Shown: positions 1-64,000, counted from the stretch's first letter. The stretch is 64,000 nt of DNA from Candidatus Binatia bacterium (GCA_963666515.2 OY762897.2:3808001-3872000); one strand, 5' to 3'. A program made the numbers and translations. Notes: generated by a model from the sequence alone, not told the origin.

Positions 1-47
1 TCCTTCGACTTCGCTCCGCTACGGCTGCCCTGAGCCTAGGCGAACGG
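1..47. repeat. Partial copy of REP-like palindrome family A
   Basis: TCCTTCGACTTCGCTCCGCTACG...CGAACGG matches the left arm of the copies at 8284, 40458 and 42670; cut by the window edge. Confidence 0.6.
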
Positions 48-76
48 AAGGACACTGCATTTCTAGGCAAAAGAAA

Positions 77-96
77 AAATTTGGTCAACCTAACTT
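77..96. promoter_or_regulatory. Putative DtxR/MntR-family operator
   Basis: Imperfect palindrome AAATTTGGTCAACCTAACTT (core TTTGG-N4-CCTAA) in an AT-rich stretch upstream of the Fe-binding protein gene; a DtxR-family gene lies directly downstream. Confidence 0.45.
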
Positions 97-166
97 CAGG
101 TATTGCATTCCCGCGAAAGTTGAAGTATGGATGGCGGAAATATCTCTTGAAGGGAGACCGTAAACA

Positions 167-1201
167 ATGATCAGAAAACTGTTGGGAACCAGGGTCCTGG
201 TATCCATGGCCGCGGTACTTGGCCTGTCCATGGGGATGGCGGCGAGCGCCTCCGCCGACGGCGAGGTCAACATCTACTCCTACCGGCAGCCGTTCCTCAT
301 CAAGCCGATGCTGAACGCCTTCACGCACCAGACCGGGATCAAGACCAACGTGGTGTTCGCCCCCAAGGGCATGATCACGCGCCTCCAGAAGGAGGGCAAG
401 AACAGCCCGGCCGACATGATCCTGACGGTGGACATCGGGCGCATCAACGACGCCGTGGAAGCGGGCGTCCTGCAGCCCGTCAAGTCCAAGAAGCTCACGG
501 CGAACATTCCCGCGCACGACCGGGACCCGTCGGGCCTGTGGTTCGGGCTCACCAGGCGCGCCCGCATCGTCTACGCCTCCAAGGAGAGGGTGAAGCCGGG
601 CGAGCTGTCCACCTACGAGGGCCTCGCCGACTCCAGGTGGAAGGGCCGCATCTGCATCCGCTCGTCCAAGCACGTGTACAACGTGGCGCTGCTGGCCTCG
701 CTGGTGGCCCATCACGGCGAGCAAAAGGCCGAGGAGTGGGCCAAGGGCCTCAAGGCCAACCTGGCGCGCAAGCCTCAGGGCAACGACCGCGCCCAGGTCA
801 AGGCCATCTTCGCGGGCGAGTGCGACATCTCGCTGGGCAACTCCTACTACATGGGCAAGATGCTCACCAACGAGAAGCAGATCGCGTGGGCCGAGTCCGT
901 GTTCCTTTTCTTCCCCAACCAGGACGGCCGCGGCGCCCACATGAACATCAGCGGCGCCGGCGTCACCAAACATGCGCCGCGGAAGGACAACGCCGTCAAG
1001 CTGCTGGAGTTCCTGAGCGACGACCTGGCGCAGAAGATGTACGCCGAGCAGAACTTCGAGTATCCGGTGAAGCCCGGCGCGGCCTGGTCCGGGTTGGTGG
1101 AGTCGTGGGGCAGGTTCAAGGCCGACAAGCTCGACATGATCGAGGTAGCCAGGAACCGGGCGGCCGCCGTCAGGATCTTCGACCGGGTGGGGATTCCCTG
1201 A
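167..1201 (+). CDS. Fe(III) ABC transporter substrate-binding protein (FutA/FbpA family)
   Basis: Signal peptide; VNIYSYRQ, EGKNSPAD, WFGLTRRAR and GNSYYMG (tandem Tyr iron ligands) motifs; RBS-like GGGAG upstream. Confidence 0.9.
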   Translation: MIRKLLGTRVLVSMAAVLGLSMGMAASASADGEVNIYSYRQPFLIKPMLNAFTHQTGIKTNVVFAPKGMITRLQKEGKNSPADMILTVDIGRINDAVEAGVLQPVKSKKLTANIPAHDRDPSGLWFGLTRRARIVYASKERVKPGELSTYEGLADSRWKGRICIRSSKHVYNVALLASLVAHHGEQKAEEWAKGLKANLARKPQGNDRAQVKAIFAGECDISLGNSYYMGKMLTNEKQIAWAESVFLFFPNQDGRGAHMNISGAGVTKHAPRKDNAVKLLEFLSDDLAQKMYAEQNFEYPVKPGAAWSGLVESWGRFKADKLDMIEVARNRAAAVRIFDRVGIP

Positions 1202-1332
1202 AGGCCGGCCCACCGACATCCAGAAGGTCTTCTTCAAAAAGATACCGTATTCGACTATGATCCGACCATCGGAGCCGTCTTGGTGGCAGAAGGGGCAAAT
1301 CGAGTCGCAACTCCAAGGGCGACAGCCGTTAC

Positions 1333-2025
1333 ATGTGGGGTGGGACCAACGTGGTCGTAAAGCGATCAGAAGTTTCTTCAGCGACGGAAGACTATCTCAA
1401 GGCCATCTACAGTCTGGCCGAGGAGAACGACCAAGTGATCGCGGCGCGGGTGGCGGAGGACATCGGCGTGACGCCCTCTACCATGTTCAGTGCCCTGCGG
1501 CGGCTGGAGAAGGAAGAGTTCGTGCGGGTGGAGCGCCGCAAGAACATCTACCTGACGTCCAAGGGCCGCGAGGTGGCGGAGGCCATCCTGCGCCGGCACT
1601 TTCTCACGGAGCGGCTGCTGACGGACCTCCTGGGCCTGGACTGGGTCACCGCCCACCAGGAAGCACACCACCTGGAGCACGCCATCTCGCCGGTGGTGGA
1701 GGAGCGCCTCGCCGCCATCCTCGACAATCCGTCCACCTGCCCCCACGGCAACCCCATTCCCGTCAAGGGGGAGCCGTCCCCACGCCGCGAGTGGATCCCC
1801 CTGAATACCGCGGCAGCCGGCACGGGAGTCATCTTCCGCTGCATCACCGAGACCGGCGAGCGCGACGCCGTGCTGCTGTCGTTCCTCTACGACCACGAGG
1901 TCCGTCCCGGCACCAACATCGACATTCGCGACGTTTCGCCGTCCCTGGGCACCATCAGTCTCAAGGTGGGAGAACACGAGGTCGTGCTGGGCCTCGAAGC
2001 CGCCAGGAAAATCTACGTGCAGTGA
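1333..2025 (+). CDS. DtxR/MntR-family metal-dependent transcriptional regulator with C-terminal FeoA domain
   Basis: EDYLKAIY, RRHFLTERLL, AHQEAHHLEH and CPHGNPIP motifs; start may be the GTG at 1351. Confidence 0.9.
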   Translation: MWGGTNVVVKRSEVSSATEDYLKAIYSLAEENDQVIAARVAEDIGVTPSTMFSALRRLEKEEFVRVERRKNIYLTSKGREVAEAILRRHFLTERLLTDLLGLDWVTAHQEAHHLEHAISPVVEERLAAILDNPSTCPHGNPIPVKGEPSPRREWIPLNTAAAGTGVIFRCITETGERDAVLLSFLYDHEVRPGTNIDIRDVSPSLGTISLKVGEHEVVLGLEAARKIYVQ

Positions 2026-2105
2026 CCGGAGCGGCGGAGCGCATCCATGAACGCCCGGACCGACACACGCAGTCGAGCCGGTGCGGCACTGCTCGCAGCA
2101 GCCGC

Positions 2106-2978
2106 CTACCACGGCGTGGCTGCGGCAGCCGTGGCCACGCCGGCGGCGACTACCGCCATCCAGCACAGCCGCCTGAACCCGATCCGATCCCCCAGCCAGA
2201 TACGTGCGGCCACCGCGGTGACGGCGGCGAAGCAGGAGAAACCGATGGCCGCGCCGACCCGTCCGCCGCCGGCAGAGCCGGTCAGGAACAGGCCCAGGGC
2301 CCCCGTTTCCAGGATCGCCTGCAACAAGACGAGGGGCCACGTTGTCCCGGACGGCCAGGCCAGCGGCCGGCGCTGCCGTTGGAGCGCCATGAAGCCCAGT
2401 GCGCCGACCAGGGCGAAGGCGCGGTTCAGGTACACCGCCGGAACCGTGCCGAGCGCCGCGCCGGCCTCCTGAGCGAGGAACATGCGTAGCGCCACCGACA
2501 CCGCGGCGCCGAGGCCCAGGAGCGCGGTCACCCGCAACGAGGCGCGGTCGTAGCGCTCCTTCCCCGGCCGTTCGGGCCGGGCCAGCATCGCCACGCCGCC
2601 GAAGACCGTCAACGCCGCGACCCCGTGCAGCCAGTGATACGGATGGCCGGCCAGCACGTTCAGCGCCACGAGCATCACCGTGAAGCTCGACGTGGCGGGG
2701 GAGGCCACCGTCACCGGCCCCCGCACCAGCGCGCGGAAAAGCAGAGCCAGCGCCGCGACGTTCAGCAGGCCGGACACAACCGAGGCGCCCCAGCCCCACG
2801 CGTTCCACGCCGGCCAGCCGCCGCTCGCCGCGAACCAGACCGTCATGACGGCGAACGGAGGGATCATGATGAGCGCGATGAGCACGGACAGGGAGACGCG
2901 GCTCGCCGTCACCCGCGCCACGCAATCGGAAACGCCGATCAGGCCGGCGCCGCACAACCCCCACACCAGTCCGCTCAT
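2106..2978 (-). CDS. DMT/EamA-family transporter
   Basis: 290 aa, about 10 hydrophobic segments, GPVTVASP motif. Confidence 0.8.
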   Translation of the reverse strand: MSGLVWGLCGAGLIGVSDCVARVTASRVSLSVLIALIMIPPFAVMTVWFAASGGWPAWNAWGWGASVVSGLLNVAALALLFRALVRGPVTVASPATSSFTVMLVALNVLAGHPYHWLHGVAALTVFGGVAMLARPERPGKERYDRASLRVTALLGLGAAVSVALRMFLAQEAGAALGTVPAVYLNRAFALVGALGFMALQRQRRPLAWPSGTTWPLVLLQAILETGALGLFLTGSAGGGRVGAAIGFSCFAAVTAVAARIWLGDRIGFRRLCWMAVVAAGVATAAAATPW

Positions 2979-3192
2979 GACATGTCTCCGTCTCCGCCTC
3001 TTTCCGTTGCCTTCGCCTCTCCACGTTCCTTTCAGAGTCTCTCAGCGGTCGCAACCGGCAGGCGGAGCGGACTCGAAATGTCCCCGATACTGTGTTACGG
3101 CTCAGACAGGAAGCGCCCGTCCCGCGATGGAACCCCGAAGCTTGAATGGACGCGGTACAATGCCCCCGGAACGGGCGAGAAGGGAGAACGGA

Positions 3193-4626
3193 ATGCAGCC
3201 GGTAACCGACATGCGGAGCTTCATCGAGCGACTGGACGCCATGGGCGAGGTCAGGCGCATCGAGGGGGCGGACCTGGACACCGAGGTGGGGGCGCTCACC
3301 GAGCACATGGGCGACATCGAGTCGCAGGCGCTGCTGTTCGACGGCTTCGCGGGGTTCCCCAAGGGCTTCCGCATCGTCTCCAACCTGTTCCGCACCTGCT
3401 CGCGCACCGCGGTGGCCATGGGCGTGCCCACGGACGTGAAGGGGGTGGACTTCCTCCACGCCTGGCGCAAGCGCTCGCTGGAGTTCCAGCCGCTTCCCTA
3501 CGAGCAGGTGGAAGGCGGGCCGGTGTTCGACAACCAGATGGAAGAGGACGAAGTCGACCTGACCCGGTTCCCGACCCCGCTGTGGCACGACCTCGACGGC
3601 GGACGGTACATCGGCACGGGATGCGGCGTGATCACCAAGGATCCCGAGTCGGGCGGCATCAACATCGGCACCTACCGGGTGATGATCCAGGAGAAGAACA
3701 AGGTCTCGGTCAAGATGAACAAGGGCAAGCACGGGCGGCTGGCCATGGAGCGGGCCCACGCCCGGGGCGAGGCGCTGCCCGTGGCCATCACCCTGGGACA
3801 GGAGCCCAGCGTCATGCTGTCGTCGCAGATGCCGCTGCCGCCGTCGGTGAACGAGTACGAATTCGCCGGCTGGATGCAGGGGAGCCCCATCCCGGTGGTG
3901 CGGGGCGCCGTCACCGGCCTGCCCATCCCCGCCAACGGCGAGGTGGTGCTGGAAGGCGAAATCCCGCCGCTGCCGCCCGAGCAGCTCCCCAAGGAAGGAC
4001 CCTTCGGCGAGTGGCCGGGCTACTACACCGAGGCCACCGAGGGCGACGTGCCGCTCATGACCGTCAAGCGCGTCTACTACCGCAACGACCCCATCATCCT
4101 GGGCGCGCCGCCGGTGCGGCCGCCCAACAGCTACCTGCCGATTCCGCTGGGCGCCATCACGCTCTGGGAACAGCTCGAGAAGGCCGGCATCCCCGACGTG
4201 AAGGGCGTCTGGGGCTTCGTCTACGGCGGCCAGCCCGGCCCGTTCACGGTCATCTCCATCAAGCAGCGCTACACCGGCCACGCCAAGCAGGCGCTGCTGG
4301 TGGCCGCCGGCGCCCGCGCCGGCGCCTACGGCGGAAAGATGGTGGTGGTGGTGGACGACGACGTCGACATCACCAATCCCGGCGAGGTCATCTGGGCCCT
4401 GTCCACCCGCTGCGACCCGCGCGAGGGCATCGACATCGTGAAGAACGTGTGGGCCTCGGTGTGCGAGCCGGTCATCTCTCCCATGGACCGGGACACCAAG
4501 GGCTACGTCACCGACCGCGTGCTCATCGACGCCTGCCGGCCGTACCAGTGGATCGACCGCTTCCCGCCGGTGAACGCGTTCGAGCCGCAGTACAAGGACA
4601 AGGTGGCGAAAAAGTGGGGCGTATGA
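3193..4626 (+). CDS. UbiD-family (prFMN-dependent) decarboxylase
   Basis: DGGRYIGT, NIGTYR, EGPFGEWPGYY and VVVVDDDVD...WALSTRCDP motifs; ATG 3193 follows AGGGAG; upstream ORF extension to 2680 is not credible. Confidence 0.9.
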   Translation: MQPVTDMRSFIERLDAMGEVRRIEGADLDTEVGALTEHMGDIESQALLFDGFAGFPKGFRIVSNLFRTCSRTAVAMGVPTDVKGVDFLHAWRKRSLEFQPLPYEQVEGGPVFDNQMEEDEVDLTRFPTPLWHDLDGGRYIGTGCGVITKDPESGGINIGTYRVMIQEKNKVSVKMNKGKHGRLAMERAHARGEALPVAITLGQEPSVMLSSQMPLPPSVNEYEFAGWMQGSPIPVVRGAVTGLPIPANGEVVLEGEIPPLPPEQLPKEGPFGEWPGYYTEATEGDVPLMTVKRVYYRNDPIILGAPPVRPPNSYLPIPLGAITLWEQLEKAGIPDVKGVWGFVYGGQPGPFTVISIKQRYTGHAKQALLVAAGARAGAYGGKMVVVVDDDVDITNPGEVIWALSTRCDPREGIDIVKNVWASVCEPVISPMDRDTKGYVTDRVLIDACRPYQWIDRFPPVNAFEPQYKDKVAKKWGV

Positions 4627-4752
4627 GCCGTAGTACTTGAAGGACCGGATGATTCGCTCGGGAACAATCAACACATGGTCCACACCGCGCCCTGGGCGAC
4701 CGCCCAAGGCGATCCGTTACACCAGAGTGCTTCAAGCCATGTCGTCACCTCA

Positions 4753-5733
4753 TCATTCAACCGTCCTGCGCATCAGGACCAGGTTGTCGAGGACGAGATT
4801 GGACGACCAGATGAACTGTGCGTCGGCCGCCGGGTCGTCGAACACGTCGTGGAAGTTCATGAACGCGGGCTTGTTGTCGACACCGACGGTGTCATTGGAA
4901 AAGACGGTGGCGAGCGGCCAGCCGCTGTCGTCGAAATCGGGCGCAAACCAGTTGCCGGGCACCGGCCAGTGGGCAGCGGAAAACGTGCTTCCGTCCTGAA
5001 CGCCGGCCGTCGCGCACTGGGAGCTGTCGCGAACCGGGCCTTCGAGCTTCAAGCACGATCGATCATTGAGCGGCGCGGTGTAAAACGTCTGCGCGCGCCA
5101 GGATTTATCCGTAATGGCAACCGTGCGCCCCTTTTCATCCTTGATGACCGCAACAAACCCGGCATCACCCGGATGGTAGGCGACGCGCCTGTTCCGTTCT
5201 GAACCAAGCCCCAGGTTTTCTTCCCAGTCGACACCCATCACGGCGATCGTGAAGGGCCGGTTCGCCTTGAAACGAACCACGCTGGAGTTGAACGGCGTGA
5301 AGGGAATCGCGTCAACGCCGAGCAACTTGCCGTTGACGTAGAACTCGAAATAGTTGTCGGCGAAAATATATGCCGCGAAGGTTTCCTCACCACCGGCGTC
5401 GATCACCGGTACTTTCTTGTGATCGAGGTCGGAGAGCTGACGCAGTCGAACGCCGCTGCATTGGTTGTAGAGGTCAGCGGCCTTCATTGCCGTCTGAAAG
5501 TGCGTGTCTGCGGGCACGACCCACCGCCTGCCATCGTCCGACCTGATCACACCGACGGGACTGACGCGCGCGCGAGCCTCGTGACACACGAACAGGCCGG
5601 GATTGGTGGTCTTCGCCGGCCCCGTCGTGAACGAGGGTGTATCCTGCGCTTGCACACCCCCGGAAAGAGCGATTGTCATTGCGAACGCGAGAGCCGCGGC
5701 TTCGACAGATTTCCAGTTGGAAAAGATAATCAT
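4753..5733 (-). CDS. Secreted hypothetical protein, probable beta-sandwich
   Basis: Signal peptide ending VQA-QD; ADNYFEFYVNG motif; aromatic-rich; RBS GAGGG. Confidence 0.7.
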   Translation of the reverse strand: MIIFSNWKSVEAAALAFAMTIALSGGVQAQDTPSFTTGPAKTTNPGLFVCHEARARVSPVGVIRSDDGRRWVVPADTHFQTAMKAADLYNQCSGVRLRQLSDLDHKKVPVIDAGGEETFAAYIFADNYFEFYVNGKLLGVDAIPFTPFNSSVVRFKANRPFTIAVMGVDWEENLGLGSERNRRVAYHPGDAGFVAVIKDEKGRTVAITDKSWRAQTFYTAPLNDRSCLKLEGPVRDSSQCATAGVQDGSTFSAAHWPVPGNWFAPDFDDSGWPLATVFSNDTVGVDNKPAFMNFHDVFDDPAADAQFIWSSNLVLDNLVLMRRTVE

Positions 5734-5937
5734 GTCACATCCCTCTCAACGTTGTCCGGTCCTGCCTGTCCGTCCGGCCACTCGAACATACAGTCTCGAC
5801 CACTACCCTTTGTGTTCTTATTGGACGCCAGGCAGTTCCAAATGAACGATGGCGGTGCCGGCCGTCCTGTCAGGCAATCAACGGGTTAGGGAACTCACCA
5901 CGGTCTAATGGAGTAGTCCACTTGAGCGAGGTACGAC

Positions 5938-7536
5938 ATGTCACTGCGATATTTCCTCACCACGTTGACGGTTCTGGCGTGGGTCCTGGTTTCGGTGCCC
6001 GAGGCCGCGGCGCAATCGGCGGACACCATCATCTCGAACGGGAAGATATTGACCGTCGATCCAAGTTTTTCCGTCGCCCACAGTCTGGCTATCGATGACG
6101 GCCGGATCGTGGCCGTCGGTTCAGCCGAGGCGGTGGCCCGCCACAAAGGTCCGAATACCCGGATCATCGACCTGGGGGGCAGGACGGTGATCCCCGGCTT
6201 GATCGACAATCACTTCCATTTCATCCGCAGTGTCTGGAACTACCAGCGCGAAGTCCGTCTCGACGGGATCACGAGCCGGGCCGAGGCTTTGGCGATGATT
6301 GCCGCGAAAGCGGCTTCGGCGCCCAGGGAGCAGTGGATTACCGTGCTCGGCGGCTGGTCGCCGGCCCAGTTCAGGAACGAGCCGGGCGGCTTCACGCTCG
6401 CCGAGCTGGATGCGGCGGCACCCGACAATCCCGTCTACATTCAGCAAAGCTACCGCACGGCTTATGCCAACAGCGCGGCCTTGAAGGCGGTGGGCCGGGA
6501 CCCCGCCGAAGGCGCCCGGATGCGCGGGCGGCAAAGCTTCCGGGCTTTCGGGCGCTTCATCGGCTGGCGCAACAAGAGCTCCAGCAGAAAAGCGATACTC
6601 GCCTATATGGCCGCGCTGAATCGATTGGGTTTGACGACGGTCTACGATATCGGACGGCCGAGCGAGGGCAGGCTGGCGCCGGTTGCAAGCCTGGCTGCCG
6701 CCGGGCCGATGCCGCTGCGGGTCTTCCACACGCTGCGCTACCGCGCCACCGATCCCCAAAGCACGGACGATGCCCTGAAACTCATAACGGGTGGTGCTGC
6801 AAAGCCGTTCAGCACGACGGATCAATTCGGCGTGATCGGACTGGGCGAGCACATATACGGACCGATGCATGACCGGGCCAATCGCCGGGAACGCTGGGAA
6901 GAATCTGTCTGGGGTCCCGTACGCACCATTTCGCGCGCCGCCGCCAAGCACGGTTGGCCGATCCACGAACACACCATGAGCGGACCTACCATTTCCCAGT
7001 TCATCGATCTGGTCGAGGAGATCGCGTTCGACACCCCCAATGTCAAGGAGCTGCGCTGGACGCTGGCGCATTCGTTGGGGATCACCGAACCGGACCTGAA
7101 TCGAGCTCGCAGGTTGGGGGTGGCCGTTGCCGTGCACTCCCAGGCGATGATGAGCTCGCGGTCGCGCAACCGTCCGCCTCTCGGCAGCATCGAGCGTTCC
7201 GGAGTCCTGTGGGGGTTGGGCTCGGACGGCGCCATCGTCGCGCCGATCAACCCGTTTCTGACCCTCGGCTGGGCCGTGACGGGCCACAATATCGCGGGGC
7301 AGAGGGCCTGGAGCGAGGATCAACGCGTCTCCCGCAAGGCCGCCCTCATCGCCCATACGATCAACAACGCGAAGTTGCTGTTCAAGGAAAAGAGTCTCGG
7401 GTCACTGGAACCCGGCAAGCTGGCGGATCTCGTCGTGCTCGACCGTGACTACTTGACGGTCCCGCCGGAACAGATCGCCGCTATCCGGCCCGTCCTCACC
7501 ATGACAGGCGGTCGGATCACCTTCGAAGAGAACTAG
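5938..7536 (+). CDS. Amidohydrolase family 3 (YtcJ-like), secreted
   Basis: IDLGGRTVIPGLIDNHFH, GSDG and GSLEPGKLADLVVLDRD motifs; N-terminal signal peptide. Confidence 0.88.
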   Translation: MSLRYFLTTLTVLAWVLVSVPEAAAQSADTIISNGKILTVDPSFSVAHSLAIDDGRIVAVGSAEAVARHKGPNTRIIDLGGRTVIPGLIDNHFHFIRSVWNYQREVRLDGITSRAEALAMIAAKAASAPREQWITVLGGWSPAQFRNEPGGFTLAELDAAAPDNPVYIQQSYRTAYANSAALKAVGRDPAEGARMRGRQSFRAFGRFIGWRNKSSSRKAILAYMAALNRLGLTTVYDIGRPSEGRLAPVASLAAAGPMPLRVFHTLRYRATDPQSTDDALKLITGGAAKPFSTTDQFGVIGLGEHIYGPMHDRANRRERWEESVWGPVRTISRAAAKHGWPIHEHTMSGPTISQFIDLVEEIAFDTPNVKELRWTLAHSLGITEPDLNRARRLGVAVAVHSQAMMSSRSRNRPPLGSIERSGVLWGLGSDGAIVAPINPFLTLGWAVTGHNIAGQRAWSEDQRVSRKAALIAHTINNAKLLFKEKSLGSLEPGKLADLVVLDRDYLTVPPEQIAAIRPVLTMTGGRITFEEN

Positions 7537-7641
7537 GCCAGTCGGGACGCTCCGCGTGGAGCGCTTGTGCCCGCCAAATGTGCTATATTGCATCCGATTC
7601 GGCGTCACAGGTGCCGGATGATGCGAAAGGGAGTGGCGTAC

Positions 7642-8265
7642 ATGAGGGTAGTTCTCTCAAGAACGGTCGGCATCGCGGCGCTGGCGCTCGCGTTCGTTCT
7701 TGCGCCCGGTACGGAGGCGTCCGCCCACAAGTCCATCCTCAAGGTCGAGTTCGCCGAACGGCGCGAGCTGAACGTCCTCATCGACGACTTCGTCCTCACC
7801 GACAAGGACGGCGAGCGGGTGGAGTTCCGCAAGCTCCGGGGCAAGCCCCTGGTCATCAACTTCATGTACACGTCGTGCCCGGACGTTTGTCCGTTGCTGA
7901 CCGCGAGCCTCAAGATCCTCCGCGACCACATGAAGCCGGCGGAAGCCCGGGACATCCACTTCCTGTCCATCACCACGGACCCCGAAGTGGATACCCCGAA
8001 GGTGCTCAATGCCTACAGCCGGCGGCACGAGGCCGACGCCCCCAACTGGTCGTGGCTGACGGGCGAAGCCCGCGAGCTGGCGCCGGTGTGGCAGGGTTTC
8101 GGCGTCAGCGTGAAACGGATCGCCAAGGGGCTCATCGAGCACACCACGCTGACGGTGGTGGCGGACGCGGAGGGCTACATGCGCTTCGCCTACTTCGGCT
8201 CCGCACCGGACCCCGATGTGCTGTTGAAGGATCTGCGGGCGCTTGAAACACGTCCATCGACCTGA
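7642..8265 (+). CDS. SCO1/SenC-family copper-binding protein
   Basis: FMYTSCPDVCP (CxxxC), SITTDPEVDTP and conserved His (IEHT); ATG 7642 follows AAGGGAG. Confidence 0.9.
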   Translation: MRVVLSRTVGIAALALAFVLAPGTEASAHKSILKVEFAERRELNVLIDDFVLTDKDGERVEFRKLRGKPLVINFMYTSCPDVCPLLTASLKILRDHMKPAEARDIHFLSITTDPEVDTPKVLNAYSRRHEADAPNWSWLTGEARELAPVWQGFGVSVKRIAKGLIEHTTLTVVADAEGYMRFAYFGSAPDPDVLLKDLRALETRPST

Positions 8266-8283
8266 CGGAATTTCTCGTGGTGG

Positions 8284-8394
8284 CGTCCTTCGACTTCGCG
8301 CCGCTGACGCGGCGCTACGCTCAGGACGAACGGAGACATGTTTTCCCGTTCGCCCTGAGCGTAGCGAGGCGTAGCCGAGCGAAGTCGAAGGGCG
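8284..8394. repeat. REP-like palindrome family A
   Basis: CGTCCTTCGACTTCGC...CGCTACGCTCAGGACGAACGG / CCGTTCGCCCTGAGCGTAGCG...GCGAAGTCGAAGGGCG nested inverted repeat. Confidence 0.85.
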
Positions 8395-8405
8395 GAGGCT
8401 GAGCC

Positions 8406-10505
8406 GTGGAATCGCTGCTGAGCGATATCGCATGGGAGACCATCTGGGTCTTTTACGAGGCCTCGATCTATCTCCTGGCCGGCTTCTTCGTCGCCGGACT
8501 CCTGCACGTCTACCTGCCGGCGAACGTCATCGCGAGGCACCTGGGCCGGAACGACGCGCGCTCGGTGGGCCTGGCGGCGCTTTTCGGCGCGCCGATCCCC
8601 CTGTGCTCGTGCGGCGTCCTGCCGGCGGCGGCGTCCCTGAAGCGGCAGGGGGCCGGGCGGGCGCCGCTGGTCTCGTTCCTGATCTCGACCCCCGAGACCG
8701 GGGTGGACTCCGTGGCGTTGACCTACGGGCTCATGGGCCCGGTCATGGCGGTGGTCCGTCCCGTGGTGGCGGTGGTGACCGCGCTGATCGCCGGCATCGC
8801 CTCCATGGGCGTCAGGGAGGACCCGGAAGGCGCGCCGCGGTCCGGCGCATCCTGTGACGACGCCTGTGCGGAGAGCGGAACGCCCGAAGATTCGCGCGAC
8901 GACGCCTGTGCGCCCGACAGTGCGCTGCCGCACGGCCGCCGCCGTTTCTTCCATTCCCTGGAATACGGCTTCAGCTCGGTGCTGGACGACATCGCGCTGT
9001 CGCTCGTGGTCGGCTTGGTGCTGACCGGCATCCTGGCCGGCCTTCTGCCCGACGGCTTCTTCACCGACGTGCTCGGGTGGGGCTCCGGTCTCATGCCGAT
9101 GCTGGCGATGATCGTGGTCGGCCTGCCGCTGTACACCTGCGCCAGCGCCTCCACCCCCATCGCCGCGGCGCTCATGGCCAAGGGTCTTTCCCCCGGTGCC
9201 GCGCTCGTCTTCCTGCTGGTGGGGCCGGCCACCAACCTGGCCACCATGACCGTGGTCGGACAGCTCCTGGGCCGCCGTCATCTCGGCGTCTACCTCGGCG
9301 CCATCGTGCTGGTGAGCCTGGCCGCGGGCCTGCTGGTGGACGCGACCGTGGCGGACTACATCCACGTGGCCCCCTTCGGCGACCTGGGGCAGGACGGCGA
9401 CGTCGTATTCGCCCTCAAGGCGCTGTCCGCGGTGGCCCTGGCGCTGCTGCTGCTGCGGAGCTTCCGGCGCAAGGGCATTGGCGCCACTTGGCGGGATGCC
9501 GCGACACAGCTCCGTCAGACCGGCCAGGCTCTCAGGGCCTTGCGCCCCGGCAACCTCCTCCAGGGACCGGTGCTCGCGGCTGCGCTTGTGATCGCGCTGC
9601 TCGCCGCCGTCCCCGCGTTCACGCTCATCGTCGGGCCGGGCCAGCGCGGCGTCGTCCAGCGGTTCGGCCGGGTGGTGGCCGCCGGTCTCGAACCCGGCCT
9701 GTACTTCCATCTGCCGCCGCCCTTCGGCAACGGAACCGCGGTGGACGTGGCGCTGGTCCGCCAGGTGGCGGTGGGCTTCCGGGGCGGCGTCAACGGCGCC
9801 CGGCCTGTGCTCGACGAGCAGGCGTTCTACCTCACCGCGGACGGCAACATCATCGACATGCGGGCCGTGGTCCAGTACCGCGTCCGGGATCCGGCGGTGT
9901 ACGCCCTGGGCGTCGAGGAGACCCCGGCGGTGGTGCTCGGGCTGGCCCGGCGCGAGCTGGTCAGCCTGTTGAGCCGCAAGCCCATCGACAGGATCTACAC
10001 CGTGGACCGGAGGGCCACGGAACGGGCGCTGCGCGACCGCCTGGCCAAGCGCCTTGCGGCCCTGGGAATCGGCAGCGAGGTCCTGGACGTGCGGCTGCTG
10101 GACGTGCACGCGCCGGCACGGGTCCACGACGCCTTCCGCGACGTCGCCAGCGCGCTGGAGGATCGCCAGCGCGACATCCACGTGGCCACCGGCGGGGCGA
10201 AGCAGTCCACCGCGGCGGCCGCGGGCGAGGCCGCGCGCATCACCGAGCGCGCCGAGGGACGCGCGGTGCGCGAGGTCAAGCGGGCCGAGGGACGCTCCGC
10301 CGCCTTCCGCGCCACCGCGGCGGTGCACGCCGCCAGCCCTGCGGTCACCGAAGCCCGCCTCTACCTGGAAACCCTGGAGGATTCCCTGGAGCTGCCGCGG
10401 AAGTACATCTACATGCCGGGGACGGGCGTGGACCTCTGGCTGGGCAGCCCGTCGGTGGATTTCATGAACCTCGGGGCTCCCCATCCTCGAAGCGGAGATC
10501 GATAG
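8406..10505 (+). CDS. DUF318/ArsP-type (SO_0444-like) permease fused to a C-terminal HflK-like SPFH domain
   Basis: N-terminal half: PIPLCSCGVLP, FLISTPETGVDS, LYTCASASTPIAA, GAALVFLLVGPATN. C-terminal half: VVQRFGRVV...PGLYFHLPPP, LTADGNIID, VHDAFRDVASA, TEARLYLETLE. One continuous frame. Confidence 0.85.
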   Translation: MESLLSDIAWETIWVFYEASIYLLAGFFVAGLLHVYLPANVIARHLGRNDARSVGLAALFGAPIPLCSCGVLPAAASLKRQGAGRAPLVSFLISTPETGVDSVALTYGLMGPVMAVVRPVVAVVTALIAGIASMGVREDPEGAPRSGASCDDACAESGTPEDSRDDACAPDSALPHGRRRFFHSLEYGFSSVLDDIALSLVVGLVLTGILAGLLPDGFFTDVLGWGSGLMPMLAMIVVGLPLYTCASASTPIAAALMAKGLSPGAALVFLLVGPATNLATMTVVGQLLGRRHLGVYLGAIVLVSLAAGLLVDATVADYIHVAPFGDLGQDGDVVFALKALSAVALALLLLRSFRRKGIGATWRDAATQLRQTGQALRALRPGNLLQGPVLAAALVIALLAAVPAFTLIVGPGQRGVVQRFGRVVAAGLEPGLYFHLPPPFGNGTAVDVALVRQVAVGFRGGVNGARPVLDEQAFYLTADGNIIDMRAVVQYRVRDPAVYALGVEETPAVVLGLARRELVSLLSRKPIDRIYTVDRRATERALRDRLAKRLAALGIGSEVLDVRLLDVHAPARVHDAFRDVASALEDRQRDIHVATGGAKQSTAAAAGEAARITERAEGRAVREVKRAEGRSAAFRATAAVHAASPAVTEARLYLETLEDSLELPRKYIYMPGTGVDLWLGSPSVDFMNLGAPHPRSGDR

Positions 10506-10506
10506 A

Positions 10507-11505
10507 ATGGCCAGACGCATTGCCGCGGTTCTCCTGCTGGCGCTGGTGGTGGTGGTCGCCGCCACTTCCTTCGTGGTGGTGGACGAGAGGAGCCACGCGG
10601 TCATCACCCAGTTCGGCAGGCCGGTCTCGGTGCTGAGCGACGCCGGCTTCTATCTCAAGCTGCCGGTGCCCTTCCAGCGCGCGCGTCTCCTCGACAAGCG
10701 CATCCTCATCACCAACACGCAGGAGACCGAGCTGCTGACCGCGGACAAGAAGAACGTGCTGGTCTCCACCTACATCTCCTGGAAGATCGCCGACCCGTTG
10801 CGGTACCTGGCGGCGCTGCGCACCCGGGAGTTCGCGGAGAACCGTCTGGCCGCGCTGGTGCAGTCGGAGTTGGGCAGCGCCCTGGGGGACCGGCCCTTCG
10901 GCACGATCCTCGGCGCCGGCGGCAACGGCGCCAGCCTGGCCGAGCTGGAAGGATCGGTGGCGGACGCCGTGGCCAAGGTGGCGCAGGAGGACCTGGGGAT
11001 CGAGGTGGTGAGCCTGGGCGTGACCCGCCTCATCTTCCCGCAGCAGAACCTCGACAGCGTGTTCGCGCGCATGCGGGCCGAGCGTGCGCGCATCGCCCGC
11101 GGCCATCGCTCGGAGGGACGCGCCGAGGCCCAGAAGATCGCCGCCCGGGCGGAGCGGGAAAGGGCGCGGATCATCGCCGACGCCGAGGCCGAGGCTGCCA
11201 AGCTGCGGGGCAGGGGCGAGGCGGAGGCGGCGCGCATCTACGCGGGGGCCTACGAGGGACACGGCGAGTTCTATCGCTTCCTGCGCACGCTGGAGGCCTA
11301 CAAGAAGGTCCTGAACGAGAAGACCACGCTGGTGCTGCCGGCGGACTCGCCGTTCCTGGATCTCTTGACGTCGCGGATTCCGAGCGCCGGAGCGGGACCG
11401 CGGCGGGACGGCCAGGCGCCGGAGCGGAAGGGGGAAGCGCCGGCTCGGGCCGGCGCCTCCCACGATGCCAAGCCGGGCGAGAGCGGGCGCGACACGGGCT
11501 CATGA
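10507..11505 (+). CDS. hflC: HflC-like SPFH protein
   Basis: ITQFGRP, LLTADKKN, VFARMRAER and FYRFLRTLEAY motifs; starts 1 nt after the previous stop. Confidence 0.85.
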   Translation: MARRIAAVLLLALVVVVAATSFVVVDERSHAVITQFGRPVSVLSDAGFYLKLPVPFQRARLLDKRILITNTQETELLTADKKNVLVSTYISWKIADPLRYLAALRTREFAENRLAALVQSELGSALGDRPFGTILGAGGNGASLAELEGSVADAVAKVAQEDLGIEVVSLGVTRLIFPQQNLDSVFARMRAERARIARGHRSEGRAEAQKIAARAERERARIIADAEAEAAKLRGRGEAEAARIYAGAYEGHGEFYRFLRTLEAYKKVLNEKTTLVLPADSPFLDLLTSRIPSAGAGPRRDGQAPERKGEAPARAGASHDAKPGESGRDTGS

Positions 11506-12398
11506 GCGGACGGCGGCGATACTGGACGCTGCTCTCGGGCGCGGTCCTTTTGGCGGGCTACCTGGGGCTCGGGGTCTACAACGTCGAATCCGACGAGAGC
11601 GCGGTGGCCTACGTGCTCGGCCGGGCGGTGGGCCGCGACGTGCTTCCGGGAATACACTGGAACCCGCCGTGGCCGTGGGGTCGGGTGGCGGTCGCCCGGA
11701 CCGCGACCAACTTCATCATGCCGGTGGAGCACTCCGATCCCGGAGGAACCGAGGAGTCCCTCTGGCTGCTGGGCGACACCAACGTCATCGTCGGCAGGCT
11801 GGGCATCCAGTACAGCATCCGCAGCCTGACCCGGTTCGAGGTCTCTCACGAAGACCCGCGCGAGCTGCTGCGCCGGGCCGGCCGCCGGATCGTGACGCGG
11901 TTCCTGGCCGGCGAGAACGTGGACGCCGCGCTCACCACCCGCAGGAGCGACCTGCTGACCGCGGTGCAGCGGCAGGTCCAGTCGATACTCGACGGCCACG
12001 GCACAGGCATCGAGATCCAGTCGGTGAACATCCAGGCGCTGGCGCCGCCCGAGCAGGGCGGCGTGCGCCAAGCCTTTCAGGAGGTCCAGAGCGCCCTGGC
12101 GGACCGGGAGCGGGTGGTGGAGGAGGCCCGCGCCGACCGCGCCCAGATCCTCGCGGAGGCGGAGGGGGAAGCGGAGCACCGCGTGAACCAGGCCGAGGCG
12201 GCGCGCCACCGGCGCGTGGAGATCGCCAAGGGCGAAGGCGAGCGCTTCCGCGGTCTGGCGCTGGAGCACCGCAGGACCCCCAAGCTCACCGAAGAACGGC
12301 TCTACCTCGAAGCCATCGAAGAGATCCTGCCGCGCATGGAAACTTACGTCGTCCAGTCGGGACCGGACGGCAAGGTCAACCTGCGCGTGGTCCGGTGA
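11502..12398 (+). CDS. hflK: HflK-like SPFH protein
   Basis: PGIHWNPPWP, LLGDTNVI, AFQEVQSA and TEERLYLEAIEEIL motifs; ATGA overlap with hflC. Confidence 0.8.
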   Translation: MSGRRRYWTLLSGAVLLAGYLGLGVYNVESDESAVAYVLGRAVGRDVLPGIHWNPPWPWGRVAVARTATNFIMPVEHSDPGGTEESLWLLGDTNVIVGRLGIQYSIRSLTRFEVSHEDPRELLRRAGRRIVTRFLAGENVDAALTTRRSDLLTAVQRQVQSILDGHGTGIEIQSVNIQALAPPEQGGVRQAFQEVQSALADRERVVEEARADRAQILAEAEGEAEHRVNQAEAARHRRVEIAKGEGERFRGLALEHRRTPKLTEERLYLEAIEEILPRMETYVVQSGPDGKVNLRVVR

Positions 12399-12422
12399 GG
12401 CGCGAAGGGCCGGTTCCCCGCC

Positions 12423-12467
12423 TTGACAACCCGATGTACTGAGAATAGGATATCATTATCTATTCTC
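12423..12467 (+). promoter_or_regulatory. Sigma70 promoter overlapped by a Fur/Zur-like inverted repeat
   Basis: TTGACA (12423-28), 17-bp spacer, TAGGAT (12446-51); perfect IR GAGAATAG-N11-CTATTCTC enclosing GATATCATTATC. Confidence 0.7.
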
Positions 12468-12488
12468 GTTCGAGGGGGGTCGTATAAA

Positions 12489-13730
12489 ATGAAGAGACTG
12501 ACAGGTTCTTTCCTTGCGATCGTTGCGGGCCTTTGGATCGGTATTCACCCGGCGCTCGGCAGCGAGTCGAAGGTGGGCGTGGTAGCCAGCATCCTGCCCG
12601 TCGCCTATGTCGCCCAGGAGTTGGGAGGCGAGCGCGCCCAGGTCGACGTGCTGGTGCCGCCGGGCGCGAGCCCCCACACTTTCGAACCGGTACCGAGCGA
12701 CATGGTCAAGCTGCAACGCGCCCGCCTGTTCCTGAAGGTCGGCGCCGGCCTGGACGCATGGTCCGACAGGCTCCGGGGCGCGGGTTCCGGCGAGCTCGAG
12801 AGGGTAACCCTCATCTCCGTGCCGGGATTGAAGCCCCTCGAGGGCGGCCATGATCACCATGATCACGGCCACGGGAAGAAGCACGACGACCACGGCCACG
12901 ACCAGGAGAAGAAGGCGGAGAAACACGACGACCACGGCCACGACGAGAAACATGCGAAGAAGGACGATCACCACGGCCATGACCATGGTGAAAAGAAGGC
13001 GAAGAAGCATGACGATCATGGCCACGAGGAAAAGCACGCGAAACACGATGACCACGGTCACGACGAGAAGAAAGCCGAGAAACACCACGACCACGGCCAT
13101 GACGAGAAACATGCGAAGAAGCATGATGACCACGGCCACGACGAGAAGAAAGCCGAGAAGCACGACGACCATGGCCACGAGAAGCATGCCGAGGAGTCGG
13201 GTGAGGGAATGGACCCCCACTTCTGGCTGGACCCGATACGGGTCAGGGACGCGGTGGTTCCGGTGATCGTGGAACATCTCATCGAAGCGGATCCGGCGGG
13301 CAAGGAATACTACGAGAAGCGCGGCCAGGACTTCCATAAGCGGTTGACGGCGCTGGATGTCCAGGTCCGGCGGGAGCTTGCCAAGGCCAAGGGCCGGAAG
13401 TACGTCGCCTTTCACAACGCTTGGGTCTACTTTTCCGAGCGGTACAACGTCGAGGAAGTGGCGGTGGTCCAGGAGTTCGCGGGTGAGGAGCCGACCCCCA
13501 GGGAGGTGGCCGCGCTGGTGCAAGGCGCGCGTGAGGCCGGGATCCGGAACATCCTGGTGGAGCCGCAGTTCAGTCCGCGGGTGGCCCAGACCATCGCAAG
13601 CGAGTTCGGCGGCGGCACGGTGATGGTGGACCCGTTGGGGGACTCCGGCGATCCGGCGCGTTCCAGCTACGAGAAGCTGATGCTGTTCAACGCGCGCGCC
13701 TTCGCGCAGGCGTTGGGGGGCAAGAATTGA
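12489..13730 (+). CDS. znuA: Zn/Mn ABC transporter substrate-binding protein with very long His-rich loop
   Basis: VPPGASPHTFEP, DPHFWLDP, AFHNAWVYF and GEEPTP motifs; signal peptide. Confidence 0.88.
   Translation: MKRLTGSFLAIVAGLWIGIHPALGSESKVGVVASILPVAYVAQELGGERAQVDVLVPPGASPHTFEPVPSDMVKLQRARLFLKVGAGLDAWSDRLRGAGSGELERVTLISVPGLKPLEGGHDHHDHGHGKKHDDHGHDQEKKAEKHDDHGHDEKHAKKDDHHGHDHGEKKAKKHDDHGHEEKHAKHDDHGHDEKKAEKHHDHGHDEKHAKKHDDHGHDEKKAEKHDDHGHEKHAEESGEGMDPHFWLDPIRVRDAVVPVIVEHLIEADPAGKEYYEKRGQDFHKRLTALDVQVRRELAKAKGRKYVAFHNAWVYFSERYNVEEVAVVQEFAGEEPTPREVAALVQGAREAGIRNILVEPQFSPRVAQTIASEFGGGTVMVDPLGDSGDPARSSYEKLMLFNARAFAQALGGKN
12849..13187 (+). repeat. Intragenic tandem repeat encoding HDDHGH-DEK(K/H)A(E/K)K units
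   Basis: About 9 His-rich units; about 35 His in about 113 aa (manual count). Confidence 0.9.
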
Positions 13731-14515
13731 CCGAACGCAACGAACCGGTCGTGGTGGGGCTGAACGGCGTGTCGGTGGAGTTGGGCGGCCGCAGCGTCCT
13801 GCACGACATCAACTTCAACGTGCACGAAGGCGGGTTCGTGGGCATCGTGGGCCCCAACGGAGCCGGCAAGACCACGCTCCTGCGCACGATCCTCGGCCTC
13901 GTGCCCGTGGTGAGCGGCCGGGTGGAAGTGTTCGGCTTCCCGCCCGGCCGCAACGGCTCCCACGCCATCGGCTACGTGCCGCAGCGCCAGAGCATCGCCG
14001 ACAACTTCCCGGCCACGGTCGGTGACGTGGTGATGATGGGGCGGCTGCGGCACCTGGGGCTCATGAGGTTCCCCGGCCGGGAGGACTGGCAGCGGGTGGA
14101 CGACAGCCTGGCGCTCGTGGGCATGCGGGACCGCAGGGACCGCGCCGTGGGACGCCTGTCCGGCGGCGAGCAGCGCCGGATCATGCTGGCGCAGGCGCTG
14201 TGCGCCAGCACCCGCCTGCTGGTGCTCGACGAGCCCACGGTGGGGCTCGACCTCCCCGCGGAGCACGAGTTCTACGCGCTGCTGCGGAAGCTCATCCGCG
14301 ATCTGACCCTGACCATCGTGGCGGTGTCCCACGACCTGGTGGCGCTGGCCGGCGAGACCGACGAGCTGATCTGCATCAACCACCGCATGCACATCCACGG
14401 CAACGCCGAGGAGGTGATCCACAGCCACGCCATCCGCGAGGCCTACTGCTGCGAGTTCGACTTCCTGGCCGGCGAGATCGCCCACCACGAGAGCCACGAC
14501 CACGTCGAGTCCTGA
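13727..14515 (+). CDS. znuC: Metal ABC transporter ATP-binding protein
   Basis: GPNGAGKTT, IGYVPQR, LSGGEQRR, LVLDEPT; His/Cys-rich C-terminal tail; TTG start overlaps znuA stop. Confidence 0.88.
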   Translation: MTERNEPVVVGLNGVSVELGGRSVLHDINFNVHEGGFVGIVGPNGAGKTTLLRTILGLVPVVSGRVEVFGFPPGRNGSHAIGYVPQRQSIADNFPATVGDVVMMGRLRHLGLMRFPGREDWQRVDDSLALVGMRDRRDRAVGRLSGGEQRRIMLAQALCASTRLLVLDEPTVGLDLPAEHEFYALLRKLIRDLTLTIVAVSHDLVALAGETDELICINHRMHIHGNAEEVIHSHAIREAYCCEFDFLAGEIAHHESHDHVES

Positions 14516-14563
14516 CGACCGGCGCCTCCATCACGGGTTGAACGTCCTCCCATAGCGTCCCTC

Positions 14564-15364
14564 ATGTTCGAATTTGCCTTCATGCAGCGCGCCCTGGCGG
14601 CGGCGGTCCTGGTGGGCCTGCTGTGCGGTATCCTGGGCTTCTTCGTGGTCCTGCGGCGCCTGGCGTTCATCGGCGTGGGCATTTCCCACTCGGCCATCGG
14701 CGGCGTCGCCATCGGCATCCTGGCGGGCTGGAACCCGCTCGTGACCGGCGCCGTTTTCGCGGTCTCCGTGGCGCTGGGCATCGCGCTGGTCAGCCAGAGC
14801 GGCCGCGTCAGCGAAGACACCGTGATCGGCGTGTTCTTCTCGGGGTCGATGGCGCTGGGGATCGTGCTCTTCAGCATGAAGAGCGGCTACCAGCAGGATC
14901 TCTTCAGCTACCTCTTCGGCAACGTGCTGGCCATCTCCACCGCCGAGCTCGTTGCCCTTTCCTGCGCGAGCGCGGTGATCATGGCGGTCATCGTCCTGAC
15001 CTTCAAGGAGCACCTGCTGATCGCGTTCGACGAGGAAGTGGCCTCGGCCTACGGCCACAAGGTCGTCGCGCTCAACGTGCTGCTGCTGGTGATGCTGGCC
15101 CTGACCGTGGTCATCGGCGTGCGGCTGGTGGGCCTGCTGCTCATCCAGGCTCTGCTGGTGGTGCCGGCGGCCATCGCGGCGCTGTGCGTGATGAACTTTC
15201 GCTGGCAGGTGCTGCTGTCTGCGCTGGTGGGGTCCGTCTCCGGCGTCGCCGGCCTGGTGCTGGCCTATCAACTGGACATCGCCGCCGGCGGAGCCATCGT
15301 GCTGGTGGCCGTGGCGCTCTTCTTCGTCACCCTGGTGGCCCGCCTGCTGGGCAGCCGCGGGTAG
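14564..15364 (+). CDS. znuB: Metal ABC transporter permease
   Basis: FMQRAL, GISHSAIGG, LFSYLFGNVL and FDEEVA motifs. Confidence 0.88.
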   Translation: MFEFAFMQRALAAAVLVGLLCGILGFFVVLRRLAFIGVGISHSAIGGVAIGILAGWNPLVTGAVFAVSVALGIALVSQSGRVSEDTVIGVFFSGSMALGIVLFSMKSGYQQDLFSYLFGNVLAISTAELVALSCASAVIMAVIVLTFKEHLLIAFDEEVASAYGHKVVALNVLLLVMLALTVVIGVRLVGLLLIQALLVVPAAIAALCVMNFRWQVLLSALVGSVSGVAGLVLAYQLDIAAGGAIVLVAVALFFVTLVARLLGSRG

Positions 15365-15434
15365 GGAACCGCGACGTCTGCCCGCACCCCGCGGCATCCA
15401 CCCGTACCCCTTTCGTCATTCTCGCTCCCCTTCC

Positions 15435-15460
15435 GTCATTCCGGCGAAAGCCGGAATCCA
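15435..15460. repeat. REP-like palindrome family B (single arm)
   Basis: GTCATTCCGGCGAAAGCCGGAATCCA between convergent znuB genes. Confidence 0.8.
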
Positions 15461-15478
15461 GGGGTGGCGGAGGGGTGC

Positions 15479-16285
15479 TTACGAGGCGCCGGAGCCTGCC
15501 TTCACCGGGAAACGCAGCCGCGTCACCACGAACAACGCCAGCGCCGCGGTCACGATGGAGGGACCCGATGGCGTATCCAGCGTCGCCGAGGCCAGCAGCC
15601 CGCCGGCGATGGCGAGAATCCCCGCCGCGGCCGCGCCGACGGCCATCTTCTCGGGACTCGAGGCAAAGCGCCGGACCGTCGCTGGCGGTATCACCAGCAA
15701 CGCCACCACCAGCAGGATCCCGACGATCTTCACCGCCACCGATATGAGCGCCGCCACCAGGATGCCGAACACCAGCCGCGCGCGTTCCGGCCGGAGTCGC
15801 GCCACCGTGGCGAGATCGACGCTCACGGTGGCCGCCAGGAGCGGGCGCCAGATCCACCACAGCACCCCCAGGACGCAGGCGCCGCCCGCCCAGATGACAG
15901 CGAGGTCCGTTTGCGTCACCGCCAGGATGTCGCCGAAGAGCAGCGCGTGCAGGTCGACTCGCATGTCCGGGAAGAAGGCCAGGACCACCAGGCCCAGCGA
16001 AAGCCCTCCGTGGGCGAGCAGGCCGAGTAAGGTGTCGGTGGGCAGGGTGTCGCTACGCTCGAGAAAGAACATGATCAGCACCACGGAGGAGGCCGTGGCG
16101 AAGATGCCAATGGAAATGTCGATGTCCAGCACGATGGCCACCGCGACCCCCAGCAGGGCCGAGTGGGCGATGGTCTCGCCGAAGTAGGCCAGTCGCCGCC
16201 AGACCACGAAGCACCCCGCCGGACCGGTGACCAGCGCCAGTCCCACACCGGCCAGCAGCGCGCGCATGAAGAAGTCGTCCAGCAT
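15479..16285 (-). CDS. znuB: Second zinc ABC transporter permease
   Basis: MLDDFFMRALLAG, VVWRRLAYFGETIAHSALLG and LLFGDILAV motifs. Confidence 0.9.
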   Translation of the reverse strand: MLDDFFMRALLAGVGLALVTGPAGCFVVWRRLAYFGETIAHSALLGVAVAIVLDIDISIGIFATASSVVLIMFFLERSDTLPTDTLLGLLAHGGLSLGLVVLAFFPDMRVDLHALLFGDILAVTQTDLAVIWAGGACVLGVLWWIWRPLLAATVSVDLATVARLRPERARLVFGILVAALISVAVKIVGILLVVALLVIPPATVRRFASSPEKMAVGAAAAGILAIAGGLLASATLDTPSGPSIVTAALALFVVTRLRFPVKAGSGAS

Positions 16286-16288
16286 GGA

Positions 16289-16987
16289 TCAATACCGGGA
16301 GTCGTCCTCGTCGCTCTCCGCCAACGACCGGAAGGCTTCGATGCCGAAGGGCGGGTCGTCATGTTCGTGCGGCACCAGGACCACGAGGTCGTCGCCCGTG
16401 TTCATGGCCTTCTGGAGGTCGTGGGAGATGATCAGGACGCCGCAGCCGAGGTCGCGGCGGATCCCTTCGAGCAGCTCCTGCAAGACGTCCGTGCCGCTGG
16501 CGTCGACGCCCTGTTCGGGTTCGTCAAGCACCAGCAGGTCGGGCCGGTGGATGAGCGCCCGCGCCAGCAGCAACCGCTGGAACTCGCCCCCCGACAGGGT
16601 GGTGACCGGCGGGTCGCCGAGCCGTTCGAGACCCACGGCAGCGAGGGCGGCATCGATCCGGGCGGGAGCGAAACGGCCGGTCAGAGTCATCAGGCGGCGC
16701 AGGGTCAACGGCAGGGTCGGGGTCACCGTCAGTCTCTGCGGGACATAGCCCACGTGCAGAGACGGCGCCCGCTCCACCTGACCCTCGGTGAGGTCGATCA
16801 AGCCGAGCACGGCCTTGACGCAGGTGGACTTGCCGGCGCCGTTGGCGCCGATGAGGTAGACCATGTCGCCGCGGGCCACCTTGAGGTCCACGTGGCGGAA
16901 GATCCAGCGCTCGCCCCGCCGCACGCCGATGTCGCGGGCGTCGACGAGCCTGTCGGGTGCGGCATGCGGTGTGCCGGGGGTGTCCAT
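16289..16987 (-). CDS. znuC: Second zinc ABC transporter ATP-binding protein
   Basis: GANGAGKST, VGYVPQR, LSGGEFQR, LLVLDEP. Confidence 0.88.
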   Translation of the reverse strand: MDTPGTPHAAPDRLVDARDIGVRRGERWIFRHVDLKVARGDMVYLIGANGAGKSTCVKAVLGLIDLTEGQVERAPSLHVGYVPQRLTVTPTLPLTLRRLMTLTGRFAPARIDAALAAVGLERLGDPPVTTLSGGEFQRLLLARALIHRPDLLVLDEPEQGVDASGTDVLQELLEGIRRDLGCGVLIISHDLQKAMNTGDDLVVLVPHEHDDPPFGIEAFRSLAESDEDDSRY

Positions 16988-17088
16988 CAGCGCGCGCGGG
17001 AGCTTGGGGCAATCGATCGCACTTGATCGCTTGAAGCGTTCCGGTTAGTTTCTCGCAAAAATCCAACCCGCGCTCAAGGGGCGACGTC

Positions 17089-18024
17089 ATGATGGGCAGA
17101 AACGTTTTGCCGGTACTGCTGTTTTCCTGCGCGATGGCCGGATCCGCGGCGGCCAGCGCCGCGGATCGGGTCGTGGCCACGTTCAAGCCGGTGCACTCGC
17201 TGGTGAGCGCCGTGATGGCCGGGGTGGGCGAGCCTCACCTGATCATGCGCGGCGCGGCCTCGCCGCACACCTACCGCATGCGCCCGTCCGACGCCCGGGT
17301 GATCGGTAAAGCCCGCGTCATCTTCATGATCGGCGAGGCCGTCGAGAATACGCTGGCCGGACCCATCCGCAAGCTCGGCGGAAAAGCCCGCGTGGTGGAG
17401 TTGGGAAAGGTGCCGGGGCTGGTCCGCATGCCGCTCCGCAAGGGCGGCGGGTTCGAGGACGAAGACCACGGCCACGGACATGATCACGGGCACGAAGACG
17501 ACGCCTTCGACATGCACGTCTGGCTCGACCCGGTGAATGCCGGGTTGATGGCGCTGGTCATCGCCCGCAACCTTGGCGAGGTCGATCCGGCCAATGCCGC
17601 GAAGTACCAGGCCAACGCCGACGCCGTGATCGCCGGACTGGACGAGTTGACCGCGAAGCTCGACGCGGAACTGGCCCCGGTGCGGGACAAGCCCTTCATC
17701 GTGTTCCACGACGCCTACCAGTACTTCGAGAAGCGCTTCGGCCTCAGGGCCGTGGGTTCTGCGGTGGTCAGCACGGGCCGGTCGCCCGGCGTCCGCCGCG
17801 TCAGGGAACTGCGCAAGAAGGTGCGCGACCTGGGTGTCGTCTGCGTACTCGCCGAGCCCCGCTACGACCCGCGCTTCGTCAAGCTCATTACCGAAGGCAC
17901 CAAGGCGCGCGGCGGCACCGTCGATCCCGCGGGCACGGCCATCAAGCCCGGACCCGGGATGTACGTCAGCCTGTTGCGCAACATGGCCAAATCGTTCAGG
18001 GAGTGCCTGGCGCCAGCCGGTTAG
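17089..18024 (+). CDS. znuA: Second zinc ABC transporter substrate-binding protein
   Basis: VVATFKPVHSLV, GAASPHTY, short His loop, DMHVWLDP, VFHDAYQYFE; divergent from znuCB. Confidence 0.9.
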   Translation: MMGRNVLPVLLFSCAMAGSAAASAADRVVATFKPVHSLVSAVMAGVGEPHLIMRGAASPHTYRMRPSDARVIGKARVIFMIGEAVENTLAGPIRKLGGKARVVELGKVPGLVRMPLRKGGGFEDEDHGHGHDHGHEDDAFDMHVWLDPVNAGLMALVIARNLGEVDPANAAKYQANADAVIAGLDELTAKLDAELAPVRDKPFIVFHDAYQYFEKRFGLRAVGSAVVSTGRSPGVRRVRELRKKVRDLGVVCVLAEPRYDPRFVKLITEGTKARGGTVDPAGTAIKPGPGMYVSLLRNMAKSFRECLAPAG

Positions 18025-18034
18025 CCCCGCAGCC

Positions 18035-18132
18035 GTCATTCCGGCGAAAGCCGGAATCCAGACGGGGTGAGGCGAGGCAGCACGCCCGTTTGCCCCTCCC
18101 CACCCCTGGATTCCGGCTTTCGCCGGAATGAC
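18035..18132. repeat. REP-like palindrome family B, inverted doublet
   Basis: GTCATTCCGGCGAAAGCCGGAATCCA ... TGGATTCCGGCTTTCGCCGGAATGAC between convergent genes. Confidence 0.9.
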
Positions 18133-18133
18133 G

Positions 18134-19597
18134 TTATCCGGCACTTCCGCGTGAAAGGTTCAGTGCGAACCCCTTGTTGCGCACCTGTATGTGCGCATAG
18201 TCCGCTCGCTGCGTGAACCCCTCCACCAGCCGCGTCACCGGCTCCATCTCGAAGGGATAGTCCCGGGGCGGGCCGGCCGCCCGCATGGCGTCGATCTCCT
18301 CCCGCGTCAGGAAGTACCGCAGCAGCAGCTCCTCGTCCGACACCCCCGCGCCGCCGTACCTGGCGCGCAGCTCCTGGATCGTGGGCTCCGGCGGCTCCCA
18401 CTCGGCCAGCTCCCTGGCGCGCGGGCACCCGAGGATGCGGTCCTTCACGTCCGGGTCCATGGAGTCGCTGCCCTCCCGGCCCCAGCGGCCCAGGGCGTAG
18501 AGGATCACCTGGTCGGTGACCTCCTTGTAGCGTTCTCCCACGATGATGTTGATGGCCGCCTGGCTGCCCACGAACTGGGAAAGGGGCGTCACCATGATGG
18601 GGTAGCCCAGCTCCTCGCGCACCCGCACCACCTCCTCCAGCGCCCGTTCCATGTGGCCGCCCAGGCCCACCCGCGCGAGCTGGTGGCGCAGGTTGGAGAT
18701 CATGCCCCCCGGCACCTGGTGCAGGTACTGGCTGTAGTCGTACTCCACCGGCGCGCCGATGGGGAATCCCTCGCGCCGCGCGACGTCGTAGAAGTAGTCG
18801 GACACCGGCCGCAGCACCTCCTCGTCCACCGCGGTCTCGTAGCCCAGGCTGCGGGCGTTGGCCGCGACGTTGAACAGCGACGGGTTGGACGAGCCGTTGG
18901 CCAGCGGCGGCAGCGCGGTGTTGATGATGCGTATCCCCTGCCGGATGGCCTCCAGCGCGCACAGCGGCCCCAGGCCCGTGGTGCAGTGGGTGTGGAACTC
19001 CAGCGGGATGCCGCCGGTGTTCTCCTGGATGAGCGGCACCAGCGCGCGGGTGCGGTCCGGCGTCAGCAGCCCGCCGGGGTCCTTGAAGCAGATGCGCGCC
19101 ACCGGCAGCTTTGCCGCCTCGCGGGCGCGCTCCGCGAAGTACGCGTCGGTGTGCTTGGGCGAAACCGAGTAGATGATGTTGAGGATGGGCTCCAGGCCCG
19201 CATCGGTGGCGATGCGCAGCGTCTTGCGCCACCCCGCGGGATCGTTCCACTCGTCGGAGATGCGCCCCTGGCGTACGCCGTTGGCCGCCATCCGCTCCAG
19301 GAAGATGCGCTGGATCGTCTCCGGCGTCAGCTCGAACCCGTTGCGCCCCCCGATGATGACCCGCAACGGCGTTTCCCGGATGCGCCCGGCCACCAGCCGT
19401 ATCCGCTCCCAGGGATCCTCGTGCAGCTCCCGCACGCACTTCTTGATGTGCGAGCTGGACATCAGCTCCATGCCCCTGAAGCCCGCCCGGTCCATGCGCT
19501 CCCCCACCGCCAGCATCATCCCCGTGCGCATGGACTCCGCCCAAAGGCTCTGGTGCCCGTCCCGCAACGTGGTGTCGACGAATTCTATGGGTTCCAT
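18134..19597 (-). CDS. Pyruvate carboxylase subunit B / oxaloacetate decarboxylase alpha-like carboxyltransferase, no biotinyl domain
   Basis: DTTLRDGHQSL, CFKDPGG, EFHTH, HQVPGGMISNL, LGYPIMVTPLSQFVG; no EAMKM motif. Confidence 0.85.
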   Translation of the reverse strand: MEPIEFVDTTLRDGHQSLWAESMRTGMMLAVGERMDRAGFRGMELMSSSHIKKCVRELHEDPWERIRLVAGRIRETPLRVIIGGRNGFELTPETIQRIFLERMAANGVRQGRISDEWNDPAGWRKTLRIATDAGLEPILNIIYSVSPKHTDAYFAERAREAAKLPVARICFKDPGGLLTPDRTRALVPLIQENTGGIPLEFHTHCTTGLGPLCALEAIRQGIRIINTALPPLANGSSNPSLFNVAANARSLGYETAVDEEVLRPVSDYFYDVARREGFPIGAPVEYDYSQYLHQVPGGMISNLRHQLARVGLGGHMERALEEVVRVREELGYPIMVTPLSQFVGSQAAINIIVGERYKEVTDQVILYALGRWGREGSDSMDPDVKDRILGCPRARELAEWEPPEPTIQELRARYGGAGVSDEELLLRYFLTREEIDAMRAAGPPRDYPFEMEPVTRLVEGFTQRADYAHIQVRNKGFALNLSRGSAG

Positions 19598-19669
19598 GGG
19601 AATTCCTTTCTCACTCCGTACCGAACGTCTCTGTCACTACCATGAAACAGCCTTGCCGCGCCCGCATCC

Positions 19670-19739
19670 GTCATTCCGGCGAAAGCCGGAATCCAGGGGG
19701 TGGGAAGGGGGTCTGGATTCCGGCTTTCGCCGGAATGAC
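19670..19739. repeat. REP-like palindrome family B, inverted doublet
   Basis: Same 26-mer in inverted orientation around an 18-bp spacer. Confidence 0.9.
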
Positions 19740-19790
19740 GGATGCGAAGCGGCAGCGGCATTGTGGTGCGACGCTGAGATCACAAGCGCG

Positions 19791-21242
19791 TCAACACCCG
19801 GCCGCCGCGTTGCGTCCGGCGATGCGGCCGAAGGCCAGCACCTCGGTCAGGTTGCCGGCGCCCGGGTAGTTCCGGGACCACATGGAGCCCAGTTCGCCGG
19901 CGCCGTACAGCCCCTTGATGGGATGGCCCCAGGCGTTCAGCACCTGGGCGCGGGCGTTGCGCCGCGGGCCGCCCTGGGTGTTGAACAGGCTGGGCCACAG
20001 GGCGGCGCCGTAGAATGGGGGGCGCGCCAGTGGCTTCAGCGTGTCGGGGGAGCGGCCGAGGGCTTCGTCGTGGCGCTCGGCGCAGGCTCGGTTGTACGCG
20101 TCCACGGTCCGTTCCAGCGCGGCGGGGTCGAGGCCGAGCTCGACCGCCAGGGCCGCCGGGGTGGCGCCCGCCTTGATCCAGCCCTTGGCTACCTCCGCGG
20201 CGTTGTCGTCGCTCCACTGATAATGTTTGGCCACGGCGCCCCGGCCGGTGTTGGCCACCGGCCCGGCCGCGCGAGTGGCCTCGTCGAAGACCACGAAGCA
20301 GGGGACGCGCGGGCGCTCCATGGTCTCCAGGTCCAGCTCCGTTACCAGCGAGCCCACGGCGTGGGCGTCCATGGCGGTCTCGTCCACGAAGCGGCGCGCG
20401 TGACGGTCCACGTAGATGAACCCCGGACCGGGCATGGCGTGGATGATCGCACAGTCCAACCCGTTCACGCGGTAGCCGAAGCCCGCGGCCACGGCGTTCA
20501 TGTGCCACAGGGCGGCGCCCGCGTCCGCGGCCATGCGGATGCCGTCGCCGGTGTGGCCGGACGCGCCCAGCGACCAGAACCGCTGCCCCAGGAACTGGAG
20601 CTGCATGTCGGGGTCCCATTCGTAGCCGCCACAGGCGAGGACCACCGCCTTGCGGGCGTGGATGGCGATTTCCTCGCCGCCCCGGCGCGCCGTGAGCCCG
20701 GTGACCGCGCCGTCGCGCAGCAGCCGCACGGCCGGGCACTCGAACAGCACCGGGATGCAGCGCTCGTCCACGTTCCGGTCCAGCAGCTCCCACAGGTCGC
20801 CGCCGTTTGCGGTGGTCTCGCCCTTGACCCGGAGCCTCGGACCGACGCCGTCCGCGCCGGGCTGTTCCGGCGAAGCGGCGCCGGTGGGATAGACGGGATA
20901 GCTCGCGGGCGCGGCCTGGATCGGGTCCATCACCACCTCCCCGCCGATGGAGCGGAGCCACGGCTCGTTTCCGTGGCTCTCGCGCACCAGCGTCTCGATG
21001 ACCTCCGGGTCGGTGGCGCCGCCGCACAGGAAGGAGATGTGCTCCACGGCCCGTTCCACCGCCCCGAAGGTGCGCACCGAGCCGGCGGAGAGCTTCGTGT
21101 TGCCGCCGCCCGAACCCGCCTTCTCCACGATCAGCACCTTGGCGCCGAGATCGGCTGCGGTAATGGCCGCGGTGGCGCCGGCGCCGCCGTAGCCCACCAC
21201 GGCCACGTCGGTCTCGCGTGATGACGCGAAGGCCTTGCTCAT
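19791..21242 (-). CDS. FAD-dependent oxidoreductase (FAD_binding_2; fumarate reductase / ketosteroid dehydrogenase flavoprotein-like)
   Basis: DVAVVGYGGAG, GGGNTKLSAG, VVLACGGYE, NTQGG and GLYGAGE motifs; ATG 21242 overlaps nitrilase stop. Confidence 0.85.
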   Translation of the reverse strand: MSKAFASSRETDVAVVGYGGAGATAAITAADLGAKVLIVEKAGSGGGNTKLSAGSVRTFGAVERAVEHISFLCGGATDPEVIETLVRESHGNEPWLRSIGGEVVMDPIQAAPASYPVYPTGAASPEQPGADGVGPRLRVKGETTANGGDLWELLDRNVDERCIPVLFECPAVRLLRDGAVTGLTARRGGEEIAIHARKAVVLACGGYEWDPDMQLQFLGQRFWSLGASGHTGDGIRMAADAGAALWHMNAVAAGFGYRVNGLDCAIIHAMPGPGFIYVDRHARRFVDETAMDAHAVGSLVTELDLETMERPRVPCFVVFDEATRAAGPVANTGRGAVAKHYQWSDDNAAEVAKGWIKAGATPAALAVELGLDPAALERTVDAYNRACAERHDEALGRSPDTLKPLARPPFYGAALWPSLFNTQGGPRRNARAQVLNAWGHPIKGLYGAGELGSMWSRNYPGAGNLTEVLAFGRIAGRNAAAGC

Positions 21243-22288
21243 TCCGGCTTCACCAGCCGCCCCTCCTGCACCAGCCGCTCGATGATCTTGCGGGCTTCGG
21301 CGCGGGTCTCCACCGTGTCCTGCAGCTTGCGGTCGCGCCAGCCGTCGTTGGGCCAGCGCTTGGCCTTGGCGTAGACCGGGGCGTACATGTCGCTGCGCAG
21401 CTCGATGAGGAAGTTCCACACGTGGCCCGAGTCGGCCATGCGGGTGCGCTCCCAGCGCAGGTTGTCGATGTCCACCATGCCGGTGACCACGGCCTCGCCG
21501 GGAGCATTGGCCGACGCCTGCACGTGGCCCATGTAGTCGATGAGCTGGGTCATGCCGCGGTAGCCGCCGGTGGGGCGGTTGGAGCCCACGAAGGCGCCGC
21601 AGTTGACCGACAGGAAGTAGCACAGGTTTTCGTACGCGCGGGCGCGCCGGAGCACGTCCCAGGCCTCGCCTTCCGGCGCGTAGGGCTCGGCCGTGGGGTG
21701 GATCAGCAACTCGGCGCCGCGCAGCGCCAGGCAGCGGGCCATTTCCGGGAACACCACGTCGGTGCAGGTGAGGCACGCCAGCCGGCCGATCTCGGTGTCC
21801 GCCACCGGGAACATGGCGTCCTCGCCGTAGCGCTCGGTGTACTCGGAGTAGACGTCGCCGGGGCCGGTGTAGGTCGTGTTGAGGTTGTTGGGGCCGTTGT
21901 TCTTCCGGTACTTGAGGATGATCTCGCCGTCGGGGTCGATGATGAAGCTCGTGTTGAAGAGCCGCCCGGGCCAGTCGTCGTCGCGCTCGTAGAGGTTGCC
22001 GGCGATGTGGCAGCCCCGCTCCCGGGCCTTGCGGCCGATCTGTTCGGTGACGTCGCCGGGGATGGTCTCGGCCAGCGCCAGCCACTCGTCCACCGAGCGC
22101 GGCCGATACTGCCCGATGATGCCGTACTCCGAGAACACCGCCAGCTTCACGTCGCCGAGACGCAGCGCGGTCCAGTCCAGCAGCTCGAAGATGCGCCCGA
22201 GATTCTCGTCGATGATCGCGTTGCGTTCCCTGGGCTCGACGATGACGCGGGTCTGTTGCTGGATAAGGGCCACTCGATACGGTTTCAT
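21239..22288 (-). CDS. Carbon-nitrogen hydrolase (nitrilase superfamily)
   Basis: E-K-C triad contexts FSEY, KYRK, LTCTD; FPEMARCLALRGAE and RARAYEN motifs. Confidence 0.88.
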   Translation of the reverse strand: MKPYRVALIQQQTRVIVEPRERNAIIDENLGRIFELLDWTALRLGDVKLAVFSEYGIIGQYRPRSVDEWLALAETIPGDVTEQIGRKARERGCHIAGNLYERDDDWPGRLFNTSFIIDPDGEIILKYRKNNGPNNLNTTYTGPGDVYSEYTERYGEDAMFPVADTEIGRLACLTCTDVVFPEMARCLALRGAELLIHPTAEPYAPEGEAWDVLRRARAYENLCYFLSVNCGAFVGSNRPTGGYRGMTQLIDYMGHVQASANAPGEAVVTGMVDIDNLRWERTRMADSGHVWNFLIELRSDMYAPVYAKAKRWPNDGWRDRKLQDTVETRAEARKIIERLVQEGRLVKPE

Positions 22289-23187
22289 GAGTCCTCCTTG
22301 CCCCGGCTCGCCAGGAACCACTCGGCCATCTCCTCGCGCTTGGGATACCACACGCCGTCGAATGTCTTCACGTAGTCCACGAACTCGCGCAGGGCGCGGA
22401 TGGCGTACGCCTGGCCCATGACGTGGGGGTGCATGCCGACGTTCATGATGCGGCCGCTGGCGGCTCCTTCCAGGTAGAGCTGGTCGAACTGCTCCCGGAA
22501 CAGCTCCAGGGCCTGGGAGGTGGTCCGTCCGCCGCGCGAGAACACCGCGAAGTCGTTGACGTCGTTGGAGTAGGGGATGCACACCAGCGGCCCGTGGCGG
22601 GTGTCGAGCAGATAGGGCTGGTCGTCGTTCAGGTAGTCCGCCTGGAACAGCAGGCCCAGCTCCTTCAGGATGTGCGGCGTCTCGTGGGTGCTCCGTAGCG
22701 AAGACGACAGCCATCCCCGTGCCGGCCGCCCCACCGCCTCGGCGTAGGCGTCCAGGGTGCGGCGGATCACCTCGCGCTCCTTGTCGGGCTGGTTCGCGTA
22801 GTACGTGAGCACGTCGTTCTGCGCGTAGTTGTGGGCCAGGATTTCCCAGCCGCGCTCGTTGGCGGCGTCGATGATGCGGCGGCGCTCGATGCCGGTGAGC
22901 GCGTTCATGGTGCAGGTGGCCGGCACCCCGGCTCGGTCGAACACGTCGATGATGCGCCACACCCCGACCCGCTGCCCGTACTCGCGCCACGTCCAGTTGG
23001 CATAGTCCGGGACGTTGCCCGGCAGCACATGCGGAATGGTCGCCGGCCCGCCAGGATAGAGCGGCTCGGCGCTGTCCCGGGTCATCTCCCAGTACTCGAT
23101 GTTGATGGTGAAGATCAGCGCCACCCGCGCGCCGTCAGGCCAGCGCAGCGGCGGCCGGTCGGGAAAGGCGACGTAGTCGTACAGCAT
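22285..23187 (-). CDS. Polysaccharide deacetylase family protein (PuuE-like)
   Basis: RPPLRWPDGARVAL, WREYGQRVGVWR, DDQPY and GMHPHVMG motifs; RBS AAGGAG. Confidence 0.85.
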   Translation of the reverse strand: MLYDYVAFPDRPPLRWPDGARVALIFTINIEYWEMTRDSAEPLYPGGPATIPHVLPGNVPDYANWTWREYGQRVGVWRIIDVFDRAGVPATCTMNALTGIERRRIIDAANERGWEILAHNYAQNDVLTYYANQPDKEREVIRRTLDAYAEAVGRPARGWLSSSLRSTHETPHILKELGLLFQADYLNDDQPYLLDTRHGPLVCIPYSNDVNDFAVFSRGGRTTSQALELFREQFDQLYLEGAASGRIMNVGMHPHVMGQAYAIRALREFVDYVKTFDGVWYPKREEMAEWFLASRGKEDS

Positions 23188-23398
23188 GGGGCTCCTTCGG
23201 CAGCCGGTCCTGCGGCCCTGCCGGTCCGCGCGAGGTTCGCCAGCCGGCTGCACCCCATTCATAGACGGACAGGCGCGGTCCTGTCGATACCTGGGCGGGT
23301 CCGCCTGCGCTACACTCGCTGAGGGGCTCTGTTGCAAACGCTGCCGGAATCGGGTGAAATTCTGAACAGGTCCAACGAAAAAACTACGGGAGATACAC

Positions 23399-23596
23399 GT
23401 GAAGTACAAAGTCGCGCTACACGAGTCGGAAGAGGGTTTCAGTGTGTGTGCCCCCGGCCTGCCGGGTTGCTGGTCGCAGGGAAAGACGGAGTCGGAGGCA
23501 CTGGCCAATATCGAGGCGGCCATTCAGGAATACTTGGGTGTGGTCGAGGACCTGTTGGAGGACGCCCAGATTCGGGAAATCGAGGTCCCGGGATAA
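23399..23596 (+). CDS. hicB: HicB-family antitoxin
   Basis: PGLPGCWSQGKTESEALANIEAAI motif; GTG start after GGGAG. Confidence 0.85.
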   Translation: MKYKVALHESEEGFSVCAPGLPGCWSQGKTESEALANIEAAIQEYLGVVEDLLEDAQIREIEVPG

Positions 23597-23599
23597 GAC

Positions 23600-23815
23600 G
23601 TGCCCAAGCTTCCCGGTGTCAACCACATGGATGCAGTGCGGGCTCTTGAGAAAGCGGGCTTTCGCATAGCCCGTCAGGGCAAGCATGTCGTCATGACGGA
23701 TGGGGTGCGTATACTGACGGTACCGAGAAACAATCCGGTCAACGCCTTCACCATGGGCGGGATCGTGAGGGATGCCGGCTTGACCATTGACGAGTTCCGC
23801 AAGCTGCTACGATGA
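23600..23815 (+). CDS. hicA: HicA-family toxin
   Basis: ALEKAGF..ARQGKHVVM, VP and GGIVRDAGLT motifs; 3 nt after hicB. Confidence 0.85.
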   Translation: MPKLPGVNHMDAVRALEKAGFRIARQGKHVVMTDGVRILTVPRNNPVNAFTMGGIVRDAGLTIDEFRKLLR

Positions 23816-23877
23816 CTCGAAAAATGGTAGCCTCATGCCCCCGATGATCCGCTACACGCGCTTCGGCGAGGCCCGGC

Positions 23878-24528
23878 TCAACCCGCCGGGCAACTCACTC
23901 CGGTGCCGCCCAGCCCGCAATATCCCCACGGGTTCTTGGCCAAGTACTGCTGGTGATAGTCCTCCGCGAAATAGAACTCGCCCGCGTCCAGGATCTCGGT
24001 GGTGATGGCGCCGTAGCCCGCCTTCGACACCTCCTCCTGATAGCGTTCGCGTGACGCCTCCGCGGCCGTCTTCTGCCCGTCGCCGTACGTGTATATCCCC
24101 GAGCGGTACTGCGTACCCACGTCGTTGCCCTGGCGCATTCCCTGGGTCGGGTCGTGGGTCTCCCAGAACACCTTGAGCAGCTCGTTGTATGTCACCACCT
24201 TGGGGTCGAACACCACCAGCACCACCTCGTTGTGCCCGGTCCTGCCCGTGCACACCTCCTCGTAGGTGGGATTTGGCGTCAGGCCACCGCCGTAGCCCAC
24301 CGCGGTAGTGTAGACGCCGTCGAGTTGCCAGAAACAACGTTCCGCCCCCCAGAAACAGCCCAGACCGAACACCGCCTTCTCCATGCCGTCGGGGTACGGC
24401 GGCTCCAGCGGATGCCCGTTCACGTGGTGCGCCGCCGGCACCGGCATCTTCTCCTGCCGGCCGGGCAGCGCGCTGGCCGCGTCCGGCATCTTCATCTTAC
24501 CCATCAAGCCGATCAAGCCCCAGAGCAT
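23878..24528 (-). CDS. msrA: Peptide-methionine (S)-S-oxide reductase
   Basis: [27 protein letters not shown] and AEDYHQQYL motifs. Confidence 0.95.
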
Positions 24529-24709
24529 GACGATCTCCTTTCACGGGGAATTGCGCCTGCACCGATTCCCCGATCTCATACCATGCCACGTCCGGGCAGG
24601 GTTGCAAGCCGGGAGTTGAAATCGAATGGGTGCAGAGGGGGAGTCGCCAGGCACGGCTGTACCAAACGCCACCAAAGTTGCGTTTAGTAGCACTATATGC
24701 AATCGTACT

Positions 24710-25849
24710 ATGCAAATGGTACAACGACACCACTGGATCAAGACCATCGAGAATCTTTGGACGGCGAAGTCCGTGGTTTGGCTCGCCGGCGTCCGCAGGG
24801 CAGGCAAGACCTTTCTCTGTCAATCCTTGCCGCATGTCGAGTATCTCGACTGCGAGCTTCCGAGCACGCGCCGGGCGCTGGAGGATCCGGAGGGTTTTCT
24901 CCTGGACGTGGGGCCGCGCAGGGTGGTCCTGGACGAGGTTCACCGCCTGCCCAATCCATCCGAGCTTCTGAAGATCGCCGCGGACTACCACCCGGAAACG
25001 AAGATCATCGCCACCGGCTCATCGTCGCTGGGAGCGTCCCGCAGATTCCGTGACACCCTCACCGATCGCAAGCGGGACCTTTGGCTGACTCCCATGCTGA
25101 TGCAGGACGAGCAGGAGTTCGGTGAGCGGGGGCTCGATCACCGTTTCCAATTCGGTGGTCTTCCACCATTCTACCTGGCCGAGGCGGTGCCGGAGGACGG
25201 CTTTCAGGACTGGATCGATTCCTACTGGGCCAAGGACGTCCAGGAACTGTTCCAGGTGGGGCGTCGATGGTCCTTCATGCGGTTCGTCGAGCTGATGTTC
25301 GCCCAGAGCGGGGGGATCTTCGAAGCCACACGGTTCGCGGCCGCCTGCGAGGTCAGCCGTACGACCATCGCCAACTATCTCCAGATCCTGGAGGACACCC
25401 TGGTCATCCAGGTCATACGGCCCTACAGCACCCGGCGCGCCACCGAGATCGTGGCGGCGCCGAAGGTTTACGGCTTCGACACGGGATTCGTCTGCCTGTT
25501 CAAAGGGTGGGAGGAGTTGCGCAACGAGGACCGCGGCGCCTTGTGGGAACACTACGTGCTGAACGAGTACCTGGGCCGGCGGCAGAAACGCGACCTGAGC
25601 TATTGGCGGGACAAGCGCGGCCACGAGGTGGACTTCGTCACCGTCAGGCGCGGGAAGCTGGTCGCCATCGAGTGCAAGTGGCGCGCCGACGGTTTCGATC
25701 CGCGCAACCTGCACGCCTTCCGCAAGGCCTATCCCGACGGGGAAAACTTCGTCGTGACGTCCGATACGGAGCGCTCGTACCAGCGGCGTGACGGCGACCT
25801 CCAGTACCGGTTCGTGGGCCTTCCCGATCTGGTCCGGCGGCTGGCGTAG
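24710..25849 (+). CDS. AAA_14 + DUF4143 ATP-binding protein
   Basis: GVRRAGKT, LDEVH, ATGSS, GGLP, KVYGFDTG, YWRDKRGHEVDF and AIECK motifs; start could be 24716. Confidence 0.85.
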   Translation: MQMVQRHHWIKTIENLWTAKSVVWLAGVRRAGKTFLCQSLPHVEYLDCELPSTRRALEDPEGFLLDVGPRRVVLDEVHRLPNPSELLKIAADYHPETKIIATGSSSLGASRRFRDTLTDRKRDLWLTPMLMQDEQEFGERGLDHRFQFGGLPPFYLAEAVPEDGFQDWIDSYWAKDVQELFQVGRRWSFMRFVELMFAQSGGIFEATRFAAACEVSRTTIANYLQILEDTLVIQVIRPYSTRRATEIVAAPKVYGFDTGFVCLFKGWEELRNEDRGALWEHYVLNEYLGRRQKRDLSYWRDKRGHEVDFVTVRRGKLVAIECKWRADGFDPRNLHAFRKAYPDGENFVVTSDTERSYQRRDGDLQYRFVGLPDLVRRLA

Positions 25850-25851
25850 CC

Positions 25852-26745
25852 ATGGAAACCGGCATCGCCTACGCGCTCGCCGCCGCGCTCTGCTGGGGAA
25901 CCTCCCCTGTTCTGGTCAAGCGCGGCCTCAGGCACTCCAACATCAGCGCGGCTGTCCTGATGCAGCAGGTCGGGTCGGTCCTTGTGCTGGTGCTGATCAT
26001 CGTGCTGCCCTTCGGTGAGGTTCGGCTCCTCATGCCCTGGACCGCGGCCGCGGTGTTCGTCTCCGTGGGGCTGGTGGGCAGCTTCCTGGGCCGCACCTTC
26101 GCGCTTAAGGGCATCGACGAGGTGGGCGCCTCCAAGGCCCAGTCCATCGTCAACTCCGCGCCGCTCCTCACTGCGGTCTACGCCATCGTCCTGCTGGGGG
26201 AGACGGCGACCCCGCTCATCCTCATCGGCGTGGTCCTGATCGTGACCGGGCTGCTGCTCATCACCCGCGGGGCTACCGACGGCGAAGACCCGCAGCGGCC
26301 CGTAACCCTCAGGGCATTCCTCAACCCGCTGCTGGCCATCGTGTTCTTCGGTTTCGGCCCGATCCTCAAGAAGGTGGCGATCCTGTCCGGCGGCACGCCC
26401 ATACCGGGGTCGCTCATCACCCACGTCACCGGCCTGGCGCTCATCCTGTCGTTCGGCCGGCTGCTGCGCATCGACTGGCGGGAAGGCATCCGGCTCACCG
26501 GGGACAGCTACTTCTTCCTTCTCCTGTCCGGTTTCTTCCAGGGGGTGGGGTCGGTGTTCACCTACCTCGCGGTGGCCCATGCCCCGGCCATCATCGTCGC
26601 CCCCATCTGGAACGTGCAGCCGCTGATCACCTTCTCGCTGGCGCGGCTGCTCCTGCAAGGCGACGAGGCCGTCACCCTCAAGGACGGCCTGGCCGCGGTG
26701 CTGGTCGTGGCGGGCGTCTTCTTTCTGTTCCAGTCGCGGGGGTAG
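25852..26745 (+). CDS. DMT/EamA-family transporter
   Basis: Two EamA-like halves, about 10 TM segments. Confidence 0.82.
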   Translation: METGIAYALAAALCWGTSPVLVKRGLRHSNISAAVLMQQVGSVLVLVLIIVLPFGEVRLLMPWTAAAVFVSVGLVGSFLGRTFALKGIDEVGASKAQSIVNSAPLLTAVYAIVLLGETATPLILIGVVLIVTGLLLITRGATDGEDPQRPVTLRAFLNPLLAIVFFGFGPILKKVAILSGGTPIPGSLITHVTGLALILSFGRLLRIDWREGIRLTGDSYFFLLLSGFFQGVGSVFTYLAVAHAPAIIVAPIWNVQPLITFSLARLLLQGDEAVTLKDGLAAVLVVAGVFFLFQSRG

Positions 26746-26795
26746 GTGAGCAGCCGCATCAGCACGGTGGTGTCAATCGCGTAGCGACGGATCAT
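26746..26795 (-). pseudogene. Truncated PIN/VapC toxin remnant
   Basis: MIRRYAIDTTVLMRLLT resembles a PIN N-terminus, overlaps the AbrB stop, then runs straight into the antisense strand of the EamA gene. Confidence 0.6.
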
Positions 26796-27015
26796 ACCCT
26801 TGTTCCCGGAAGGCTCCGATGTCGAATGGTGGGTGATCGGGCGGAATCTTGTCCCGCAACGTCCCGAGACGGGAGTAGTCGATGCGTCTGGGTCGCAGAA
26901 GGAAGCCCCCGGTACCTTCTTCCAGTTCGAGTTGATCTCCGGGACCTACGCCGAGTGCATCCAGCACCCTGGCGGGGAATGTAACCTGTCGCTTTGACGT
27001 AATCGTGACGACCAT
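26773..27015 (-). CDS. AbrB/MazE/SpoVT-family antitoxin
   Basis: TITSKRQVTFPARVLDALGVGPGD motif; RBS GGAGG. Confidence 0.85.
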   Translation of the reverse strand: MVVTITSKRQVTFPARVLDALGVGPGDQLELEEGTGGFLLRPRRIDYSRLGTLRDKIPPDHPPFDIGAFREQGYDPSLRD

Positions 27016-27122
27016 TGTCGAGCCCTCCGTCCTCCTTACCAATTACCATGGAAGAGTAAGGTGCTCCGTGCAAGCGCGCCGCCTGCTTGACCGCGCAATA
27101 ACTTGCTGCGCCGAGCCGCGCG

Positions 27123-27446
27123 TTACGCCAGTCTCCCGAACACCGCAATCCAGATGCACGGCGGCGTCCGGCTGGTGTAGTTGACCCGGTGGCGGCGGTG
27201 GGCGGGTATCAGCACGTGGTCTCCGGCGCCGAGCCGCAGCGTCTCCCCGTCCTCGAACTCCAGCACGGCCTCGCCCTGAATCAGCGCGACCCATTCGTCC
27301 CGGTCCTGGTCGTACCACTCGCCGGCGGGCGCCGCGCGGCCGCGGGAGACGATGCGCTCGATCTTCACGCCCCGGTCGGGAATGAGGTCGGTGAACTCTT
27401 CGTCGTCCGGGAGCGGATCGGGCAGGTTGTAGAGGTTAACCTTCAT
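27123..27446 (-). CDS. Cupin-domain protein
   Basis: IERIVSRG, WYDQDRDEWVALIQGEA and IPAHRRHRV motifs. Confidence 0.85.
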   Translation of the reverse strand: MKVNLYNLPDPLPDDEEFTDLIPDRGVKIERIVSRGRAAPAGEWYDQDRDEWVALIQGEAVLEFEDGETLRLGAGDHVLIPAHRRHRVNYTSRTPPCIWIAVFGRLA

Positions 27447-27638
27447 GAAGTCCCTGTAGCGAGGAAGAAACGACTAACCAAGCCAATGCGCTGTCAGCCC
27501 ACGGACAAGGGCAGGTTAGTTTGGTGACTCCAAGTGCAGTGCCGTGATGTCCAGCCAAGGCGGCGAGCTCTCTGCGACCCACCTTGATTCGGGCGTCAGA
27601 ATCGCAACCTCGCGATGTGGATTCTCGGGGCTGGCGTT

Positions 27639-29030
27639 GAGCTACTGTCAAATCTGGTGTATGGCCGAGCTGAATCAGGCGGCTTTTCTACGGGTCTCCC
27701 TTTCATCGACGCCATCGACGAACTTCACCTTGGCGACCAAGTCAGCGAGTTGACCGAACCCCCGGAGCCGGCGCCATCGCTTTTGAGCGCTCATGGCCAG
27801 TTGATGCACCAGGCTCAGGGCGGTGGTGACGCTGAGGCAGTTCCGGGTCTTCACGGTTCGTAGCCGGATGGTGGCGAAGGTGGACTCGATGGGGTTGGTG
27901 GTACGCAGATGCTGCCAGTGAGCTGCGGGGAAGTCATAGAAGGTGAGCAACGTGTCGCGGTCGCGGCTCAGGCAGTCCACCGCCTTGGGGTACTTGGCTT
28001 CGTAGGTGCCACAGAAACGGTCCAGGGCCTGTTCGGCGCTTTTGCGAGTATCGGCCATCCAGATGTCGTGGATCATCGACTTGGCTTCAGGCTGGACGCG
28101 CTTGGGCAGCTTGTCCAGGACATTGGCGGTCTTGTGCACCCAGCAGCGCTGGGTGCGGGTTTCGGGATAGACTTCGGCCAGGGCCGTCCAGAACCCCAGC
28201 GCTCCGTCACCCACCGCCAGCTTCGGCGCCTTCACGCCACGGTCTCTGAGGCTCAACAGAAGGGCTTTCCAACTCTCCAAGGACTCCCGAAACCCAGCGT
28301 CCAGAGCCAGGAAGTGCTTGCGTCCGTGAATGTCGCAGCCCACCACCACCACCAGGATACAACGCCGCTCCTCCTGCCGGATGTTCACGTAGATCCCGTC
28401 CGCCCACACATACACGAACTCGTGCCCGTGCCAGTCCCGCTCCTGCCACTCCGCGTACTGCTCCTCCCACACCCGCTTCATCCGCGTGATCGCTGCCGGC
28501 GACAGCCCCTTCACCTCGCCCCCGAACAACGCCTCCAGCGCTTCCCCAAAGTCGTTCGTCGACACCCCCTTCAGATACAGCCACGGCACCACCGCCTCCA
28601 CCCGCCGAGCCTTCCTCAAGTACGGCGGCAACAACTCCGAGCGAAAACACCGCCCCTTGCCCGCTCGATCCCGCGTCTTCGGCACCTGCACCTTCACAGG
28701 CCCCAACCCCGTCAACACCTCCCGTTCCCGCTGATACCCGTTCCGTACCACCGCTCGCCTCCCCCTCCCATCACGCTCCCCCTCATGCCCTCCCAGAAAG
28801 CTCTCCAACTCCGCCTCCACCGCCGCCCGGATCATCGCTTGTGCTCCCTCTCGCAGCATCTCGCTCAACTCATCCCGAAATTCCGCTGGACTCCCGGCCC
28901 CTTCTCTCCTATCCTTCTCCATGGTGGCGCTTCTCCTTTCCCGCTGAAACGTTGCTCTTCCAAGCCCCATTTCAGCAGAGTCGCGCCGCCTCCTTCAACT
29001 CCCCCCGTACACCACTTTTGAATGTAGCTC
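27639..29030 (-). mobile_element. IS256-family insertion sequence (1392 bp)
   Basis: 26-bp imperfect TIRs GAGCTACTGTCAAATCTGGTGTATGG / GAGCTACATTCAAAAGTGGTGTACGG (21/26); 9-bp TSD GCTGGCGTT at 27630-27638 and 29031-29039. Confidence 0.95.
27675..28922 (-). CDS. IS256-family transposase
   Basis: RNGY, LYLKGVST, YVWADG, GDGALGFW, QRCWVHK and RTTNPIES motifs. Confidence 0.95.
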   Translation of the reverse strand: MEKDRREGAGSPAEFRDELSEMLREGAQAMIRAAVEAELESFLGGHEGERDGRGRRAVVRNGYQREREVLTGLGPVKVQVPKTRDRAGKGRCFRSELLPPYLRKARRVEAVVPWLYLKGVSTNDFGEALEALFGGEVKGLSPAAITRMKRVWEEQYAEWQERDWHGHEFVYVWADGIYVNIRQEERRCILVVVVGCDIHGRKHFLALDAGFRESLESWKALLLSLRDRGVKAPKLAVGDGALGFWTALAEVYPETRTQRCWVHKTANVLDKLPKRVQPEAKSMIHDIWMADTRKSAEQALDRFCGTYEAKYPKAVDCLSRDRDTLLTFYDFPAAHWQHLRTTNPIESTFATIRLRTVKTRNCLSVTTALSLVHQLAMSAQKRWRRLRGFGQLADLVAKVKFVDGVDERETRRKAA

Positions 29031-29516
29031 GCTGGCGTTGTCGTAGATCCGGGTTTCGTCGGACCGCGCGACAGCCGCCGGAAGGTTCTCTAGCGAGCGG
29101 GCAAATCTCCGCCTCACGTCCTCTTCCGGCACATCGTGACCACCCAACGCTACACGGTTGGCGATCCGATCCAGTGATTGGGCGACGGAGTTCACCGAGA
29201 TATAGTGCAGCTCGATTCGGTATCCCGAAAAACGGGCTTGGTCCATGACGCGAAGTATGGTCTTGCCGGCCAACGTGGTTTCCACCACGACGGTTCTGAA
29301 ATCGGCGAATGCGGCGCGGCGTCTCCACACAGCCTTGCGCCGGGCCTCCACGGCGCGTTCGGGATCAACGAGACTGGCGCGGCGAGCTAGGGCATCAGGG
29401 TCGATTGACTCCACCCCGCCGAATCGCCTGGAACGTGTTAGCGTGGATTTCCCTGATCCGTTGGGGCCGGCCACGATATAGAGGATCGGCGTGGCCGAAG
29501 GCATAGACGGGCTGGA

Positions 29517-29714
29517 TCAGGCGCTCTTGCTTTCGCCCGGCGTGACGATCTCGTCACCATCCTTGGTCCGGGCAACATAGGCGCCGTCCTGGCGATAACC
29601 GTAGAGTGTACCACCGGCCTCGACTTGAGCAGCGAGATCGGCCTTGATTCGATCACGCCATGCAGCCTGCTGAACGGGTTTCCCTGAAGGCTCCGTTTCT
29701 TCCCCCTTCACCAT
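29517..29714 (-). CDS. Small hypothetical protein, probable partner/antitoxin of the zeta-like ATPase
   Basis: 65 aa, 12 nt upstream of the ATPase on the same strand. Confidence 0.55.
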   Translation of the reverse strand: MVKGEETEPSGKPVQQAAWRDRIKADLAAQVEAGGTLYGYRQDGAYVARTKDGDEIVTPGESKSA

Positions 29715-29811
29715 AGCTTAGACTTTAGGTACGGGAGGCGCGAATTGCAAGGCATGCAAACCAATCGCCACGAAACGCTTGTTCATGCAACGGTTTTGAT
29801 CTTTACCTTGC

Positions 29812-30879
29812 CTAGCCTGCATGCTCCGGCGGGCGAAATACCGCAAACACCTTGTCGGAGTTGGAGATCCACGACTCCAGGAAGACGATGTCGTCGGGCT
29901 TGCGGCCGATCTCGGACATGGCGCCGGCCAAGGCGAACCAGTTGAGCAGCTCGTGGTGGCCGCGATCCTCGGCCTCGGGCAGGCTGGTGCCGCGCCAGGT
30001 TTCCCAGTCGCCGTCCCGCAGCGCCTGGAAATAGCGCTTGTCCGATTCCACGTCCGGGTACATGAACGAGTGTTTGGCGGTAAGGAAGGAGTGGGACCAG
30101 CTCGACGACGCGATGAGGGCCACCCTCCAGGGACTGTCGGCAAAGGCGCGGGCGGTGGCGGCGCCGATGTCGAAGCAGCGCCAGGGCTGGGGTCCCGGCG
30201 GGTCGAACTGGTCTTCGATGTCGCGTGCGGCCGAAGGCGTCAGCGGGACGCCCCGGCTGCCCACCAGCTTGCGGCCGTAGCTGTTCACGGTGAAGGGCAC
30301 CAGCGGGTAGGGAAAACCCCGCCTGTCCCAGTCGAGATAGAGGATGGAGTTCACGAAGGCGTGCCCCAGCCCGCGGTGGAGCGGCTTGTAGGAGTAGGCC
30401 ACGTCGAAACCGTTGTCCAGCAGGCTCGACGCCAGGTGCTTGCCCGCCTCCTGGTGCCCCGCGATGGTGAAGACCTTGTCGTCGGGCTCGTCCCACACGT
30501 TGGCGCCCCGGCGGGTGTGGGTCCACGGCTGCGCCTCCACCGATTCGTAGGCGAGGATGGAGAAGGCCGGCACGCAGTCTTCCTTGTAGTTCTCGTACTG
30601 GTCGTCGCCCCACAGCACGCACAGGTCGGGCTGGAACTCGTCCAGGGCGCGGCGGGCGATGCGGAAGCGGTCGATCAGGTCCTGCCGGTGCGCTTCCGAA
30701 TGGCTCTGGCCGTCGTCCGTGCCCCACTGCTCGCGCATGGGCGCCGGCCAGTTCTCCATGTTCCGCAGCCGTTCCGGCAGTGCGGGGTCCTCCAGGCACA
30801 TCTTGATGCGCCGGGTCATGTTCCCCTGGAACCCGAGTCCGGGATAGTGCGTGATGCCCAGGCCGAGTATCTCTCCCAT
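29812..30879 (-). CDS. LigB-like (class III) extradiol ring-cleavage dioxygenase family protein
   Basis: GITHYP, WGDDQYEN, GLGHAF, ALIASSSWSH and HELLNW motifs. Confidence 0.75.
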   Translation of the reverse strand: MGEILGLGITHYPGLGFQGNMTRRIKMCLEDPALPERLRNMENWPAPMREQWGTDDGQSHSEAHRQDLIDRFRIARRALDEFQPDLCVLWGDDQYENYKEDCVPAFSILAYESVEAQPWTHTRRGANVWDEPDDKVFTIAGHQEAGKHLASSLLDNGFDVAYSYKPLHRGLGHAFVNSILYLDWDRRGFPYPLVPFTVNSYGRKLVGSRGVPLTPSAARDIEDQFDPPGPQPWRCFDIGAATARAFADSPWRVALIASSSWSHSFLTAKHSFMYPDVESDKRYFQALRDGDWETWRGTSLPEAEDRGHHELLNWFALAGAMSEIGRKPDDIVFLESWISNSDKVFAVFRPPEHAG

Positions 30880-30901
30880 GTCCGTCGTCCTTCCCCGTCG
30901 C

Positions 30902-31621
30902 TTACGGCATCGTCTCCAGCAGGCGCCCAAAGCCCTCCACCGGCTCGCGAATCCTGAGGCGCTTCTGGGTCGCCCACACCTCGGCGTTGAGATTGGTCAC
31001 CACCGGCACTCCGAGGTCCGCCTCCAGGTCCTCGACGGCGGGCAGGCAGTCCCAGCCCGCGCCCAGCAGGTAGACGCACTCGCCGCCGTTCTCGACGAAG
31101 GCCTTCTTGGCCTCGCGGTAGATCACCTCGACCGGGATTTCGCCGACCTCCGCGAAGTCCACGCCCCGGATCTCCCCGATGCCCGTCACCGTGAATCCGG
31201 CCTGCTCGAAGAAAGCGGCGAACCTGGCGTTCATGGCGCCCTGGATGTAGGAGAGCGCCGCCATGGTGCGCACCCCCAGCGCGCGAAACGCCTCCACCTG
31301 CGCGGTGGTGGCGGTGAGCACCGGCACCCCGTACTGCCGGGTGAGCCGCTCGGTCAGTTCGCCGTCGAAGCGGTAGCCCCGGAGCATGATGGGCGGCACC
31401 CCCTGAATCACCACCAGGTCCACCCCGAACTCGGCAAGCTCCGCCACCCTGGACTCAGCCACGGCGATGGCCTCGTCGAATTCGGCCTCCGTCCCCGCGC
31501 GGACGCCGACGTAGCGCGGCACCACGCATACCCCGTCCGGCAGGAGCCGCGTGAAGGTCTCCAGCGAGCCGGGCCGGAACGTCGGCTTCACCACCCCTAC
31601 GGTGCCGCGCCAGCAGTACAT
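30902..31621 (-). CDS. Maleate isomerase / arylmalonate decarboxylase / Asp-Glu racemase fold protein
   Basis: GVVKPT, EAFRALGVR, FFEQAGFTV, LEADLGVPVVTN and GFGRLL motifs. Confidence 0.78.
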   Translation of the reverse strand: MYCWRGTVGVVKPTFRPGSLETFTRLLPDGVCVVPRYVGVRAGTEAEFDEAIAVAESRVAELAEFGVDLVVIQGVPPIMLRGYRFDGELTERLTRQYGVPVLTATTAQVEAFRALGVRTMAALSYIQGAMNARFAAFFEQAGFTVTGIGEIRGVDFAEVGEIPVEVIYREAKKAFVENGGECVYLLGAGWDCLPAVEDLEADLGVPVVTNLNAEVWATQKRLRIREPVEGFGRLLETMP

Positions 31622-32445
31622 CACACCGCGATCGTCTGCCCCCCGTCCACCACCAGGGCATGGCCGGTGACGAAGGAGGCTTCGTCCGACACCAGGAACA
31701 GCACGCCGTAGGCCATCTCCTCGGGCCGCGCCATGCGCAGCAGCGCCTTGTTGCTGTCGGCCATGCGCTTGCGCTGCTCCGGGGTGGCGGCCTGGAGCGA
31801 CGGGACCGGCGGATGCCCGCGGAAGCGCGGCGTCTCGGTGGCGCCGGGACAGATGCAGTTCACGCGGACGCCCTTGGGGCCGTAGTCCAGCGCCATCTGC
31901 CGGGTCAGGCTGATGACCGCGGCCTTGGTGGCGCAGTAGGCCGGGTAGTTCGCCGACGCCACCAGCCCGAAGGTGGAGGCGGTGCTGACGATGCTGCCGC
32001 TGCCCTTCTCGAGCATGTGGGGGACCACCGCCCGGACGCTCCTCTGGATGGCGTTCAGGTTCAGGTCCATGATGAAGTTCCACTCCTCGTCGGTGTGTTC
32101 ATGGGCCTGCTTGCGAATCCCGCCGCCGGCGTTGTTGTAGAGGATGTCCGCGCCGCCGTACCGGTCCATGGCCGTCTTCATCATCTCCTCCGGGCCGCCG
32201 TCCGCGGTCACGTTCACGTTCAGGAAGGTGGCCTCGCCGCCTTCGTCGATGATGAGCTGGTCCACCCGCGGCGTCAGGGTCTCCTGGATGTCGCAGCACA
32301 CGACGTTGGCCCCCTCGCGCGCGAACAGCCGGGCGGTGGCCCGCCCGATGCCGCTGTTGGCGCCGGTGATGATGGCCACCCGGCCCCGCAGCCGCCCCAG
32401 TCCCTCTCTCAGCATGGGATGCTCGTCGTTGTTGGCGTTCGCCAT
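31621..32445 (-). CDS. SDR-family oxidoreductase
   Basis: TGANSGIG, NNAG, YCATK and VRVNCICPG motifs. Confidence 0.92.
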   Translation of the reverse strand: MANANNDEHPMLREGLGRLRGRVAIITGANSGIGRATARLFAREGANVVCCDIQETLTPRVDQLIIDEGGEATFLNVNVTADGGPEEMMKTAMDRYGGADILYNNAGGGIRKQAHEHTDEEWNFIMDLNLNAIQRSVRAVVPHMLEKGSGSIVSTASTFGLVASANYPAYCATKAAVISLTRQMALDYGPKGVRVNCICPGATETPRFRGHPPVPSLQAATPEQRKRMADSNKALLRMARPEEMAYGVLFLVSDEASFVTGHALVVDGGQTIAV

Positions 32446-32543
32446 CAGCTTGCCTCCTTGAATGGTACGCCTTTCGGCTCACTCTCCCTTATCCGATTGC
32501 CGGTGGATTGCCAAGCACGCCTTGGGTTCGACGTTCCGCATCC

Positions 32544-32569
32544 GTCATTCCGGCGAAAGCCGGAATCCA
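32544..32569. repeat. REP-like palindrome family B (single arm)
   Basis: GTCATTCCGGCGAAAGCCGGAATCCA. Confidence 0.8.
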
Positions 32570-32647
32570 GGGGTGGCTGGGGGTGGCCCGGCTCGTTTAA
32601 CCTTCCCGGTCCAATCCGCTACAGTGTCATCATCAAGGAGGATCGAC

Positions 32648-33529
32648 ATGAACCGGGCAGACGAAAAATACGTGGACGTGGACGGCATCCGCACCCGCTA
32701 CTTCGAGAAGGGGAGCGGCGAGACGGTGGTGCTGTTCCACGGCGGCAACTTCGGCTCCAACGAGGCGGCCGACGGCAGCCCCGACTGGGGACTCAACTTC
32801 GACGCGCTGGCGCAGTGGTTCCACGTCGTCGCCGTGGACAAGCTCGGCCAGGGAATGACCGACAACCCCAAGAGCGACGACGACTACACCATGGCCGCGG
32901 TGGTGCGGCACGCGCTGGCCACGCTGGAGACCCTGAAGCTCGGCAACGTCCATCTGGTGGGGCATTCCCGCGGCGCCTACCTGGTGGCGCGCATGACCCT
33001 GGAGCGGGCGGACCTCGTCAAGTCCGTGATCCCGGTGGACACCAACACCCTGGCCCCCGGAGTCGGGCGCAACGACATCGTGCACGCCAACGCGCCGCAG
33101 CCGCGCCTGGGCCGCGAGAGCCAGCGCTGGGTGCTGGAGCGCTATTCCTACGGCCACGACCACATCACCGACGACTGGCTCGACGCCTGCGTGGAAATCG
33201 CCCAACAGCCCAAGTACCGGGAGGCGGTGGAGAAGATGGAGACCCAGGGGCTCAAGACCAACGTCTTCCTGGCCAAGCACGCGCGGCAGAAGGAGGAGAC
33301 CCTGGGGTGGATCCGCGACCGCGGCTTCCAGCGGCCCACGCTGCTCGTGTGGGGCTACAACGACCCCACCGCCACCCTCGACCAGGGCATGCGTCTGATG
33401 GAGCTCATGGCCGGAAGCGAGCGCCGCACCCAGATGCACATCATCAACGAGGCCGGCCACTTCTCCTACCGCGAGCACCCCGCGGAGTTCAACGAGGTGC
33501 TGCGCGCCTTCATCGCCGCGCAGCAATAG
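32648..33529 (+). CDS. Alpha/beta hydrolase (meta-cleavage product hydrolase-like)
   Basis: VLFHGG, GHSRG nucleophile, VWGYND and AGHF motifs; RBS AAGGAG. Confidence 0.85.
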   Translation: MNRADEKYVDVDGIRTRYFEKGSGETVVLFHGGNFGSNEAADGSPDWGLNFDALAQWFHVVAVDKLGQGMTDNPKSDDDYTMAAVVRHALATLETLKLGNVHLVGHSRGAYLVARMTLERADLVKSVIPVDTNTLAPGVGRNDIVHANAPQPRLGRESQRWVLERYSYGHDHITDDWLDACVEIAQQPKYREAVEKMETQGLKTNVFLAKHARQKEETLGWIRDRGFQRPTLLVWGYNDPTATLDQGMRLMELMAGSERRTQMHIINEAGHFSYREHPAEFNEVLRAFIAAQQ

Positions 33530-33628
33530 GGGTGAAAGAAGCGAGGCGTCGCGCCTCCGGCTTGAAACAAGCCCGTTCCATGGACCATAAAGGACGGGAA
33601 CAGATCACAATCCTTGGAGGAAAACCAC

Positions 33629-33967
33629 ATGGGCAAATACATGTTCCACACTTCGTACACCGGCAAGGGGCTGGTGGGCCTGCTCAAGGAGGGCGGCAGC
33701 CGGCGGCGGGCCGCGCTGACCCAGACCATCGAGGCCATGGGCGGCAGCGTGGAGGCGCTCTACTATGCCTTCGGCGACACGGACCTCTACATCATTGCCG
33801 ACCTTCCCGACGACGCCACCGCGACCGCGGTGTCGCTCAACATCGCCAACGCCGGCGCCCTCAACATCAAGGCCACCGTGCTGATCCCGCCGGAGACGGT
33901 GGACGAGGCGGTCAAGAAGAAGGTGCCCTACCGGCCGCCGGGCGCCCGCGCCGCGCGCGGCAAGTAG
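33629..33967 (+). CDS. GYD-domain protein
   Basis: GGSVEALYYAFGDTD motif; RBS GGAGG. Confidence 0.8.
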   Translation: MGKYMFHTSYTGKGLVGLLKEGGSRRRAALTQTIEAMGGSVEALYYAFGDTDLYIIADLPDDATATAVSLNIANAGALNIKATVLIPPETVDEAVKKKVPYRPPGARAARGK

Positions 33968-34076
33968 GGTCGAGGCCGGGGCGCCGGGCTCCGACGAGCG
34001 TGCGCCGGCGTCCTGTCCTGTGCGTGCGCATGCCACGGTGCGCGCGAGTGATTGCCATCGGCGAGGCGTGGCCGCC

Positions 34077-34101
34077 GTAGGGGCGGGTTTCAACCCCGCC
34101 C
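34077..34101. repeat. GTAG-type REP
   Basis: GTAG-GGGCGGGTTTCAACCCCGCCC hairpin. Confidence 0.65.
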
Positions 34102-34127
34102 GTCTCGAATCGTCCGCTCCACCCGGC

Positions 34128-36038
34128 ATGTCCCTCGTAAGCTTCGAAGACGTCTCGCTCGAACTGGGCGACCAGCGGCTGCTGGCGCACGCCGATTTCG
34201 CCATCGAGCCGGGGGAACGGGTGTGCCTGATCGGCCGCAACGGCGCCGGCAAGACCTCCATGCTGCGGCTCATCACCGGCCGCCTGGAGCCCGACCGCGG
34301 CGAGGTCCACACCCAGAGCCGCATCCGCGTGAGCGAGCTGGAGCAGGCGCTGCCCGAGGAACTCGGGCAGACGGTGCGGGAGTACGTCACCACCGGCCTC
34401 GCCGACCTCCAGGCCCTCATCGACCTCTACCAGCAACGCTCCACGGAGGCCCTGGACCGCAAGGGCCTGCTGGAGCTGGAGGCGCTGCACCGGGAGATCG
34501 ACGCCCACGGCGGCTGGCACGTGGACCAGCGGGTGGAGACGGTGCTGAGCGAGCTGGACCTGCCGGCCGGCCGCCGTCTGGAGGAGCTGTCCGGCGGCTG
34601 GCAGCGCCGCGTCGGCCTCGCCCGCACCATCGTCGGCAACGCCGAGCTGCTGCTCCTCGACGAGCCCACCAACCACCTCGACCTGAGCACCATCCAGTGG
34701 CTGGAGGACCGGGTCTACAACTATACCGGCGCCGTTCTGTTCATCACCCACGACCGCGCCTTCCTGCGGCGGCTCGCCACCCGCATCGTCGAGCTGGACC
34801 GCACCCGGCTCACGAGCTGGCCCGGCAGCTACGACAACTACCTCCGGCTCAAGGAGGAAAGCCTGGCGGAGGACGCCCGCCGCGACGCCCTGTTCGACAA
34901 GCGCCTGGCGCAGGAAGAGGCGTGGATACGGCAGGGCATCAAGGCGCGCCGCACCCGCAACGAGGGCCGCGTGCGCGCGCTCATGGCCATGCGGGAGGAG
35001 GCGGCGCAGCGCCTCAAGCCTCAGAGCCAGGCGCGCATCCACGTGCAGCACGGCGGCCAATCGGGCCGCAAGGTGGTGGAGCTTCGCAACGTCACCCACG
35101 GCTACGGCGGCGAGCCGCTGATCCGGAACCTCACGCTACGCATCATGCGCGGCGACCGCATCGGCCTCATCGGCAACAACGGCGTCGGCAAGAGCACGCT
35201 GCTGCGCATCCTGGTGGGCGAGATCAAGCCCGACTCCGGCGCCGTCGAGATGGGCGCCAACCTGGAGATCGGCTACTTCGACCAGCTTCGGCGCGAGCTG
35301 GACCCGGAGAAGACCGTGGCCGAGACCGTGGCGGACGGCCGCGACCACGTCTTCGTCAACGGCAAGCCGCGCCACGTGGTCGGCTACCTCAAGGGCTTTC
35401 TCTTCAGCCCCAAGCGCGCCCTGACTCCAGTGGCCGCGCTGTCCGGCGGCGAGTGCAACCGCGTCATCCTCGCCCGGCTGCTGACCCAACCGGCCAACCT
35501 GCTGGTGCTGGACGAGCCCACCAACGACCTCGACATCGAGACCCTGGAGGTGCTGGAGGAGCAGCTCGTGCGCTACCGCGGCACCTTGCTGGTGGTGAGC
35601 CACGACCGCAGCTTCCTCGACAACTGCGTCACCAGCACCCTGGTGTTCGAGGACACCGGCCTGATCCAGCGCCACGCCGGCGGCTACAGCGACTGGCTCC
35701 GCCGCGGCAACGCCCTCGCCGTCACCGACGACCCCAACCGCAAGGGAGTGCAGATGCCGGCCGCGGACCGGCGGGAATCACGTTCGCGCCCCAACAAGCT
35801 CAGCTACAAGTTGCAACGAGAACTGGACGAGTTGCCCGACCGCATCCAGGCCATGGAACAGGCCGTGGCCGCGCTGGAGGAACAGACCCAGCAACCCGAC
35901 TTCTACGCCCAGCCCTTCGCCGCCGTCCACCCCGTCCTCGACGAGCTCAAGGCCGCCAAGGCGACCCTCGACCAGGTGTTGGACCGCTGGACCGAGTTGG
36001 AAACCCTGAAAGAACAAACGGAACGGCGCTCGCCGTGA
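34128..36038 (+). CDS. uup: ABC-F family ATPase Uup
   Basis: Two ABC domains; EEAWIRQGIKARRTRNEGRVRAL linker; KLSYKLQREL C-terminal domain. Confidence 0.92.
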   Translation: MSLVSFEDVSLELGDQRLLAHADFAIEPGERVCLIGRNGAGKTSMLRLITGRLEPDRGEVHTQSRIRVSELEQALPEELGQTVREYVTTGLADLQALIDLYQQRSTEALDRKGLLELEALHREIDAHGGWHVDQRVETVLSELDLPAGRRLEELSGGWQRRVGLARTIVGNAELLLLDEPTNHLDLSTIQWLEDRVYNYTGAVLFITHDRAFLRRLATRIVELDRTRLTSWPGSYDNYLRLKEESLAEDARRDALFDKRLAQEEAWIRQGIKARRTRNEGRVRALMAMREEAAQRLKPQSQARIHVQHGGQSGRKVVELRNVTHGYGGEPLIRNLTLRIMRGDRIGLIGNNGVGKSTLLRILVGEIKPDSGAVEMGANLEIGYFDQLRRELDPEKTVAETVADGRDHVFVNGKPRHVVGYLKGFLFSPKRALTPVAALSGGECNRVILARLLTQPANLLVLDEPTNDLDIETLEVLEEQLVRYRGTLLVVSHDRSFLDNCVTSTLVFEDTGLIQRHAGGYSDWLRRGNALAVTDDPNRKGVQMPAADRRESRSRPNKLSYKLQRELDELPDRIQAMEQAVAALEEQTQQPDFYAQPFAAVHPVLDELKAAKATLDQVLDRWTELETLKEQTERRSP

Positions 36039-36044
36039 GAACGG

Positions 36045-36116
36045 GTCATGCCGGGCGCCCCCCTCAGGTCTGGATTCCCGCTCGCGCCGGAACGACGGAG
36101 GAAGGGAGGGAATGAC
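36045..36116. repeat. Degenerate REP-like palindrome family B
   Basis: TGGATTCCCGCTCGCGCCGGAACGAC and GGGAATGAC between convergent genes. Confidence 0.55.
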
Positions 36117-36145
36117 GAAAGGGGGCGTCGGTCCCGCGTCAGGAA

Positions 36146-36715
36146 TTACGGGAAGAAGGTCAGCTTGATCAGCAAGGCCACGATGGCCGGGCCGAGCGTT
36201 AACACGGCGAAATTGAGAACGGCGGTCTTCTTCCCGAGTTTTGCGATGTCCTGGCCCACTGCGGTCCTGAAGTCCGCCATGCCCTGGTTCAACCGCGCCT
36301 TGAAGTCTGCCATGTCTTGACGCACCTCGGTTTTGAAATCCGCCATGTCCTGACCCATCTGCGCCTTGAAGTCTGCCATGCCCTGGTGCATTTCGGCCTT
36401 GAAGTCTGCCATGTCCTGACGCACTTCGGTTTTGAAATCCGCCATGTCCTGGCCCATCTGCGTCTTGAAATCCGCCGTGTCTTGACGGGTTTCGGCCTTG
36501 AACCCGAACATCTCGTGTCTGAGGTCCGCGATGTCCTCTTTGAGGTTCGCGAGGTCCTCTTTGGTGACCATGTTGTTCTCGATCCTCGCGATGTCTTCTT
36601 TGGTGGCCACGTTGTCGGCAGGCGGGACCGCACTGGCTGCTGCCCTTGCCTTGTCCGGAGAAGCCCCGGCTTCGATCAGCGCATCGTAGACTTCGGAAAC
36701 GATCAGACCCATCAT
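36146..36715 (-). CDS. Coiled-coil membrane-anchored protein (DUF1640/CCDC90-like) with 11-aa repeats
   Basis: YDALIEAG head, ATKED/VTKED motifs, QDMADFK repeats, C-terminal TM helix. Confidence 0.75.
   Translation of the reverse strand: MMGLIVSEVYDALIEAGASPDKARAAASAVPPADNVATKEDIARIENNMVTKEDLANLKEDIADLRHEMFGFKAETRQDTADFKTQMGQDMADFKTEVRQDMADFKAEMHQGMADFKAQMGQDMADFKTEVRQDMADFKARLNQGMADFRTAVGQDIAKLGKKTAVLNFAVLTLGPAIVALLIKLTFFP
36243..36484 (-). repeat. 33-bp intragenic tandem repeat (about 7 units)
   Basis: Q(D/G)MADFK-xxxx units with a higher-order 99-bp pattern. Confidence 0.85.
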
Positions 36716-37000
36716 TGCAACTCCAGAGGCGTTGTCCTCGGGAATACGGGACGTTCCAGAACACCACGCCAGAAAAAGGCCGGTAAGTCAAGAATGGCCA
36801 TATAAAGAACAATCGGCGCTCGACGTGGATACTTTAGCCGAGTTTGTCATTCCCGCTCCTCACTTTCGCGTAAGACCTGTTTAAGGCCTCCGCGTCAGGC
36901 CCGTCCCATGACGCTTCTGGATTCCGTTCCGATTCTTACGTTCCCGCAGTGTCGTTGCCTGCCCACGGAACTTCCGATAAGAAGGTGTGCGGAGACACCC

Positions 37001-39298
37001 ATGAGAAAACAACGACTGTCAGTGGCCGGGCGCAATTCCATGCGCGTCGACGCGGTGGAGAAGGTGTCCGGCAAGGCTTTCTACACCGGGGACATCGAGC
37101 TTCCGGGCATGGCGTACGCGAAGATCCTGCGGAGCCCGCTTCCCCATGCCCGCGTGCTCAAAGTCGACGCCTCCAAGGCGCGAGCCTTGCCCGGCGTCAT
37201 CGACGTGCTCACCCGGGACGAGATCACCGACCTCAACTACCTGTACGGCGCCACCTACAAGGACCAGTCCGTCGTGGCGACGGACAAGGTGCGCTACGTC
37301 GGCGACCCGGTGGCCGCGGTGCTTTCCGCGGACGAGCTGGTGGCCGAGGAGGCGCTGGCGCTCATCGACGTGGAGTACGAGGAGCTGCCGTTCGTGGACA
37401 ACGTGGACGACGCGCTGGCGCCGGGGGCGCCGCAGGTGCACGAGGGCGACGTGGCCAAGGCCGAGCTGCGGGGCTCCCGGTACGGCGCGCCGGCAAGGTT
37501 CAAGGGCACCAACGTGTGCTACCACTTCGGCTACTCCCGGGGCGACGTGGACGACGGGTTCGCCAAGTCCGACCACATATTCGAGGACGTGTTCCGCTTC
37601 TCCAAGGTGCAGCACTACTCGCTGGAGCCCCACATCTGCCTCGCCCACTACGACGGCGAGCGCCTGACGGTGTGGAGCTCGTGCCAGGACCCGTTCACGC
37701 TGCGCGGGCACTTGGCGGGCATCTTCAAGCTGCCGCTCAACCGGGTGCGGGTGGTGGTGCCCTACGTCGGCGGCGGCTACGGCGGCAAGCTCTACGTCAA
37801 GGCCGACCCCATCGCCGCGGCGCTGTCGGTGCGGAACGGCCGGCCGGTCAAGCTGGCCATGAGCGTCAACGAGAGCTTCAAGACCGTCACGCGCCATCCC
37901 GCGCGCATCCGCATCAAGACCGGGGTCAGCAAGAAGGGCGAGATGGTGGCGCGGGAGCTGGAAGTCTACATGGACACCGGCGCCTACGCCGACGCCGGTC
38001 CCCGTGTGACCCAGAAGGCCGGCTACCGGGCGGTGGGACCGTACCGCGTCGCCAACGTGAAGATCGACGCCCACGGCGTCTACAGCAACACGGTGCCGGC
38101 CGGGGCCTTCCGCGGCTTCGGCGCGGTGCAGGTGGCCTGGGCCTACGAGTCGCAGATGGACATGATCGCCAGGCGGCTCGGCATGGACCCGCTGGACTTC
38201 CGCCTCAAGAACCTGCTGGACAAGGGCGAGCCCTACACCCCGGGCGACACCCCGGTGGACTGCGACCTCAAGCAGGGGCTCCGCAAGGTGGCCCGGGCGC
38301 TGGACTGGAAGAAGGCTTCCCGGCCCAACGTGGGCAAGGGGCTGAGCGTGTGCCTGAAGGACGCCGGCGGCACCTACAAGGTGGCCGGCGCCACCGTGAA
38401 GATGTCCTCGGACGGCAGCGCCGTGCTGCTTACCGGGACGGTGGAAGTGGGTCAGGGGTGCCGCACGGCCCTCAGCCAGGTGGTGGCGGAGGAGCTGGGC
38501 ATCGAGCTGGAGCAGGTGTCCGTGGCCCAGTTGGACACCGACGTGACCCCGTTCGACGTGTCCACCAGCGCCAGCAGCTCCATGACGGTCATGGGCCTCG
38601 CCACCCAGCGCGCCGCCCAGGACGTGAAGAAGCAGTTGCTCAAGGCCGCGGTCAAGGTCATGGGCGAGAAGGCCGCCGACCTCACGCTCAAGGGCGGCCG
38701 GGTGCGCGGCGGCAAGGGCCGCGGCGTGGCCTACAGTGACGTCATTTCCGAATACTTCGGCAGCTCCGCCACCGAGATCGTCGGCCGCGGCGTGTACCAG
38801 GACAGGAAGAGCAAGACCGCGGTGCTGGGCTCCCCCACCACCTTCTGGGAGGTGGGTTGGGGCGGCGTGGAGCTGGAGGTGGACCCGGACACCGGCGTCG
38901 TCCGCATCCTCAAGTACGTGTCCATGGCGGACGTGGGCCGGGCCATCAACCCGTTGCAGTGCGAAGGCCAGGACGAGGGCGGCGTGGTCTTCGCCATCGG
39001 CCACACGCTGCTGGAAGACATGGTGTACGAAGACGGCCAGCTCCTGAACCCGAACCTCATCGACTACCGCGTACCCGGCTTCCACGACCTGCCGGAGAAC
39101 TTCATCTCCGAGCTGGTGGAGAGCGGCAACGGCCCCGGCCCCTTCGGCGCCAAGGGCATGGGCGAGGGCGGCGTGCTGCCGGCCGCGTCCGCCATCGCCG
39201 CGGCCGTGGAGGACGCCGTCGGGGTGCGCATCTGCGACCTGCCGCTGTCGCCGCCCAAGGTATGGCAGCGGCTGCAGGAGAAGGAGAGCGCGGGCTAG
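37001..39298 (+). CDS. Xanthine dehydrogenase-family molybdopterin-binding subunit
   Basis: RVDAVEKVSG, RSPLPHA, VGGGYGGK, AFRGFG, EVGQG and GAKGMGE motifs. Confidence 0.92.
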   Translation: MRKQRLSVAGRNSMRVDAVEKVSGKAFYTGDIELPGMAYAKILRSPLPHARVLKVDASKARALPGVIDVLTRDEITDLNYLYGATYKDQSVVATDKVRYVGDPVAAVLSADELVAEEALALIDVEYEELPFVDNVDDALAPGAPQVHEGDVAKAELRGSRYGAPARFKGTNVCYHFGYSRGDVDDGFAKSDHIFEDVFRFSKVQHYSLEPHICLAHYDGERLTVWSSCQDPFTLRGHLAGIFKLPLNRVRVVVPYVGGGYGGKLYVKADPIAAALSVRNGRPVKLAMSVNESFKTVTRHPARIRIKTGVSKKGEMVARELEVYMDTGAYADAGPRVTQKAGYRAVGPYRVANVKIDAHGVYSNTVPAGAFRGFGAVQVAWAYESQMDMIARRLGMDPLDFRLKNLLDKGEPYTPGDTPVDCDLKQGLRKVARALDWKKASRPNVGKGLSVCLKDAGGTYKVAGATVKMSSDGSAVLLTGTVEVGQGCRTALSQVVAEELGIELEQVSVAQLDTDVTPFDVSTSASSSMTVMGLATQRAAQDVKKQLLKAAVKVMGEKAADLTLKGGRVRGGKGRGVAYSDVISEYFGSSATEIVGRGVYQDRKSKTAVLGSPTTFWEVGWGGVELEVDPDTGVVRILKYVSMADVGRAINPLQCEGQDEGGVVFAIGHTLLEDMVYEDGQLLNPNLIDYRVPGFHDLPENFISELVESGNGPGPFGAKGMGEGGVLPAASAIAAAVEDAVGVRICDLPLSPPKVWQRLQEKESAG

Positions 39299-39311
39299 AG
39301 CCCCCTGACCC

Positions 39312-39410
39312 GTCATTCCCGCGGAAGCGGGAATCCAGGCGGGGCGGGGCGCGGGAACACGCCGTAGTCCCCCACTGCCACCCCTGGATTCCCGCTTCCG
39401 CGGGAATGAC
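39312..39410. repeat. REP-like palindrome family B, inverted doublet
   Basis: GTCATTCCCGCGGAAGCGGGAATCCA ... TGGATTCCCGCTTCCGCGGGAATGAC. Confidence 0.9.
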
Positions 39411-39433
39411 GAATACGAGCTTAGGAGCATATT

Positions 39434-40438
39434 ATGTCAGACCCGACCCGTTTCCGAGCCATGGTGGTCAGCGAGAACGAGGACAAGAGCTTCTCCCGGG
39501 CCATTACCGAGCGGTCGGCGGACGACCTGCCGGAAGGCGATCTGCTCGTCTCGGTGGCCTACTCGTCCCTCAACTACAAGGACGCGCTGTCGGCCTCCGG
39601 CAACAAGGGCGTCACCCGCAACTATCCCCACACGCCGGGCATCGACGCCGCGGGCACCGTCGTGGAGAGCGCCTCAAGCGATTTCGCCAAGGGCGAAGAC
39701 GTGGTGCTCACCGGCTTCGACCTGGGCGCCAACACCGACGGCGGCTACGCCGAGTACGTGCGGGTGCCGGCCGCCTGGGCGGTGAAGCGCCCGGACGGGC
39801 TCAGCCTCAAGGAGAGCATGGTCTACGGCACCGCCGGCTTCACCGCGGCCCTGTCGGTGCTGCGGCTCCAGGAGTCCGGGGTCACGCCCGAGTCGGGCGA
39901 CGTGCTGGTGACCGGAGCCACCGGAGGGGTCGGCTGTCTGGCCGTGGCCATCCTGGCCCAGGCCGGCTACCGGGTGGTGGCGTCCACCGGCAAGGAGTCG
40001 GAAAAGGACTTCCTCACGGGCCTGGGCGCGGCCGACGTGATCTCTCGCGAGGACGCGGACGACCAGTCGGGCCGGCCGTTGCTGAGAGGTCTGTGGGCCG
40101 GCGTCGTGGACACCGTGGGCGGCAACATCCTCGCCACCGCCATCAAGGCCTCAAAGTACGGCGGCGTGGTGACCTGCTGCGGCAACGTGGCCTCGATAGA
40201 GCTGAACACCACGGTCTTTCCCTTCATCCTCCGCGACGTGCGCCTCATCGGCGTGGCCACCCCCGACTGCCCCGCGGACATCCGTGCCACCCTGTGGCAG
40301 AAGATGGCCGGCGAATGGAAGCTCCCCAACCTCGACGCCGTCACCATCGACTGCTCGCTGGACGAGTTGGACGCCCACATCGAGAGCATCCTCAAAGGCG
40401 GGGTCCGTGGCCGCGTGGTGGTGGACCTGTCGCGCTGA
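39434..40438 (+). CDS. acuI: YhdH/YhfP-family oxidoreductase (acryloyl-CoA reductase AcuI-like)
   Basis: YSSLNYKDAL, PGIDAAG, GTAGFTAAL, VTGATGGVG and TVFPFILR motifs. Confidence 0.85.
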   Translation: MSDPTRFRAMVVSENEDKSFSRAITERSADDLPEGDLLVSVAYSSLNYKDALSASGNKGVTRNYPHTPGIDAAGTVVESASSDFAKGEDVVLTGFDLGANTDGGYAEYVRVPAAWAVKRPDGLSLKESMVYGTAGFTAALSVLRLQESGVTPESGDVLVTGATGGVGCLAVAILAQAGYRVVASTGKESEKDFLTGLGAADVISREDADDQSGRPLLRGLWAGVVDTVGGNILATAIKASKYGGVVTCCGNVASIELNTTVFPFILRDVRLIGVATPDCPADIRATLWQKMAGEWKLPNLDAVTIDCSLDELDAHIESILKGGVRGRVVVDLSR

Positions 40439-40457
40439 CGCAACTTTGGTCATTCGG

Positions 40458-40584
40458 ATGGCGTCCTTCGACTTCGCTTCGCTACGCTCAGGACGAACGG
40501 TGTTGGGACTATGGCACCGGAGCTTGTTTTCCGTTCGTCCTGAGCGTAGCGCCGCGTCAGCGGCGCGAAGTCGAAGGACGCCAT
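40458..40584. repeat. REP-like palindrome family A
   Basis: Perfect 20-bp outer IR ATGGCGTCCTTCGACTTCGC / GCGAAGTCGAAGGACGCCAT with an inner IR. Confidence 0.9.
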
Positions 40585-40599
40585 AACCCGAGGGTCGCC

Positions 40600-42669
40600 A
40601 TGGCATCGTGGATGGTTGGCATCGATACCGGAGGCTCGTTCACCGATCTGATCGCGTTCGATCCCGGCACCGGCGAGCGCCGCATCGCCAAGGTGCCGTC
40701 TAGGCCGGATGATCCGTCGGCCGCGGTGATGGATGCCCTGGACGAGCTGTTCCGGTCCGGGGTGGACCCGGGCGCCGTCGAGTTCCTGGTCCACGGCACC
40801 ACCGTTGCCACCAACGCCATCCTGGAAGGGAAGGGCGCGCGCACCGGGCTGCTGATCACCCGCGGGTTCCGGGCGGTGTACGAAGGGCGCGGCTGGTCGC
40901 AGCCGGCGCCCGAGGACTTGGCAGACCCCTTCTACGTCAAGCCCACGCTGCTGGCTCCGCAATCGCTCACCGAGGAGATCACCGAGCGCCTCGACTACCT
41001 CGGCAACGTGCAGACGCCGTTGGACGAGGACGACGTTCGGCGCGCGGTCGCGAGCTTGAAGGAGAAGGAAGTCGAGGCGGTCGCCGTCAACTTCCTGTTC
41101 AGCTTCCGTAACCCCGAACACGAGGAGCGGACCGCGGCCATCATCGCCGAGATGGCGCCGGAGTGGCGCGTGTCGGTGTCGTCGCGCATCCTGCCCACCA
41201 TCCGCGAGTATCCGCGCCTGTCCACCACCGTCATCGACGCCTTCGTGGGCAGGTCCATGCAGGACTACCTGTTGCGGCTGGTGGACAGGCTGCGCGCCGC
41301 CGGCATCGACACGCCGCAGATATTCCTCATGCAGTCCAACGGCGGCCTGATGCGCATGAACGTGGGCGCCCGCTATCCCAACCAGACGCTGCTCTCCGGT
41401 CCGGCGGCCGGGGTGGTGTCCGGCATCGAGCTGGCCGCGCTGCTGGGACGCAGCAACCTCGTCACCTTCGACATGGGCGGCACCTCCACCGACATCAGCG
41501 TGATCCGCGACGGGCGCTCCGAGGAGACCACCGCGGGCCGGATCGCCGGGCAGGACCTAGCCACCCCCATGCTCGCCGTCCACACCCTGGGCGCGGGCGG
41601 CGGCACCATCGCCTGGATCGGCAAGGACGGCCTCATGAAGGTCGGCCCCCGGAGCGCGGGCGCCGACCCCGGACCGGCCTGCTACGGCAGAGGCGGCGAG
41701 CTTCCGACCGTCACCGACGCCAACCTGCTGCTGGGCGCCCTGGGCGACAGCAGCGCGTTGGGCGGGCGGCTCCGGCTGGACCGCGCCCGCGCGGAGGCCG
41801 CCATTCGCACGGTCTTGGCCGAGCCGCTCGGCCTCGACGTGGTGGAGGCCGCGGCCGGCATTCTCAAGATCGTCAACAACAACATGGCGGTGGAGCTGCG
41901 GCTCGCGCTGCAATACCGCGGCGTCGATCCGCGCGACTTCGTGCTGGTGGCCTTCGGCGGCGCCGGTCCGCTGCACGCCGGCGTACTGGCGGAGGAGCTT
42001 CAGATACCCGCGGTCCTGGTGCCGCCGAACCCCGGTCTCAACAGCGCCCTGGGGCTGCTCCAGACCCAGGTGCGGCATCTCTACCTGCTGTCGGACCTCG
42101 GCCTGGTCAGCGGCTACGACCCCGCGCGCATGAACCAGCGTTTCGAGGAGTTGCGCCTCCGGGCCGTGGAGGACATCCGGGAAGAGCATTTCGACCTTTC
42201 GGAGGCGGTCTTCCGGCGCCAGGTGGACATGCGCTACCTGCACCAAGGGTACGAGCTTTCCGTCGACTGCCCGGACCGGGAGATCGTGGACGCGGACAAG
42301 GCCGGGCTCAAGGCAGCCTTCGACGAGTTGCACGGCAAGGTGTACGGGCTCAGCGCCAAGGACGAGGACGCCGAGATCGTGACGTTCCGGCTGCTGGCCG
42401 AGATCGCGGTGCCGCGGCTCACGCCGCCGCCTCTGGAATCCGGGGAGTCCGGCGTCGAGCACGCCGTCATCGGACGCAGACCGCTCTTCGACCTGGAGCT
42501 CGGAGCGTTCGTGGAGGCCGTGGTGCTGGACCGCGGCCGCCTGCTGGCAGGCAATCGCATCGACGGGCCGGCCGTGATCGAGCAGCTCGATGCGACCACG
42601 GTGCTGTCCGAGTCGCAACATGCCACCGTCGACACGTTCGGCAATATTGTGATCGAGAGGGAGCCGTGA
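40600..42669 (+). CDS. Hydantoinase/oxoprolinase subunit A
   Basis: GIDTGGSFTD, HGTTVATNA, SGPAAG, DMGGTSTD, SAGADPGPACY and FGGAGPLH motifs. Confidence 0.92.
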   Translation: MASWMVGIDTGGSFTDLIAFDPGTGERRIAKVPSRPDDPSAAVMDALDELFRSGVDPGAVEFLVHGTTVATNAILEGKGARTGLLITRGFRAVYEGRGWSQPAPEDLADPFYVKPTLLAPQSLTEEITERLDYLGNVQTPLDEDDVRRAVASLKEKEVEAVAVNFLFSFRNPEHEERTAAIIAEMAPEWRVSVSSRILPTIREYPRLSTTVIDAFVGRSMQDYLLRLVDRLRAAGIDTPQIFLMQSNGGLMRMNVGARYPNQTLLSGPAAGVVSGIELAALLGRSNLVTFDMGGTSTDISVIRDGRSEETTAGRIAGQDLATPMLAVHTLGAGGGTIAWIGKDGLMKVGPRSAGADPGPACYGRGGELPTVTDANLLLGALGDSSALGGRLRLDRARAEAAIRTVLAEPLGLDVVEAAAGILKIVNNNMAVELRLALQYRGVDPRDFVLVAFGGAGPLHAGVLAEELQIPAVLVPPNPGLNSALGLLQTQVRHLYLLSDLGLVSGYDPARMNQRFEELRLRAVEDIREEHFDLSEAVFRRQVDMRYLHQGYELSVDCPDREIVDADKAGLKAAFDELHGKVYGLSAKDEDAEIVTFRLLAEIAVPRLTPPPLESGESGVEHAVIGRRPLFDLELGAFVEAVVLDRGRLLAGNRIDGPAVIEQLDATTVLSESQHATVDTFGNIVIEREP

Positions 42670-42785
42670 GGTCCTTCGACTTCGCGCCGCTGGCGCGGCG
42701 CTACGCTCAGGACGAACGGTTATGACAGCGTTTTCTCCGTTCGTCCTGAGCGTAGCGACGCGAAGCGGTGCGAAGTCGAAGGACC
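42670..42785. repeat. REP-like palindrome family A (inside the operon)
   Basis: GGTCCTTCGACTTCGC ... GCGAAGTCGAAGGACC. Confidence 0.9.
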
Positions 42786-42827
42786 GTTCGATTACTCGGA
42801 CAGGATTCTAGCCACGGGGAGGGAACC

Positions 42828-44507
42828 ATGAGCCTGGACCCCATCACCAGCGAAGTCGTGCTGAGCCGGTTGCGGGAGATCACCGCGTCCATGGCCCACG
42901 CGCTGTTCCACAGCGGCTACTCGCCGATCCTGCGCGAGTCCCAGGACGGCACCGCCGGGCTGACCGACGGCACGGGCCGCGTGATCATGGTGGGCGGCGG
43001 CCTGCAATACCATTCCCTGCTGTATTCGCAGTCGGTGGCCGGCGTCCTGGAACGCTACCCCGCGGAGGAGATGCGCGAGGGCGATTCGTTCGTTTCCAAC
43101 GATCCCTACAAGGCGGGAAACAGCCACGTCCCCGACATGGTGGTGGCGACGCCGGCGTTCCACGACGGCAAGGTGGTGGCTTTCGGCGTCAGCGTGGCCC
43201 ACAAGGCGGACGTTGGCGGCCTGGTGCCGGGCTCCAGCGGCGCGGCCTCGCGCGAGATTTTCCACGACGGCATCCTGCTGCCGCCGGTGCGCTTCACCAC
43301 CGCCGAGGGAGTTCTGCCCGAGGTGGAGGCGATCCTGCGCAACAACAGCCGCATCCCGGACGTGGTGCTGGGCGACCTGCGCGGACAGGTGGGCGCGACG
43401 AAGCTCGGCGCGCTCCGGTTCCAGGAGCTGCTGCAGGAGTACGGCGCGGACACCCTGCTGGGCACCATCGACGAGTTGATGACGCGCACTACGGCCCGCG
43501 TGAGGGCCGAGATCGCCTCGTGGCCGGACGGGGAGCACGAGGCGGAAGGGTTCCTCGACCACGACGGCGTGGACCGCTCCAAGCCGGTGCGCATCCACGT
43601 CCGGGCCGTCAAGGCCGGGGACCGGCTGACGCTCGACTTCTCCGGCAGCGACCCCCAGACCCCCGGACCGGTGAACACCACGCGGGTCACGGCCCGCGCG
43701 GTTTCGACCCAGGCGGTGCTGGCGGCCTCGGATCCGAGCATCCCGATGAACGCGGGCGCGTTCGAGGCCATCGAGTTCAACTTGCCGCCGGGGCTGGTGA
43801 TGAGCCCGCAGTTCCCGGCGACCGTCAACCACTACTTCCCGACCTCCCACCTGGTCTACAACTGCGTGCTCGCCGCGGTCGGAAAGTTCAACCCGAACCG
43901 GGCGGTGGCCCCGTCCGGCCTCGGCACCGGCGCCATCGCCGTGGGCTACAAGCAAAGCCGCTCCGCCGGCCGTCCCACCGTCCAGTACGAGATCATGATC
44001 ACGTCGCTGGGCGGCACCAGCGACCACGACGGCGCCGCCATCGTCATGCCGGTCAACCACTTCGCCCCCGGCACGCCCGTGGAGATCCTCGAGACCGAGT
44101 ACCCCGTTGGCGTCCGCCGCTACGACATCTGGCGGGACTCGGCCGGCGCCGGGCGCTGGCGCGGCGGCACGGGCTTCATCCGCGAGTACGAGTTCCTCAC
44201 CGACTGCACCCTCACGGTCCGCTCGGCCAACCATCAACAAGCCTCATGGGGCCTCAACGGCGGCGGCAGCCCGCCCAACTCCAGGACCACCATCCAGAAC
44301 CCCGGCGAGGACCCGGCCGAAGTCGACATGCTGGAAACCCGGCCCCTCAAGTCCGGCGCCCGGCTCGCCATCTACCGCAGCGGAGGCGGCGGCTACGGCG
44401 ACCCCAGGGAGCGCCCCGCCGAGTTGGTGCGGCAGGACGTCGAGGACGGCTACGTGTCGCGGGAAAAGGCCCGGGAAGCGTACGGGTTGGCGGATGAGCA
44501 AGGCTGA
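42828..44507 (+). CDS. Hydantoinase B/oxoprolinase subunit
   Basis: NDPY..SHVPD, HKADVGG, PVEILETEYP, SAGAGRWRGG and GGGGYGDP motifs; RBS GGAGG. Confidence 0.92.
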   Translation: MSLDPITSEVVLSRLREITASMAHALFHSGYSPILRESQDGTAGLTDGTGRVIMVGGGLQYHSLLYSQSVAGVLERYPAEEMREGDSFVSNDPYKAGNSHVPDMVVATPAFHDGKVVAFGVSVAHKADVGGLVPGSSGAASREIFHDGILLPPVRFTTAEGVLPEVEAILRNNSRIPDVVLGDLRGQVGATKLGALRFQELLQEYGADTLLGTIDELMTRTTARVRAEIASWPDGEHEAEGFLDHDGVDRSKPVRIHVRAVKAGDRLTLDFSGSDPQTPGPVNTTRVTARAVSTQAVLAASDPSIPMNAGAFEAIEFNLPPGLVMSPQFPATVNHYFPTSHLVYNCVLAAVGKFNPNRAVAPSGLGTGAIAVGYKQSRSAGRPTVQYEIMITSLGGTSDHDGAAIVMPVNHFAPGTPVEILETEYPVGVRRYDIWRDSAGAGRWRGGTGFIREYEFLTDCTLTVRSANHQQASWGLNGGGSPPNSRTTIQNPGEDPAEVDMLETRPLKSGARLAIYRSGGGGYGDPRERPAELVRQDVEDGYVSREKAREAYGLADEQG

Positions 44508-44588
44508 CGGCCGGTGAAGGGGCCGCACCGGACGTCTGCGCCGCGGAAACCGCGCCTGGGTCGTTTCTGACGGAGATTCATCGTACGC

Positions 44589-47384
44589 ATGGCATCCGGC
44601 AAACAACGTCGCAAGAAACAGAAGCGGAAACCTTCGGGCCACGTGCCGTTGGGCGATCTGCGGGAGCAGGTTCTGCAACTCCTGGCCCGGGGAGATGGTC
44701 GCGGCGCGCTTGATCGGCTGAAGCAGGCAAAATCCGAAAACGGTCAGCCGCCGGACGAACTGCCGGTTCTTCGGTTCTGCGCCTGCGTCGGGCGCGCTCG
44801 ACAGTTGGCGCGGAGCGGTCTGGACAAGGAGGCCGCGGCCATGCGCGCGCAGGCGGCGCAACACCGGGCGTCCATCCCGGCTGCGGCGCTGGCGGAAACG
44901 GACTTGGCGCTTTACCTCCGTTACCTCGACGGCGGCGACGCTCTGGCAGTTTACGGGGATTATCTCAAGGTCCAGCCGCCCGCCCGGGCGGTCGAACGGG
45001 CATTGGCGGATCAGCTCGTGGTCCGCAGGTGCTGGAAGGGCGTCGACGGTCTTGCGCCGGACCATCCGTTGCGCCGGGACGCCGGGCCGGTCCGGGAAAG
45101 CCTCGACGCCATGGACGCCGGTGACTGGACGCGGGCCGCCGAACGCTTGCAGGGCGTGTCGCGGCGTTCGCCGTTCGCGCCTTGGCGCGTGTTCTGCAAG
45201 GCCATGAAGTGCTTCGGAGACCGCGACGACGCGGGTCTTGCGCAGAATCTCGATCTCTTGCCGGCGGATTTCGTCCTTGCCGGGACGGTTGCCGAGTGGC
45301 GCCGCGCATGCGGCCGGGACAGCGCAGGCGGACCGGTTCCGGTGCGGCGGGTTCTGGGCACGGAGGAAACCGCGGTCGAGACTCTGGCGGGAGAACTGTC
45401 CAAGGCGTTGCGTACCAACGGCCACGCGCGCGCCGTCGAGCGGTTGGTGGTCGAGTTGGCCGATGCCCTGTACCCGGATGAACCGCTTCTGGCTCGCATG
45501 GATCTGCTGCTGATCGCCGGCTTGGCCGTGCCTGACGGCGGGTTCTCCAGGGAGAGCCTGATCGGGATGGTGCGGCGGCTCGTTCCCGAGAACCGCTGGG
45601 TCGGGTTGGGAGCCCGGATCGAGCTGCTGCTTGAGCAGGTTTCGCCCGATTCCTGGGACCCGAGCGTGACGGCCGCCTTGCTGAAGCGTCTGGAGACGGA
45701 GTTCCCCCGTCCTGCGGACCGCCCGCTGGCGCGCGCCCGCATGCTCGAAGCGCTCGCTCGAAACGGCCATCGGGCCGTTCGCCCCGAACGGCTCGCGCCG
45801 CAGACCTTGCAGGCGCTGTTGGAACTGCTGAACGGCCGCTTCGACCCGTCGGAGAATGTGTTCGCCGAGTTGATGGCGGCGAGCCTCGAAGCCGATCCGT
45901 ACAACCGTGAGGGCTATCGTTTCCTGATCGAGTTGGTGCAGGGGCGTGCTGGCGCCAAGCCGCGCATACGCCGCACGTTGGAGGCCATGGCGGCGCACTT
46001 CCCGGAGGATCCGGAGCCGTGGCTGGAAATGGCGGGGCTGGACTACTCCATGAATGCGTACCGGCGCGCCGAAACGACTCTGGCCGAGGCGCAACGGCGC
46101 GCGCCCCATGACGAGCGCACCCTGGACCTGCTGGCCGTGGGTTTCCTCAAGTCCGCGGATCAGAGCCGCAAGAGCGGCCGGTTCGAGCTTGCCGCCAAAG
46201 ACCTGCGGCGCGCCGAAGAGATGCGCCGGCCGGGGCTGGAGAGCATTGTCGAAGTGAAGCGCATCCTCCTGAAGGTGGTGTCCGCGGATGCGCTGTCCCA
46301 CGGCGGAGTATCCGAGGCGGAGACCGCCATGATCGTGGAGCCCCACTTGGCGGGCCTTTCGCCGGCCGGACAGATGAGGACCCTCGCCGTCCTGCTGCAC
46401 GACCTGGAAGAGAATCGCAGCGTCAAGAACGTGCACACCGGGATGCTGGGCAGCGTGAGGGCTCTCGTGGCCGCAAGGATGGCGGATATCGACGGACTCA
46501 CCCAGGATGAGAGGATCGATCTGCTCGTTCCGTTGCCGGCCGATCTTCAGGTGCTCTACGAACGCCGGCACGTCGCTCCGGTCCTGACGGATTGGTGGCC
46601 CGACATCCTGGAGCGGCAGGAAGGCGACGGGCTCCTCGCGGTTCTCGATCTTCTGATGGAGTGCGGCGGAAGCGCCGCGGTCCGCGTGGAGATCGGGCGC
46701 CGCCTGCGCGGGGCGAAGGCGCGCGACCGCGATCCCGTGCTGCTCCTGTACCTCGCGGTGATCCGCTACCGGGCCGGCGATGACTATGATTCCCGACGAT
46801 TTACGGAAGCCCTGGAAGCGGCCGGCGCCGCCGGTCGGAAAAAGCTTCGAACGGTGTCGGCCGGGCTCGCGCGGTTCACCGAGGGCCGCCTTTGCGAAGC
46901 GCTTCACAAGTTCGACTTCTCGTTGCTCGACGCGCCGCCCTGGCTCGACGAAGGTCCCTCGATGGCGGAGATGCTGGACGCGATTTTCGGTCTCGAGGAC
47001 GGGTTCGACGAGCCGCCGCCGGCGCTGAGCAGGGAGTTCGACACCGAGGAGGAGGACGGGCCGCCCCTCGACGAACTCATGGACGCCCTGAAAAACGGTC
47101 TGCGGAACGCTGCTTCCGTCGCCGCGGGCCAGATGTCGTTGTTCGGGGACGCGGCCGAGGCGACTCTGCTTACGCTGGAAACCATCCTCGACCGGTACGG
47201 TCTGCGCGGCCATCCCGCGGATATGCTCCGGCGCGTCGCCAGCATCGTGAGGACGGACGCCGCCATCCGGCGCAATCTGGACGCGCTGGCGCAGCAGTGC
47301 GGGGGGGCGGACCTGGGCGATCGGATCACGCCGGAGGCGCGGGTTTTCCTGTTCCCGCATCGGCGCAAGCGGCGCGGCCGCTGA
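44589..47384 (+). CDS. Large alpha-helical (TPR-like) hypothetical protein, 931 aa
   Basis: Long helical ORF with TPR-like segments (HFPEDPEPWLEMA, AEAQRRAPHD); basic N- and C-termini; acidic patch; first gene of the chaperone operon. Confidence 0.75.
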   Translation: MASGKQRRKKQKRKPSGHVPLGDLREQVLQLLARGDGRGALDRLKQAKSENGQPPDELPVLRFCACVGRARQLARSGLDKEAAAMRAQAAQHRASIPAAALAETDLALYLRYLDGGDALAVYGDYLKVQPPARAVERALADQLVVRRCWKGVDGLAPDHPLRRDAGPVRESLDAMDAGDWTRAAERLQGVSRRSPFAPWRVFCKAMKCFGDRDDAGLAQNLDLLPADFVLAGTVAEWRRACGRDSAGGPVPVRRVLGTEETAVETLAGELSKALRTNGHARAVERLVVELADALYPDEPLLARMDLLLIAGLAVPDGGFSRESLIGMVRRLVPENRWVGLGARIELLLEQVSPDSWDPSVTAALLKRLETEFPRPADRPLARARMLEALARNGHRAVRPERLAPQTLQALLELLNGRFDPSENVFAELMAASLEADPYNREGYRFLIELVQGRAGAKPRIRRTLEAMAAHFPEDPEPWLEMAGLDYSMNAYRRAETTLAEAQRRAPHDERTLDLLAVGFLKSADQSRKSGRFELAAKDLRRAEEMRRPGLESIVEVKRILLKVVSADALSHGGVSEAETAMIVEPHLAGLSPAGQMRTLAVLLHDLEENRSVKNVHTGMLGSVRALVAARMADIDGLTQDERIDLLVPLPADLQVLYERRHVAPVLTDWWPDILERQEGDGLLAVLDLLMECGGSAAVRVEIGRRLRGAKARDRDPVLLLYLAVIRYRAGDDYDSRRFTEALEAAGAAGRKKLRTVSAGLARFTEGRLCEALHKFDFSLLDAPPWLDEGPSMAEMLDAIFGLEDGFDEPPPALSREFDTEEEDGPPLDELMDALKNGLRNAASVAAGQMSLFGDAAEATLLTLETILDRYGLRGHPADMLRRVASIVRTDAAIRRNLDALAQQCGGADLGDRITPEARVFLFPHRRKRRGR

Positions 47385-47395
47385 GGAACGGAGCC

Positions 47396-47701
47396 ATGCT
47401 GAGCCACTACCTGACCCTCGGACTGCCGCCGTCGGCTTCCAGCCAGGAGATTCGACGGCGCTACCTCGAACTCGTCCGCGCCCATCCGCCCAGCCGGGAG
47501 CCCGAGTACGGCGAGCGGATCATCGCCGCCTACGAGGCGTTGAAGGACGATCGGCGGCGAGTGGACACCGACTTGTTCGGGATGGCCCGCTGCGGCGGTT
47601 TCGAGCTGGCCCTGGACGCGCTGGTGCGGGCGCGCCCATCGGGACGCGCGACCCCCGGCCTCAAGACGCTTCTCGCCGCGGAAGGCATCGGTGATGACTG
47701 A
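47396..47701 (+). CDS. Small J-domain (DnaJ-like) protein with non-canonical HPP motif
   Basis: HYLTLGL...EIRRRYLELVRAHPPSR...IIAAYEAL; RBS GGAG. Confidence 0.8.
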   Translation: MLSHYLTLGLPPSASSQEIRRRYLELVRAHPPSREPEYGERIIAAYEALKDDRRRVDTDLFGMARCGGFELALDALVRARPSGRATPGLKTLLAAEGIGDD

Positions 47702-48380
47702 GCAGGACCGCGGCTGGAAGGAACGCGCGCTGGCGGACTTCCGGGAGTGGCTCGATGAGATGGACGGTGGCGCGGCGCCGGCGGATGCGGACCCGGAAAG
47801 CGTAACGCCGGAGCCCCCCCAGCCCGACCTGCGGTCGCTCTTCGCCGAGTTCGCGGCGCTCCGGCAGGAGGTCCGGCTTCAGAACCGGGAGCAATCCAGG
47901 GCGGTGCGGGAACTCGTCAAGGCGGCGGACGGTTACGAGGACGCGACGCGTCTGGTTCAACGCCGGGAAGACGATCTCGCGGCGTTCGAGAACCGGATCG
48001 CCCGGGAGGCCGAGAATCGCTGCCTGCGCTCCGTTCTGGAGGTGCGCGACGCGCTGGTGCGGGGCCGGGACGCGGCGGTCGCGCTGAGCCAAGGGCGGGG
48101 ACTGTTCCGGCGTCCGTCGCGCGGCGTCGCCGGCGTGGCCGAAGGGTACGAGATCGCGCTTCGGCGCTTCGACCGGATGTTGTCCGGGTTCGGCGTGGCG
48201 CCGGTGAAGACCACCGGGCATCCCTTCGATTCCCGGACCATGCACGCGATGGAAATTCGCCGGGCCGGGGAGAGCGGGAGCGGCGTGGTCGCGGAAGAAT
48301 TGCGTAGCGGCTTCACGCGCGACGGCGAGGTGCTGCGCGTCGCCGACGTGGCCGTGAACCGTTTCGACACAGGAGAGTGA
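47691..48380 (+). CDS. grpE: GrpE-family nucleotide exchange factor
   Basis: Coiled coil followed by GHPFDSRTMHAM and GFTRDGEVLRVADVAV; overlaps the J gene. Confidence 0.8.
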   Translation: MMTEQDRGWKERALADFREWLDEMDGGAAPADADPESVTPEPPQPDLRSLFAEFAALRQEVRLQNREQSRAVRELVKAADGYEDATRLVQRREDDLAAFENRIAREAENRCLRSVLEVRDALVRGRDAAVALSQGRGLFRRPSRGVAGVAEGYEIALRRFDRMLSGFGVAPVKTTGHPFDSRTMHAMEIRRAGESGSGVVAEELRSGFTRDGEVLRVADVAVNRFDTGE

Positions 48381-48383
48381 AAC

Positions 48384-50171
48384 ATGGATTCCGAACCCAT
48401 CGTCGGCATCGACCTCGGCACGACCAACTCCGAGGTGGTGGTCCTTTCCGGCGGGAAGCCGGAGGTCGTGCGCGAGGATGACGATGCCATCGTGCCCTCG
48501 TGCGTCGGGCTGGACGAGGCGGGCAACGTCATCGTCGGGCGCCAAGCGCGGAACCAGGCCGCGGTCGCCCCCGAGCGGACGGTGCTTTCCATCAAGCGGC
48601 TGATGGGTTCCGGCGAGCGGGTGGTGATGGGGTCGGAGACGTACACTCCGCAGGAATTGTCGGCCTTCATTCTCAAGGCGCTCAAGGAACGGGCCGCCCG
48701 CGCGCTGGCCCGGGAGGTGCGCAAGGCGGTGATCACGGTGCCGGCCTACTTCACCGACGCCCAGCGTCAGGCCACCCGGGAAGCCGGCCGCATCGCCGGG
48801 CTGGAGGTGGCGCGGATCATCAATGAGCCGACCGCGGCCGCGCTGAGCTACGAGAGCCGCAGCAGCGGGAGCCGCCGAATCCTCGTCTACGACCTGGGCG
48901 GCGGCACCTTCGACGTCTCGGTGGTGGCCATCGAGGACGGCGTGGTCGAGGTTCTCGCTTCCACCGGAGACAATCACCTCGGCGGCGACGACTTCGACGC
49001 CTTGATCGTGAAGCGTCTCAACACGCACGTCGAGAGCGAGCTCGGCATCGAAGGCGCCGGCGACAACCTCCTCCTGCAAGCGCGGCTCCGGCGGGCGTCG
49101 GAGCAGGCCAAGATCGAGCTTTCGACCCAACCCTTCGTCCGGGTCGAGGAGGATCATATCGCCTCGGTGGACGGCGAGCCCAGGCATCTGTCCTTCGAGG
49201 TGAGCCGCGCGGACTTCGAGCAGGACCTCGAGGAGATGCTGGCCCGCACCATGCAGTCGGTGACGACGGCGCTCAACGACGCCGGCGTGGTGCCGAGCCA
49301 GATCGACCGCGTCCTGCTGGTGGGCGGTTCGACCCGCATTCCCCGCATCGCCCAGCTTCTCGCGGAGCGGTTGGGGCAGGAGCCCCACGGCGAAGTGGAC
49401 CCGGACCTGTGCGTCGCTTTGGGGGCCGGCGTGCAGGCGGGCATCGAGATGGGGCACGACATGCAGTCCGTGCTGGTGGACATCACCCCTTATACCTTCG
49501 GCACCAGCGCCGTCGGCGAGCTCTACGGCCTGCCGTACGCCCATCAGTACTTCCCTCTCATCCGGCGCAACAGCAAGCTTCCCGCCACCCACACCGAGGC
49601 GTTTTCGACCTTGACCGAACACCAGGACACGGTGGAGGTCAAGGTCTACCAGGGGGAAGACCCGGATGCATTGAAGAACGTGGAGATCGGCTCGTTTTCC
49701 ATTACCGGCCTCAACCGGCAGCGCGGGGCATACGAGCAGGGCCTGCTTTTTTCCTTTCACCTGGACCTCGACGGCCTGCTCAAGGTCCACGCGGTGGAGC
49801 GGGCCACCGGCCGGGAAATCCGCGGCGTCGTCGAAAACGCCCTGGAGCGTTCCACCGAGGAAAGCCTCGCCGCCTCGATGCAGCGCATCGAAGCGCTGTG
49901 GGGCGAAGAAGAGATGCCCGCCGGCGGCGCTCGGGAGGAAGCGGCGGGGGCCGCCAGCGCTCCGGATCCCGGCAGCGACTTCCAGGCCGGCGATGAGTTC
50001 CAGGAGACGCTGGATCGCGCCCGGGCCGCGCTCGACACCGCTCCCGCTCCGGACCAGCAGGAGATCATCGACCTGATCGAAGACCTGCGCTACGCGTTAC
50101 GGGAAGGGCGCGCCGAAGACGCCGCGACGGTGAAGCAGGATCTCGACGAGATACTCTTCTATCTGGAGTAG
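48384..50171 (+). CDS. Hsp70-family chaperone (DnaK paralogue)
   Basis: GIDLGTTNS, VITVPAYF, INEPTAAAL, DLGGGTFDVS, GDNHLGGDDFD and LVGGSTRIP motifs; divergent linker VLVDITPYTFG and short lid. Confidence 0.93.
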   Translation: MDSEPIVGIDLGTTNSEVVVLSGGKPEVVREDDDAIVPSCVGLDEAGNVIVGRQARNQAAVAPERTVLSIKRLMGSGERVVMGSETYTPQELSAFILKALKERAARALAREVRKAVITVPAYFTDAQRQATREAGRIAGLEVARIINEPTAAALSYESRSSGSRRILVYDLGGGTFDVSVVAIEDGVVEVLASTGDNHLGGDDFDALIVKRLNTHVESELGIEGAGDNLLLQARLRRASEQAKIELSTQPFVRVEEDHIASVDGEPRHLSFEVSRADFEQDLEEMLARTMQSVTTALNDAGVVPSQIDRVLLVGGSTRIPRIAQLLAERLGQEPHGEVDPDLCVALGAGVQAGIEMGHDMQSVLVDITPYTFGTSAVGELYGLPYAHQYFPLIRRNSKLPATHTEAFSTLTEHQDTVEVKVYQGEDPDALKNVEIGSFSITGLNRQRGAYEQGLLFSFHLDLDGLLKVHAVERATGREIRGVVENALERSTEESLAASMQRIEALWGEEEMPAGGAREEAAGAASAPDPGSDFQAGDEFQETLDRARAALDTAPAPDQQEIIDLIEDLRYALREGRAEDAATVKQDLDEILFYLE

Positions 50172-50179
50172 TCCACGTC

Positions 50180-50473
50180 ATGCGCTGCCCGACCTGCGGA
50201 GCCAGACAGGTGGAAGGCCCCTGCTGCCACCGTTGCGAAACCGACCTGCGCCAAGTGTTCGCCATCGAACGAGCCGCGGCCAACGAGAGGCAGCGCGCGC
50301 TCACCGCCCTCGCCCACGGCCGCCGATCGGAAGCCCGCGCCCTCGCCAACCGCGCCTGCACCCTGCACCGGTCCCGTGACGCCGTCGCCGCCCGCGCCGC
50401 GGTTGCCCTGGCAGACCGCGACTTCCCCTTGGCGTTGCGGCTGTGGCGGGAAACGCGCCGCGCACCAGATTGA
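50180..50473 (+). CDS. Zinc-ribbon + TPR-like small protein
   Basis: CPTC...CHRC followed by Ala-rich helices; 8 nt after the Hsp70 stop. Confidence 0.65.
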   Translation: MRCPTCGARQVEGPCCHRCETDLRQVFAIERAAANERQRALTALAHGRRSEARALANRACTLHRSRDAVAARAAVALADRDFPLALRLWRETRRAPD

Positions 50474-50544
50474 GACGCAAGAGTTACGGAGGATGGGAAA
50501 GCGCCGGACTGCTGCGAGTCGCCCTGGGTGACTTCGCCGGCTGG

Positions 50545-51525
50545 CTACGTGTCCCGCACGCTCGGGTGAAAGAGTTCCTCCACCGGGTACGGCGAGTCGA
50601 TCAGCGTCTGGTCGGTCAGGTATTTCATGAAGCGTTCGAGGCAGGCGCGGTTGGCCGCGAGGCCCGAAGGCCAGATGTCGGCGCCGAACAGGGTCCGTTC
50701 CTCCTCGAAGTCATTGCGCGCGAAGGCCAGTTCGGCATAGCCCGGGTCGTCATAGAATTCCGCCGCCTGGGCCTTGGAATCCTCCCACATGTCCATCAGC
50801 GCGCGCGGCAGGCCGGGGTGACGGTCGGCGATTTCCTGCTTGTAGACCAGCACGTGCATGATCGGATAGTCGCCGTTCTTCCTGAAATAGCGCGCGCATT
50901 CCTCCTTGGTGTCGGGGAACAGCCGGTGGAGCGATCCCTCGCGCAAGCCCTCCAGCAGCTTGGGCGGCGGATGCGGGTGGATCATCATGGCAAGGTCGCC
51001 CTCGATCAGCGCGTCCGGGGCGCTGGGCTCGTCGATCAGAGTCAGATTGGCGGCCTCGCGGCCCGGCCAGTCGATGAGTTCCGAGCTCATGGTCTGCCAG
51101 TCCAGCTCCTGCCAGGGCACGCCGTACTCGAACGCGAGGTCGCCTTTGGCCAGCACCGACATGGTGGTCTGGAAACTGCGGCAGCAGACCTTCCGGCCGA
51201 TCAGGTCCGCCGGCTTTTCGATGCCGGCCGCGGTGCTGACGAACATGTGGTTCTGGCTGAACAGGCGGCGCGGGAACACCGGCGTCGCCGTGTAGTCAAG
51301 CCCGCGGCTCTTGGCCGTGAGGTAGGACGACAGCGACATCTCGCAAATGTCGAACTCGCCGCCGCGCATGAAGCGCCTGTGGCGGTCGATGCCGTCGCGC
51401 CTCGGCGGCGCCATGCCGACCTCGAGCACTTTCAGGTCGATGCCTTCCGGGGGCGAGACCATTCCCATGAAGAACGGCACGTGCCGGTCATACCGCTCCA
51501 GCGCGATGGTCAATTCCGTCGCCAT
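50545..51525 (-). CDS. 4,5-dihydroxyphthalate decarboxylase-like / periplasmic-binding-fold protein
   Basis: YDRH, FDICEMSLSSY, PVFPRRLF, YPIMH and WPSGLAANR motifs. Confidence 0.75.
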   Translation of the reverse strand: MATELTIALERYDRHVPFFMGMVSPPEGIDLKVLEVGMAPPRRDGIDRHRRFMRGGEFDICEMSLSSYLTAKSRGLDYTATPVFPRRLFSQNHMFVSTAAGIEKPADLIGRKVCCRSFQTTMSVLAKGDLAFEYGVPWQELDWQTMSSELIDWPGREAANLTLIDEPSAPDALIEGDLAMMIHPHPPPKLLEGLREGSLHRLFPDTKEECARYFRKNGDYPIMHVLVYKQEIADRHPGLPRALMDMWEDSKAQAAEFYDDPGYAELAFARNDFEEERTLFGADIWPSGLAANRACLERFMKYLTDQTLIDSPYPVEELFHPSVRDT

Positions 51526-51541
51526 GTCGGGTTCCCTCGCC

Positions 51542-52705
51542 TTACGCGTCCAGCTTGAACAGCCGCTCCGCGTTGCCGTGGCGGATCAGCTCCTTGGTCT
51601 CCTCGGAGAGGTTCTGGTTGACGGCCAGGAGCTGGACGTCGCGGAACTTCATGCTGCCGCCGGGGTCGTCGTGGGGGTAGTCGGTGGCGAACAGGAAGCG
51701 CTCCGCTCCCAGGAAGTCGATGGCGTCGGGCAGCGCGGCCTCCTCGGTCTCGATGGTGAAGTAGAAGTTGTTGCGGAAGTAGTGGCTGGCCGGCTGCCTG
51801 TTCTTCTCCAGGAACACCTCAGGTCCATAGAACGCCCGGTGGCGGCGCAGCTTGGCCTGGACCCCGCGCATGACGTCAGCGTCGGCGTCCCCGTCGTAGT
51901 CCACCGGAGGGCCGGCGAAGGCCGCGTCCAGCCGTTCCACCAAGGGCCTGATGAAACCCGTTCCGGCCTCGGTGAAGATGAACTGGAGGCCGGGGAAGTC
52001 GTCCAGCAGCCCGCTGGTCACGAGCGACACCAGGCTCACCTGCCCCTCCTGCGGCGCGAACAGGTAGAGGCCGTCCTTCTGGAAGTTGGGCAGGTTGCTG
52101 ATGCGGTGGCCGTGCTGGATGTTGTGGAGGAAGATGGGCATCTCCATCTCTTCGGCCCGGGCGAAGAAGGGCCACAGCTCCTTGTGGCTGCCGAGGCTCT
52201 CGCCGTAGGGGTGGTCCTGCACCGGGTAGACCTTGTCCAGCACCACCGCGCAAAACCCCTCCTTCTGCGCCCACTCCATCTCGCGAATGGCCGCGGGCAC
52301 GTCCTGGAGCTGCACGATGGCCACGCCGACGAGACAGTTGTGGCGCTCCATCATGCGCAGGTTGGACAGGTTGTAGGAGCGGGCGATGGCCGACGCCAGC
52401 GCCGGCTCGATCATGTAGCTCCACCAGCCGGAGAACTGCGGCAGCACGAACTGCCGGTCCACCCCCAGCACCGGCATCTCGTCGAGCCGCACCTGCAGGT
52501 CCACCAGCCCCTTCATCTTGGCCCCGGAGCCCGGCGCGCCCAACGGCGTCACGCCGGGGACTTCGGGCGGCCCGCCGGGAAACTCCATGTCGACGAGCAG
52601 TCCGTCTTCGCCATACACGGGGACCGGCGCCTTGCCGCGGAACTCCTCGGGCACGTAGTCAAAGGCGTCCTCGGGCATGATGTGGGTGTCGCAGTCGATG
52701 ATCAC
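51542..52705 (-). CDS. Amidohydrolase_2 family protein
   Basis: IDCDTH, PIFLH, TEAG and FATDYPHDD motifs; GTG 52705 after AGGAGG. Confidence 0.85.
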   Translation of the reverse strand: MIIDCDTHIMPEDAFDYVPEEFRGKAPVPVYGEDGLLVDMEFPGGPPEVPGVTPLGAPGSGAKMKGLVDLQVRLDEMPVLGVDRQFVLPQFSGWWSYMIEPALASAIARSYNLSNLRMMERHNCLVGVAIVQLQDVPAAIREMEWAQKEGFCAVVLDKVYPVQDHPYGESLGSHKELWPFFARAEEMEMPIFLHNIQHGHRISNLPNFQKDGLYLFAPQEGQVSLVSLVTSGLLDDFPGLQFIFTEAGTGFIRPLVERLDAAFAGPPVDYDGDADADVMRGVQAKLRRHRAFYGPEVFLEKNRQPASHYFRNNFYFTIETEEAALPDAIDFLGAERFLFATDYPHDDPGGSMKFRDVQLLAVNQNLSEETKELIRHGNAERLFKLDA

Positions 52706-52871
52706 GGGGTTTCCTCCTGGTCGGATCAGATAGCTATTAGCGCCGTTGGGCGGTGTTGGCAACCTTGCCGGGCCCGGACGAGCGATCGGTCCAGGCACCC
52801 GTCGGAAGAAGAACATACTGACGCCCTGCCTGTCATTGTACAGGCCATAAATTCCTGGCATAGTTTAAGCC

Positions 52872-53141
52872 ATGCCAATGCCACGTCACAATATGCATGT
52901 TCCTCTTCCGACGGACACCCATGCGCGACTCAAAGCGGAGTCCAAGCGCTCTGGGCGGCCCACGACGGCGCTGGCCCGCGAAGCTATCGAGACATGGCTG
53001 GCCGAGCGGGAAAAAGAGTCCCTGCACGATGCAATCGCCGAGTATGCGCGGGTGGCTGCCGGGACACCGGCTGATCTGGATCCGGAGTTGGAAAGCGCCG
53101 CGGTGGATCATCTGCTGGATACCGAGCGGGGCGACGCGTGA
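52872..53141 (+). CDS. Ribbon-helix-helix antitoxin
   Basis: HVPLP...RLKAES.RSGRPTTALAREAI motif; GTGA overlap with the toxin. Confidence 0.75.
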   Translation: MPMPRHNMHVPLPTDTHARLKAESKRSGRPTTALAREAIETWLAEREKESLHDAIAEYARVAAGTPADLDPELESAAVDHLLDTERGDA

Positions 53142-53485
53142 AACGCGGGGATGTTTACTGGGCAACCCTGACGCCTCGGTCGGGCTCGGAACAGAAGGGT
53201 CGGCGCCCCGTCATCGTCGTTTCCCATGACGGTTTCAATCAGACATCCGCATGGCGTTCCATCATCGTCGTCCCGCTGTCAACGTCTATCCCCCAACGGC
53301 AACGTGGACCGACGTCCGTTGCCTTGCCTGAAGGCGTCGCAGGCCTGAACCGGGACGGCGTTGCGCTATGCCACCAAGTCACCACGCTCGATCGGGCCAA
53401 GCTGTCGCGCCATATCGGCACCCTGCCTACGGTGGCCATGAGCGCGGTGGATGCCGGCCTCAAGGCCGCGCTCGCGTTGTGGTAA
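53138..53485 (+). CDS. PemK/MazF-family endoribonuclease toxin
   Basis: MKRGDVYW, GSEQKGRRPVIVVS, VVPLST and CHQVTTLDR motifs. Confidence 0.9.
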   Translation: MKRGDVYWATLTPRSGSEQKGRRPVIVVSHDGFNQTSAWRSIIVVPLSTSIPQRQRGPTSVALPEGVAGLNRDGVALCHQVTTLDRAKLSRHIGTLPTVAMSAVDAGLKAALALW

Positions 53486-53541
53486 ACCGCCGGTACGGAA
53501 GCGGCAGCCCACCGTCTCCTGAAACGTACACGGTGCCCATC

Positions 53542-53563
53542 CGGGCTTGAAACCTGCCCCTGC
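53542..53563 (-). repeat. GTAG-type REP variant
   Basis: Reverse strand GCAGGGGCAGGTTTCAAGCCC resembles the copy at 34077. Confidence 0.45.
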
Positions 53564-53642
53564 ACCCGGACCGTCCTGCGGCGCAGGCTCCCAAGGACGG
53601 CGGGACTTCACGGACCACGGGCGAATCGGTAAGAAGAGCGTC

Positions 53643-56405
53643 ATGGAACGGTCACTGAAGAAGGCAGGACGCAGTCGCCCGCGGTTGGTGAACGAGCGGC
53701 CGCCGACGTTTCGCGGCTGGCTCTCCACCGATGAAGACGAGGTCCGGCGGAGGGAGTGGCGCGGGCGGACCGAGATCGACGAGATACGTGCGCTCGACCC
53801 GAAGCACCGCCCGTTCGGCGACTACCGTGTCGCTTCGTCGAGCGGCGGCCGCTACGTGGTCGAGATACGCTCGCTCCGCCAACGCATCAATTCCTGCGAG
53901 TGTCACGACTACCGCACCAACCGTCTGGGGACCTGCAAGCACATCGAAGGGGTGCTGCGCCGTGCGGACGGCGTCCGCGCCGGAGGCGCGGCGAGTGGAA
54001 GATCGAACGGCCGTATCGAGATATTCGTCGACGAGGCCAACGGGCGGGCGCTACGACGGACCGTTCCGACGGCGAACGGGCGCGGCGCGCCGGAAGTCGT
54101 CGCGGAAACGGAGCGGCTCTTCCGCAGCCTGCGCCGCGGCTCCCCGAAGGCGCTCGCCGGGCTTCGCCGGATGGCGTCGGACCACCCTGGCGCGTTGCGG
54201 GTCTCACGCCTGCTGGAGGGTTGGGTCGAGGCCAGGCAGGCGTCGGAGCGCAAACGCCGCGAACGGGCGCGTTTCGCCGCGGACCTCAGCGAAAGGCGCC
54301 GCTCCCTCGATTTTCTCAAACGTCCGCTGCTGCCGTACCAGGTGGAGGGCGTCCTCCATCTTGCGTTCGGGGAGCGCTCGTTGCTTGCGGACGACATGGG
54401 CCTCGGCAAGACGGTGCAGGCCATCGCGGCCTGCGCGCTCCTGCGCGAACTCCGCGGCGTCGAGCGGGTGCTGGTGGTGTCGCCGGCCTCCCTCAAGGCC
54501 GAATGGGAGGAACAGATCGCGACCTTCTCCGACCTTCCCGCCACGGTCGTGTTCGGGGGACCCGCGGCCCGCCGCGCGGCCTACGAGCGGGGCGCCTTCT
54601 TCACGCTCTGCAACTATGAGCAGGTGGTGGTGGACCGGAGGGAACTCATCGAGACGCTCCGGCCCGATGTCGTGATTCTGGACGAAGCCCAACGCATCAA
54701 GAACTGGCAGACCAAGACCGCCAACGAGGTCAAGAAGCTCGACAGCCGCTACGCCTTCGTCCTCACCGGCACCCCCCTCGAGAACCGCATCGACGAAGTC
54801 TACTCGATCGTCCAGTTTCTCAATCCCGATCTCCTCGGCCCGCTGTTCCGCTTCAACCGGGAGTTCTATGAGTTGGACGAAAAGGGCCGCCCCGTGGGCT
54901 ACCGCAACCTGGAGGCGCTGGCGGAGCGGGTGTCGTCGGTGATGCTCCGCCGGCGGAAGGAGGACGTCGAGAGCCAGCTTCCGGGGCGGACGACGAAGAC
55001 GTTCTTCGTTCCCATGACCGAGACCCAGCTCGACGTCTACGACGGTTACGAGCGCCTTGCGCAACGGCTCGCCGCCATCGCCGCGAAACGGCCGCTTACG
55101 CCCGAGGAGTTCAAGTCGCTCCAGGGGAATCTCGCCTGCATGCGCATGGCCTGCGACACCCCTTACATCCTCGACGGCAGGACGCGCGAGTGTCCCAAGA
55201 TGGAGGAGATCGAAGGGCTCTTGCCGGACCTCTTGGAAGACCCCGCGCGCAAGATCATCATCTTCTCCGAATGGGTGCGGATGCTGGAGCTGGTCCGCGA
55301 CTACGCGGTGGAGGCCGGCATCGAGTTCGCGTGGCACACGGGAAGCGTCCCCCAGCTTCGGCGCCGCGCCGAGATCCAACGGTTCCGCAAGGACCCCGAA
55401 TGCCGGCTGTTCCTCTCTTCCGAGTCCGGCGGGGTGGGACTGAACCTCCAGGTGGCCGACACGGTCATCAACATGGACCAGCCGTGGAACCCCGCACGGC
55501 TGGAGCAGCGCATCGCCCGCGCCTGGCGCAAGCACCAGACCCGCGCCGTCCACGTCATCCACCTGGTGAGCGAGCACACCATCGAACACCGCATGCTCGG
55601 GCTGCTGGACGCCAAGCGAGCGCTGGCCGAAGGCGTGCTCGACCGCAAGGGCGATCTCGCCGGCATCCGTATGCCCAACAGCCGGGCCGCGTTCATGGAG
55701 CGGCTGCAGGCCGTGCTCGACACCCGGCCGAAAGAGGAGGAGGCCGCGGCCGGGGCGCAACCTCCGGTCACCACCCTCGACCGCCTGCGCGATGAGCTGG
55801 TCGCCGGTCACGGTGCGGCGTTGCAGCGGATCCTTGCGCGCGAAGGCGCCGGCGCCGCGCTGGTCGTGCTCAACCTCCCAGCCCCTCGTCTGGCGGAGGA
55901 AGAACGCCGCCTCAGCGAATCCACGGGACTGAGCGTCAAGGTCATCGCCCCTGACGCCTACGAGTCGATGCGGCGTCTGGCGGAAGCCGGGTTGATCTCG
56001 ATGCCGGCGGAGGACCTCCGCGAGGTGTATCCTGCCGCCGGCGCGGAGGACGACGGGAGCGCCGGCCGCCTGCTTCGCGCCAAGGCGCTGGCCGAACGCG
56101 CGGAGCACAAGCTCAAGGCCTCGGCGTTGCTCGAAGGCGGCGGCTTCCCGGAGGAAGCGCGCGCCCCCGCGGTGGAGGCGGCCCGGCTCGCCGCCGGATG
56201 CCTGGCCGTGGCGGAGGGTGCGCCGGAGCCCGAGGACGCCGAAGCCGCGGCGGCGTTTCTGCTTGAGCACGAGGTGGCGGCCGGCGGTCTCCCGCTCGAC
56301 GCGGTAGGCATACTTTCCGGCGAGGCGCCCGAGGCGGAAGTGGCGGCCCCTGTGCGCAGCCTGCTGGACGCGGTGGCTGCGCGCCTCGATCCCGCCGCGG
56401 GCTGA
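53643..56405 (+). CDS. SWIM zinc finger SNF2-family helicase
   Basis: CECHDY...CKH (SWIM); LADDMGLGKT, DEAQ, LTGTP, GGVGLNLQ and WNPARLEQR motifs. Confidence 0.92.
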   Translation: MERSLKKAGRSRPRLVNERPPTFRGWLSTDEDEVRRREWRGRTEIDEIRALDPKHRPFGDYRVASSSGGRYVVEIRSLRQRINSCECHDYRTNRLGTCKHIEGVLRRADGVRAGGAASGRSNGRIEIFVDEANGRALRRTVPTANGRGAPEVVAETERLFRSLRRGSPKALAGLRRMASDHPGALRVSRLLEGWVEARQASERKRRERARFAADLSERRRSLDFLKRPLLPYQVEGVLHLAFGERSLLADDMGLGKTVQAIAACALLRELRGVERVLVVSPASLKAEWEEQIATFSDLPATVVFGGPAARRAAYERGAFFTLCNYEQVVVDRRELIETLRPDVVILDEAQRIKNWQTKTANEVKKLDSRYAFVLTGTPLENRIDEVYSIVQFLNPDLLGPLFRFNREFYELDEKGRPVGYRNLEALAERVSSVMLRRRKEDVESQLPGRTTKTFFVPMTETQLDVYDGYERLAQRLAAIAAKRPLTPEEFKSLQGNLACMRMACDTPYILDGRTRECPKMEEIEGLLPDLLEDPARKIIIFSEWVRMLELVRDYAVEAGIEFAWHTGSVPQLRRRAEIQRFRKDPECRLFLSSESGGVGLNLQVADTVINMDQPWNPARLEQRIARAWRKHQTRAVHVIHLVSEHTIEHRMLGLLDAKRALAEGVLDRKGDLAGIRMPNSRAAFMERLQAVLDTRPKEEEAAAGAQPPVTTLDRLRDELVAGHGAALQRILAREGAGAALVVLNLPAPRLAEEERRLSESTGLSVKVIAPDAYESMRRLAEAGLISMPAEDLREVYPAAGAEDDGSAGRLLRAKALAERAEHKLKASALLEGGGFPEEARAPAVEAARLAAGCLAVAEGAPEPEDAEAAAAFLLEHEVAAGGLPLDAVGILSGEAPEAEVAAPVRSLLDAVAARLDPAAG

Positions 56406-56409
56406 AGCC

Positions 56410-57099
56410 ATGTGCGGCCGGTACACGCAGACGGCGAAGCTCGACGAGCTTGTCAATAGATTCGGCATCGACGAGCCGGATTTCGACCTGACGCCCCGGT
56501 ACAACCTGGCGCCCAGCCAGGATGCGCCGGTGGTGGGCGTCAACCCCAATACGCCGGGGACCCGCACCCTGCGGCTGATGCGCTGGGGCCTCGTGCCCTG
56601 GCACGCCAGGGACGCCTCCAAGCCCATCATCAACGCCCGCGCCGAGACCCTCGCCCAGCGGCCCGCCTTCCGGGACTTGGTGCCGAGGCGGCGCTGCCTG
56701 GTTCTGGCCGACGGCTTCTACGAGTGGCGCCGGGACGGCCGCTTCCGGACCCCCATGCGCTTCACCCTCCGAAGCGGCGAACCCTTCGCCTTCGCCGGCC
56801 TCTGGGACCGCTGGCGCCGGCCCGACGGCGCCTCGTTCTATTCGTTCACCATCGTCACCACGAGTCCCAACAACCTCCTCGAGCCGATCCACAACCGGAT
56901 GCCCGCCATCCTGCTTCCGGACGAAGAAGCCAAGTGGCTCGATCCCGCTAACACGGACCCCACGGCCCTGTCGGCGTTGCTGAAATCCTATCCCGCCGAG
57001 TTGATGGATGGGTACTGCGTCTCACGAGCCGTCAACTCGCCCGTTAACGACTCCGCGGAGTGCATCGCGCGAGACGAACCGCCGGTAACTTGGTTGTGA
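56410..57099 (+). CDS. SOS response-associated peptidase (SRAP, YedK/HMCES family)
   Basis: MCGRY N-terminus; RYNLAPSQ, INARAET, GFYEW and IHNRMPAIL motifs. Confidence 0.93.
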   Translation: MCGRYTQTAKLDELVNRFGIDEPDFDLTPRYNLAPSQDAPVVGVNPNTPGTRTLRLMRWGLVPWHARDASKPIINARAETLAQRPAFRDLVPRRRCLVLADGFYEWRRDGRFRTPMRFTLRSGEPFAFAGLWDRWRRPDGASFYSFTIVTTSPNNLLEPIHNRMPAILLPDEEAKWLDPANTDPTALSALLKSYPAELMDGYCVSRAVNSPVNDSAECIARDEPPVTWL

Positions 57100-57316
57100 C
57101 GTAGATGACGGTCGTCCCGAGCAAGGTGGGGCTTGCGGATCGGCCGATAGCGGGATAATTCTTGTACGGTGTAGGGAGGTTGACGCGGATTCGTAAGGAT
57201 CGTGCTCGGTCGAAAGAGCACAAAGGTGGTGATTGGATGAGGCTGAAGCAGTATCGTGCACTTGTCGGCTGGGCCATTCTGGAATGGTATGAGGGAGACG
57301 ATCAATAGGTGGCGCT

Positions 57317-58667
57317 ATGGGCGCGATTAGGCGGTTTTTTGTTCGCGATGTACGCTGTTTCGAGGGTGACCACACGCTCGAGATACGTCCATTGACATTC
57401 CTCGTGGGCGAGAATAGCACAGGCAAGTCAACCGTTTTGGGTTGCCTCCATGCACTAGGGAGCTTTCTCGAATACCGTCATACGAATATCGATTTCAATT
57501 CGGAACCCTACCAGATGGGCGCTTTCGCCGACATCGTGAGGAGGTCGCGGCCCAGAAAACAAGACTTCCAATTGGGTATCGAACTCTCGACAGACGGCGG
57601 CAGCAATCTTCGATTTTTTGTTGTCCTGACGGAGGAGGAGAGGGGGTCCGAGCCCTTCTTTCGAAGTGCAAGATGGGTGTTCGAAGACGGCGAGATCGCG
57701 TTGTCAACCCCGGACGACGGAGAGGAGCAGACTGAGCGTGGTTTTCACGTGACTCAGTCCTCCGCAAACCGTTTTCATATCCAGTTGAGCAACGCCAGGC
57801 TTTGGCAGTTCGTCTTCTTCGAACTGCCGTATATGGGGGATTATCTGGAGAGCGCGAAGTCATCGAGCGGCACCCAAGCGGACTTGGGGACTGCAGCGAA
57901 GAATCTGAAAGACTTCATCAATCGGCAATTCTCCAAGGATGCCGGCGTCCCTGGAACATATCGATACGGCCCCTTGTTTGGTTTGCACTCGTACTCCATC
58001 CACAGCATTGCACCAGTGCGTTCCAAACCCAAGCGGACATACGACCCTTTGAAGGAGACAGAAACACCAGACGGCAGCGAGATTCCGGTGGCGCTGATGA
58101 ATCTTAGCGTTTCAAGAAGGGGGGAATGGACGGAGTTACGCGAAGGCCTCTTGGCGTTTGGCCGGGAGTCTGGCCTGTTCTCGGACATCGCTCTTCGTAG
58201 ATTGGGCGGGTCTCGAGGGGGACCCGTTTCAGTTGCAGATCAAGGTCAGTGGCCCGAGGGCCAATTTGATGGATGTGGGGTACGGCGTCAGCCAAGTTCT
58301 ACCTATCCTCGTACGGATTCTGACGGGGCGGCATGCTACCTTTTTGTTGCAGCAGCCGGAAGTCCACTTACACCCGAAAGGGCAGGCCGAATTGGCGTCT
58401 CTGTTGGTAGATGTTCACCACAGCCATGACAACGCTTTCGTTATTGAAACGCACAGCGATCACATGATTGATCGTGTTCGTATCGAGATCAGACGCGGTA
58501 GGATCAAGCCAGAGGACGTTTCGCTAATCTATCTCGAACCTATTGGCAATCACGTGAGGACCCACAACATCGGCTTCGACGCGCGCGCCAATATGGTTGG
58601 CGTTCCCCAACACTACCGTGATTTCTTCCTGAACGAGGCGGATCGCTTGCTGGGATTGGCGGATTGA
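57317..58667 (+). pseudogene. ABC-type ATPase (AAA_21/DUF3696-like), frameshifted
   Basis: Walker A GENSTGKS in the first ORF; DVGYGVSQVLP, LLQQPEVHLHP and IETHSDH in the +1 frame; one extra G in the G5 run at 58217-58221. Confidence 0.8.
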
Positions 58668-58670
58668 GAC

Positions 58671-59083
58671 ATGTGCGTGATTCTGGATGCCAACAGCTAC
58701 AGCGACTTTCTTGACGCGGACAACGCCGGCATGCGGGCGCTGAGAGATTGGCTCAGGACACAAGGGAAACTCGTCTACGCGCCAACCCGAAGGATAAAGG
58801 CCGAGCTTGATTCTCACGGACCCATGAAAAGCGGTTTGTCGAGTACTCTCAGGCGGGTAGAGTCAAGGAAGTGGCTGGGGAAGAAGTCGTCGCCAAGGAG
58901 GTCGAACTAACGGATCTATCATCCGATGACGGGCACATAGTCGCGCTTGCGCTCGTTGCCGGGGTCGAGGTGCTGGTTTCCCACGACAAGAAACTCCACG
59001 ATGACTTCAAGAGACTCGTCAAGGGCAAAGTGTACCAGAACGAGAAACACAAACATCTTCTGCGACGCGACACCTGTCCCTGA
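58671..59083 (+). pseudogene. PIN-domain protein, frameshifted
   Basis: CVILDAN N-terminus; SDDGHIVALA...LVSHDKKL in the -1 frame; one A missing from the A4 run at 58827-58830. Confidence 0.7.
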
Positions 59084-59145
59084 GTCTGGCAAGGGCTCCC
59101 GTTCACACCCGGGCCCCGGGTAAGCCCGGGACCCCGCGAGAGAAG

Positions 59146-59490
59146 CTACTTCGCCGCGCAGACCATGATCTCAACCAAGGTGCCCGGCGTGAGCGCCACG
59201 CCGATGGCGGCGCGGGCGGGCAGGTTGTCCTTGTCGATCCACGCCATCCATGCCTCGTTCATCTCGTCCTTGGCGTCGATGTCGGCGAGATAGACGGTGG
59301 ACGTGAGGATGCGGGACTTGTTGGTGCCGGCGGCGGCGAGGACGTCGTCGATCTTGGCCAGCACCTGCTCGGTCTGGCCTTTCGTGGACAGGGACTTGTC
59401 GTCGGCTACCAAGCCGGACAGGTACACAAGGTCGCCGTGCACCACGGCGCGGCTGTTCCAAACCTGCGGTCTGATGTGTTCAATGCTCAT
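59146..59490 (-). CDS. RidA/YjgF-family protein
   Basis: VYLSGLVA, QTEQVLAKID, MNEAW..W..PARA and LVEI motifs. Confidence 0.9.
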   Translation of the reverse strand: MSIEHIRPQVWNSRAVVHGDLVYLSGLVADDKSLSTKGQTEQVLAKIDDVLAAAGTNKSRILTSTVYLADIDAKDEMNEAWMAWIDKDNLPARAAIGVALTPGTLVEIMVCAAK

Positions 59491-59568
59491 TGGACTGTGA
59501 CCTCCGTTTGAGTGATTTCCGGGTGCTTTTCCGTACCGCGAAACGCTATCAGATTTTACCTGAGACGC

Positions 59569-61014
59569 CTACGCACCCGACGATTCCGCGTCCGCCTTCT
59601 CCTGCCCGTTCCGCTCCTGCCGCTTCCCCCCACGCCGGAACAGCGACGCCGCTGCGGCCAGCCCGCACAACACAGCGGCCGTCAGGAACACGAGCTGGAA
59701 GGCGGTCACGAAGGCGCCTACCTCCCCCAAATCCACGTGGGCGACGCGCCAGCGTTCGAACAGGAGGCTGGCTCCGGTGACGCCGAAGACGATGCCGGCG
59801 GTGCGCATCATCTGGTTGACGCTGCCGGCGACGCCTTGGTGCTCGCGCGGGATGGCGCCCATAACGAAGCTCATGTTGGGCACCTGGAAGGTGCCCAGGC
59901 CGAGCCCCACCAGGGCCAGGGAAAGGGCGGCGGTGGGGTAGTCGGAGCCGGCATCCAGGCCGCTGGCCAGCCACAGGCCCACGGACTGGACGGCCAGCCC
60001 CGCCGAGCTGAGCCAAGCGGTGCCGATGCGGTCGGACAAGCGGCCGACGAACGCGGCGGCAAAGATGGTCATCACCGCGGGCGCGAAGATGAGCAGGCCG
60101 ACCACGACCCCCCGGTAGCCCAGGATGTCCGCGGCATAGTAGGGGACCAGCAGGCCGATGGGGAACCGGGTGGCGTTGGCCGCCAGGGTGAGCAGGTTGG
60201 CCAGGGTGAAGGCCGGCCAGCGGAACAGGTCGAGGTTGATGACGGGCGCAGCCACTCGCTTCTCGGTGACGAGGAAGACCACCAGGCTGACCGCCCCGGT
60301 CAGCGCCAGCGCGAGCACCTCCGGATCCGTCCAGCCGAGGTCGCGGCTCCGGGTCATGGCCAGCAGCAGCGCACCGGCCGCCAGGGTGAGGGTGACGGCG
60401 CCCAGAAGGTCGAACCGCTCGCCGGACGTCGCTCGTTGCCCGGATCGGACGCGCCCGGACGTGAACCAGGCGATGAGCAGCGCGGGCAGCGCCCGGTAGA
60501 GGTAGACCCCGCGCCAGCCGAAGGCGTCCACCAGCACGCCGCCCAACAGCGGCCCCATGGCGTACCCCGTGGCCGTGTTCATCTGGTAGAACCCCAGCGC
60601 TTTGCCGCGTTCGTCGCCGCTGACGGCCAGGGTCACCAGCGCCGGGGCCGCGCCGAAAACCAGCGCCACGCCCACCCCCTGGAGTATCCGCCCCATGAGC
60701 AGCCACGCGAATGTCTGGGCGAAGCCGCAAACGAGGAACGCCACGGCGCTGATGAGGAGGCCGATGGTGAGGATGCGCCAGTGGCCGAAGATGTCCGCCA
60801 GCCGTCCGCAACCCAGCAGCAGGCTGGCGTGGGTCAGCACGTAGCTGACCACCACCCACTGAATCGACAGCAGGTTTATGCCGAACGCCTCGGTGATGGC
60901 CGGGAACGCGATGTTCACCGACGTGTCCAGCGAAGCCAGCAGGCCGCTCAGCCCGGCGATGAGCAGCGTCGGATTCGACCAGATGCGGGTCGGTGGTGAT
61001 GTCGTCTCAGGCAA
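59569..61014 (-). CDS. MFS transporter (DHA2/EmrB-like)
   Basis: LDTSVNIAFP, GRLADIFG, RILQGVG and GPLLGG motifs; about 14 TM; TTG start uncertain. Confidence 0.88.
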   Translation of the reverse strand: MPETTSPPTRIWSNPTLLIAGLSGLLASLDTSVNIAFPAITEAFGINLLSIQWVVVSYVLTHASLLLGCGRLADIFGHWRILTIGLLISAVAFLVCGFAQTFAWLLMGRILQGVGVALVFGAAPALVTLAVSGDERGKALGFYQMNTATGYAMGPLLGGVLVDAFGWRGVYLYRALPALLIAWFTSGRVRSGQRATSGERFDLLGAVTLTLAAGALLLAMTRSRDLGWTDPEVLALALTGAVSLVVFLVTEKRVAAPVINLDLFRWPAFTLANLLTLAANATRFPIGLLVPYYAADILGYRGVVVGLLIFAPAVMTIFAAAFVGRLSDRIGTAWLSSAGLAVQSVGLWLASGLDAGSDYPTAALSLALVGLGLGTFQVPNMSFVMGAIPREHQGVAGSVNQMMRTAGIVFGVTGASLLFERWRVAHVDLGEVGAFVTAFQLVFLTAAVLCGLAAAASLFRRGGKRQERNGQEKADAESSGA

Positions 61015-61028
61015 GGAACCCTGCTACT

Positions 61029-61841
61029 TCAACTCCCCGCCAGCCATTGCTCCAGCCGCTCGTTGTACGCTTCGGGCCGGGTGCCACGCATCATGTGCCC
61101 CACGCCTTCCCAGAACTCGAACACCACCTGCGGCGAGGCAATGCTCTGGAGATGCCCCAGCTCCTGGGCGAGGATGGCGCCGGGCTGCGGCGACACAGTG
61201 GCGTCCCCCACCAGGATCAGCGTCGGCGCCTGGATGCGCCGCAGGCGCTCCTCGGACGCCAGCGCCCAGTCGCGGTTGTCGGTGAGGAGGCGGGTCAGGG
61301 CGTGGGGCGAGAAGTGGCGGTTGCGGTAGACCTCCCAGTCCTCCTGTTCCGGCGAGAGACCGTTCTTTCGGGCCTCGGCGCGGATCTCCTCCTCGGGGCG
61401 CGCGAGCCGCGCCAGCGCGCCGGGCAGGGCGGTGACGAAGGCGTGCTGCATGCGCCAGTACACCGGGTCCTCCAGGAAGGCGCGGGAGATGCACTCGGGA
61501 TGGTCCGCCGCCAGGATGGTGCCGATGTTGCCGCCCCAGGAGTGGCCGGCGTAGGCCGGGCGTTCGAGCTTCAGGTTGACGATGAATTGGCGCACGTCCT
61601 CCGCGAAGTCGCGCAGACGGTAGCCGGTCACGGGCTTGTCCGACTCGCCGTGGCCGCGCAGGTCCGGCGCCACCACGTGGTAGCGGCCGGCGAAATGCTC
61701 GGCCACGCCCGCCCAGCCCAGGCTGTAGTTGGTCCAGCCGTGCACCAGCAGGAGGTCCGGCGCCGCGGGGTCGCCCCACTCCCGGTAGTGCATCCGGATG
61801 CCCTGCACCTCGGTGAAGCCGCTTCTGGGTTCTTCAGCCAT
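61029..61841 (-). CDS. Alpha/beta hydrolase
   Basis: LLVHGW, PDLRGHGES, GHSWGG and GVGH motifs. Confidence 0.88.
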   Translation of the reverse strand: MAEEPRSGFTEVQGIRMHYREWGDPAAPDLLLVHGWTNYSLGWAGVAEHFAGRYHVVAPDLRGHGESDKPVTGYRLRDFAEDVRQFIVNLKLERPAYAGHSWGGNIGTILAADHPECISRAFLEDPVYWRMQHAFVTALPGALARLARPEEEIRAEARKNGLSPEQEDWEVYRNRHFSPHALTRLLTDNRDWALASEERLRRIQAPTLILVGDATVSPQPGAILAQELGHLQSIASPQVVFEFWEGVGHMMRGTRPEAYNERLEQWLAGS

Positions 61842-61919
61842 GATCGCCGTCCTCCCTGTGCCACGAACGTGGAATACGTGATACACGTTTAGAGAAGTTC
61901 TGACCAATTGACCCCCTCC

Positions 61920-62005
61920 GTCATTCCCGCGAAAGCGGGAATCCAGGTGGAGTCCCTCCCCCTGGATTCTCGCCTCGATCGAGGACTAGCTTTCGCGGGA
62001 AGGAC
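61920..62005. repeat. REP-like palindrome family B doublet with an insertion in the right arm
   Basis: GTCATTCCCGCGAAAGCGGGAATCCA ... TGGATTCTCG[CCTCGATCGAGGACTAG]CTTTCGCGGGAAGGAC. Confidence 0.75.
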
Positions 62006-62025
62006 GGTCCCGGGAGCCAGCCCCA

Positions 62026-62493
62026 ATGCCGGAGTTCATCACCGCAACCACGGAAGAACACTACCGAGAAGCGAAGGCCTTGCTGCGCGAGTACGAGGTC
62101 GAGATCGAAGTGGACCTGTGCTTCCAGGGGTTCGAGGAGGAACTTGAGACTCTGGATCGCGTCTACGGTGCGCCCGGAGGAAGGTTCTTTCTCCTACGCC
62201 AGGGAGACCGGACCGCTGGCTGCGTCGCCCTCAGGGACCTGGGCGGCGGAATCTGCGAGATGAAGCGCCTCTTTCTGCGGCCGGGTTTTCGCGGCAACGG
62301 CCTGGGGAGGGAGTGCGCCGAGCGGATCGTGCAGACGGCGCGGGAGATGGGTTACCGCGCCATGCGACTCGACACGCTTCGCGCCATGCACTCGGCCATC
62401 GCCCTGTATCGCTCCATGGGCTTCACCGAGATCGCCGCATACACTGTAAATCCATGCGAAGGCGCCCTGTTCATGGAGTTGGGGTTGGGATAG
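62026..62493 (+). CDS. GNAT-family N-acetyltransferase
   Basis: DLCFQGFEEEL, CEMKRLFLRPGFRGNGLG, RLDTL and ALYRSMGF motifs. Confidence 0.9.
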   Translation: MPEFITATTEEHYREAKALLREYEVEIEVDLCFQGFEEELETLDRVYGAPGGRFFLLRQGDRTAGCVALRDLGGGICEMKRLFLRPGFRGNGLGRECAERIVQTAREMGYRAMRLDTLRAMHSAIALYRSMGFTEIAAYTVNPCEGALFMELGLG

Positions 62494-62529
62494 GGTCCGA
62501 ACGGAGATACCGCCATACGGAGGAATGAC

Positions 62530-64000
62530 ATGAGCCCGAACACAGACTCGTTCACGCTGCTTGAAGCCACCATCGCCGACATCCACGCCGCTTATGCCGC
62601 GGGCAGCCTCACCGCGCGCCAACTGGCGCAGATGTACATCGACCGCATCGACGCCTATGACCGGGGCGGTCCCCGGATCAACTCCATCATCACGGTGAAC
62701 CCGGCGGCGTTGGAGGAGGCGGACCGCCTGGACGCGGCGTACAAGCAATCGGGCAAGACGGGGCCGCTCCACGGCATCCCGGTGGTCATCAAGGATCAGG
62801 CGGACTTGAAGGGCACCCCCACCACCCTGGGTTCGGTGCTTTTCAAGGACTACTACCCGGATCGGGACTGCCGGGTGGTGGAGAAGCTCAAGGAGGCCGG
62901 CGCCATCGTGCTGGCCAAGACCACGCTGGGCGAGCTGGGCGCAGGCGATACCCACGGCTCGCTGTTCGGCTCCACCCGAAACCCCTATGACGTGGAGCGC
63001 ACCGTGGGCGGCTCGTCGGGCGGCTCCGGCGCCGCGGTCTCGGCCAACTTCGGCGCCGTCGGCATCGGGCAGGAGGGCATGGCCTCCATACGCCGGCCCT
63101 CCACCTGGAACTGCATCGCCGGCATGCGTCCCACCGCCGGCCTGGTGAGCCGGACCGGCGTCTATTCCGGCTGGCCGCAGGAAGCCGGATCGTTGGGCCC
63201 CATGGCGCGCACGGTGAGGGACATGGCCGTGCTGCTGGACGTGATGGCCGGCTACGACGGCGACGACCCGCTCACCTCCAGGGGGGTGGGGCACGTCCCG
63301 CCGAGCTACACCGACTTCCTGGATGCGGACGGCCTGCGCGGCGCCCGGATCGGCATCCTGCGGGAGCCCATGGGCATCAACAGCGATCCCGAGGCGGAAG
63401 ATTTCAAGAGCATCACGGCGATCCTCGACAACGCGGTCGAGGAGCTTCGGGCCGCCGGCGCCGAGGTGGTGGACCCGGCGGAGCTGGCGCGGCTCAACGA
63501 GTTGCTGGCCAGGCGCCGCGCCCACCCCACCACCGGGGAGACGGCCTTCGGGGTCTACATGGCCCGTAGCGCCAACCCGCCGTACAGGACGCGCGAAGAC
63601 GCCATGAACTCGCCGGAGTTCGCCAAGCTGTCGGACCAGGCCAAGGTACGGCTCAAGACCACCTCCGACCCCGCGGAACACTACGAGTACCTGCTGGCGC
63701 GGGACCACCTCATGATCCACCTGCTCAAGACCATGGCCGAGCACCGGCTGGACGCCATCGTCCACAAGTCCGTGGAGCACCAGCCCACGCTGATCGTCGA
63801 CGGCGTCAACCCGCCTTACGTCAACCACACGGGAGCGCCGCACCTGAACACGTTCCTCGTTTACGTGCCCACGGTCGTGGTGCCCGCAGGATTCACCACC
63901 GACGGCCTCCCGGCGGGCATCAGCTTCCTCGGACGGCCCTACGACGACGGCCGCATGATCCGGCTCGCCTACGCCTACGAGCAGGCCACCCATCACCGGA
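62530..64000 (+). CDS. Amidase signature family protein (3' end cut by the window edge; absent from the ORF track)
   Basis: Manual translation: MSPNTDSFTLLEATIADIH..., GPLHGIPVVIKD, GGSSGGSGAAV, SIRRPS, ...LAYAYEQATHHR; RBS GGAGG. Confidence 0.9.
   Translation, partial: MSPNTDSFTLLEATIADIHAAYAAGSLTARQLAQMYIDRIDAYDRGGPRINSIITVNPAALEEADRLDAAYKQSGKTGPLHGIPVVIKDQADLKGTPTTLGSVLFKDYYPDRDCRVVEKLKEAGAIVLAKTTLGELGAGDTHGSLFGSTRNPYDVERTVGGSSGGSGAAVSANFGAVGIGQEGMASIRRPSTWNCIAGMRPTAGLVSRTGVYSGWPQEAGSLGPMARTVRDMAVLLDVMAGYDGDDPLTSRGVGHVPPSYTDFLDADGLRGARIGILREPMGINSDPEAEDFKSITAILDNAVEELRAAGAEVVDPAELARLNELLARRRAHPTTGETAFGVYMARSANPPYRTREDAMNSPEFAKLSDQAKVRLKTTSDPAEHYEYLLARDHLMIHLLKTMAEHRLDAIVHKSVEHQPTLIVDGVNPPYVNHTGAPHLNTFLVYVPTVVVPAGFTTDGLPAGISFLGRPYDDGRMIRLAYAYEQATHHR

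Follow-up and report, generated by a model that had tools for sequence, protein, structure and literature searches.

Positions 44589-50473 of the window, the 64,000-nucleotide stretch of DNA analyzed here, carry on the plus strand a tightly packed five-gene operon that probably encodes an accessory Hsp70 machine of an HscC-like kind, self-contained and spread horizontally, outside the housekeeping DnaK system. According to the ORF list and translations, the genes encode, in order and all on the plus strand, a 931-aa all-α, TPR-like solenoid (44589..47384), a 101-aa J-like protein (47396..47701), a 229-aa GrpE-like nucleotide exchange factor with a GTG start and an ATG one codon further (47691..48380), a 595-aa accessory Hsp70 (48384..50171) and a 97-aa zinc-ribbon/TPR protein (50180..50473). 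The original prediction had given the spacing of these five same-strand genes as 11 nt, an overlap, 3 nt and 8 nt, and this holds, the overlap being 11 nt where the start of the GrpE-like gene runs into the end of the J-like gene. Searches of the five proteins against Pfam, NCBIfam and PHROGs found no effector domain, whether nuclease, protease, NADase, pore or another type; PHROGs returned only generic Hsp70, J and GrpE families, the protein atlas only clusters labeled 'hypothetical protein / TPR', and the literature searched contained no description of the cassette. The observation that neither hrcA nor CIRCE is evident stands, with 0 matches to the CIRCE pattern and no HrcA gene anywhere in the 98%-complete genome; given that missing HrcA gene, the lack of CIRCE says little. 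A simple promoter and terminator scan combined with Rfam gave nothing useful over 43500-51500, and the upstream regions of 31 loci contained no motif common across phyla. Inspection of these 31 loci by eye picked out a sigma-70-like TTGAAC-N17-TAAGAT upstream of the Acidobacteriota copies only.

The Hsp70 and GrpE-like proteins are true members of their families that fall short of the housekeeping versions. The Hsp70 matches PF00012 over residues 6-500 at 458.4 bits (cut-off, 20.6) and stays under both DnaK equivalog cut-offs (NF001413, 491.2 versus 648 bits; TIGR02350, 481.6 versus 822.55 bits), while the GrpE-like protein matches PF01025 at 64.3 bits (cut-off, 25.8) and lies beneath every NCBIfam GrpE equivalog cut-off. 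A canonical grpE-dnaK pair is present elsewhere in the genome (dnaK, 923.6 bits to PF00012; adjoining grpE, 166 bits), so the cassette Hsp70 is not the genome's only DnaK, and five other host genomes likewise contain one canonical DnaK each (882-932 bits) alongside cassette-type copies. Alignment with E. coli DnaK and HscC confirmed that the ATPase motifs are intact; R167 is conserved relative to E. coli DnaK. The supposedly divergent linker proved ordinary, its VLVDITP aligning with VLLLDVTP of E. coli DnaK. The substrate-binding domain carries an 8-residue insertion (ELYGLPYA-type) in the first loop of the β-sandwich, where HscC has its own; the lid, which has a variable acidic linker, is shortened. 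The chain ends in DEILFYL followed by E, D or G in 48 of 52 aligned rows (DEILFYLE in this window), the other 4 being close variants. In a quick tree, the cassette Hsp70s form their own clade (SH-aLRT, 98%) on a long stem (1.62). With a second Hsp70 and a second GrpE besides the canonical pair, a kept gene order and purifying selection on 5 of 5 genes, the dedicated, non-housekeeping Hsp70 set that had been proposed is supported.

The affinity to HscC is read from insertions and deletions. In its passages on these proteins, a standard review recognizes three prokaryotic Hsp70 types, DnaK, HscA and HscC, and describes for HscC a deletion in lobe I of the NBD (DnaK 76-101), a small deletion in the D211 loop and a 4-8-residue insertion in loop L1,2 of the β-sandwich, the lobe-I deletion occurring also in many non-proteobacterial DnaKs (PMC8215388, Mayer 2021). 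E. coli HscC and the cassette Hsp70, both specialized proteins outside housekeeping, have in common the lobe-I deletion (DnaK ~75-98), a 4-residue deletion at DnaK ~209-212, the insertion in the first loop of the β-sandwich and a chain ending at the lid bundle; the borders of the lobe-I and D211-loop gaps coincide with those of E. coli HscC, both in the Hsp70 of the window and in five diverse cassette copies. In contrast, the loop at DnaK ~284-291, deleted in HscC, is kept in all 6 aligned cassette Hsp70s, and the cassette has its own GrpE, whereas HscC is described in those same passages as lacking a GrpE signature and is thought to act without an exchange factor (PMC8215388). E. coli HscC sits at the midpoint root of the quick tree, outside the cassette clade, on a branch of 3.7-4.0 that calls for the usual long-branch caution, and the link to HscC therefore rests on the shared indels. 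The HscC locus (ybeQ-ybeR-djlB-ybeT-ybeU-djlC-hscC) resembles the cassette in encoding TPR-class repeat proteins, YbeQ and YbeT being annotated as Sel1 repeat, and in having J partners, DjlB and DjlC, that both depart from HPD; they carry HPE in the account given in part of PMC10410713. DjlB and DjlC are ~480 aa long and tail-anchored in the membrane, whereas the cassette J-like protein is soluble, 101 aa long and carries HPP or HRP. The cassette lacks the DUF1266 proteins of the HscC locus, which in turn lacks a zinc-ribbon protein and a 930-aa solenoid.

Like the canonical DnaK-DnaJ-GrpE system, the cassette encodes together an Hsp70, a GrpE-family factor and a J-fold partner, with ATPase motifs, R167 and linker conserved. 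It differs in a J protein lacking HPD, G/F region, zinc finger and client-binding domain, in the shortened lid, in the added TPR and zinc-ribbon genes and in being accessory and transferred rather than universal. The GrpS-SglK pair of Myxococcus xanthus, reportedly a second Hsp70 encoded beside its own GrpE homologue, is similar by that description, and we know of no TPR, J-like or zinc-ribbon genes in its operon.

The J-like protein scores 31.7 bits against Pfam DnaJ (cut-off, 27.8), and its profile matches solved J domains (E = 1.5e-7), HPP falling on the HPD of DNAJA1. It had been described as a J protein of about 100 aa without G/F and Zn domains, which is correct; it also lacks the HPD aspartate. 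The tripeptide reads HPP, HRP, NPP, YPP or QRP, and HPD occurs in 0 of 61 aligned rows. Without HPD, J proteins may fail to stimulate the ATPase of their Hsp70. As no cassette J domain has it, stimulation may fail here too or may require a host J protein, and the J-like adaptor could be a regulator instead of a recruiter.

The 931-aa protein has TPR_19 as its sole Pfam match (28.4 bits). Its AF2 model is helical throughout (mean pLDDT, 81.6); both termini are rich in K/R, and residues ~784-825 form a disordered acidic loop. Relatives are 45-95% identical over the full length, a profile search gathered 210 cluster representatives at E ≤ 1e-30, and constraint is strongest at 160-240 and 470-550. 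Foldseek matched the model to the long TPR scaffolds Ski3, Naa15, TTC7B and Ctr9, a likeness that is generic because TM is only ~0.15. Complex prediction of residues 30-925 with the J-like protein gave ipSAE values of 0.78, 0.77 and 0.78, against 0.00 for the best of 3 controls; the runs shared at least 92% of contacts, with a partner pLDDT of at least 83. Of 157 solved complexes, 116 attained the ipSAE mark, as did 2 of 215 mismatched pairs; the counts apply only roughly here because our own alignments served as input. The predicted interface joins platform residues 144-439 to J-like residues 52-99, a conserved C-terminal extension, and leaves the HPP loop free. Conservation of the platform interface is 0.76 compared to 0.70 in its surroundings, a value attained by 322 of 10000 random sets. 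The original prediction saw in the TPR protein the client or sensor of the machine. That it is physically part of the machine is supported by the predicted docking of the J-like tail; it may serve as client, sensor or platform, and the model favors a platform.

The 97-aa protein begins with a CPxC...CxRC zinc ribbon, in which C3, C6, C16 and C19 are invariant, followed by four helices forming two TPR-like motifs (AF2 pLDDT, 92.3). It has no Pfam match at E ≤ 0.1, and thus none to zf-DNL; the zinc-ribbon profile found nothing significant among PDB sequences. Foldseek aligned it only weakly with TPR domains (best E, 0.15; TM, 0.55-0.65), many belonging to co-chaperones that bind Hsp70 or Hsp90 tails. 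The structure prediction and Foldseek searches put forward with the original prediction for the two proteins have yielded an all-helical TPR solenoid and a zinc ribbon with TPR-like helices. The helices of the 97-aa protein superpose on TPR domains of Hop/Sti1, CHIP, Hip, Sgt2 and Sec72 over 61-68 columns with an rmsd of 1.1-1.5 Å, but the eukaryotic domains have three TPR motifs where it has two, no match reaches an E value of 0.001, and TPR folds are generally alike. Binding of the Hsp70 tail by this protein may be taken as a lead only.

In the motor of mitochondrial protein import, too, one J-like subunit lacks HPD, a small cofactor binds zinc and the motor is tethered by a platform. Its components, as listed in part of one source, are mtHsp70, Mge1, Pam18, the J-like Pam16, Tim44 and the zinc-finger protein Tim15/Zim17 (PMC9695410). 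By analogy only, the cassette offers a comparable set of parts, with its Hsp70 and GrpE-type factor, a J-like protein that lacks HPD, a zinc-binding cofactor and a platform. It differs in lacking a true HPD J protein, a membrane channel and a zf-DNL match, and its platform is a TPR solenoid, not Tim44.

Of 67 related loci, drawn from at least seven phylum-level groups, 57 show the complete five-gene order; among the other 10, 7 are interrupted by a contig end and 3 are truncated or disrupted copies. Gene-neighborhood analysis thus shows the order to be conserved. The cassette is accessory. A sample of 201 genomes of the class yielded it in 3, each belonging to the genus of the window, where 3 of 12 species have it; the phylum sample yielded it in 2 of 301 genomes, and the order of a second host, G492, in 4 of 201. 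At the site that holds ~6.0 kb in the window, the same-genus genome G428 has ~105 bp, and G472 has ~290 bp. Likeness to cassette-free genomes of the genus ends in the left junction (44495..44588, strand unassigned), in the intergenic region after hydantoinase B, where alignments with loci L083 and L082 stop at window positions 44494 and 44509; across the right junction (50474..50544, strand unassigned), likeness to G428 picks up again at 50545. DnaK identity is 93-94% within the genus and 64-69% to five other phylum-level groups, whereas that of the cassette Hsp70 is 81-87% and 66-76% across phyla. The cassette Hsp70 surpasses DnaK in similarity between phyla, yet diverges faster within the genus, a pattern that points to spread of the cassette as a unit between distant phyla by horizontal transfer. 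Multiple copies occur on single contigs of other genomes; G492 has 9 cassette-type Hsp70 matches, and its repeated unit is approximately the operon alone (6.2-6.7 kb, 94-97% identity).

All five genes are under purifying selection. Nearly all gene pairs, copies inside one genome included, have dN/dS values of 0.12-0.54; two very short comparisons that contain almost no changes gave 0.78 and 1.17, and no window of the TPR gene exceeds 1, the peak of 0.90 lying in the disordered loop. Cassette proteins have a dN of 0.07-0.27, compared to 0.024-0.048 for hydantoinase B (3-6 times faster); for the flanks this comparison uses hydB rows only, those of hydA and some of an amidohydrolase having been excluded as wrong-frame or partial-match artifacts. 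We regard the composition, conserved order, purifying selection and accessory, transferred status of the cassette as established.

A stress or anti-phage role had originally been suggested on the basis of nearby MazF, SNF2, SRAP and ATPase-PIN genes. That argument fails here, as the cassette is bordered by metabolic genes, hydantoinase B among them, and the whole downstream block, including the TA-like pair and the SNF2 gene, is also present in a same-genus genome that lacks the cassette (L084). PADLOC likewise gave no real match to the five proteins, only partial, weak ones (PDC-M61B, E = 1.8e-4; DruH, E = 2.3e-3). In other phyla the surroundings are different. Within 8-kb flanks, with ORFs chosen by GC3 and scanned with Pfam, 10 of 32 loci from other taxa had at least one gene for a transposase, integrase or recombinase within the four ORFs closest to the cassette, and 16 of 115 flanking ORFs matched PADLOC at E ≤ 1e-15. 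Eight of these were judged specific: Cas1-Cas4 (L018), a PDC-M38A and M38B pair (L069), PDC-M38A (L049), AbiLi/AriA-like ATPases (L025 and L047), a DpdE/ZorD-like SNF2 protein (L060) and PDC-S33 (L061). These counts are not a sign of enrichment, because they carry no control for the frequency of defense genes elsewhere in these genomes, and the 32 loci include orthologous ones (L049/L069 and probably L025/L047). With such neighbors, an anti-phage or other conflict system is a rival reading that falls short of a result. In it, the TPR solenoid would sense an invader protein, and the tethered Hsp70 would act as an ATP-driven switch or would itself unfold or sequester the invader, with no classical effector required. 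Patchy occurrence, transfer between phyla, multiple copies and faster non-synonymous change would all suit this reading, which we nonetheless think unlikely, given the metabolic neighbors here, the missing effector domains and PADLOC matches, and a TPR gene that has no window with dN/dS above 1. Multiple copies and frequent mobile or defense-type neighbors fit a conflict role and a chaperone role equally.

Habitat suggests another possibility. The related loci come nearly all from MAGs of taxa that we take to be typical of marine sponge microbiomes, one DNA run labeled 'sponge metagenome' contains 0.34 of the cassette's sampled words, and Ankyrin and Sel1 repeat genes flank three loci (L012, L041 and L043). 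Among the sequencing runs listed as containing the stretch, none was of RNA. The eukaryote-like TPR repeat protein, with its K/R-rich ends, might then act on an animal host, its private Hsp70 set keeping it soluble or export-competent. We consider this improbable: translations and Pfam gave no signal peptide or membrane segment in the five proteins, no secretion-system gene was found in the cassette or consistently in its flanks, and the habitat is read from names and one run label. A common habitat may be a mere route of transfer. A simple duplication of the housekeeping DnaK-DnaJ-GrpE stress operon, next to an unrelated upstream TPR gene, would account for the genuine Hsp70 and GrpE family matches and for the intact ATPase motifs and linker. 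It scarcely deserves credence and is in our judgment already refuted by conservation of the five-gene unit, the TPR and zinc-ribbon genes being retained in 57 of 67 loci with a patchy distribution; the sub-equivalog scores, long-stem clade and HscC-type indels of the Hsp70 and the pared-down J partner also speak against it. It is just as implausible that the five genes themselves drive a novel type of mobile element, although the repeated unit of G492 comprises little beyond the operon and presence or absence is clean at one site in the window's genus. Pfam found no recombinase, transposase or nuclease domain; copy ends are ragged on left and right, with no terminal repeats or target duplications seen; searches of viral contigs, plasmids and phages found no relative of the TPR protein; and four same-genus copies share one site with a synonymous divergence of the same order as in the flanks.

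For the accessory Hsp70 machine that we prefer, a mechanism can be sketched in which the contact between platform and adaptor comes from modeling, and we infer the later steps and the client. The 931-aa TPR solenoid would be the platform, and the J-like protein its resident adaptor, whose C-terminal tail (~52-99) would rest within the solenoid's concave N-terminal half. The outward-facing helices of the J domain may recruit the cassette Hsp70, which would combine a normal ATPase core and interdomain linker with an altered substrate-binding domain and a shortened lid. The dedicated GrpE would reset this Hsp70, and the zinc-ribbon/two-TPR protein, as a further cofactor, may bind its invariant C terminus. 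The protein that the machine might then remodel would sit on the platform or close by, and the second strongly constrained surface, at 470-550, is the candidate site. Because the cassette always comprises the same five genes in very different hosts, its target should be a component of the cassette, something that all bacteria possess or something foreign. We speculate, with considerable doubt, that the cassette is a chaperone-based module of conflict or immunity: its portable TPR platform would catch a protein that is foreign or aberrant, a permanently tethered Hsp70 would unfold or sequester that protein, and the HPD-less J-like adaptor would have replaced catalytic J-domain signaling. The cassette would then be a fourth prokaryotic Hsp70 system beside DnaK, HscA and HscC, spreading by gene transfer within animal-associated microbial communities.

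The cassette thus appears to be a further, self-contained Hsp70 system, in which an HscC-like motor retains GrpE and works with an HPD-less J partner and a predicted 930-residue platform. Its J partner challenges the rule that HPD is indispensable, and the cassette as modeled would display a bacterial partnership of TPR protein and Hsp70. Since it putatively works after transfer into very different phyla and measures just 5.9 kb, it is a compact object for expression, reconstitution and structural work. Its client, if found, could expose a new task in proteostasis or a new kind of defense.

The five-gene operon (hereafter the cassette) is arranged head to tail on the forward strand, and open reading frames together with Pfam and NCBIfam scores upheld the original prediction's account of its genes and their spacing (in order, 11 nt, an 11-nt overlap, 3 nt, and 8 nt). 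The first gene (44589-47384) encodes a 931-aa protein matching only TPR_19 in Pfam. It is followed by genes for a 101-aa J-like protein (47396-47701; Pfam DnaJ domain at 31.7 bits, just over the cut-off), a 229-aa GrpE (47691-48380; Pfam GrpE, 64.3 bits), a 595-aa Hsp70 (48384-50171; Pfam HSP70, 458 bits), and a 97-aa zinc-ribbon/TPR protein (50180-50473) lacking a Pfam match. The cassette is a second Hsp70 system in its genome. Its Hsp70 falls under the NCBIfam equivalog cut-off for DnaK (491 versus 648 bits) and is not the sole DnaK, since a canonical dnaK (923.6 bits) is encoded ~300 kb from the cassette and is immediately preceded by a canonical grpE (166 bits) (C1:3550095-3552485 in G000, the genome of the window). 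Five other host genomes each encode one canonical DnaK (882 to 932 bits) alongside at least one cassette-type Hsp70. The reported absence of a CIRCE element is correct but uninformative, because a search of the whole 98%-complete genome gave no match to HrcA (PF01628).

The TPR protein was modeled by AF2 as entirely helical (pLDDT 81.6), with a disordered acidic loop (784-825) and basic ends of low confidence. Its best fold matches were the long TPR scaffolds Ski3, Naa15, TTC7B, and Ctr9 (TM ~0.15, a generic likeness), and it contains no enzyme domain. The J-like protein aligns with solved J domains (E = 1.5e-7). As predicted, it has no G/F or zinc-finger regions, and it also lacks the aspartate of the HPD motif, whose position is occupied by HPP. 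Among 61 aligned rows the triplet was HPP, HRP, NPP, YPP, or QRP and never HPD, and the C-terminal 45 residues were conserved to the same degree as the J domain. Alignment of the cassette Hsp70 with E. coli DnaK and HscC (a specialized Hsp70) confirmed that its ATPase motifs are intact and that R167 is retained. The interdomain linker, originally called divergent, is in fact conserved, with VLVDITP aligning to VLLLDVTP of E. coli DnaK. In place of lid helices A and B there are a short helix and a linker of variable sequence, either acidic or rich in Pro/Ala, and the C-terminus reads DEILFYL[E/D/G] in 48 of 52 aligned copies and a close variant in the other four. In the 97-aa protein (AF2 pLDDT 92.3), a ribbon with four invariant cysteines precedes four helices, which can be superposed on small TPR domains, including many from co-chaperones that bind the tails of Hsp70 or Hsp90. 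As none of these matches reaches an E value of 0.001, this likeness is only a lead.

The TPR protein has hundreds of full-length relatives at 45 to 95% identity, and a profile built from 20 of them retrieved 210 cluster representatives at E <= 1e-30 among 1.84 billion. In a collection of species-representative genomes, 67 loci encode a relative, under taxon labels spanning Binatia, Gamma- and Alphaproteobacteria, Latescibacterota, Vicinamibacterales/Acidobacteriota, Spirochaetia, and Dehalococcoidia. The five-gene order is conserved in 57 of these; of the remaining 10, seven end at a contig edge and three (L020, L064, and L070) are truncated or disrupted. Identity to the proteins of the window was 66 to 87% for Hsp70, 58 to 88% for the J-like protein, 45 to 81% for GrpE, 46 to 85% for the zinc-ribbon protein, and 39 to 76% for the TPR protein. 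Two taxon labels look wrong: the cassette Hsp70 of L066 (Syntrophomonadaceae) barely differs from the one in the Dehalococcoidia locus L058, and the flanks of L040 (Syntrophobacterales) are syntenic and 89 to 92% identical with those of the Binatia genus of the window.

The cassette is accessory and was horizontally transferred. The TPR protein query matched 2 of 301 genomes in a phylum-wide sample, 3 of 201 in a class sample (all within the genus of the window, 3 of whose 12 species matched), and 4 of 201 from the order of the Vicinamibacterales host G492; nine same-genus genomes of 93 to 99% completeness gave no match. Within the genus its site is constant, between hydantoinase B (hydB) and an amidohydrolase (the window, L027, L004, and L040), and in cassette-free genomes this site measures ~105 bp (G428) or ~290 bp (G472). 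Flanking DNA is 88 to 92% identical within the genus, compared with 84%, 81%, and 73 to 79% for the cassettes. Synonymous divergence of cassette genes (0.29 to 1.09) ranges from similar to that of hydB up to about twice that of hydB (0.27 to 0.43), and nonsynonymous divergence is 3 to 6 times that of hydB. Transfer shows most clearly in an inverted order of identities. Between the window and two same-genus genomes, DnaK is 93 to 94% identical and the cassette Hsp70 81 to 87%, whereas across five other phylum-level groups DnaK is 64 to 69% identical and the cassette Hsp70 66 to 76%. A faster-evolving protein that is nevertheless more alike across phyla than DnaK, the slowest of the housekeeping chaperones, must have a common ancestor much younger than those phyla. 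In a quick tree, the cassette Hsp70s formed one clade (98% SH-aLRT) on a long stem, within which copies mostly grouped by host taxon, indicating that interphylum transfers were few and were followed by spread within lineages. The site itself holds small repeats in some genomes: a MITE-like element with near-perfect inverted arms of ~35 bases lies between hydB and the cassette in L027 (~7790-7950) and is missing from the window, and a GC-rich palindromic element with CCCGCTTTCGCGGGAATGACG-type units fills the intergenic site in same-genus genomes (L082, 2200-2480; L027, 13900-13950).

Some hosts carry several copies. The 11.3-Mb genome G492 encodes one DnaK and nine cassette-type Hsp70 matches, and five full and two disrupted cassettes were retrieved from this genome, several of them on one 8.5-Mb contig. 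The repeated unit is essentially the operon alone (6.2 to 6.7 kb at 94 to 97% identity, with one copy at 84 to 88% and one pair at 99.8%), and its ends are ragged, with no terminal repeats seen. All the copies are under purifying selection (dN/dS 0.12 to 0.50). One copy (L068) is split within the TPR gene by a ~1.9-kb insertion (~9620-11555), whose sequence recurs beside the truncated copy L064 (98% over 1,483 bases). Several Vicinamibacterales copies are closely followed by a gene for an HU/IHF-type DNA-binding protein (L014, 14067-14441; L019, 14197-14571; L016, 14468-14890), which in two of them lies within the extended repeat. Relatives of the TPR protein were not found in viral contigs, plasmids, or phages. 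Since there is no recombinase among the cassette proteins, we do not think that the cassette moves by itself.

In the window, the cassette is preceded by genes for a molybdenum hydroxylase and hydantoinases A and B and followed by an unnamed 326-aa gene and the amidohydrolase gene, both on the opposite strand. Farther downstream, overlapping forward-strand ORFs (52872-53485) encode a putative RHH antitoxin (89 aa) and MazF/PemK-type toxin (115 aa), recognized by reading the sequence alone; the pair also stands in L084, from a same-genus genome lacking the cassette. Next come genes (53547-58429) for a 952-aa SNF2-family helicase, an SRAP protein (56410-57099), and an AAA_21/AAA_15 ATPase (57317-58429). 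A cysteine/histidine motif near the N-terminus of the helicase is reminiscent of a SWIM finger. The original prediction took these neighbors as a hint of a stress or antiphage role, but adjacency carries no weight here, because these downstream genes are also present as a block in cassette-free G356.

A defense role is a serious rival reading, although we consider it improbable. Accessory status, transfer, multiple copies per genome, faster protein evolution, and island-like neighbors speak for it; against it, none of the five proteins matches a PADLOC defense family, the cassette holds no effector domain, and no stretch has a dN/dS above 1. The flanks of 32 loci from other taxa were all different, and in 10 loci at least one of the four nearest ORFs encodes a transposase, integrase, or recombinase. 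PADLOC models matched 16 of 115 flanking ORFs at E <= 1e-15. Eight of these were judged generic (cysteine desulfurase, DeaD helicase, ABC ATPases, sigma-70, ankyrin repeats, and methyltransferase) and eight specific (Cas1-Cas4, a PDC-M38A/M38B pair, a further PDC-M38A, two AbiLi/AriA-like ATPases, a DpdE/ZorD-like SNF2, and PDC-S33). These are raw counts from loci of which some are orthologous, and they show residence in the flexible genome rather than enrichment of defense genes. Individual flanks include a full-length PDC-M38A ATPase gene directly downstream of Spirochaetia cassettes (L069, 13940-15885, including PDC-M38B; L049, 14027-15184), followed in L069 by PDC-M38B (DUF3226) to complete a PADLOC candidate defense pair. 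In L018, a gene for a Cas4-Cas1 fusion (13975-16185; Cas1g model, 560 bits) begins ~140 bases past a Vicinamibacterales copy, and upstream of a Paracoccaceae cassette, two copies of a 534-aa RRXRR + HNH protein with near-identical Pfam scores are encoded in opposite orientations (L054, 3470-5071 and 6309-7910). A role in host association is suggested only by taxon names and by one run, labeled "sponge metagenome," in which a third of the sampled cassette words occur.

Whether the TPR protein is physically tied to the chaperones was addressed by predicting a complex of its residues 30 to 925 with the J-like protein, each with its own alignment. The three ipSAE values were 0.78, 0.77, and 0.78, compared with 0.00 for the best of three controls; the runs shared at least 92% of contacts, and partner pLDDT was at least 83. 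Of 157 solved complexes, 116 reach the ipSAE mark, as do 2 of 215 mismatched pairs; these counts are only rough here because our own alignments were used. Contacts are predicted between J-like residues 52 to 99, above all 82 to 99, and TPR protein residues 144 to 439, a range that takes in the invariant AMDAGDW stretch; neither the HPP loop nor the greater part of helices II and III is among the confident contacts. Interface residues on the TPR protein are somewhat more conserved than their surroundings (0.76 versus 0.70, reached by 322 of 10,000 random sets), and a second strongly constrained stretch (470-550; dN/dS 0.11 to 0.18) lies beyond the predicted interface. As a prediction, the complex model supports binding of the J-like protein by the TPR protein.

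Among described systems, E. coli HscC with its J proteins DjlB and DjlC comes closest. We found no description of the five-gene cassette itself in full-text literature available without subscription. PMC8215388 describes sequence features of HscC and states that HscA and HscC work independently of GrpE. Three indels are common to HscC and the cassette Hsp70, namely, a lobe-I deletion, a four-residue deletion near D211, and an insertion in the first loop of the β-sandwich. In contrast, a loop lost by HscC is kept in the cassette Hsp70, which fits the presence of its own GrpE. The HscC locus likewise holds TPR-class (Sel1) repeat proteins, and DjlB and DjlC have HPE in place of HPD, according to PMC10410713. 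The cassette differs in having a GrpE, an HPD-less, soluble 101-aa J-like protein, a zinc-ribbon protein, and a 930-aa platform.

What the data show is the makeup of the cassette, its conservation, the selection on it, and its transfer; the best-supported picture of its mechanism is a platform-tethered Hsp70 machine, in which the contact between platform and adaptor is predicted and we infer the steps that would follow. The TPR solenoid would carry the J-like protein as a resident adaptor, which may present its J fold to the HscC-like Hsp70; the cassette GrpE would then recycle the Hsp70, with the zinc-ribbon/TPR protein as a putative further cofactor. Because the same five genes, no more and no fewer, are carried into very different hosts, such a machine should act on the platform itself, on something universal, or on something foreign.
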